Part shown: positions 1 to 15,696 of the stretch, one piece after another
How the letters are laid out: every line of letters begins with the position of its first letter
Position numbering within the stretch: the stretch's first letter is position 1
Source: Nitrospiria bacterium
GTDB taxonomy: Bacteria; Nitrospirota; Nitrospiria; SBBL01; JAADHI01
Assembly: GCA_046756725.1 (NCBI GenBank)
Contig: JBHHWW010000032.1
Span: 1 to 15,696, forward strand
Direction of reading: 5' to 3'
Length of the DNA: 15,696 bases
The notes under the pieces: generated by a model
The model's database searches: none
What the model saw: the letters and a program-made list of their open reading frames with translations, nothing else
What the model was told of the DNA's origin: nothing
Translations under genes and position numbers: made by a program

Positions 1-226
1 CAGGCGGTTCGATCAAATTGGTCGAGGAAGGCGCGTGCCGCCAGGTTGACGGCGGATATGTGGCCGGGGACAACTAAGTGTGAGGGGACAAACAAATGAA
101 CGAGAACGAAATCTCGAGAATTGTAGTTGACCGTGCACTGAAGGTTCATAAAAGGATGTTTAGGTAAAGTACGAGGACATTGTATTTGAAAGGGGATTTC
201 GGATTGCATTGTGAACAAGAAAGTGA

Positions 227-1534
227 TCATTGAGATGTCGGTCGATTCTTATGGACGACAAGGTGTTTCTTGTCCACTTCCTTTATTTTAAAGAAAATGC
301 CTGCTGCCAGGACAAGAATGAATATGATTGAAATTGCCAACCCCTTACGGCGGAACTGTAATTCCGCCAGGGCGACCTTGCCTGCAAGAACGGCTTCATC
401 AACCAAGCTTATTCCTTCCCGGGTCACTTCTTGCGTTTGATTTTCCGACAGACTGTGAACCATGGTGCGGGCCTTTATCAAAGCGTCCCCGGCATCTTTG
501 ATCTGGAAATTTGCTTCGCTTACTTCCATGCCGGCACGTTCGGCAGTTGAGACCAGACTATCTGCGAAGAGAATCTTGCTTTTGAGCCTGTCAATATGTT
601 GGCGCATGGCAACAGCAGCGAGGTATCCTTTAGAGTCCTCCTCATGGCACTCGATACAAATGCTGGAATCGCCGCCCCCGACCATGTCGTCCGTCGGATG
701 CTGAATATCGTGATTCCCGTGACAGGTCTCGCATTCCGGCAACTCGAGCGCTTCAAAAGCCGCGCGATGGGGGCTCTTCAAAAACAATTCGCTGTTGTTC
801 AGATGACATTGACCGCAGATGAAGGCGATGGAAGGAGCGTCCGGTGGCGAAGCGCCATGATTTCCGTGGCAATCATTACAGGCTGGCGCGGCTTGATCAC
901 CTTTCTCCAACAAAGTGACACCATGGACGCTTTGGCGATATTGAGCGACCTGATCAGTTAGAATATCATGCTCTTGCATATAACCCGCGTCCGCATGACA
1001 CTTGCCGCATGTTGCCGGGATATTCAACGGATAAACCGAGGAGCGAGCGTCTTTGGCATCGCGAATGCCATGAACGCCATGGCAATCGATGCAGGTAGCG
1101 ACTTTCGTATCTCCCTTTTGCAGAAGTTTGCCATGTGTGCTGGATCTGTAACGCTCAAATTGGTCCGTAGACATCCTTGGATTGAAGCGGTGCATATAAT
1201 TGGGGTCGCTGTGACACCTGGCGCAAAACTGCGGGATTTCATTTCGCGTTGGCACGCCAATGTATCCTTTTGCCGGATCCATGGATGCCTCCATATCCCC
1301 ATCTAATCCTAACGTCGCGTCGCCGCCATGACAATCTACACAAGATAAGCCCTGTTGGGCGTGTACATCGGTCTTCATTTCCTCTACGGGAACCGTCAAA
1401 TCATCGTCGATTTCCAAGTGGCAGGACACACAGCTATTTACCTCTCCAGATTGGGCCTCTTCCTGGGCTACGCTAGCATCAATCCAACATAGAAAAAGTA
1501 TGAATATCGAGATCGCAATTGCTCTATGTTGCAT
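227..1534 (-). CDS. Nonaheme c-type cytochrome with Sec signal peptide and C-terminal transmembrane anchor. The ORF track gives 227..1576, but the ATG at 1534 is the preferred start because it has a GAGAGGGAA Shine-Dalgarno 7 nt upstream and begins the signal peptide.
   Basis: Nine CxxCH motifs (CVSCH, CVDCH, CARCH, CIDCH, CGKCH, CNDCH, CGQCH, CETCH, CIECH), several in a CxxCHGxHG context. Signal peptide MQHRAIAISIFILFLCWIDASVA/QEE. C-terminal hydrophobic helix LAISIIFILVLAAGIFF followed by a basic tail. Confidence 0.85.
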   Translation of the reverse strand: MQHRAIAISIFILFLCWIDASVAQEEAQSGEVNSCVSCHLEIDDDLTVPVEEMKTDVHAQQGLSCVDCHGGDATLGLDGDMEASMDPAKGYIGVPTRNEIPQFCARCHSDPNYMHRFNPRMSTDQFERYRSSTHGKLLQKGDTKVATCIDCHGVHGIRDAKDARSSVYPLNIPATCGKCHADAGYMQEHDILTDQVAQYRQSVHGVTLLEKGDQAAPACNDCHGNHGASPPDAPSIAFICGQCHLNNSELFLKSPHRAAFEALELPECETCHGNHDIQHPTDDMVGGGDSSICIECHEEDSKGYLAAVAMRQHIDRLKSKILFADSLVSTAERAGMEVSEANFQIKDAGDALIKARTMVHSLSENQTQEVTREGISLVDEAVLAGKVALAELQFRRKGLAISIIFILVLAAGIFFKIKEVDKKHLVVHKNRPTSQ

Positions 1535-1556
1535 GACTGATTTCCCTCTCACACAG

Positions 1557-2693
1557 TTAAAAAGTCTGAGGTACAAGGTATGAGATTAGTGTCATGATGA
1601 TGATGTAAGCCAGGGCCAAGACGCCCAAAACAGTGACGAGTCTACCTGATTGACCGAGCCTGGATTTGCGATCCCAAAATGGCACCAACACCAACAGAAC
1701 ACCACTAACTCCAAAGCCAGCAATGCCTAATACTTCGCCATCGAGAAACAACAGTTTGGCCGGAATGAACTTCAAAGTTTGAAACATGAAAACAAAATAC
1801 CATTCCGGTTGGATGCCGGCGGGCGCAGGCGCGAACGGATCCGCCTTAACGCCAAGCTCCCAGGGGAAGAGCGCAGCGATGGCCACCAGAACCCCCAAAG
1901 CCAAAACCCAACCGAGGACATCGCGCAACAAAAAATTCGGAAAGAAAGGCATCGATCGTATCGGCTGACCACTCCTTTCTAAGCTTAACGGTACGCTCAT
2001 CCCCTGCTTTTGCACGACCCAAAGGTGGAATGCCAGCAATAGCGTGGCAATCATCGGCAGGACGGCCACATGAAAGCCAAAGAAACGGGTCAGGGTTGCG
2101 CCAGTGACATCTTCACCGCCGCGCAGGAACTTCAATAAGAATCCGCCGACAAGCGGCACAAGCGCTACGACTTCAGTGCCGACTTTTGTAGCAAAAAAGG
2201 CGAGCTCGTTCCACGGCAGCAAATATCCTGAGAATCCAAACCCTAATGAAAGAAAAAGCAGAAAGACACCACTGACCCACGTCAGCTCTCGCGGTTTACG
2301 ATACGCCTTCATGAAATAGACGCTGAACAAATGAATGAACGCCGCGGCGACCATTAAATTCGCCGACCAACTGTGAATCGAACGAATCAGCCAACCGAAA
2401 CGCACCTCCGTCATGATAAATTGAACACTTTCGAACGCGGCCTCCGCCGTGGGCCGATAGTAAAGCAAAAGCAAAATTCCCGTTATCACCTGAATGACAA
2501 AAAAGAACAACGTGATGCCGCCGAAATAATACCAGATGCTGTGGCGATGCATGGGAACACGTTTCTTTGCAAGGAAGGATTCCAGGGCACTGATGTCATA
2601 GCGTTCTTTGACCCAAAGTAATATTCGCTGTCCGATCGTTCCGTTCGACTGCGGGGATGGCTTCAATTGAGTTTCCTTAGGCATTTGAGCCAT
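1557..2693 (-). CDS. Cytochrome b of a Rieske/cytochrome b (bc/b6f-type) complex, with the cytochrome b6 and subunit IV portions fused in one polypeptide.
   Basis: Two His pairs spaced by 13 residues on transmembrane helices ([17 protein letters not shown] and [17 protein letters not shown]). A conserved [11 protein letters not shown]-type N-terminal segment. A PEWY motif (IQPEWYF) in the C-terminal subunit-IV-like half. Multiple hydrophobic helices. The 378-aa length fits a fused b6/SUIV. Confidence 0.88.
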
Positions 2694-2771
2694 TGTTTTT
2701 CTTCATCTCCTAATAGTGGCGACCTGCTAACTGTTTGAAACTTGCTTGCGGATTAGCTACCTCCGAATTCA

Positions 2772-3269
2772 TCAAGCTGTTTTCGTAACGACTATATCCT
2801 CCCCTCTAATCTCGACATTGTAGGCTTCTAAAGGACTGGGCTGCGGACCGGAGATATTCTTTCCGGTCAAATCAAAATGGCCGTTGTGGCAGGCACACCA
2901 GATATGCTTGAAATCCGACCGATACTGAACGGTACACTGCAAGTGCGTACAGATGGCCGTGAAGGCTACATACTCATCATTCTGTGTGCGAACCAGGATA
3001 CCCGGCTTGCTGCCGAATCGAAAGATCTTACCGGCATTTAACGCAAGCTCACCAACCCTTGCCGCGACCACGCTGCTCTGGACGGCCTCCTGAACTTTCG
3101 GAGGGATGATGAAATTGACGAGTGGGACAAATATCGCACCCAATGTTGTCAAAAGACCGCCGCCGAGCAAGAAGTTTACAAATCTTCGGCGGGGCATCTC
3201 ATGGCTTTGAGAACTTTCTTCTGCAGTTTCAGATAACCGATTTGGAGATTTTGACTTCATGGCAACCAT
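2772..3269 (-). CDS. Rieske [2Fe-2S] iron-sulfur protein with a TAT signal and membrane anchor.
   Basis: Twin-arginine motif PRRRFVNFLLGGG followed by a hydrophobic helix. Rieske box I CTHLQC and box II CACHNGH. An AGGAG Shine-Dalgarno 6 nt upstream of the ATG. It lies immediately upstream of cytochrome b. Confidence 0.88.
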   Translation of the reverse strand: MVAMKSKSPNRLSETAEESSQSHEMPRRRFVNFLLGGGLLTTLGAIFVPLVNFIIPPKVQEAVQSSVVAARVGELALNAGKIFRFGSKPGILVRTQNDEYVAFTAICTHLQCTVQYRSDFKHIWCACHNGHFDLTGKNISGPQPSPLEAYNVEIRGEDIVVTKTA

Positions 3270-3280
3270 TCCTGACTCCT

Positions 3281-4189
3281 CTACTCCTTCCTTGCATCAG
3301 GTTGCATCGTCTTATTTAGTGCAGCCAGTCCGGAAAAAGTACCCATGTTGAGAGCATCGGAGACGGTACTGGGAACCACCATCAAAGAGCCCTTCTCCTT
3401 CATCCCTTCATAAAGTATGTTCATTGCTCGAAGATGGAAGGCCGTGGGATTCTTTTCATAGCGTTTGGAAGCTCTTTCAAACTTCTCAGCGATCTCGACT
3501 TCAGCATCACCCAGGATGACCCGAGCCTGTTTTTCTCTTTCAGCCTGAGCCTTCCGAGACATAGCATCCTCGAGGTCGGCAGGGATCACCACATCGCGGA
3601 TTTCCACCGACCTCACCGAGATTCCCCAATCATGCGTACGTTCATCGATGATGATTCGGAGTTGCTCATCGATCGCCTCTCGACCCGTCAGCATATCTGC
3701 AAGCATGGTCTTTCCGATAACATCTCGCAACGCAGTCTGGGCCGCCCAGGCGACTGCGTCGTTATAGTTTTCCACGTTGAGTGCTGCTTTTTGGGCATCA
3801 TGTACTTGCCAAAACAGAACAGCATCGACATTGACAGGAACCGTGTCGTGAGTTAGTGTCTTTTCAGCCGCAAATCCGGTAGCTCTCACCCGTTGGTCGA
3901 GCCACATGACTACCCGATCAATCATTGGAATGACCCAGAAAAGGCCAGGGCCTTTCAAACCAATAAACCGCCCCAGACGCAGGATTACTGCCTTTTCCCA
4001 TTGATTTGCCAGCCTTGCTGTGAGGGAAATGACGAAACCTAGCGGAAGGCCGATGAGAAAGACAAGAGTCCGCGCTACTGCATATTCTGGGCGTGGCGCT
4101 AATACCAGACCCAAAACTATGACCATTGTCCACACGGCAGCCAAAATGGCGAAGCTAATGATATTATACCCAAAGAATTTTGGTCGCAT
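3281..4189 (-). CDS. SPFH/band-7 (stomatin/prohibitin-like) membrane protein.
   Basis: Two N-terminal hydrophobic segments followed by the stomatin-type core EKAVILRLGRFIGLKGPGLFWVIPMIDRV. A C-terminal Ala/Glu/Lys-rich coiled region (KAQAEREKQARVILGDAEVEIAEKFERA). A strong AGGAGG Shine-Dalgarno upstream. Confidence 0.85.
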   Translation of the reverse strand: MRPKFFGYNIISFAILAAVWTMVIVLGLVLAPRPEYAVARTLVFLIGLPLGFVISLTARLANQWEKAVILRLGRFIGLKGPGLFWVIPMIDRVVMWLDQRVRATGFAAEKTLTHDTVPVNVDAVLFWQVHDAQKAALNVENYNDAVAWAAQTALRDVIGKTMLADMLTGREAIDEQLRIIIDERTHDWGISVRSVEIRDVVIPADLEDAMSRKAQAEREKQARVILGDAEVEIAEKFERASKRYEKNPTAFHLRAMNILYEGMKEKGSLMVVPSTVSDALNMGTFSGLAALNKTMQPDARKE

Positions 4190-4311
4190 GTTCAGACCTC
4201 CTTTTTCGATTTGAACACTCCCGGATTTAGTTTGTTACAATTGACTCAAAACAAGAACGACCTCGGGTAGACTCATCCCGCAAGCCCCGTTAAATGGTCT
4301 GTCTCGCCGCC

Positions 4312-5535
4312 CTAGTTTTCCGTTTTCCCCGACCTCGAGAAAGAGCGCAGGTAGGCATATAAGTTTGCCATATCCCTGCCGCTCAATTCCTGCCATTTCA
4401 TTTTTCTTTCTTGGAGTATCTTGTGCATTGCCGGAGCGTGATTCCACATGGCCGTAATCATTGCAAGAGGCGAGTCCAGTGCGCCGAGTGCTGCCAGGTC
4501 TGCTGAGATTCTTGCACCTTTTCCCTGCAACGAATGGCAAGTCAGGCATGCTTTCTCATTAAGGATTTTGTATCCCTCCTTGGTATCTCCTGGGGGGTCT
4601 TTGAGCTTGAGCCCATAAATATAGGCAATGACATCCGCTATTTCTCCTTTCTCGAAGACGGGAAAAGCAATACTCTCTCTTTTCATGACCTCCCACATTT
4701 GGGGACCGTGATTCCACATCTTACCAGCGATTTGTGTAACAGAGTAATTAAGGTCGAGCTCAGTAAAATCAGGACCCAAATTGTTGCCATCAGCGCTAGC
4801 TGCATGGCACTTCATGCACCCCTTTTTCTCCGCAATTCTGTAACCAACGACAGGATCGCCGAATGCAAAATCCCCGGGGTGGTCTCTTCGAGGAGACATG
4901 AAAGATCTTATGCCCGCAGCAAGATTGACGATCTCATCATCCTCGAATTCTGGTCGTTTGACTTTATGTTTCTCAAAGATTTCAAGCAGATTTGGTCCGT
5001 GATTCCACAAGGCTTCAGCAAGTTTTATGGGTGCCATATAGTCCTCTATTGCACTAATGTCAGGGCCGACGTCACCACCGACGCCACCAAATTTATGACA
5101 GGTTACACACCCCTTGGATTTCAAAAGCTTCCTGCCTGAAAATTCGATGCCGGGCTCTCCAAGATATCTGAAATAAGCAAGATAGGAAATAAGCTGCGAC
5201 ATTTCCTCACTGTTGAGTTCCGTGAACTGATAACCCGTCTGTCGCATTTTTTGGGACATACTTGGGAAATGATTCCACATCAGCGCTGCTAATTCGAGAT
5301 AGGTGCCATAAAATTTCTGCTTGCCCAGGTCAGGGCCGCCATTGCCATTTTCTCCATACACGGCATGGCATTGGTTGCATCCCTTTTGCCTGAATACTTC
5401 CCGCCCCTTCCATGGCGATTCCAACGATGTGCTTATCTGGGCGCTGACCGAGGAGAACATGAGCACCAGCAACACAAGTGTGAGGCACGGGCCGAAATGG
5501 CTTGATTCCGTTCGGCGTTTGTTTATTGCTAACAT
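4312..5535 (-). CDS. Tetraheme c-type cytochrome made of four tandem class-I (monoheme) cytochrome c domains, with a Sec signal peptide. The ORF track gives 4312..5580, but the ATG at 5535 is the preferred start because it begins the signal peptide and follows a GAGGGA Shine-Dalgarno.
   Basis: Four CxxCH motifs (CNQCH, CVTCH, CMKCH, CLTCH). Each is followed by a GPD(L/I/F) motif and then M/LWNH(F/G/A)P, a candidate Met sixth ligand, and a C-terminal YL-type helix, giving four repeats of roughly 100 aa. Signal peptide MLAINKRRTESSHFGPCLTLVLLVLMFSSVSA/Q. Confidence 0.85.
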   Translation of the reverse strand: MLAINKRRTESSHFGPCLTLVLLVLMFSSVSAQISTSLESPWKGREVFRQKGCNQCHAVYGENGNGGPDLGKQKFYGTYLELAALMWNHFPSMSQKMRQTGYQFTELNSEEMSQLISYLAYFRYLGEPGIEFSGRKLLKSKGCVTCHKFGGVGGDVGPDISAIEDYMAPIKLAEALWNHGPNLLEIFEKHKVKRPEFEDDEIVNLAAGIRSFMSPRRDHPGDFAFGDPVVGYRIAEKKGCMKCHAASADGNNLGPDFTELDLNYSVTQIAGKMWNHGPQMWEVMKRESIAFPVFEKGEIADVIAYIYGLKLKDPPGDTKEGYKILNEKACLTCHSLQGKGARISADLAALGALDSPLAMITAMWNHAPAMHKILQERKMKWQELSGRDMANLYAYLRSFSRSGKTEN

Positions 5536-5542
5536 AGTTCCC

Positions 5543-6763
5543 TCACTTGCTTTGATGAATGCTCCCGGTTTCAGGGGCATGACATTGCTGAACTCCTTCG
5601 TAACAGGATTTCATCAATCTTGCTCTCTTACATTGGCTACAGAGTGATAGCGTCTCGAAGAGGGCATCCCCACATACTTCTTTCGAAAAAGATGCCAGAA
5701 CCCGCTGCTGTATTTTGTCTGGAGAATAGACCACACCGCAACCGGAACATCTAGTTGGCTGAGTTGCTGCTACTTCAATCCACTTCTGCTCTGTGTCTGC
5801 TTCTTGGTGGTCGTATCCAGGAAACAACTTGATAGCTTCTTGTGGACACAGAGCTAAACATTGCTCGCATCCGCTGCACAGCTCCGATTTGAAAAGAAGT
5901 CGAATGCTTTGCTGATCGCTGGTAATCCGAAACGCTTCTGTAGGACAGCCACTGACACATGCTCCACAGAGAATGCAATCGTAAGAGTTGACCTCTAAAA
6001 TACAACCTGCCTCTTTCCCCATGATTTTCCCACGAAGTTGGTGAACCAATTCCTTTTCATGCCTGGAACTTGCCGGCGAATTCAGGACTTTTGCTTCCTG
6101 CTTATGAATCTCGTCTCTGAGGTTCTCCAGGTCACCTGAGACGAAGTCTCGCAATACCGCGGCTAATGAGCGATAAAAAGGTGAATCGGTGCTCGACTCA
6201 ATTTTATTACTGAATTCGGAAGCCCATACACCCAGATGTTTCACTAGAAAGTCATACTGTTTGAGTAGATATTGCAGCGCTATTTCGGCTCTACAATTGT
6301 GCCTGGCTTCATACTCTCTTTCACACAAAAGGGCCATGTATTCCAGTTCAGCTACAATATGATCAGGCAAATCATGAAAATCATGCTTCATAAAGAAGCC
6401 TTCCAAACCATATTCTCTACAGATACTGAATATCTGTTCATCCAAGACCTGATGATTTGGACTTCTATAAATGGATTCGTATGGATGAGCTTTTGGCGAA
6501 TAGGGCCCGACAAAAAGACGGTTGTATTCGATTTCCAAATTCTGCCAAAAGGTGTACTCATTATTTTGGGCGTTCGTTTCAATGAATTGTAATAATTCTG
6601 CGCTCGGCTTTCGATACGCTGAAAAAAGATAATCTCTTGTCTGTTGGGAAAGTATTTCCATCAGTGAGTGTTCATTGTTCGAGGAAAACAACGCCCGGTG
6701 TGGCCGCCCAAATGCCACGGCCAAACCTGCATATATTTCCATCCTGATCTTAGCTCCAACCAT
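5543..6763 (-). CDS. TorD/DmsD-family redox-enzyme maturation chaperone fused to a C-terminal 2x[4Fe-4S] ferredoxin domain with an additional Cys-rich tail.
   Basis: The N-terminal half carries the TorD signatures EYNRLFVGP, HPYESIY and LPDHIVAELEYMALL. The C-terminal half has CILCGACVSGCP and CSGCEQCLALCP (the CxxCxxCxxxCP pattern of 4Fe-4S sites) plus CSGCG...CSQCKRAR...C..C.H. A GGAAGGA Shine-Dalgarno sits 7 nt upstream, and the start abuts the upstream gene's stop as TGAATG. Confidence 0.8.
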   Translation of the reverse strand: MVGAKIRMEIYAGLAVAFGRPHRALFSSNNEHSLMEILSQQTRDYLFSAYRKPSAELLQFIETNAQNNEYTFWQNLEIEYNRLFVGPYSPKAHPYESIYRSPNHQVLDEQIFSICREYGLEGFFMKHDFHDLPDHIVAELEYMALLCEREYEARHNCRAEIALQYLLKQYDFLVKHLGVWASEFSNKIESSTDSPFYRSLAAVLRDFVSGDLENLRDEIHKQEAKVLNSPASSRHEKELVHQLRGKIMGKEAGCILEVNSYDCILCGACVSGCPTEAFRITSDQQSIRLLFKSELCSGCEQCLALCPQEAIKLFPGYDHQEADTEQKWIEVAATQPTRCSGCGVVYSPDKIQQRVLASFSKEVCGDALFETLSLCSQCKRARLMKSCYEGVQQCHAPETGSIHQSK

Positions 6764-8449
6764 TCAAAGTTCCTTCCACTGTACAATGCGAGTCTGGGCT
6801 GCAGGAGCAAACATGTGCCACGGACTTGAATTTGTTCTAGGTTGTATCAGGCAAATTTGCAAAGGAATCATACACAATAGGAGAATTCCCGTGAGCCATT
6901 TGACAGGGGCATAATCGTACATCCAGGTGGAAAAACCCCAGACCATCAATCCAATTCCCAACATAAACGTTCCAATCACCATTATTCTCTTTGCTGTCGG
7001 CGGCATTTCGATTCGGGGGAGAAAAACGTGTTTTTCGCTGTTCTTGATTTCATAGTCTTCAGGCAGCTCGATGACAGGCAGCAACTTGATCAGAATCGTA
7101 AAGAACAGGATACCAAAAAGCCAGGTCCCCAATACAACGATAAGTTCGCTTATGGTCGGAACATACGGAGCAACTTTGTAGGGTAGTAATGGATGATAAA
7201 ATGATGGGACAACGATGAGAAAACGAATCATCCACAGGGCCATGTTTATCAGAATTGATGCAAATACGGTCAGGCTGATGCTGCAGATTTTGGGATTACA
7301 GCCTTGAATAAACAGCAAAAAGAACGGAAAAAGTAATCCGCCTAGTAAAGTAGGCCAGGTCAATATGGCAAATCGTCCCCAGAGATAATCAGTCCAGACT
7401 TTATGGTCGGCTTCAGGGGCAGAGTATAATCCCGTCAGTATTTCACTAAATAGAAAATACATATAGAGCCAGGTTACAAAGCCCAGGAAAATACCCAATC
7501 CTTTGAACATGCGCGCCGGAAGAAATTCATCCCAGTCATAAATTTTTCGTAACACCGCTATGATGATAATCATTGCTGAAAATCCAGAGACAATTGCTCC
7601 CAAAACGAAATAAGGCGCCATAATAGGATTAAACCAGCCCGGTCTACCCGGCTGCAGTCCGAATACAAAGCCGTAAACCGAATGCACCGAAACCATGATG
7701 GGTAAAATGATCACCGCACACCACCAGATTGTGCGGTTATGGGTTTCCTGCACCTGTCTTGTGTCTCTGTAACCAATGGCCAAAATTCGATAAAGCCAGC
7801 GTTTTTTGGGTATTAACATAGAAGAAATGCAAAGATCTCTCCGCATGGCTAAATACAGGTAAACCGAGCTGCCTATGACATACCATGTAATAACCGTCAT
7901 GGACCAGACAAACGGGGCATGGATGCGACCGTGCAGGACAACATTGACCAAGAATCTATCTGGCCTGCCAACATCCAACATAATATTTAAGACCGCTGCG
8001 GTCATAGAAACCAGCGTAACCAACTCAGCAATCCTCGCCAGAGGTTTGTATCTCTCTAAATTCATGATCCGGACACTGGCCGAAATGGCAATGCCAACAT
8101 GGCTGATTCCGATGAGGTGAATAATATTGGCGACAATAACCCCCCACATGGCTCCCTTGGTGCTAAGACCCTGTACACCATGACCGACTAAAGTCTGATT
8201 AGTAATCACATACATCCATCCCGAAAGCAGCAGTAGTAATCCCCCTATAAAGAAATAGAATCCTCTGCTGGTGCTCAACAATGGCCGGAATGCACTTTCA
8301 AGATTCATTACTGCTTTAGAATCCAAATGGTCTCTGTTCCAGGTAAAATCTGGAGCTTTGAAAGTAGAATTTACTTTTGCTTCATGCAACCCGCTTTGCC
8401 GCTCTCCTGCAAAAGGTGATGCTTGTTCTGTCTTGGTCCGCAACATCAT
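6764..8449 (-). CDS. NrfD/PsrC-family integral membrane quinone-interacting subunit of a complex iron-sulfur molybdoenzyme. It is a long form with roughly 10 or more predicted helices.
   Basis: About 60 N-terminal cytoplasmic residues, then FYFFIGGLLLLLSGW and WGVIVANIIHLIGISHVGIAISA, typical of the NrfD family. Hydrophobic helices continue through a C-terminal extension (…TWMYDYAPVKWLTGILLLCMIPLQICLI). The start overlaps the upstream ferredoxin-subunit stop as ATGA. Confidence 0.8.
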   Translation of the reverse strand: MMLRTKTEQASPFAGERQSGLHEAKVNSTFKAPDFTWNRDHLDSKAVMNLESAFRPLLSTSRGFYFFIGGLLLLLSGWMYVITNQTLVGHGVQGLSTKGAMWGVIVANIIHLIGISHVGIAISASVRIMNLERYKPLARIAELVTLVSMTAAVLNIMLDVGRPDRFLVNVVLHGRIHAPFVWSMTVITWYVIGSSVYLYLAMRRDLCISSMLIPKKRWLYRILAIGYRDTRQVQETHNRTIWWCAVIILPIMVSVHSVYGFVFGLQPGRPGWFNPIMAPYFVLGAIVSGFSAMIIIIAVLRKIYDWDEFLPARMFKGLGIFLGFVTWLYMYFLFSEILTGLYSAPEADHKVWTDYLWGRFAILTWPTLLGGLLFPFFLLFIQGCNPKICSISLTVFASILINMALWMIRFLIVVPSFYHPLLPYKVAPYVPTISELIVVLGTWLFGILFFTILIKLLPVIELPEDYEIKNSEKHVFLPRIEMPPTAKRIMVIGTFMLGIGLMVWGFSTWMYDYAPVKWLTGILLLCMIPLQICLIQPRTNSSPWHMFAPAAQTRIVQWKEL

Positions 8450-9138
8450 TAGAATCCTTCTTTCAAATAAATGACTTTGGGGTGTGTTCCCATCTCTTCC
8501 AACAAATGAAAAGCCCGCGAACTTCTGGCCAACATTGACACGGTACTTTCCGGATCATCCAGATCGCCAAAAAATCGTGCGCCCCCGGGACAAGTCTGAC
8601 AGCAGGCTGGCAGTTTTACGACCTCTTCGTCGCGGATCTTTCGTTTTTCCTTCTGTGCCCGCTCTTTCACTTTGTGGATGCGCTGTATGCAGAAATTGCA
8701 TTTTTCTACCACCCCTTTACATCGAACGGACACCTCCGGATTTAGCTGCTTATCCATTGGTAAAGGCCATTCTGACTGATACCAGTTGAAAGCCCGAGCT
8801 GAATAAGGACAGGCACACATACATAGGCGACATCCAATACAACGGTTGTAAATCTGCCCAACTATTCCTTCTTGATTCTTGTATGTGGCATGAACAGGAC
8901 ACACTTTGATACAGGCAGGATTTTCGCAATGCATGCATGGGCGCGGAATAAAATGAGCCTTCGCATAAGGATATTCTCCCTCTATGCTCGAGATGACTTC
9001 TGTCCAAAAAATCGCCCGCCCCTTCTTAGCCTCCACAGGACCGACAAATGGGATGTTGTTCTCTGCCACGCATGAAATCGTGCAAGCCTGACAGGCTGTA
9101 CATTTATCCAGATCAATGACCATACCCCATTTTGCCAT
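8449..9138 (-). CDS. Four-cluster [4Fe-4S] ferredoxin electron-transfer subunit of the PsrB/DmsB/ArrB type.
   Basis: N-terminus MAKWGMVIDLDKCTACQACTISC. Four Cys groups: CTACQACTISC, CMHCENPACIKVCP, CIGCRLCMCACP and CNFC...CCQTCPGG. An AGGAG Shine-Dalgarno upstream. 229 aa. Confidence 0.88.
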   Translation of the reverse strand: MAKWGMVIDLDKCTACQACTISCVAENNIPFVGPVEAKKGRAIFWTEVISSIEGEYPYAKAHFIPRPCMHCENPACIKVCPVHATYKNQEGIVGQIYNRCIGCRLCMCACPYSARAFNWYQSEWPLPMDKQLNPEVSVRCKGVVEKCNFCIQRIHKVKERAQKEKRKIRDEEVVKLPACCQTCPGGARFFGDLDDPESTVSMLARSSRAFHLLEEMGTHPKVIYLKEGF

Positions 9139-9177
9139 GGACCATCTCCTTTATGAATGCTCCTCCATCCAGAGTCG

Positions 9178-11607
9178 CTAAGCTTTATATACTTTGACTT
9201 TGGTTGAATAAAAGGAACAAAGTCCTCCCAGGTAGTCAAACTCAGGAGTAAGAATTTCATTTGGGTTCACACCAAGTTCCTGAGCCCAGCGTCCATATTT
9301 CGTATGCCCATATTCGAAGGGCATACTGACAATATCTGGTTTTGCGCCAGCAAAGAGTCTGGCTTCGACTTTGATCTTACCAATTTTCGATTCTACCCAA
9401 ACTGAATCGCCATCATGAATCCCCAGTTCTGCGGCACTTTGGGGATTTATTTCTAACCACGGTCCCCATTTCATTTTGACCTGTAGACCGAACGACTCTT
9501 GCAGCCAGGGTAGGTTGGCTCCTCTTCCTTCAGCATGGGTCATCGTCTTGTAGGTACTTAAATAGAATGGAAAATCACCATGGTTGCCAGTATATCTTAC
9601 TGGCTCATAATGTGGCATAAAAACCCGGTCGCCACGAGCTTCGAGTTTCAATCCACGCAATATTTCTTCCCACTCCTGCTCTATCTCAGAACCGTGTTCG
9701 TCTGCTTGTTTTGCTGCAAACTCCTCTAATTTCTGTTGCATAAGTTGAGAATAAAATTCAAACTTTTTTGATGGGGTAGCAAATACCTCTTCCCATTTAC
9801 CGTATTCATAAGGAGGATTCCACCATCCGCCATTCTTCAGAAGTTCATCCCAGAAATCTTCAGAATCCCGGGCCATGATTGACCCTTTTCGAGCACGAAG
9901 AACACCTTGTACTCGATATTCGATCATCTCCTGATAATCTTCCCAGGGGAAGCTCGCCGCTACGCTTCCTCCAATGGCTTTGGCTATTTTGATCATTACA
10001 TCCGCTGTGTTCATGGTATCATAAAGTGGCTTGACTACGGGCTGTCTGATGCCGAAAAGTGGAAATCCGACACTGGGATCAATTTCGTCATCCTGCCATC
10101 TTTCGAGATAGGTATGATCGGGCAGGATGAGATCAGCCTGACTTGTGGCCTCATCCATAAAAGGCGAAAAACTGACGATGAACGGAATATGAGAAAAAGC
10201 CCTGTAGTAACGTTCAACTCGAGGAGCTGAAAACAGCGGGTTTGTATAATAAAGAAAAAGCGTGTCTATGGGATAAGGTTTCGCCTGAGTAATATTGTCT
10301 GGCAAGGCGGAATAAATATTTGCAGTAAAAGGGAATTTGGCTGTTCCTGCGCTGTCAACACGAGGCATGGACACGCCCTTTTTGCTGATGTCATCCTGGA
10401 CGACATCAGGCCAGGGTTGGAATGGAGGTCTTCTCTGTTTCAGAACGCCCCCTGGCGCATCTATGCTTCCCACGAGCGCATTTAGAGAATGAATGGCCAT
10501 ACAATTAAACACGCCATTTGACTGCATACTGACACCCCGCACACCAGCGGCAAAAGCTGGCTTCGTTTCGGCAAATTCCCGAGCAATTTTCATTATGGTT
10601 TTGGCTGGCACACCCGTTATTTCAGTCACGATTTCTGGCGGATAGTCTTCCCGGACCATGTTCTTGAAACCTAAATGGATATTGCCCGTCTCATCCTGCC
10701 AATCTTCAAAACCAAAAGTGCGCTCCTCAATGAAGCTGCGGTCATATAACCCTTCAGAAACAATGACATGAGCCATTCCTAAGGCCAGAGCGCTATCTGT
10801 CCCATGATTTATCGAAATCCAATCATCCGCCTTCGAGGCGGTTACTGAAAAACGTGGATCGACACAGACAATTTTTGTCCGAAAACCAGGTCGCCCTCTT
10901 CTCATGTGACCATACATGCGCAAGAGCATGGTTGTAGGGCGCCAGGCTTCTAGCAGGGAAGCGCCAAAACAGACCAGATAGTTGACGTTTTCCCAGTCGT
11001 ATGCCGCATAATTCGCCCAACCTTGTGTAAAGTAGTGGGCTAGTTTTGAGCCATCGGATAGAATGGAACTATGACCTAAATCATTAGGTGAGCCGTAGGC
11101 GGTCAAAAACCTGTTCATGAGGTCGTGCATGCTTCCGCGATAGCGTCCACCCATAATTGCCAGGGTATGCGAGCGCTCTTCATTTCTTATTCTTTCCAAT
11201 CTTTCAGCCACGAGACTTATGGCCTCACCCCAGGAGATGGCTACCCATCTGTCAGAACCTCGCTCACCTACCTGTCTCATTGGGCCCTTGATGCGATCGG
11301 GATCGTAAAGGACCTGAAGTCCGGCCTGGCCCTTGGGGCACAAGCGCCCTTGATTGGTTGGATAGGAAGGATTCCCCTCAATTTTGACGGCATTGCCATT
11401 CACAACTTTCACTTGAATCCCGCATCCGCCAGGACATTGCAGGCAGATACTTTTTAGCCATTTTTCCTCATCAACTTCTATCCTGCCTTCTCCAGCTCTC
11501 CCCAATGCCTGCGTAATTCGAGTGGGTCGACAGCCGGTTCCTAAAGCAACAGTGCTGCCGAAAATACCGGTCATCTTCAAGAATTTTCGTCTCGTAATTC
11601 TTGACAT
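9178..11607 (-). CDS. TAT-exported molybdopterin (Mo-bisPGD) oxidoreductase catalytic subunit of the PsrA/PhsA/ArrA-like clade. Substrate is not determinable from the sequence alone.
   Basis: Twin-arginine signal SRITRRKFLKMTGIFGSTVALGTGC. N-terminal [4Fe-4S] motif CLQCPGGC...RLCPKG (C-x2-C-x3-C-x~27-C). 809 aa. A perfect AGGAGGAG Shine-Dalgarno upstream. Followed by FeS, NrfD and TorD-like genes. Confidence 0.85.
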   Translation of the reverse strand: MSRITRRKFLKMTGIFGSTVALGTGCRPTRITQALGRAGEGRIEVDEEKWLKSICLQCPGGCGIQVKVVNGNAVKIEGNPSYPTNQGRLCPKGQAGLQVLYDPDRIKGPMRQVGERGSDRWVAISWGEAISLVAERLERIRNEERSHTLAIMGGRYRGSMHDLMNRFLTAYGSPNDLGHSSILSDGSKLAHYFTQGWANYAAYDWENVNYLVCFGASLLEAWRPTTMLLRMYGHMRRGRPGFRTKIVCVDPRFSVTASKADDWISINHGTDSALALGMAHVIVSEGLYDRSFIEERTFGFEDWQDETGNIHLGFKNMVREDYPPEIVTEITGVPAKTIMKIAREFAETKPAFAAGVRGVSMQSNGVFNCMAIHSLNALVGSIDAPGGVLKQRRPPFQPWPDVVQDDISKKGVSMPRVDSAGTAKFPFTANIYSALPDNITQAKPYPIDTLFLYYTNPLFSAPRVERYYRAFSHIPFIVSFSPFMDEATSQADLILPDHTYLERWQDDEIDPSVGFPLFGIRQPVVKPLYDTMNTADVMIKIAKAIGGSVAASFPWEDYQEMIEYRVQGVLRARKGSIMARDSEDFWDELLKNGGWWNPPYEYGKWEEVFATPSKKFEFYSQLMQQKLEEFAAKQADEHGSEIEQEWEEILRGLKLEARGDRVFMPHYEPVRYTGNHGDFPFYLSTYKTMTHAEGRGANLPWLQESFGLQVKMKWGPWLEINPQSAAELGIHDGDSVWVESKIGKIKVEARLFAGAKPDIVSMPFEYGHTKYGRWAQELGVNPNEILTPEFDYLGGLCSFYSTKVKVYKA

Positions 11608-11632
11608 TATCTCCTCCTGATAACGGTCATTC

Positions 11633-12307
11633 CTAATAATGACAGACTAAGCAATCATTGTCGGCATCCATTTTCTCATGACAATCCATACAGGTCTCCA
11701 TTTTCATTTTCATTTTGAGCCCGAACGACATGGAAGCCATTTCCACCCTGACGTGACAGTCGCGACACTCCACCTGGCTATTCGTCACATGTCGTTCATG
11801 CGAAAAGTGTGTATCCCCGGTTAAATAGTTGTTGACCCTTACCCAATTAATCATCTGCCCGTCATTGATATAGACCATGAGCTTACTTTCTTCCGGATGA
11901 TCTGAAATGGTCTCCTGATGGCAAATTATGCATACATCTATGTTGGGGATTGAAGCCCGATGGCCTAGAATTGATTTTCTGTGGCAACCAACACACGGTC
12001 TACTCTCAGGTCTTTCTCGAAGATTTGTCTCCAGGAATATCTGATGGCAGCCCGAGCAATCTTTGATTCTGGGGGTATCCTCTACGGCTTCATCAAAACT
12101 TCCATGACATTCCATACACTCACCTTTTTCCAGTTCCTCTGGAATTTCCCCAAGGAGTTCCTCATGCATGGCAAAATTGGCTTTCTTATGGTCGCCTTTT
12201 GCAAAATATTGAAAATGGATTTTGTGATTGAAATCTATTGGCTGTTCAGATTCGTAAGTACATCCGAGGAGAAAAAGCAAAATCACTTTCATTATGATAG
12301 TCTTCAT
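11633..12307 (-). CDS. Heptaheme cytochrome c3-like lipoprotein. The ORF track gives 11633..12325 using a TTG start, but the ATG at 12307 or GTG at 12310 is preferred because it is preceded by GAGGA and begins a lipoprotein signal.
   Basis: Seven CxxCH motifs (CMECH, CSGCH, CVGCH, CIICH, CRDCH, CMDCH, CLVCH). A lipobox (MKTIIMKVILLFLLGC). His-rich spacers (FNHKIHF, THFSHERHV) of the kind seen in c3-family multiheme proteins. It is the first gene after the 200-nt intergenic region. Confidence 0.8.
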   Translation of the reverse strand: MKTIIMKVILLFLLGCTYESEQPIDFNHKIHFQYFAKGDHKKANFAMHEELLGEIPEELEKGECMECHGSFDEAVEDTPRIKDCSGCHQIFLETNLRERPESRPCVGCHRKSILGHRASIPNIDVCIICHQETISDHPEESKLMVYINDGQMINWVRVNNYLTGDTHFSHERHVTNSQVECRDCHVRVEMASMSFGLKMKMKMETCMDCHEKMDADNDCLVCHY

Positions 12308-12377
12308 CACATTGTTTTTCCTCAAAATCGGTTTTAGAATAATGAAAATGCCAGATTGCGCCAGTTTAGCTGAAAAT

Positions 12378-12393
12378 TACAACTTTCATGCCA
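12378..12393 (-). promoter_or_regulatory. Candidate sigma-54 (-24/-12) promoter for the cytochrome/molybdoenzyme operon.
   Basis: The minus strand reads TGGCAT-GAAAG-TTGTA against the consensus TGGCAC-N5-TTGCA. Spacing is correct, but the conserved -12 GC is GT. It lies about 55-70 nt upstream of the first gene start and directly downstream of a sigma-54 activator gene. Confidence 0.3.
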
Positions 12394-12465
12394 TGTCAAT
12401 CGCAATGAAATTAACCAGACGAAAACACAGAAGTTAGGAGGGTGTGGGATAAACAGACGACACGC

Positions 12466-12489
12466 TGACGGTTTGACGATTAGCCGTCA
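12466..12489. promoter_or_regulatory. Inverted repeat TGACGG-N12-CCGTCA with additional TGACG half-site copies. It is a candidate enhancer (UAS) for the NtrC-type regulator.
   Basis: A perfect 6-bp inverted repeat about 85 bp upstream of the sigma-54 candidate. Direct TGACG/GACGA copies occur at 12456..12460 and 12475..12479. Confidence 0.3.
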
Positions 12490-12526
12490 TCTCAAAAAGG
12501 ATAGCTTTTGATAAGCACTTGAGTAA

Positions 12527-13957
12527 TCAGACATTTAGAGGATGATCATATGGTGACGTTGAATCGTCATTTGTTGACGGATTATCGAGGGATCTCAAAC
12601 GGGCAAGTTTGTCGCGCAGAGTTGTACGGGGAATGTTCAGTAGTTTGGCGGCTTTTACCTGATTCCCCTCTGCTTCTTTCAAAGCCCACAAGATTAATTT
12701 AGCTTCCACTTCCGAAACGGCCTCGGAGAGATTAATCTGTTTGTTTCCACCAGGATCAAGAGAAACCATGCCATCCTGCGCGTGGACATCTCGAATGTAG
12801 TCGGGCAGATCGTCAACGGTGATGCGATCTGATTTGGAAAGTGTCACTGCATGTTCCACGATATTTTCCAGCTCCCTGACGTTACCCGGCCAATCGTGCC
12901 TGAGTAGTACTTTTTGTACTTCATGAGTAAAATAATGTAAGGATTTATTTCTCTCTTTGCAGAGTTTCTTCAGAAAATGCCGGGCCAGAAGAGATATGTC
13001 CTCGCGGCGCGCCCTTAATGGTGGCAACTCAATCTTAACCACGTTGAGGCGATAATAAAGGTCTTCTCGGAATTTACCTTCCGAAACCATCTGTTGAAGG
13101 TCTTTTTTTGTCGCGCAGATCACGCGCACGTTCACTTTTAAGGGCTGCTCACCTCCCACCCGTTCGAAAGCTCTCTCTTCGATCACCCTGAGGAGCTTGA
13201 CTTGAAGCTCGACCGGAATATCATCCACGTCATCCAGGAAGATTGTACCTTTATCCGCTAACTCAAACCGTCCGCGTTTGCGGCGCAACGCTCCGGTAAA
13301 GGCACCCTTTTCATGACCGAAAAGCTCACTTTCGAGGATTTCACGATTCAAAATAGCGCAGCTTAGTGTTATGAAAGGACCATATTTTCTGTGGCTATTG
13401 TAATGAAGTGCATTGGCCAGAAGCTCCTTTCCGGTTCCCGTTTCTCCTTGTATGAGAATGCTCGTATCACTGTCTGCCACTGCATCAGCCTTCTCATATA
13501 TGGTTCGCATGGCCCTGGAGTGACCGATGAGATTCTGATAGCAATACTGAGACTGGATTTTCTTCTGCAAAGTCGCAATTTGTACTTTACCCTTGCGATA
13601 CTCCATCAGGCGATTCAGTTTGATGGATAACGCATCATAGGGGAAAGGTTTGGTAATATAATCGTAGGCCCCCTCTTTCATCGCTTCTACAGCATTCTCG
13701 ATCGTGCCGTAGGCCGTCATCATAATCACTTCTATCTCGGGTGAAAGTCTCTTGATTTCTCTCAAGAAAGTCAACCCATCCATAGATGGCATCCGCAGAT
13801 CCGTAACCACCACATCAAAGGAACTCTTCCTGAGGTAGTCAAGACCTACAAACGCATTCTCTCCAATCTCGACACTGTATCCCTCGTCTTCCAGTTGTGT
13901 CTTCAAGGTCACGCGTTTCAGCTTTTCGTCATCAATTACAAGAATTTTGCCTTTCAT
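12527..13957 (-). CDS. Sigma-54-dependent response regulator (NtrC family enhancer-binding protein).
   Basis: Receiver domain (VVVTDLRMPSMDG). AAA+ sigma-54 activation domain with Walker A GETGTGKE, the GAFTGA motif (ESELFGHEKGAFTGA) and Walker B IFLDDVDD. C-terminal Fis-type HTH (AAKLLNIPRTTLRDKLARL). The start overlaps the kinase stop as ATGA. Confidence 0.93.
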   Translation of the reverse strand: MKGKILVIDDEKLKRVTLKTQLEDEGYSVEIGENAFVGLDYLRKSSFDVVVTDLRMPSMDGLTFLREIKRLSPEIEVIMMTAYGTIENAVEAMKEGAYDYITKPFPYDALSIKLNRLMEYRKGKVQIATLQKKIQSQYCYQNLIGHSRAMRTIYEKADAVADSDTSILIQGETGTGKELLANALHYNSHRKYGPFITLSCAILNREILESELFGHEKGAFTGALRRKRGRFELADKGTIFLDDVDDIPVELQVKLLRVIEERAFERVGGEQPLKVNVRVICATKKDLQQMVSEGKFREDLYYRLNVVKIELPPLRARREDISLLARHFLKKLCKERNKSLHYFTHEVQKVLLRHDWPGNVRELENIVEHAVTLSKSDRITVDDLPDYIRDVHAQDGMVSLDPGGNKQINLSEAVSEVEAKLILWALKEAEGNQVKAAKLLNIPRTTLRDKLARLRSLDNPSTNDDSTSPYDHPLNV

Positions 13958-15696
13958 TGTTCATCTCTCGTCGGTAACAAAACGCTAACAGTGGTTCCCT
14001 GGCTTGACTTGCTGGTAATGGTGATTTTCCCACCATGTTCTTCGATAATTTTTCGACTAATGGAAAGGCCAAGTCCTGTGCCCTTTTCAGTATCTTTGGT
14101 GGTAAAGAAGGGACTGAATATTCTTTCCAGATTTTCCTCCGAAATGCCGCATCCGTTATCTGATATCCTCACCTGCGCAGAGGGATTCGAGTCCTGGTTT
14201 GGTACTTCGGTCTCAATCCCAATGCGCCCACCAGATTTACCATCCAAAGCATCAGAAGCATTAATGAGGATATTTATGAAAACCTGCGAGAGATTGTAGG
14301 GGTCGCCAAATACCTTTGGTAACGACCTATCTTGATGGGACACCAACTCAATGCCTTGATCCTCAATCTTGTGCTTAATCAAAAGCAGTGATCTCTCTAC
14401 CACCTCGTTCAAATCGATGATTTCCATCTTTAGCTTGTGGTGCTTGGAGAAGATTAGAAGCCTTCTCACGATAAAAGCAATTCTTTCTATCCCTTCCGAA
14501 ATCAATTCGAACATAGTGTTCGCTTTCGTTATGTTGCCAGGATTCTTCTGGATGATGTCCAAACAATTTTGTATTCCATCCAAAGGGTTATTGATTTCGT
14601 GAGCTACACTTGCGGCCAAACGCCCGATGGAGGTCAACTTTTCGGTGTGAATCAGTTGTTCTTCAATGAACTTGCGCTCTGTGATATCTCGCCTCAACTC
14701 GATTACTTGAAAGATCTCTCCATTTTCGTCCCGAAGAGGAGAGCAATAAATCTCCAGATATTTCTCTCTTCCACTTCTGTCCAGGAAAGTGTGTAATGTC
14801 TTTTGCAAACTGCCTTCCTCAAAAGTTGTTTTGGCAGGGCACCTTCTCAGCAAGTCCTGATCACAGGAGATTTCTGAATCTTGCACGATCGTGAAGCAAC
14901 CTCTTCCAATGATGTTTTCTCTGGAGCCACCGCACTTATTCAAGTAGGCATCATTGGCAGTGACAATCTTATAGTCTCGGTCTACGACCACAATCTCATC
15001 GTCAATCCCATTGATGACATGCTCCAGATAATCTTTGTGCCTTTCCACTTCGTTTAAAGTGTCCTTTAAATTGGCAGTCATTTGGTTAAAGCTCCTGGCC
15101 AGATTGCTAATCTCATCATTTTCTTTGAATTCGATTACTTCATCTAAATTGCCTTCACTAATACGAAGCGTCGTGTCTGTAAATTTTTTGATTCTCTGAA
15201 GAATGAGCTTATTTACCAACAGGCCCAACACCGCACTGGTGACCAGAACCATGACGAGAGCCATCCCAAATATTTTGTTACTGTTAGAAGCCAATTGCCT
15301 TTGCGTATCCGCCATGGACAAATCCATCACCAAAATACCATTTATTTTCTCATCAGCATCATGACAGTCATAACACCGGGGCCGGTTATAAATGAGGCTC
15401 ATATTTCTGAAAATTTCTGTACGTTTTTCATCTTTGGCAATCGTCGTGTTTTTTCGCCTTACCGGAGAGTACTGGTGGCAAACCAGACAAATTGGATCAA
15501 CATTGTTTTTGTAGACTTTTCCCACCATTTTAGGATCAGAGGATATCTTCAACTCGCCCCTTTTGTTCAAGATCATGATTCGTTCCACACCCGATTGCTC
15601 AGAGAGTCTCTTTACCTCTTCATTCAATAAATGGGGCTCTTTTTGGAGCATAGCGGTTTCCAAAGTATTTACCACCAATCTACTGAGATTTGTAGT
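13954..15696 (-). CDS. Sensor histidine kinase, N-terminally truncated by the window edge. Its periplasmic sensor domain carries two heme-c binding motifs.
   Basis: The reading frame stays open to the window end, so the TTG at 15678 is not a real start. CLVCH (15475..15489) and CYDCH (15361..15375) lie before the transmembrane helix IFGMALVMVLVTSAVLGLLV. Then come a HAMP-like linker, a Cys-containing PAS region, an H-box SVAHEINNPLDGI, an N-box NILINASDAL, and G-boxes DNGCGI and GTGLGLSI. Confidence 0.88.
   Translation of the reverse strand, partial: TTNLSRLVVNTLETAMLQKEPHLLNEEVKRLSEQSGVERIMILNKRGELKISSDPKMVGKVYKNNVDPICLVCHQYSPVRRKNTTIAKDEKRTEIFRNMSLIYNRPRCYDCHDADEKINGILVMDLSMADTQRQLASNSNKIFGMALVMVLVTSAVLGLLVNKLILQRIKKFTDTTLRISEGNLDEVIEFKENDEISNLARSFNQMTANLKDTLNEVERHKDYLEHVINGIDDEIVVVDRDYKIVTANDAYLNKCGGSRENIIGRGCFTIVQDSEISCDQDLLRRCPAKTTFEEGSLQKTLHTFLDRSGREKYLEIYCSPLRDENGEIFQVIELRRDITERKFIEEQLIHTEKLTSIGRLAASVAHEINNPLDGIQNCLDIIQKNPGNITKANTMFELISEGIERIAFIVRRLLIFSKHHKLKMEIIDLNEVVERSLLLIKHKIEDQGIELVSHQDRSLPKVFGDPYNLSQVFINILINASDALDGKSGGRIGIETEVPNQDSNPSAQVRISDNGCGISEENLERIFSPFFTTKDTEKGTGLGLSISRKIIEEHGGKITITSKSSQGTTVSVLLPTRDEQ

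Follow-up and report, generated by a model that had tools for sequence, protein, structure and literature searches.

Does a locus that joins a molybdoenzyme-like NrfD module to a Rieske/cytochrome b complex encode one respiratory system, and does its Mo-bisPGD-family subunit hold a working cofactor? We addressed this question in a window of 15,696 nt (the whole stretch of DNA analysed), where ten tightly packed co-directional genes, G1 to G10, occupy 227..12325 on the minus strand. The features are listed below from upstream to downstream, all on the minus strand.

13954..15696, minus strand: sensor histidine kinase (Pfam HAMP, PAS, HisKA, HATPase), 5' end beyond the window
12527..13957, minus strand: NtrC-type sigma-54-dependent response regulator (Pfam Response_reg, Sigma54_activat, HTH_8)
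12378..12393, minus strand: sigma-54-type -24/-12 promoter-like element, TGGCATGAAAGTTGTA (direct sequence reading)
11633..12307, minus strand: G1, heptaheme c-type cytochrome lipoprotein, ActA/QrcA-like (7 CxxCH; Pfam Cytochrome_C7)
9178..11607, minus strand: G2, Tat-exported Mo-bisPGD-family subunit, Arr/Psr-like (Pfam Molybdop_Fe4S4, Molybdopterin, Molydop_binding)
8449..9138, minus strand: G3, four-cluster Fe-S subunit, like QrcC and the ActB C-terminus (Pfam Fer4_11)
6764..8449, minus strand: G4, NrfD-family quinone-interacting membrane subunit, 561 aa (Pfam NrfD)
5543..6763, minus strand: G5, cytoplasmic TorD/NarJ-family chaperone fused to a ferredoxin (Pfam Nitrate_red_del, Fer4_7)
4312..5580, minus strand: G6, periplasmic tetraheme cytochrome (four class I cytochrome c domains; 4 CxxCH)
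4190..4311, minus strand: G6-G7 intergenic gap of 122 nt, partly conserved in related locus L016
3281..4189, minus strand: G7, SPFH/Band 7 (stomatin-type) membrane protein (Pfam Band_7; two N-terminal TM helices by TM scan)
2772..3269, minus strand: G8, Rieske [2Fe-2S] protein with PetC-type TM anchor (Pfam Rieske; CTHLQC ... CACHNGH)
1557..2693, minus strand: G9, fused cytochrome b of the b6 + subunit IV type (Pfam cytochrome b N and C)
227..1534, minus strand: G10, nonaheme c-type cytochrome (9 CxxCH; signal peptide; C-terminal TM anchor; Pfam)
101..116, minus strand: weak intrinsic-terminator-like hairpin downstream of G10 (consensus scan only)

The predicted domains of all ten genes were above Pfam cut-offs, and the CxxCH motifs of G1, G6 and G10 (7 + 4 + 9) amount to the 20 hemes counted in the initial annotation, which was also right about the 122-nt gap and the tight junctions; G3/G4 reads TAATG and G4/G5 reads TGAATG. 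Within the TTG ORFs as listed, the true start codons are ATG 12307 for G1, opening a lipoprotein signal with LLGC, and ATG 1534 for G10, which has a ribosome-binding site. The operon ends after G10, beyond which lie the hairpin (116..101) and the tail of a convergent gene at 3..77 on the plus strand. An independent Logan assembly reproduced 9.2 kb of the locus with 100% protein identity; the one exception was residue 1 of the G1 and G5 queries, which we had set to Met.

The first genes follow the cytochrome-first order of the Qrc complex and alternative complex III (ACIII), as had been proposed and as Pfam and NCBIfam searches confirmed. G1, of the cytochrome c7/c3 type with the signal MKTIIMKVILLFLLGC, found its best solved matches in ActA of ACIII (6F0K_A and 6BTM_A), and the QrcA model scored 56 bits, under its cut-off. 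G3, which has no signal peptide, matched the Fe-S domain of ActB (6F0K_B) at 200 bits versus 128 bits for ArrB, and reached 275 bits with the QrcC model against a cut-off of 400. G4, with about 11 hydrophobic helices in a hydropathy scan, is ActC-like with a C-terminal extension; its only solved matches were ActC chains (~84-90 bits), and the QrcD model returned no match for it. For all three, the nearest solved protein is an ACIII subunit. The ferredoxin domain of G5 is of the 2x[4Fe-4S] type, followed by an extra Cys-rich C-terminal tail, and both TIGR03482 and the TorD model matched G5 below their cut-offs. In G6, Pfam Cytochrom_C reported three stretches. G6-like genes adjoin the NrfD module in 14 related loci, mostly after NrfD, with the gene lying upstream instead in L014, L041 and L085; L016 and L100 also carry one next to the module.

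G2 has a Tat motif (RRKFLK) and an FeS0 motif (C55, C58, C62, C90); its best solved match is ArrA (6CZ7; 367 bits, full length), and no NCBIfam model reached its cut-off. However, where ArrA has the Mo-ligating Cys (HSSVCAEAHK), G2 has Leu183 (HSSILSDGSK), encoded by CTA at 11059..11061 as read directly. No fewer than two substitutions separate this codon from TGY, and the 82% and 79% relatives of G2 show the replacement too. The initial annotation had overlooked this loss: the FeS0 motif and TorD-type chaperone on which it relied are present, but its conclusion that G2 probably binds a real Mo cofactor is undercut by Leu183, and further weakened by the ACIII-like G1, G3 and G4 and by the placement of G2 in the catalytic-subunit tree. 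In this neighbour-joining tree, which carries no support values, G2 groups with Cys-less, cytochrome-associated lineages, the window clade being sister to a large Cys-less, cytochrome-linked clade. In addition, the G2/G3 divergence ratio was 1.73-1.76 in the window clade and ~1.7 in Cys-less clades, versus a median of 1.08 in Cys-type pairs (0.85-1.57 at comparable divergence); compared with close Cys-type pairs, the relative-rate gap is small. It is established that the homologues QrcB and ActB contain no cofactor (PMC6303296).

In a set of about 90 related loci, 50 have neither Cys nor Ser at the ligand position, and 45 of these carry an ActA-like cytochrome gene upstream, as do 4 of the 17 Cys-type loci; one of the four is a true ACIII operon next door, encoded on the other strand. 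TorD occurs mainly with Cys-type genes, and loss of the Cys usually accompanies loss of TorD. The window clade is the exception, having no Cys, a cytochrome and an intact TorD-ferredoxin. On our best reading, G2 would be mainly an electron-transfer or structural subunit rather than an oxyanion reductase.

It is possible, though we doubt it, that G2 is a working molybdoenzyme that binds Mo-bisPGD although it offers no thiolate, the Mo having either no protein ligand, as in the arsenite oxidase AioA, or the adjacent Ser184, and that it oxidises or reduces a periplasmic substrate while the cytochromes, NrfD and Rieske/cytochrome b distribute the electrons. AioA-type enzymes need no protein ligand to Mo, and Ser stands at the ligand position in some TorD-linked relatives. 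The TorD-ferredoxin is under constraint, its 398-aa homologue in L016 being 58% identical and free of stops and frameshifts; FeS0 and the Tat signal are retained; and G2 keeps 94% of the 102 positions invariant in Cys-type relatives and ArrA, a share that falls to 86% for the large Cys-less clade and to 47% for ActB. As we read the alignment, the positions kept include GRY, HSS and Lys, ArrA-like residues close to the active site. Furthermore, L061, L056 and L080 combine the Cys with G1-like cytochromes, so cytochrome wiring alone does not mean lost catalysis. Nevertheless, Leu offers Mo no ligand and stands at this position throughout the clade, Ser184 is not clade-specific (ICS is also read in Cys-type relatives), and the conserved PGTD has become HGTD (His268) in the window clade only. 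The partner subunits are ACIII-like, an Rfam search of the window returned neither a Moco riboswitch nor any other Rfam element, and the window lacks any counterpart of the PF12974 protein, a substrate-binding-protein sensor found alongside Cys-type relatives.

The domain content also bears out the presence of two quinone-reactive modules in one locus. G9 has the His pairs 107/121 and 208/223 and a PEWY motif, its sequence lacks the N-terminal Cys for heme ci, and it scored 245 bits with the cytochrome b6 model against a cut-off of 325; many homologues are 65-81% identical. G10 stands in the position of cytochrome c1/f. In L099, L100 and L101, G8 is 74-78% identical and G10 homologues directly follow cytochrome b at 71-72% identity. 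The G8-G10 trio is a widespread cassette, 71-80% identical in other MAGs, usually set among multiheme genes in clusters reminiscent of extracellular electron transfer. Rieske and cytochrome b genes are linked to a G1/Mo-like/Fe-S/NrfD/G6 cluster in at least five other loci (same strand in L100, L084 and L087, upstream in L009, convergent in L060); the G2 homologues there share just 39-50% identity with that of the window. No published description of the G1-G10 synteny was found, in agreement with the initial annotation, but the pairing is not unique and recurs in several uncultivated bacteria.

About equally doubtful is that two independent units stand side by side, namely an ACIII-like quinol:cytochrome c oxidoreductase (G1-G6, with G6 as a four-heme ActE analogue) and a separately transcribed quinol oxidase (G7-G10) acquired as a mobile cassette, offering alternative quinone-pool exits for acceptors of different potential. 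The trio is 71-80% identical elsewhere while G2 is only 39% identical in L100, which indicates separate histories, and L099, L102 and L104 have the cassette but no Mo-like module, while in L103 it adjoins a Nap-like cluster. The 122-nt gap before G7 could hold a second promoter. G4 is closer to ActC, part of a quinol oxidase, than to QrcD, so module 1 might oxidise quinol and the two modules would then work side by side and not in series. In MBNT15, an ACIII-like cluster that includes an ActE-like protein with four hemes has been described (PMC9386147). On the other hand, the genes are co-directional, a scan of the gap gave no terminator-like site and no minus-strand sigma-70-like promoter, and adjacency in at least five loci at such low G2 identity is more than chance placement. 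In addition, an SPFH gene follows the NrfD gene in L016 and in L004, L080 and L081, the last three being loci without a cytochrome b match, which ties G7 to module 1 across the gap.

Least probable is a lithoautotroph's reverse-electron-flow device, in which a high-potential periplasmic donor would feed electrons through class I/multiheme cytochromes uphill to the quinone pool, the Rieske/cytochrome b complex running backwards and the NrfD module serving as a downhill or balancing branch. The source MAG carries the label Nitrospiria, and lithoautotrophs are among the members of that class. L084 and L087 have a GltD-like FAD/NAD(P)H Fe-S protein inserted before the Rieske gene, which resembles the Rieske/cytochrome b complexes of anammox bacteria for which NAD(P) reduction has been proposed. 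However, genes for a donor-oxidising enzyme, an oxidase or an NAD(P)-linked subunit are all missing from the window, the taxonomy comes from binning of a contig of only 15.7 kb, with unclassified 'bacterium' MAGs as its closest relatives, and no sequence feature fixes the direction of electron flow. A PetAB complex within a multiheme cluster of RBG-1, with a proposed role in Fe(II) oxidation, is a precedent (PMC3903129).

Upstream of G1, the kinase has two CxxCH motifs before a TM helix and its signalling domains after it (CxxCH and TM scan), and L016 has an 83% identical homologue in the same position. Such kinase-regulator pairs also lie upstream of G1-like clusters in L005, L012, L014, L016, L060, L070, L085 and L089. 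The element at 12378..12393, ~70 nt upstream of the G1 ATG, has two mismatches to the consensus TGGCAC-N5-TTGCW and does not match the strict pattern TGGC-N8-TGC; we regard it as a candidate sigma-54 promoter.

Our best reading, to which we give about an even chance, is that G1-G10 form a single respiratory gene set under sigma-54 control, probably read as one transcript and built from two pre-existing modules with Qrc-like and then Q-cycle flow, that is, a quinone-linked cytochrome electron-transfer system rather than a proven oxyanion reductase. This reading is supported by the sigma-54 activator, heme-motif kinase and -24/-12-like element, by the domains and heme counts, by Leu183 and the co-occurrence of Cys loss with the upstream ActA-like cytochrome, by the ACIII-like partners, and by the faster divergence of G2 than G3, the tree position and the recurrent module linkage. 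Against it count the intact TorD-ferredoxin of the window and L016, which is unexpected if no Mo-bisPGD is inserted, the 94% of invariant positions kept, the small relative-rate gap, the ActC-like G4, the 122-nt gap and the lack of support values in the tree.

On our best reading, module 1 would be an unfused ACIII/Qrc-type complex of G1-G4, with G6 as a probable partner and G5 acting in maturation; its Arr-like 'B' subunit, G2, would be Tat-exported with FeS0 and without the Mo-ligating Cys, and the ActC-like G4 would place its quinone site on the periplasmic side. G7 may be a membrane scaffold, and in module 2 (G8-G10) the membrane-anchored nonaheme cytochrome would replace cytochrome c1. 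Both modules would shuttle electrons between menaquinone and the multiheme cytochromes of the periplasm. Most likely, module 1 would pass electrons in the Qrc-like direction from low-potential periplasmic hemes (G1) to the quinone pool. Module 2 would then oxidise the quinol again in a Q cycle and deliver electrons to G10/G6, so that energy would be conserved between two periplasmic cytochrome pools.

The minus strand of the window carries twelve co-directional genes. Ten of these constitute the operon (G1–G10), and the domains predicted for all ten in the initial annotation were borne out by Pfam matches above the cut-offs:

G1, 11633..12307, minus strand: heptaheme c7/c3-type cytochrome
G2, 9178..11607, minus strand: Molybdop_Fe4S4, Molybdopterin and Molydop_binding domains, with a twin-arginine signal
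G3, 8449..9138, minus strand: four-cluster ferredoxin
G4, 6764..8449, minus strand: NrfD
G5, 5543..6763, minus strand: TorD/NarJ-family chaperone fused to a 2x[4Fe-4S] ferredoxin
G6, 4312..5580, minus strand: four class I cytochrome c domains
G7, 3281..4189, minus strand: SPFH protein
G8, 2772..3269, minus strand: Rieske protein
G9, 1557..2693, minus strand: fused cytochrome b
G10, 227..1534, minus strand: nonaheme cytochrome with a C-terminal anchor

The multiheme content held as well, with 7, 4 and 9 CxxCH motifs in G1, G6 and G10, and the TAATG and TGAATG junctions and a 122-nt gap between G6 and G7 were read directly in the sequence. The locus was reproduced over 9.2 kb by an independent Logan assembly. 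Two gene starts were corrected: G1 begins at ATG 12307, with a lipoprotein signal, and G10 at ATG 1534, preceded by a ribosome-binding site. G10 is the last gene of the operon; beyond it come a weak hairpin and the tail of a convergent gene. The convergent gene is cut by the start of the window, leaving its last 24 codons (GGSIKLVEEGACRQVDGGYVAGDN, then a stop) at 3..77 on the plus strand; judged by eye, they resemble the C-terminus of a short-chain dehydrogenase. Past its TorD and 2x[4Fe-4S] domains, G5 has an extra Cys-rich C-terminal tail (residues 339-394, with C339, C342, C364, C375, C378, C387 and C394) without a Pfam assignment. In G6, MWNH-x-P is repeated in each of the four cytochrome c domains about 35-40 residues past CxxCH, and this motif may be the source of the axial Met.

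G2 has the fold of the Mo-bisPGD (DMSO reductase/MopB) superfamily (Pfam 66, 121 and 59 bits), invariant FeS0 cysteines (C55, C58, C62 and C90) and a Tat motif (RRKFLK). It reached no curated cut-off (ArrA, 405 versus 1600 bits; PhsA, 359 versus 694; QrcB, 290 versus 440), and its assignment to Arr, Arx, Phs, Psr, Ttr or Qrc was rejected for this reason. With the QrcB model, representatives of the G2 family scored 299-336 bits, under 440. The closest solved relative was ArrA of Shewanella ANA-3 (6CZ7; 367 bits), followed by Thermus PsrA. The ArrA alignment is full length; G2 has retained the FeS0 motif along with GRY and HSS...K, residues that presumably lie near the active site. In this alignment, ArrA HSSVCAEAHK is aligned to G2 HSSILSDGSK, and Leu183 stands at the ArrA Cys, which we take to be the molybdenum ligand; in the PsrA alignment, the Cys falls in a gap. 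The Cys ligand in the HSSxC segment that characterizes ArrA, Psr and Phs is absent from G2. The Leu183 codon is CTA, at least two substitutions from a Cys codon, and the 82% and 79% identical homologues, which form the window clade together with G2, read HSSILS and HSSFLS. A Mo-dependent hybrid oxyanion reductase, one of the readings offered in the initial annotation, is not supported by this active-site sequence.

A cofactor-free B subunit is a trait of Qrc and ACIII. Here, Leu183 replaces the ligand Cys, yet the TorD gene is kept, as are 94% of 102 enzyme-invariant positions (invariant in ArrA and in Cys-type relatives, which retain the ligand), compared with 86% in the sister clade and 47% in true ActB. 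In functionally suggestive places, the only clade-wide changes at these positions are Cys183Leu and Pro268His, the latter in the PGTD motif. Within the window clade, G2 has diverged 1.73-1.76 times faster than G3, like the Cys-less clades, whereas the ratio in Cys-type pairs has a median of 1.08 (0.85-1.57 at similar divergence); this relative-rate test is weakly consistent with relaxed constraint on G2 and overlaps with close Cys-type pairs. The rival explanation that G2 is a still-catalytic molybdenum enzyme agrees with the retained chaperone and enzyme-invariant residues, and in AioA the protein ligand to molybdenum is dispensable; the loss of the ligand and the faster divergence of G2 weigh on the other side.

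G1, G2, G3 and G4 are contiguous on one strand, in the order of QrcABCD from sulfate-reducing Desulfovibrionales: multiheme cytochrome, Tat-exported Mo-bisPGD-like subunit, separate four-cluster Fe-S subunit and NrfD-type subunit. The B subunit also lacks the catalytic ligand, as does QrcB, which like ActB is a cofactor-less homologue (PMC6303296). The Qrc HMM scores were all below the NCBIfam cut-offs (G1, 56 versus 180 for QrcA; G2, 290 versus 440 for QrcB; G3, 275 versus 400 for QrcC), and the QrcD model had no match in the window, G4 matching ActC instead. Unlike Qrc, the window has seven hemes rather than six in G1, a G2 much less degenerate than expected of a cofactor-less subunit, and an additional TorD-type chaperone, tetraheme class I cytochrome and Rieske/cytochrome b complex. 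The ACIII core is present in G1, G3 and G4, whose best or only solved relatives were ActA (6F0K_A/6BTM_A, 49 bits), the Fe-S domain of ActB (6F0K_B, 200 bits, versus 128 bits for ArrB) and ActC (6F0K_C, 90 bits). In contrast to the fused ActB, G2 and G3 are encoded separately, 39 nt apart, and G2 scored 367 bits with ArrA and about 50-60 bits with ActB; in further contrast to ACIII, FeS0 and TorD are present and oxidase genes are not adjacent. ActD (PF11821) was not matched by Pfam in the window, and with a single NrfD gene there is no second, ActF-like NrfD protein. No ActE match was detectable for G6, a tetraheme class I protein compared with the monoheme ActE of ACIII; solved relatives were none for G10 and a marginal one for G6. 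G6 may take the role of the class I cytochrome ActE, and a four-heme ActE-like protein has been reported in an ACIII-like cluster of MBNT15 (PMC9386147). ActB has been placed as the sister of ArrA (PMC10100899), and an Arr-like G2 agrees with this. With Arr/Arx and Psr/Phs, the locus shares the gene core A-B-NrfD-TorD, but it differs from them in its cytochrome partners and in having a sigma-54/heme-kinase regulator, not an oxyanion sensor. By defining features, the locus is no member of Qrc, ACIII, Arr/Arx or Psr/Phs. Given the ACIII-like G1, G3 and G4 and the Qrc matches below cut-off, module 1 (G1–G4, with G6 as a probable partner and G5 for maturation) is, as predicted from homology, an unfused ACIII/Qrc-type assembly built on an Arr-like subunit.

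Thousands of G2 homologues were found in uncultivated Rokubacteria, Chloroflexota, Nitrospinota, Thermodesulfobacteriota and others. A genome-collection scan with a single-sequence query yielded 14 loci, close relatives only, and the wider set came from an alignment-based metagenome scan; the 97 related loci collected were each scored for the residue at the ligand position and for neighbouring genes. The genes keeping HSSIC form one clade. An upstream cytochrome was missing in 13 of the 17 testable Cys-type loci (one of the four exceptions being a neighbouring true ACIII operon), and TorD was present in 8 of 12. Among testable loci with neither Cys nor Ser at the ligand position, 45 of 50 had an ActA-like cytochrome 370-700 bp upstream, and TorD was rare. 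The window clade runs against this pattern: Cys is absent and the cytochrome present, yet the TorD-ferredoxin is intact (58% identity and no disruptions between the window and L016, the locus of the 79% relative). A neighbour-joining tree of the G2 family gave the largest of the Cys-less, cytochrome-linked clades as the sister of the window clade.

Cys-type loci, too, have a strongly ActC-like NrfD subunit (213 bits), which makes the whole G2 family the nearest enzyme relative of ACIII-type modules. Two loci of this type, L017 (6281..16872) and L018 (6212..16173), contain Cys-keeping G2 relatives with 59-61% identity, TorD(+ferredoxin) and a strongly ActC-like NrfD. In both, a PF12974 periplasmic binding protein, a HisKA_3 kinase and a GerE regulator adjoin in an AioX/ArxX-like layout, as reported for arsenic-oxyanion sensors (PMC5908839). 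This uncharacterised clade probably comprises true oxyanion molybdoenzymes. One protein of this type, P0107, was labelled ArxA by its submitter and scored 410 bits with the ArrA model, versus a cut-off of 1600. Ser was observed at the Mo-ligand position in L030, L051, L057, L059 and L072 and in proteins P0036 and P0044, several of them TorD-linked. Overall, the G2 family appears to span Cys-type, Ser-type and ligand-less forms. L061 (9287..19773) combines a G2 homologue that has the Cys with a G1-like cytochrome, TorD and a G6-like tetraheme cytochrome, indicating that the Cys ligand and cytochrome wiring can coexist; a zf-HC2 protein is inserted between the A and B subunits there, and FeoB lies downstream.

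In module 2 (G8–G10), the Rieske boxes CTHLQC and CACHNGH of G8 and His107/121/208/223 and the PEWY Qo motif of G9 are those of bc1/b6f-type complexes, and the scores with the NCBIfam b6 model (245 versus 325 bits) and PetC model (73 versus 250 bits) were under the cut-offs. No cytochrome c1 or f homologue was found in the window; the nonaheme, TM-anchored G10 follows cytochrome b instead. Homologues of G9 are numerous, with 65-81% identity, in KSB1, Calditrichota, Acidobacteriota and unclassified MAGs. In six contexts (L099-L104), the order Rieske, cytochrome b and 430-453-aa multiheme cytochrome was found in every case, and the trios compared, those of L099-L101, were 74-80% and 71-72% identical to G8–G10. 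Downstream of the trio, all six loci encode a polytopic DUF2339 membrane protein and a cytochrome of the NapC/NirT type. In most, additional multiheme cytochromes follow, among them some that carry a sorting domain for type IX secretion, together with either CcmE or a possible outer-membrane barrel (for example, L100 12504..20712). This conserved island looks like an extracellular-electron-transfer system and is apparently uncharacterised. Only the first three genes of the cassette occur in the window, where DUF2339 and surface multiheme cytochromes are absent; continuation of the operon into such genes past G10 was ruled out by the convergent gene tail 150 nt downstream. The window shares with other Rieske/cytochrome b systems with multiheme partners a Rieske protein, a fused b6-type cytochrome b and a multiheme cytochrome replacing c1, but differs in having an NrfD-type Qrc/ACIII-like module as its partner. 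Systems of this kind include haloarchaeal pNar NarBC and the anammox Rieske/cytochrome b complexes. In addition, such a pair lies inside the nap cluster of Caldithrix abyssi (PMC5317091), and PetAB lies inside an Mtr-like multiheme cluster of Zixibacteria RBG-1 (PMC3903129).

The pairing of a Qrc/ACIII-like module with Rieske/cytochrome b was also found outside the window, in L100, L084, L087, L009 and L060. In L100, genes for a cytochrome, a Mo-like subunit, an Fe-S protein, NrfD and a tetraheme cytochrome lie upstream of those for Rieske, cytochrome b and a multiheme cytochrome, all on one strand; the Mo-like subunit is 39% identical to G2, and its ligand region is fully degenerate. L084 and L087 share this arrangement, with one addition: the Rieske gene is separated from a multi-domain class I cytochrome by the gene for a 641-aa, GltD-like FAD/NAD(P)H Fe-S protein with Fer4_20, Pyr_redox_2 and 2x[4Fe-4S] (16405..18330 in L084, 16165..18090 in L087). 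This presumably resembles the Rieske/cytochrome b complexes with a link to NAD(P) that have been proposed in anammox bacteria. Cytochrome b and Rieske are upstream of the module in L009 and convergent to it in L060. The contig of L016 stops at SPFH, and up to that point each of its genes corresponds to one in the window; SPFH after NrfD is also found in L004, L080 and L081. The very unequal identity of the two modules between the window and L100 indicates that they have separate histories and were combined repeatedly, which speaks for functional coupling of the modules and against descent of the operon as a unit from one ancestor. Separate histories would also suit the rival explanation that the two units are merely adjacent, whereas their repeated combination counts against it.

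Upstream of G1 are an NtrC-type sigma-54 activator and a histidine kinase (13954..15696, minus strand, cut by the window end). Two CxxCH motifs ahead of a TM helix, in the periplasmic part of the kinase, suggest that the kinase is a periplasmic redox sensor with c-type heme. Such a regulator-kinase pair also lies ahead of related cytochrome/Mo-like/NrfD clusters in L005, L012, L014, L016, L060, L070, L085 and L089. A -24/-12-like element, TGGCATGAAAGTTGTA (12393..12378), was spotted by eye about 70 nt ahead of G1, with TTGT instead of TTGC. The strict sigma-54 pattern TGGC-N8-TGC gave chance-level matches only, inside genes, and the sigma-70 promoter scan was at background (17 found versus 21 expected). 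Terminator-like sites were a little above background (24 found versus 15 expected); none lay in any intergenic gap of the operon, and the sole one outside genes was the weak hairpin after G10. Alignment of the G6-G7 gap with L016 revealed patchy conservation and no recognisable element. No known RNA element was matched in an Rfam scan of the whole window (E<=1); Mo use thus has no support from a Moco riboswitch.

Composition, topology signals, homologies, ligand loss and recurrent linkage are the observed part of the mechanism that we propose, and in function the locus appears closest to a Qrc/ACIII system coupled to a Rieske/cytochrome b complex of the multiheme type. Both modules would connect the menaquinone pool to periplasmic multiheme cytochromes, under the control of the sigma-54 two-component system, whose kinase may sense redox state via its c-type heme. 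Module 1 would act like Qrc, which is electrogenic (PMC6303296), and reduce the quinone pool with electrons from low-potential hemes; the quinol would then be re-oxidised by the Rieske/cytochrome b module in a Q cycle, with electrons going to G10 and G6. As an overall classification, we regard this sequential model as having about an even chance of being correct, and we are less confident of the direction of flow. The main uncertainty is that G4 is ActC-like, not QrcD-like, so that two parallel quinol oxidases would fit instead; reverse electron flow is a further rival for the direction. A joint reading that we consider unlikely would make the window clade a living Arr-to-ACIII/Qrc intermediate, in which G2 binds Mo-bisPGD via the TorD-ferredoxin without a protein thiolate, by AioA-like coordination in an Arr fold, and oxidises a periplasmic substrate within an NrfD-Rieske/cytochrome b supercomplex. 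If this were true, quinone would be cycled between the two modules, and low- to high-potential periplasmic heme flow would generate proton-motive force twice.

In the literature, we found no description of the ten-gene synteny or of the TorD-retaining, Leu-substituted clade, and a paper on an Sb(III) oxidase contained nothing relevant to the locus. The precedents are partial: cofactor-less QrcB/ActB (PMC6303296), the ACIII-like cluster with a four-heme ActE-like protein (PMC9386147) and embedded Rieske/cytochrome b (PMC5317091, PMC3903129). The arrangement is real, recurrent and uncharacterised. Its repeated occurrence in one cluster in distant lineages suggests functional coupling of NrfD-type and Rieske/cytochrome b modules, the two main cofactor-less/cofactor-bearing quinone-site architectures. 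In MAGs, such genes are routinely labelled 'molybdopterin oxidoreductase', 'thiosulfate/polysulfide reductase' or even 'ArxA', labels from which a sulfur or arsenic metabolism can be wrongly inferred for Nitrospirota, Rokubacteria, Chloroflexota and others. ACIII and Qrc are thought to descend from Arr-type molybdoenzymes (PMC10100899). The G2 family holds both true Cys-type enzymes and cofactor-ligand-less, cytochrome-wired forms, and the window clade, which has lost the ligand and kept the chaperone and nearly all enzyme-invariant residues, stands between them as a testable candidate for an intermediate in the molybdoenzyme-to-ACIII transition. Through this position, the conversion of a catalytic subunit into an electron-transfer scaffold becomes open to direct testing.

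Follow-up and report, generated by a model that had tools for sequence, protein, structure and literature searches.

Within the window (the whole analysed stretch of DNA, 15,696 nt), we found a MopB-type large subunit in which leucine (Leu183) takes the place of the molybdenum-ligating cysteine of ArrA. There is about an even chance (a probability of roughly 0.5) that the complex to which this subunit belongs is an ACIII/Qrc-type module for electron transfer between cytochrome c and quinone, early in losing catalysis. The initial annotation had proposed a catalytic molybdoenzyme of unassigned substrate: the MopB type is borne out by the Tat signal, the FeS0 site and the partner subunits, while catalysis is called into question by Leu183 and by the placement of the protein in a clade with an unconserved ligand column and a multihaem cytochrome. 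The features on which this reading is based are listed in Table 1.

Table 1. Genes, motifs and putative regulatory elements of the window
Feature	Position	Strand	Basis or remark
9-haem cytochrome c, C-terminal anchor	227-1576	(-)	part of second quinone-reactive complex (227..3269)
Cytochrome b	1557-2693	(-)	part of second quinone-reactive complex (227..3269)
Rieske protein	2772-3269	(-)	part of second quinone-reactive complex (227..3269)
SPFH/Band-7 membrane scaffold protein	3281..4189	(-)	Pfam Band_7 123.8 bits
Membrane-anchored cytochrome c, four class-I haem domains	4312..5580	(-)	4 CxxCH, Pfam Cytochrom_C, N-terminal hydrophobic segment
TorD/NarJ-family domain (DLPDHI motif) fused to 2 x [4Fe-4S] ferredoxin	5543..6763	(-)	Nitrate_red_del 79.5 bits and Fer4 families
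NrfD-family membrane subunit, ActC-like quinone-site subunit	6764..8449	(-)	561 aa; Pfam NrfD 91.1 bits
Four-cluster FeS subunit	8449..9138	(-)	all 16 Cys present
MopB large subunit	9178..11607	(-)	809 aa; ArrA-like sequence and fold; FeS0 kept; Leu replaces Mo-ligand Cys
Leu183 codon CTA	11059..11061	(-)	position of ArrA Mo ligand Cys193
FeS0 [4Fe-4S] ligands C55, C58, C62, C90	11338..11445	(-)	Molybdop_Fe4S4 PF04879, 65.9 bits
Twin-arginine motif TRRKFLK	11575..11595	(-)	residues 5-11, read from translation
Heptahaem cytochrome c, lipoprotein-like signal (LLGC), ActA/QrcA-like	11633..12325	(-)	7 CxxCH motifs, N-terminal hydrophobic segment
Sigma-54-type -24/-12 element TGGCATGAAAGTTGT	12379..12393	(-)	GG at -24; TTGT, not TTGC, at -12
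Palindrome TGACGGCTAATCGTCA	12474..12489	(-)	candidate activator binding site ~90 nt upstream of -24/-12 element
NtrC-type sigma-54 enhancer-binding response regulator (receiver, AAA+ sigma-54 interaction domain, Fis-type HTH)	12527..13957	(-)	Pfam
Sensor histidine kinase HAMP-PAS-HisKA-HATPase	13954..15678	(-)	Pfam domains; two periplasmic CxxCH haem-c motifs

An ArrA-like large subunit without a molybdenum ligand

The large-subunit gene is an unbroken 809-aa frame from ATG and therefore contains neither an in-frame stop nor a TGA. Its product begins with MSRITRRKFLK, which includes the twin-arginine motif, and Pfam TAT_signal (PF10518) was found in several of its homologues. The FeS0 cysteines are arranged as C55-x2-C58-x3-C62...C90, with Lys92 after the fourth of them, and all four are retained by nearly all relatives, the ligand-less ones too. 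Two further Pfam families, Molybdopterin (120.8 bits) and Molydop_binding (59.2 bits), were recognized, and the length falls between those of the PhsA (759) and ArrA (848) models. The statements of the initial annotation about the TAT signal, the FeS0 motif (CxxCxxxC...C), the lack of an in-frame TGA and a size between PsrA/PhsA and ArrA/ArxA thus proved correct.

Among solved structures, the best match of the large subunit is ArrA (6cz7; 366.7 bits, 32% identity over 731 columns, full length), followed by PsrA (PDB 2vpw; 217.8 bits), while ActB was matched weakly (59.5 bits, to ActB-B1). The predicted fold agrees with this ranking, with TM-scores of 0.86 to ArrA 6cz7 and 0.75 to PsrA; the prediction backs an ArrA-like fold, cofactors being invisible to it. 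All curated NCBIfam cut-offs were missed, i.e. those of ArrA (404.8 bits, cut-off 1600), PhsA (359 bits, cut-off 694), QrcB (289.8 bits, cut-off 440) and arsenite_ox_L (41.2 bits, cut-off 359), and ten other family members likewise score below the curated cut-offs, that of the QrcB model included. These comparisons support the assignment of the large subunit to predicted Tat-exported MopB proteins of the ArrA/PsrA type with FeS0 and with FeS, NrfD and TorD partners, and the protein is neither QrcB nor ActB proper.

The search for the Mo ligand by alignment, which the initial annotation had recommended, revealed no ligating residue at the position of ArrA Cys193. In the HMMER alignment to 6cz7_A (SHSSVCAEAHK of ArrA over GHSSILSDGSK), Leu183 stands opposite Cys193, and no gap is present between the flanking HSS and K; the position is thus occupied by none of Cys, Sec, Ser or Asp. 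When aligned to 2vpw_A, the large subunit has a gap opposite the ligand Cys of PsrA. The Leu183 codon is CTA in the window and TTG in the two other metagenome-assembled genomes compared (L001 and L009), and the leucine has therefore been kept by synonymous change. The loop that carries it (residues 180-184) is the sole internal segment of the large subunit with a pLDDT below 50.

The surroundings of this position are well preserved. ArrA residues R165, Y166, H189, S190, K198 and Y210, which we take to be the oxyanion-pocket residues (numbering checked against the 6cz7 chain alignment) and whose roles reportedly come from the 2018 ArrAB structure paper, correspond to R155, Y156, H179, S180, K188 and Y200 of the large subunit, all of them present. 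Of the positions conserved in Cys-bearing relatives 132/137 are retained, a count that is dominated by close relatives and was replaced by a subset of 17 decay-prone positions. Sixteen of these 17, which are lost in ligand-less representatives, are retained here (including the equivalents of ArrA R165, H189 and Y210), and they have hardly changed among three sequences with an overall divergence of about 20%. No rate acceleration of the large subunit was seen by distance to ArrA, and the generic set of features of a complex iron-sulfur molybdoenzyme (Tat signal, FeS0, four-cluster subunit, membrane anchor and TorD/NarJ-family chaperone) is complete. As far as sequence can show, the MGD-binding residues, whose loss the initial annotation would have taken as evidence against its proposal, have not been lost, and the large subunit appears hardly degenerated despite the loss of the ligand.

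In Pfam domain scores the large subunit does not differ from Cys-type members; such scores were discarded as an indicator of cofactor loss, since the window, Cys-type and cox-linked members score alike.

Partner subunits and other genes of the string

The heptahaem cytochrome gene sits between the regulator and large-subunit genes, directly upstream of the latter. The gene order A-B-C-D(TorD) described initially is correct as regards the presence of the A, B, C and D genes, but A is not the first of them, the order being cytochrome c-A-B-C-D; likewise, a TorD/NarJ-family domain is indeed encoded by the last gene, which is a TorD-ferredoxin fusion rather than a plain TorD.

The three partner subunits resemble those of ACIII. 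The heptahaem cytochrome has its best solved matches in ActA (6f0k_A, E 3.8e-12, and 6btm_A), and its top NCBIfam match, QrcA, is below the cut-off (55.9 bits, cut-off 180). The FeS subunit is closest to the B2 domain of ActB (6f0k_B 797-1022; 200.4 bits, compared with 127.6 for ArrB and 114 for PsrB), with QrcC as the top NCBIfam match (274.7 bits, below the cut-off of 400); since 16/16 Cys are present, 4 x [4Fe-4S] and no [3Fe-4S] are predicted. The NrfD-type subunit, with about 11-13 hydrophobic segments by crude hydropathy counts, has ActC as its sole solved match (6f0k_C, 8k9e_C, 6lod_C and 6btm_C, E about 1e-24), and no match to PsrC was obtained at E < 0.01. Cys-type loci have equally ACIII-like FeS and membrane subunits, and this likeness is therefore a trait of the family and not specific to its cytochrome-linked group.

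Further downstream, homologues of the four-haem cytochrome c occur at the equivalent position in four related loci (L001, L007, L023 and L077); among solved structures, this cytochrome gave no match to ActE. The SPFH gene recurs in nine loci (L001, L007, L023, L035, L055, L068, L073, L085 and L086), and Rieske/cytochrome b genes are linked to family members also in L040, L051, L064, L079 and L080. No Rfam RNA families were found in the window.

Comparison with known complexes

Features common to the large subunit and ArrA of Shewanella sp. ANA-3 (6cz7) are the Tat signal, the FeS0 site and all six pocket residues (R, Y, H, S, K and Y); the large subunit differs in the replacement of Mo ligand Cys193 by Leu, and it reaches a quarter of the NCBIfam ArrA cut-off. 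The complex differs from Arr in an FeS subunit nearer to ActB-B2 than to ArrB, in the large NrfD-type anchor and in the heptahaem cytochrome. With PsrABC/PhsABC it has in common the three-subunit CISM layout and a haem-free NrfD-type anchor, but the Cys ligand is missing and the membrane subunit has more helices than PsrC.

The gene order (cytochrome, Mo-like domain, FeS domain, NrfD-type subunit) is like that of ACIII (ActABCDEF; 6f0k, 6btm, 6lod, 8k9e), and the cytochrome, FeS and membrane subunits match ActA, ActB-B2 and ActC best among solved structures. In ActB, B1 and B2 are fused, B1 has no prosthetic group and B2 contains one [3Fe-4S] cluster (PMC5928083); here, by contrast, the large and FeS subunits are encoded by separate genes, the large subunit retains the FeS0 cysteines and all four clusters of the FeS subunit have four Cys. 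ActB has been placed as the sister of ArrA/ArxA (PMC10100899), and Nitrospirales have ACIII modules with split actB1/actB2 (PMC12342949). Unlike in ACIII, a TorD-ferredoxin gene is present in the window, and neither counterparts of ActD, ActE and ActF nor a second NrfD-type gene were found there.

In QrcABCD, the order of multihaem cytochrome, Mo-like, FeS and NrfD-like subunits is identical to that found here (12325-6764, minus strand). As in Qrc of sulfate reducers (menaquinone reductase), the large subunit has no Mo ligand. QrcB contains no redox cofactors (PMC13059093), whereas the large subunit studied here retains the FeS0 cysteines and the Molybdop_Fe4S4 domain; the TorD gene, the SPFH gene and the extra cytochromes also set this locus apart from qrc.

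Regulation

The NtrC-type and sigma-54 control with a partner kinase, proposed initially, is upheld by the adjacent activator and kinase genes, a conserved promoter element and an upstream palindrome, which together support such control of the operon as the probable mode. The regulator has clear Pfam domains (Sigma54_activat 239.8 bits, Response_reg 105.9 and HTH_8 45.2) and lies under every cut-off of the NCBIfam equivalogs; orthologous kinase-regulator pairs were found at L001, L004, L007, L023, L058, L076, L083 and L086. The -24/-12 element (TGGCAT-N5-TTGT) is kept in the three closest loci (TGGCATGAATATTGT in L001 and TGGCATGAATGTTGT in L009). It has 2 mismatches, and sigma-54-like matches across the window (17 compared with 15.4 expected, not significant) do not exceed chance, so only the position and the cross-locus conservation of this one site carry weight. 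In other related loci, sites resembling TGGCAC-N5-TTGC were seen after the activator gene, and no sigma-70-like match was found in 12326-12526. When the upstream regions of the window, L001 and L009 were aligned, the palindrome (TGACG-N6-CGTCA) emerged as one of two conserved blocks (TGACGGCT...CGTC); it may bind the sigma-54 activator.

The analogy to aio/arx regulation, drawn in the initial annotation, is weak: no AioX/ArxX-type (oxyanion-binding sensor) protein is encoded in the window, and the kinase has two haem-c motifs instead (CLVCH at residue 64 and, 38 residues on, CYDCH at residue 102). The N-terminus of the kinase is probably cut off by the contig end; the L001 orthologue is 614 aa long, with the motifs 54 residues further in. 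This CxxCH pair recurs in kinases adjoining 13 related non-Cys loci and in none of those adjoining Cys-type loci. The periplasmic domain probably binds two c-type haems, and for this reason the signal is more likely to be a redox state or haem ligand than an oxyanion.

Family survey and phylogeny

A survey of 82 related loci revealed that a cytochrome gene (at least 3 haems) lies directly upstream of 0/27 HSSIC-type genes and of 42/55 others (Fisher p = 3.5e-12 for the Cys/cytochrome association, phylogeny not corrected for). In the non-HSSIC group the ligand column varies between L, S, G, R and C, and about 125/140 representatives at 31-49% identity are without the ligand Cys. A neighbour-joining tree rooted on ArrA (unbootstrapped, one outgroup) shows the Cys-type loci as a basal grade and the non-Cys, cytochrome-linked loci as a derived clade, near the base of which the window clade is placed. 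The phylogeny proposed in the initial annotation, with placement in a clade lacking Mo ligands named as evidence against catalysis, thus speaks against the catalytic part of that annotation: the large subunit falls in a derived clade in which the ligand column is unconserved and a multihaem cytochrome has been added.

The Cys-bearing sister group (e.g. L002, L006 and L013; HSSIC[ASE]DG) is 50-60% identical to the large subunit, and the ligand loop is the same in both save for Cys->Leu and Ala->Ser (HSSICSDGAKLAHY vs HSSILSDGSKLAHY). B, NrfD, TorD and ferredoxin partners are common to the two groups. The Cys-type loci differ in that they have no upstream cytochrome, encode TorD (~230 aa) and a large ferredoxin (~520-560 aa) in separate genes, and have regulators that are mostly LuxR-type and not sigma-54; one of them (L006) also contains a PhnD-like binding protein. 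Among the sister lineages of the window clade, L004 has Ser at the ligand column, and L073, L086 and L068 have Cys. One branch that is further derived (L005) immediately follows a cox operon; it is without TorD, and its cluster motif has 3 Cys, like that of ACIII/Qrc. At least one form of the family has fused large and FeS subunits.

The ligand column reads L, S, G, R or C in derived-clade operons with the layout of the window, in which genes for a kinase and a sigma-54 activator are followed by those for cytochrome, A, B, NrfD, TorD-like protein, SPFH and cytochrome c; the function that they share therefore does not hinge on the ligand at this position. Family members come from metagenome-assembled genomes labelled Nitrospirota, Nitrospinota, Methylomirabilota/NC10, Chloroflexota, Thermodesulfobacteriota and others, and no cultured organisms were among the relatives retrieved.

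A nesting of true QrcB within the cytochrome-linked clade was considered and is not supported by scores on the QrcB model, which range from 287 to 334 bits over all members, those of the Cys type among them. An apparent cytochrome-large subunit fusion (P0205) has its Tat motif mid-protein; it is probably a gene-calling artefact and was left out.

Proposed function and alternatives

We propose a four-subunit, periplasm-facing membrane complex that would consist of the heptahaem cytochrome c, the ArrA-like large subunit, the 4 x [4Fe-4S] subunit and the ActC/NrfD-type quinone subunit. The large subunit would descend from a Cys-ligated ArrA-like molybdoenzyme whose Mo-ligand Cys was replaced by Leu, and because of this replacement the complex most likely no longer turns over an oxyanion. 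Electrons would instead move between periplasmic c-type cytochromes and the (mena)quinone pool via the FeS chain, and quinone and protons would be dealt with by the membrane subunit. The stage would be an early one, as judged from the remaining Tat signal, FeS0 site, nearly all pocket and cofactor-signature residues and dedicated TorD-ferredoxin maturation protein; the large subunit probably still carries FeS0 and perhaps a pterin cofactor as a structural or relay element. Expression would start from the sigma-54 promoter by means of the adjacent NtrC-type activator, itself under the control of the haem-type kinase.

The near absence of any other sign of decay in the large subunit, with FeS0 and the TorD-family chaperone kept, stands against this explanation. 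In arsenite oxidase, the Mo-bisPGD site works without a protein ligand, AioA having Ala at the Mo-ligand position, and multihaem cytochromes accompany true Mo enzymes too, e.g. TorCAD and PcrABCD. It is possible, though less likely, that the large subunit is still a catalytic Mo/W-bisPGD enzyme with an unligated metal as in AioA and with the heptahaem cytochrome as its redox partner, for example an oxidase of an arsenite-like oxyanion with an ArrA-type pocket, passing electrons to the quinone pool or to cytochromes. All six pocket residues, 16/17 decay-prone positions (nearly constant in the three sequences compared), the Tat signal, the FeS0 site and the TorD-ferredoxin maturation gene speak for such an enzyme, as do the maintenance of Leu via synonymous codons and the residues capable of ligating Mo in sister lineages (Ser in L004, Cys in L073/L086/L068). 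Nevertheless, close operons of the same layout have non-ligating G, R or a gap at the ligand column, a freedom that would not be expected of this residue within a single enzyme family. The Ala of AioA is smaller than Leu, and the large subunit is not Aio-like in any other respect (arsenite_ox_L 41 bits vs 359). The haem-type kinase in place of an oxyanion-binding sensor protein also argues against it, and the strict link between Cys loss and cytochrome gain argues for a change of function.

More tentatively, the large subunit might bind Mo/W-bisPGD and FeS0 without a protein ligand, either as an Aio-like, ligand-free oxyanion oxidase on an ArrA scaffold wired to the heptahaem cytochrome or with pterin and FeS0 as a pure electron relay between the haem and FeS chains. 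If so, it would be a living intermediate on the route from an ArrA-like enzyme to ACIII/Qrc.

Ser and Asp are the Mo ligands in DMSO and nitrate reductases, and the loop HSSILSDGSK has both right after Leu; ligation by Ser184 or Asp185 after a loop shift of one or two residues is nonetheless improbable. The pLDDT below 50 makes the loop register uncertain and the sister lineage L004 has Ser exactly at the ligand column, but the alignment to ArrA needs no gap, and Cys-bearing relatives have this Ser and Asp after their Cys too (HSSICSDG in L002, L018 and L020), the Asp being conserved in both groups, so that the two residues do not represent a compensating change. A bona fide ArrA, ArxA, PsrA/PhsA or QrcB, judged by thresholds too strict for a divergent phylum, is most improbable: ArrA tops both sequence and fold matches and one family member (P0107) was named ArxA by its submitter, but the ArrA, PhsA and QrcB cut-offs are all missed widely, also by the ten other members, the ligand Cys is missing, the B and C subunits are nearer to ACIII than to Arr or Psr, FeS0 is present, unlike in QrcB, and present data point to a large subunit outside the ArrA, ArxA, PsrA, PhsA and QrcB clades.

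Significance

ACIII and Qrc are major respiratory complexes with a dead molybdoenzyme as the large subunit, and we know of no described intermediates between ArrA/ArxA-like enzymes and ActB. The family studied here appears to hold a graded series: (i) Cys-bearing forms without a cytochrome, (ii) cytochrome-linked forms in which the ligand alone is lost (as in the window), (iii) cox-linked forms with the 3-Cys motif and without TorD and (iv) at least one form with fused large and FeS subunits. In metagenome studies, genes of this family should not be counted as markers of arsenic, sulfur or selenium respiration. The large subunit of the window has the look of an enzyme on its way to becoming a component of electron transfer. 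If confirmed, the series would give the order of events from an oxyanion reductase to a quinol/cytochrome c oxidoreductase and provide a natural test of the roles of FeS0, the pterin and the TorD chaperone once catalysis is gone.

Gene organization of the locus

All long ORFs of the 15,696-bp window lie on the minus strand. The 809-aa MopB protein (large subunit, A) has an identical NCBI entry, whose source is a MAG labelled 'Nitrospiria bacterium'. The initial annotation had correctly read the kinase and sigma-54 enhancer-binding regulator pair, the open frame of the large subunit gene (continuous from ATG to stop, without TGA), the TAT signal (twin-arginine motif in the N-terminus MSRITRRKFLK) and the FeS0 motif (C55-x2-C58-x3-C62...C90; PF04879, 65.9 bits); Molybdopterin and Molydop_binding domains were also found in this protein. 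The proposed A-B-C-D(TorD) order holds for the A, B, NrfD and TorD-like genes, but two features had been overlooked: a cytochrome c gene that separates A from the regulator gene, and a 2 x [4Fe-4S] ferredoxin domain fused to the TorD-like domain.

Features of the window, with coordinates referring to the whole stretch
Feature	Coordinates	Strand	Remark
HAMP-PAS histidine kinase	15678-13954	minus	probably truncated by the contig end
NtrC-type sigma-54 activator	13957-12527	minus	
Palindrome TGACGGCT-N3-CGTCA	12489-12474		
Sigma-54-type element TGGCATGAAAGTTGT	12393-12379		
7-haem cytochrome c	12325-11633	minus	
809-aa MopB protein (A)	11607-9178	minus	
Four-cluster FeS protein (B)	9138-8449	minus	
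NrfD-family membrane protein	8449-6764	minus	561 aa
TorD-ferredoxin fusion	6763-5543	minus	
Four-haem cytochrome c	5580-4312	minus	
104-aa ORF	4235-4549		probably spurious
SPFH (Band-7) protein	4189-3281	minus	
Rieske protein	3269-2772	minus	
Cytochrome b	2693-1557	minus	
9-haem cytochrome c	1576-227	minus	C-terminal anchor

The B and NrfD genes overlap by one base, the TorD-ferredoxin start is the base right after the NrfD end, and a search for intergenic terminators in the window gave no convincing one, which together make one long operon from the 7-haem cytochrome gene onward plausible. The first 38 nt of the four-haem cytochrome gene, as called, are shared with the 3' end of the TorD-ferredoxin gene; its true start may therefore be a later ATG. 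The 104-aa ORF, which has no Pfam match, overlaps the 3' end of the same cytochrome gene in another frame. Two quinone-reactive complexes are encoded in this one gene string. Its Rieske/cytochrome b and multihaem cytochrome c genes (227-3269) have counterparts repeatedly linked to the family (related loci L040, L051, L064, L079 and L080), and the SPFH/Band-7 scaffold gene recurs in cytochrome-linked operons (L001, L007, L023, L035, L055, L068, L073, L085 and L086).

The large subunit carries leucine at the Mo-ligand position of ArrA

Of the solved proteins, ArrA of Shewanella ANA-3 comes closest (6cz7_A; 366.7 bits over residues 49-806, 32% identity), with lower scores for PsrA (217.8 bits) and for ActB of alternative complex III (ACIII; only 59.5 bits). 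The AlphaFold model of the 809-aa protein (pLDDT 88.2) reaches a TM-score of 0.86 to 6cz7. The initial annotation had left the Mo-coordinating residue to an alignment; aligned with the solved structures, Leu183 occupies the position of ArrA Cys193, the Mo ligand. In the HMMER alignment, GHSSILSDGSK of the window protein pairs gap-free with SHSSVCAEAHK of ArrA. The 6cz7 chain numbering is offset by 40 from that of the ArrAB structure paper, and this offset gives R165, Y166, H189, S190, C193, K198 and Y210 exactly; the remaining counterparts (R155, Y156, H179, S180, K188 and Y200) are all retained. The catalytic molybdoenzyme first proposed is thus only partly supported. Leu183 is encoded by CTA in the window and by TTG in its two nearest relatives, which come from other MAGs; it is therefore not a sequencing error. 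Loop 180-184 is the sole internal segment of the model with pLDDT below 50.

The rest of the protein shows little decay. In Pfam domain scores it is on a par with members from Cys-type loci (loop motif HSSIC, whose Cys is the counterpart of Cys193), its distance to ArrA falls inside the Cys-type range, and it keeps 132 of the 137 positions conserved to 90% or more among Cys-bearing members, the five misses being R72N, R112Q, C183L, E262D and P268H. Seventeen of these positions, each kept in fewer than 40% of 125 ligand-less representatives, were defined as decay-prone. They include the equivalents of ArrA R165, H189, C193 and Y210, which suggests that the subset captures site-dependent residues. 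The window protein and its L001 relative keep 16 of the 17, followed by L009, L004 and ArrA itself (15 each), L005 (14), L007 (13), L072 (8) and L079 (7). Thus, either the Cys was lost recently, as measured on this scale, or selection still acts on the pocket and cofactor site. All 16 Cys of the FeS subunit and the DLPDHI motif of the TorD domain are likewise retained. A Mo site that is still catalytic without a protein ligand would agree with such retention, and we consider this possible but rather unlikely in view of the ligand variation described below.

Besides a TorD/NarJ-family chaperone domain and the 2 x [4Fe-4S] ferredoxin domain, the TorD-ferredoxin protein has a Cys-rich tail. Cys-type relatives have two separate neighbouring genes, one for TorD (about 230 aa) and one for a ferredoxin of about 520-560 aa, which has an FlpD-like match in L006. 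By analogy with NapF, the fusion may help to mature the FeS0-containing subunit before Tat export.

Ligand residue and upstream cytochrome across the family

The protein search returned thousands of relatives; a cultured source organism was found neither for those of the 120 best-scoring hits that bear a source name nor for any of 80 related loci. For comparison, 88 loci with flanks were gathered, their ORFs were called and homologues of the window's twelve proteins were located by phmmer. The family divides by the ligand column into an HSSIC[ASE]DG group and all others. Operons of the former consist of A-B-NrfD-TorD and the large ferredoxin, without a cytochrome, and their regulators are mostly LuxR-type. 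In the latter, the column holds L (window, L001 and L009), S (L004 and a Chloroflexota group), G, R or a gap; three members have C there, within a different loop sequence. A cytochrome gene with at least 3 haems lies directly upstream in none of 27 Cys-type loci versus 42 of 55 others, several of the non-Cys exceptions being cut by contig ends (Fisher 3.5e-12, not corrected for shared ancestry). No SPFH/Band-7 gene was seen in Cys-type loci.

In an ArrA-rooted NJ tree (one outgroup, no bootstrap), Cys-type loci make up a basal grade and all others fall into a derived clade, near whose base the window clade stands beside L004. Parsimony gives the same polarity, as the Cys is present and such a cytochrome absent in ArrA, PsrA and other relatives.

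One layout (kinase, sigma-54 activator, (receiver), cytochrome, A, B, NrfD, TorD-like, SPFH, cytochrome c) is found again with Leu (L001), Ser (L004) or Gly (L007 and L023) at the ligand position; parts of it occur in L073, L086 and L068, which have Cys, and in L076 and L077, which have Gly. Since the same layout occurs with differing residues, any function common to these operons cannot need a particular Mo ligand. This variation is the main argument that the cytochrome-linked complexes would no longer rely on Mo catalysis.

Several relatives have features of their own. In L006 (uncultured bacterium, CAZHST010000007.1, 4281-14872), the products of the genes preceding the Cys-type A gene (PhnD-like periplasmic binding protein, Cache-GAF histidine kinase, LuxR-type regulator) recall AioX/ArxX sensing. 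The A gene is also flanked by two further MopB genes; one encodes an ActB-like fusion and has a cytochrome gene before it. One relative (P0107) carries the submitter's label ArxA. Locus L002 encodes (963-4562) a 1199-aa CODH/acetyl-CoA synthase subunit (CdhC/ACS_CODH_B) with intein and LAGLIDADG endonuclease matches within its ACS domain.

Comparison with ACIII and Qrc

The gene order of the complex equals that of qrcABCD (the menaquinone reductase Qrc) and of actA-B1-B2-C. In a comparison with solved structures, ActC was the only match for the membrane subunit (E about 1e-24), the B2 domain of ActB was the best one for the FeS subunit (200.4 bits; ArrB 127.6, PsrB 114) and ActA was matched by the 7-haem cytochrome (E 3.8e-12); QrcA and QrcC are the top NCBIfam models for the cytochrome and FeS subunit, respectively. 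The B and NrfD subunits of Cys-type L006 are equally ACIII-like, so the entire family shares the ACIII-type BC module, and what sets the window's group apart is the cytochrome and the lost Cys. With its clusters all [4Fe-4S], the B subunit is closer to the low-potential chains of Psr/Arr than to the [3Fe-4S]-containing ACIII/Qrc.

ActB has been placed as a sister of ArrA/ArxA (PMC10100899), and ACIII modules with split actB1/actB2 are reported for Nitrospirales (PMC12342949). QrcB and ActB-B1 carry no prosthetic groups (PMC13059093, PMC5928083); in contrast, FeS0 is intact in the window protein and in nearly all ligand-less relatives. One representative (P0258) is an A-B fusion, and it too retains FeS0. 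On the QrcB model, the window protein scores 289.8 bits and so misses the cut-off of 440; every other member that was scored, of Cys type or not, misses it as well. No tested criterion placed it in ArrA/ArxA, PsrA/PhsA, QrcB or ActB.

A further-derived branch (Syntrophaceae and Thermodesulfobacteriota MAGs) has a 794-aa protein with the loop GNPxRGSEG and the order cytochrome-A-B-NrfD, without TorD. In L005 (Syntrophaceae bacterium UBA2188, 2046-12513), these genes directly follow a complete cox operon (SCO1, COX1, COX3, COX4, COX2-cyt c and haem O synthase), and a C103V change leaves the FeS subunit with a 3-Cys motif, which would suit a [3Fe-4S] cluster. The locus resembles an unfused ACIII, in a lineage usually deemed anaerobic.

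Promoter, activator and kinase

The 200-nt gap upstream of the 7-haem cytochrome gene contains the sigma-54-type element TGGCATGAAAGTTGT and no sigma-70-like match. Two-mismatch matches of sigma-54 type are not in excess window-wide (17 versus 15.4 by chance). However, the element (TGGCATGAA[AT][AG]TTGT) and the palindrome about 90 nt upstream of it are conserved in L001 and L009, and TGGCAC-N5-TTGC-like sites occur just 3' of the activator gene in L007, L023, L076, L083, L086 and L014. Sigma-54 control, as initially proposed, is made likely by these patterns, despite a -12 element reading GT instead of GC, and TGACGGCTAATCGTCA is a candidate binding sequence for the activator.

The kinase carries CLVCH at residue 64 and CYDCH at 102, 38 apart and before a transmembrane segment. 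This pair is conserved beside 13 non-Cys loci, always spaced 37-38 residues apart in orthologues, and is absent beside Cys-type loci; in the 614-aa L001 orthologue the motifs lie 54 residues further in. This suggests that the periplasmic region is a dihaem c-type sensor domain, covered by no Pfam family, and the signal is more likely a redox state or haem ligand. Since the window encodes no AioX/ArxX-type binding protein and the kinase has the CxxCH pair, the parallel with aio/arx control drawn earlier is only generic. The observations of the initial annotation are thus confirmed and its interpretation is partly supported.

Proposed role of the complex

Judged from its genes, the complex is best described as one of the ACIII/Qrc kind, whose large subunit would be a barely degenerated ArrA-like protein with only the Mo ligand missing. 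The heptahaem lipoprotein cytochrome would exchange electrons with periplasmic partners, presumably the four-haem and 9-haem cytochromes and the Rieske/cytochrome b complex encoded downstream. The FeS chain of B, perhaps with FeS0 of the large subunit as a further step, would then link this cytochrome to quinone at the ActC-like subunit; electrons would flow either away from the quinone pool (quinol oxidation, as ACIII does) or towards it (quinone reduction, as Qrc does). We give this electron-transfer reading a probability of about 0.5; the share not taken by it or by a ligand-free catalytic site falls to minor alternatives jointly.

About 125 of the 140 representatives of 50%-identity clusters nearest the window protein (P0121-P0270) have no Mo-ligand Cys, and almost all of those retain the four FeS0 cysteines. 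Metagenomes hold a very large unnamed radiation of ligand-less, FeS0-bearing MopB proteins.

Follow-up and report, generated by a model that had tools for sequence, protein, structure and literature searches.

The window analysed here, a stretch of 15,696 nucleotides from a Nitrospiria bacterium (contig JBHHWW010000032.1), breaks off within a histidine kinase gene whose N-terminal region encodes two CxxCH motifs, raising the question of what such a kinase perceives and which genes it controls. The gene lies on the minus strand (13954 to beyond 15696), where translation of 13954-15696 gives 580 codons and a stop in a single frame that runs off the window edge. The sequence-only reading had held that the kinase start and first transmembrane helix are cut off at this edge, and extension of the contig recovers both. 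The public contig L008, joined to the window end through one 55-nt assembly overlap of identical sequence, supplies the N-terminal 48 residues, which begin at a GTG codon with a AAAGAGGTG ribosome-binding site and consist of a basic start followed by TM1 (residues ~14-33). The reconstructed kinase has 628 residues at full length, of which ~48 are absent from the window, and the missing N-terminus is also present in a protein of 91% identity (P0001). Lookup via the regulator protein returned a shorter 3.7-kb contig alone, with no extension of the kinase gene.

The reconstructed kinase contains only two hydrophobic segments (Kyte-Doolittle, window 19), TM1 and TM2 (IFGMALVMVLVTSAVLGLLVNKLIL; 15199-15273, minus strand, fragment residues 142-166, ~190-214 in full-length numbering). 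TM2 is directly followed by QRIKK and then by a HAMP domain (15064-15216, minus strand, residues 161-211; Pfam PF00672, E 1.2e-12). Because the CxxCH motifs are flanked by TM1 (seen in L008, P0001 and P0002) and TM2, with HAMP next, they are placed in the periplasm, as had been proposed, and the sensor domain is by its predicted topology extracytoplasmic. On the cytoplasmic side, a PAS domain (14671-15003, minus strand, residues 232-342; Pfam PAS_4, PAS_9) carries three conserved Cys residues (Cys315, Cys326 and Cys334 in full-length numbering, kept in 41/52, 37/52 and 39/52 relatives, respectively). The kinase core (13966-14625, minus strand) comprises HisKA (14440-14625, residues 358-419; Pfam E 1.1e-9) and HATPase_c (13966-14307, residues 464-577; Pfam E 2.4e-26), and the translation displays an H-box (SVAHEINNPL) and two G-boxes (DNGCGI, GTGLGL). 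The H-box His, the N, G1 and G2 boxes and the adjacent receiver-AAA+(GAFTGA)-HTH protein identify a HisKA-class kinase with an NtrC-type partner. The description of the gene as a histidine kinase with two CxxCH motifs ahead of a transmembrane helix thus holds, with the HAMP, PAS, HisKA and HATPase domains following in that order.

The sensor domain (15274-15696, minus strand, fragment residues 1-141) spans 141 residues in the window ahead of TM2, close to the roughly 135 first estimated. Its only cysteines are the four of CLVCH (15475-15489, minus strand, fragment residues 70-74) and CYDCH (15361-15375, minus strand, fragment residues 108-112); the first motif has no counterpart in the monoheme sensors of Geobacter, and the second is homologous to the CQSCH of GSU0582 and GSU0935. 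With Cys and His taken to be as frequent as in the non-cytochrome proteins of the window, 0.001 chance CxxCH motifs are expected in this region, and the probability of two or more is ~6e-7. In an exhaustive HMMER search with the sensor region, which did not select for the motifs, two CxxCH ~38 residues apart were found in 138 of the best 150 representatives, the rest mostly retaining motif 2, in some cases as CX4CH. A His directly follows the second Cys of motif 1 in ~140/149 relatives, again without selection for this residue, while ~8 relatives have CxxC followed by a residue other than His; relatives with a single motif have retained motif 2 and lost the His of motif 1. A word-indexed protein search for the sensor family returned 1 match by sequence and 3 by profile. 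The Ccm and Ccs systems join heme to accessible periplasmic CxxCH. With three c-type cytochromes, together holding 20 CxxCH, encoded in the window itself, a cytochrome c maturation system must be present in the organism. From sequence, heme is predicted to be attached at both CLVCH and CYDCH.

The structure model of the sensor domain (pLDDT 92) shows a single Cache/PDC fold. CYDCH falls in the loop that leads into the last β-strand, between strands 94-103 and 118-127, the placement also described for the CxxCH of sCache_heme domains (PMC12889525). CLVCH sits on a short helix (68-74) between β2 and β3, in a segment that, by profile alignment, exceeds its GSU0582 and GSU0935 equivalents by ~12 residues. 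These two Geobacter sensors are solved relatives: the family profile matches 3B47 (GSU0582, E 2.6e-8) and 3B42 (GSU0935, E 3.7e-8), titles as given by Foldseek, and a Foldseek search with the model places 3B42 at rank 2; a single-sequence PDB search with the sensor gave no match. In the profile alignment CYDCH pairs motif-to-motif with the CQSCH of both chains, and no solved homologue was found by profile for the first motif site. The window kinase itself scores 20.5 bits against PF21563 (Mcp40H-20_sensor), below the gathering score of 27, and has no Pfam hit to PF11845, while 30/36 of its relatives match PF21563 and 11/36 match PF11845 (E ≤0.01).

The same alignment points to a distal ligand for the second heme. 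Met64 (Met16 of the fragment; 15649-15651, minus strand) is conserved in 119/125 relatives (95%) and lines up with residue 26 of the 3B47 and 3B42 chains. Counting from His143 and His144 identifies this residue as Met60, the offset of 34 matching exactly in both chains. In GSU0582 and GSU0935 Met60 and His143/144 form a ligand switch, and CO and NO bind by displacing Met60 (PMC8396549). Met64 may thus serve as the distal axial ligand of heme 2. Apart from Met64 and the motif histidines, the sensor alignment contains no conserved His or Met, so that the two motifs share one conserved distal ligand and the CLVCH site has no conserved sixth ligand. The window sensor, GSU0582, GSU0935 and PF21563 have in common the fold, a CxxCH before the last strand, the distal Met and a position between two transmembrane helices, bearing out the earlier comparison to Geobacter-type heme-c sensors. 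They differ in that GSU0582 and GSU0935 bind one heme and have chemoreceptor (MCP) output, whereas the window protein has an extra CxxCH and a HAMP-PAS-histidine kinase output. The kinase is a member of a little-studied family of heme-based Cache sensors.

The kinase stop codon overlaps by 4 nt (ATGA) the ATG of an NtrC-type sigma-54-dependent response regulator (12527-13957, minus strand; Pfam Response_reg, Sigma54_activat with E 1.6e-71, HTH_8), in whose translation GAFTGA and Walker A motifs can be read. This overlap supports the proposed co-transcription of the kinase with a sigma-54 activator. The intergenic region between the regulator and a cytochrome gene (12326-12526) contains a -24/-12-like sigma-54 element (TGGCATGAAAGTTGT; 12379-12393, minus strand), with GT at -12 in place of the canonical GC. 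A sigma-54 consensus scan of the whole window gave 17 hits versus 15 expected, the level of chance, and the element, weak by itself, carries weight through its position and its recurrence: GG-N10-G[CT] elements occupy the equivalent place in L002, L003, L005, L006 and L007, that is, in 6/7 loci including the window.

The genes that follow form the likely target operon (first part 6764-12325, minus strand), encoding a 7-CxxCH cytochrome (11633-12325), an ArrA/QrcB-like molybdopterin-family subunit (9178-11607), a QrcC-like 4Fe-4S subunit (8449-9138) and an ActC/NrfD-like membrane subunit (6764-8449), all on the minus strand. Further genes on the same strand (227-6763) encode a TorD-like chaperone-ferredoxin fusion, a 4-heme class I cytochrome c, an SPFH protein, a Rieske protein, cytochrome b and a 9-CxxCH membrane-anchored cytochrome. 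Related loci, sought with a 5-sequence sensor alignment, show the same order of kinase, regulator, cytochrome and subunit genes in L005, L006, L007 and L009 and part of it in L002 and L003; altogether the order is kept in eight loci, their MAGs bearing labels such as Nitrospinota and KSB1, with sensor identity ranging from 91% down to 40%. The kinase most likely switches on this neighbouring respiratory operon, to judge from the shared gene order. This sensor module also occurs fused to GGDEF, HD and hybrid kinase outputs in unrelated contexts, so the module itself does not specify the operon of the window.

The operon had been described as heme- and Mo-rich. The first half of this description stands, and the second is doubtful: the large subunit has HSSIL where ArrA has HSSVC, with Leu replacing the Mo-ligating Cys, and this segment is not conserved among the syntenic homologues. 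Against NF041714 (NCBIfam ArrA) the subunit scores 404.8 bits, short of the cut-off of 1600. Rather than converting a substrate as a molybdoenzyme, the complex may transfer electrons as a Qrc/ACIII-like module. The AioXSR and ArxXSR systems likewise set a membrane kinase and a sigma-54 NtrC-type regulator beside an operon with molybdopterin-family, FeS, NrfD-like and TorD-like genes. However, they include an AioX or ArxX partner, whereas at the window locus the sensor carries heme motifs, the large subunit lacks the Mo-ligating Cys, and neither the window ORFs nor the 8 kb upstream on L008 contain a gene for a phosphonate-type binding protein of the AioX/ArxX kind. A bona fide ArrA or ArxA under AioXSR-style control is rejected, given the absent Cys, the missed ArrA cut-off and the lack of a binding protein in that span. 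The suggestion that a heme sensor takes the place of the binding protein is supported for this locus. It is not general, because in L009 an AioXSR-like trio directly adjoins the two-heme kinase operon, so that both systems stand side by side and neither substitutes for the other.

Taken with the conserved ligands and gene order, these features lead us to propose, at a probability of about 0.65, that the protein is a two-pass kinase with a diheme heme-c Cache sensor, which uses Met64 as a switch and controls the adjacent operon through the sigma-54 regulator. Heme 2 (CYDCH, proximal His160 in full-length numbering) would be the ancestral site, with its sixth ligand, Met64, provided by a long N-terminal helix running on from TM1. 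Heme 1 (CLVCH, proximal His122) would be carried by the added short helix between β2 and β3, adjoining the canonical Cache pocket. By analogy with GSU0582 and GSU0935, the hemes could come into redox equilibrium with the electron carriers of the periplasm or take up a diatomic gas, and reduction or ligand exchange would then bind Met64 to heme 2 or release it, accompanied by a change between high and low spin and shifting the Met-bearing helix relative to TM2. Such a shift would pass by way of HAMP and the PAS domain in the cytoplasm to the DHp/ATPase core, allowing the kinase to phosphorylate the co-transcribed NtrC-type regulator. The regulator would in turn activate the sigma-54 promoter before the operon of cytochrome, Qrc/ACIII-like and Rieske-cytochrome b genes. 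Heme attachment, the ligand switch, the signal, whether redox or a diatomic gas, and the regulatory target are putative elements of this scheme. A more specific version, in which the two-heme Cache domain is a dedicated redox-potential sensor with heme 1 as electron-entry antenna in equilibrium with the cytochrome pool of the periplasm and heme 2 as Met-switch transducer, serving as a general device of anaerobes, is offered tentatively and is rather doubtful. The signalling sCache_heme domains characterised so far behave as NO sensors and not as redox sensors (PMC12889525), which counts against the main proposal.

The nature of the signal and the number of hemes admit other readings. With the same architecture, the physiological signal might be a diatomic gas (NO, possibly CO) instead of redox poise, the gas binding at the open coordination site of heme 1 or displacing Met64 from heme 2. 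The binding of NO, and not O2, by signalling-type sCache_heme domains (PMC12889525), the displacement of Met60 by CO and NO in GSU0582 and GSU0935 (PMC8396549) and the lack of a conserved sixth ligand at heme 1, as in cytochrome c'-type gas binders, are all consistent with such a role. However, the conserved partner of the kinase is an electron-transfer operon (cytochromes, Qrc/ACIII-like complex, Rieske-cytochrome b), no NO-detoxifying or denitrification genes occur in the window or the syntenic loci, and a second heme, unnecessary for gas sensing, is more typical of an electron relay; on balance we regard a gas as the signal as unlikely. Quite improbable is an arrangement in which CYDCH alone binds heme and CLVCH forms a structural disulfide or holds a metal, making the protein monoheme like GSU0582 and GSU0935. 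The ~8 relatives with CxxC and no His indicate that the Cys pair at site 1 can persist alone, and this site is the one for which a solved homologue is lacking. Against this, the His is kept in the large majority (~140/149), CLVCH stands where a short helix begins, which is also the case in cytochromes c, and an accessible periplasmic CxxCH is what Ccm and Ccs act upon.

A similar weighing applies to the target and to the motifs themselves. The kinase-regulator pair could control distant genes, its adjacency to the operon being incidental, in keeping with the imperfect -24/-12 element of the window and with the unrelated contexts of distant family members. This is very improbable, since the eight loci retain the gene order across different phylum labels and with sensor identity as low as 40%, and a -24/-12-like element recurs at the equivalent intergenic position. 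That the motifs arose by chance, lie in the cytoplasm or sit in a region belonging to another ORF is practically negligible: chance is ruled out by the P of ~6e-7 and the family-wide conservation in 138 of the best 150 relatives, a cytoplasmic CxxCH region by the TM1 and TM2 flanks with HAMP after TM2, and assignment of these residues to another upstream ORF by the single open frame.

Among known systems, sCache_heme/Tll0287-like domains (PF11845; Deshpande et al. 2026, PMC12889525) resemble the window sensor in their Cache fold and in the CxxCH insertion before the last strand, and both are extracytoplasmic and fused to HAMP with kinase or GGDEF outputs. The sCache_heme domain is defined with a single CxxCH and serves as an NO sensor or a stand-alone redox protein (PMC12889525), whereas the window sensor has two motifs; Deshpande et al. 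do not treat a second one. DcrA of Desulfovibrio vulgaris, likened here by description, has a periplasmic c-type heme that senses redox or oxygen in a transmembrane transducer (PMC8396549) and is a monoheme chemoreceptor, in contrast to the two-motif kinase of the window. Closer in motif number are GSU0599, GSU0591, Adeh_2011 and Adeh_3383, referred to in two papers (PMC3831638; PMC8396549) as homologues of the GSU0582/GSU0935 sensors 'with an additional heme-binding motif', their likeness to the window sensor being one of description only. GSU0599 is listed as a two-component protein (PMC8396549), and its locus tag neighbours that of bccR (GSU0598), the sigma-54 regulator responsible for induction of the cbcBA bc-cytochrome operon when the potential is low (CbcBA paper). 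The adjacent tags suggest that GSU0599 pairs with BccR; the CbcBA paper makes no mention of a kinase for BccR. The Geobacter target would be CbcBA, as against the Qrc/ACIII-like and Rieske-cytochrome b cluster of the window.

Because two-motif variants had been noted earlier in these four proteins, the window kinase is of an already known kind, to which it adds one more. Notice of the two-heme variant goes back to 2006 (Londer 2006, as cited in PMC3831638), and it is not known to have been characterised. The family comprises at least 776 clusters at 50% identity, and its public annotation is 'ATP-binding protein' or 'hypothetical', as in the one name obtained for 10 cluster representatives, an 'ATP-binding protein' from a Desulfatiglandales MAG. 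Few means are known by which bacteria read periplasmic redox state or gases directly, and heme-c Cache sensors are one of them. The present locus is a clean, conserved case in which a two-heme kinase, a sigma-54 regulator and a respiratory electron-transfer operon occur together in uncultured lineages. If the signal is NO or CO, the newly described sCache_heme NO-sensor family would be extended to a diheme form. If it is redox, the family would account for the fit between respiratory modules and the potential of the electron acceptor, as with the Qrc/ACIII-like complexes here and CbcBA via GSU0599-BccR in Geobacter. GSU0599 would then be a testable candidate for the sensor upstream of BccR, providing a molecular handle on the way in which acceptor redox potential is sensed in organisms of the Geobacter type.

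The window has all its sizeable open reading frames on the minus strand, among them an unbroken frame of 580 codons (13954-15696) that is open at the window edge. Its translation carries CLVCH (heme motif 1; 15475-15489, minus strand, fragment residues 70-74) and CYDCH (heme motif 2; 15361-15375, minus, residues 108-112), which supply the only four cysteines within the first 250 fragment residues, followed by a 25-residue hydrophobic segment (TM2; 15199-15273, minus, residues 142-166) and Pfam matches to HAMP (161-211), PAS (232-342), HisKA (358-419) and HATPase_c (464-577). The kinase core is intact. The sequence-only reading had placed a heme-motif sensor kinase here, and translation, motif positions and Pfam domain order agree with its description and coordinates: the feature is real and was read correctly. 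The cytoplasmic PAS domain (14671-15003, minus) contains Cys315, Cys326 and Cys334 (full-length numbering; pattern G..C-x10-C-x7-CP), kept in 41/52, 37/52 and 39/52 relatives, through which the same kinase could receive a further redox or metal signal on the cytoplasmic side.

The part of the kinase missing from the window can be rebuilt. In a partial relative that is 91% identical (P0001), a short basic N-terminus and then a transmembrane helix lie ahead of the point at which the window starts. The terminal 55 nt of contig JBHHXT010000077.1 (L008, positions 8001-8055; MAG 'bacterium isolate D_1_bin.22', GTDB genomes) are identical to the window end (15642-15696), an exact overlap inside the minus-strand kinase gene, as expected from a break in a k=55 assembly graph; the two contigs are probably from the same assembly. 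The L008 continuation encodes (V/M)RITPFYQRLDIKLILGLILSLLVVGLPFFAFFYNFHKHQLIDGLKVS, preceded by a AAAGAGGTG ribosome-binding site and a GTG start. We infer the contig join from sequence, and homologues show the same N-terminus. The reconstructed kinase has 628 residues, equal in length to its closest full-length relative (P0002), with hydrophobic segments only at ~14-33 and ~190-214. Since there are two transmembrane helices only, and HAMP, a cytoplasmic module, directly follows TM2, the ~155 residues between the helices, both motifs included, are predicted to be periplasmic. Recovery of the N-terminus had been proposed as a check on topology, and the extension and the homologues show TM1, placing the CxxCH region outside the cytoplasm.

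Calculated from how often Cys and His occur in the window's non-cytochrome proteins, the expected number of CxxCH motifs in the sensor region is 0.001, and the probability of two or more is ~6e-7. We searched exhaustively with HMMER, taking the 169-residue sensor-plus-TM2 fragment as query and without making the presence of two CxxCH a criterion. This returned 776 cluster representatives at E <=1e-3 (227 at E <=1e-10), and 138 of the best 150 of these 776 carry two CxxCH ~38 residues apart. The exceptions among the 150 include one truncated fragment, one CX3CH at site 1, one CX4CH at site 2, and about eight proteins that keep site 2 while site 1 has CxxC with Q, P, T, R, L or G in the next position. 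Site 2 is therefore essentially universal, and site 1 a usually retained addition. In the single-motif relatives P0076, P0088, P0111, P0131, P0145 and P0072 the site-1 CxxC is kept and its His replaced by P, T, R, L, G or Q; such a site may be a heme site with another proximal ligand or a converted disulfide.

The sensor domain has no curated-family match above threshold (PF21563 only, with 20.5 bits where 27 are required), and a single-sequence PDB search with it gave no match. A profile of 36 relatives, by comparison with the PDB, retrieves 3B47 (GSU0582; E 2.6e-8) and 3B42 (GSU0935; E 3.7e-8), both of them c-type-heme sensor domains from the periplasmic part of Geobacter chemoreceptors, with the next match far weaker (E 0.002). 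In the profile alignment CYDCH falls on the CQSCH heme motif of both structures, and a near-invariant Met of the relatives aligns with chain residue 26 in each. With the numbering offset of 34 obtained from the published His143/His144 and the PDB titles, this residue is Met60, which becomes the distal heme ligand upon reduction and gives way to CO or NO (PMC8396549). Of 125 aligned relatives, 119 have its counterpart, fragment Met16 (full-length Met64), and their alignment contains no other conserved His or Met. The 36 relatives match PF21563 (30), sCache_3_2 (11) and Tll0287-like (11) families, and a cytochrome-like CxxCH insertion ahead of the last strand is the hallmark of sCache_heme (PMC12889525). 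The profile homology, the aligned heme motif and Met, and the relatives' Pfam matches thus identify a heme-c Cache sensor (sCache_heme), a Cache fold that shares ancestry with established heme-c sensors and in which the homologue of the switching Met is conserved. The Geobacter monoheme domains differ in a β2-β3 segment ~12 residues shorter (profile positions 96-136 versus chain residues 58-86), and the extra CLVCH is located in the lengthened segment. In CitA-type PDC domains the β2-β3 'major loop' and β4-β5 'minor loop' together cap the ligand pocket; if that arrangement applies, it would bring the two hemes next to each other above the canonical pocket.

The kinase stop overlaps by 4 nt the ATG of a 476-residue sigma-54 activator (12527-13957, minus; receiver-AAA+-HTH, with GAFTGA and Walker A motifs). 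In the 200-nt gap ahead of the following cytochrome gene lies a -24/-12-like element, TGGCATGAAAGTTGT (12379-12393, minus), which is weak alone: consensus matches across the window are at chance level, and it has GT, not GC, at -12. GG-N10-G(C/T) elements occupy the equivalent position in 5/6 related loci. Genes for kinase, regulator, multiheme cytochrome, molybdopterin subunit, FeS and NrfD subunits occur in this order in L005, L006, L007 and L009, and up to the contig ends in L002 and L003; some syntenic loci have an additional single-domain receiver gene behind the regulator. These loci come from MAGs labelled Nitrospinota, KSB1, 'Cytophagia' and unclassified, with sensor identities from 91% down to 40%. 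L009 (GCA_900175145.1, FWWM01000606.1) also encodes, at 3290-7069, an AioXSR/ArxXSR-like trio of Phosphonate-bd protein, sCache_3_2-HAMP kinase and sigma-54 regulator, a short distance upstream of its homologous two-heme kinase operon and on the opposite strand; the trio suggests that in this genome two systems control one respiratory cluster.

Downstream of the regulator, all on the minus strand, follow a 7-CxxCH cytochrome, an ArrA/QrcB-like molybdopterin-family subunit (9178-11607), a QrcC-like FeS subunit, an ActC/NrfD-like membrane subunit, a TorD-like chaperone fused to ferredoxin (5543-6763), a 4-heme class I cytochrome, an SPFH protein (3281-4189), and a Rieske protein, cytochrome b and 9-CxxCH anchored cytochrome (227-3269). 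The best solved relative of the large subunit is ArrA (6CZ7; E 2e-108, full length), whose HSSVC, containing the Mo-ligating Cys, aligns with HSSIL, placing Leu for Cys; the GRY, HS and Lys residues of the same ArrA segment are aligned as identical. Like QrcB or ActB, the large subunit may lack catalytic activity. The HSSVC-equivalent segment is variable in the syntenic homologues of L005, L006, L007 and L009, the best NCBIfam matches of the small subunits are Qrc components (all below cut-off), and the membrane subunit resembles ACIII ActC; together with the Leu substitution, these features suggest that the complex may be a Qrc/ACIII-like quinone-cytochrome module, which would fit control by a periplasmic redox sensor. 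In the earlier description of the operon as 'heme- and Mo-rich', the label Mo-rich is therefore uncertain.

The TorD-like chaperone is encoded near the large subunit despite the Leu in place of the Mo-ligating Cys. It combines a TorD/NarJ-type domain (residues 49-184) with a C-terminal ferredoxin-like 4Fe-4S region, unusual for a Tat-proofreading chaperone. The cytochrome b (378 residues) is a fused b6 and subunit IV-like protein, and the 9-CxxCH cytochrome has a C-terminal membrane anchor; with the Rieske protein they form a bc-type complex in which the multiheme cytochrome replaces c1/f. An NfeD-SPFH pair lies directly upstream of the kinase (L008 6201-7552, plus) and, with the second SPFH/Band 7 gene inside the operon, brackets the system, which hints at membrane-microdomain organisation of the complex.

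In the mechanism we propose, both periplasmic CxxCH motifs would carry heme, and reduction or gas binding would alter Met64 ligation of heme 2, shifting the TM1-linked helix and signalling through HAMP, PAS and kinase to the regulator and operon. Heme 1, lacking a conserved sixth ligand, would serve either to relay incoming electrons or to offer a ligand an open coordination position. The domain might instead sense NO or CO, the ligands that displace the homologous Met in Geobacter, but the target operon is an electron-transfer chain, and we consider gas sensing unlikely. On the same ground we favour sensing of redox poise, and put the probability of this picture, operon control included, at roughly 0.65.

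Two-motif variants, Gsu0591 and Gsu0599 included, are already noted in earlier work (PMC3831638), and a further paper counts GSU0599, with its two motifs, among the two-component proteins (PMC8396549). Its locus tag places it beside bccR (GSU0598), a sigma-54 regulator required for induction of the bc-cytochrome operon cbcBA at falling potential, in a paper that leaves the kinase unmentioned (bioRxiv 10.1101/2021.04.15.440034). Judged from locus tags rather than sequence alignment, the GSU0599-bccR pair would strikingly parallel the kinase-regulator pair of the window. The second heme is absent from discussion in the 2026 sCache_heme paper (PMC12889525), and we found no biochemical characterisation of a two-heme domain in the open-access literature; the window kinase adds a candidate two-heme sensor to a type known but so far uncharacterised. 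More distant two-heme sensors (80 examined) are joined to different output domains and occur in other gene contexts, with HAMP in 72, HATPase_c in 58, GGDEF in 14 and HD in 1. The two-heme module is a portable input, and only the subgroup of the window kinase is tied to this operon.
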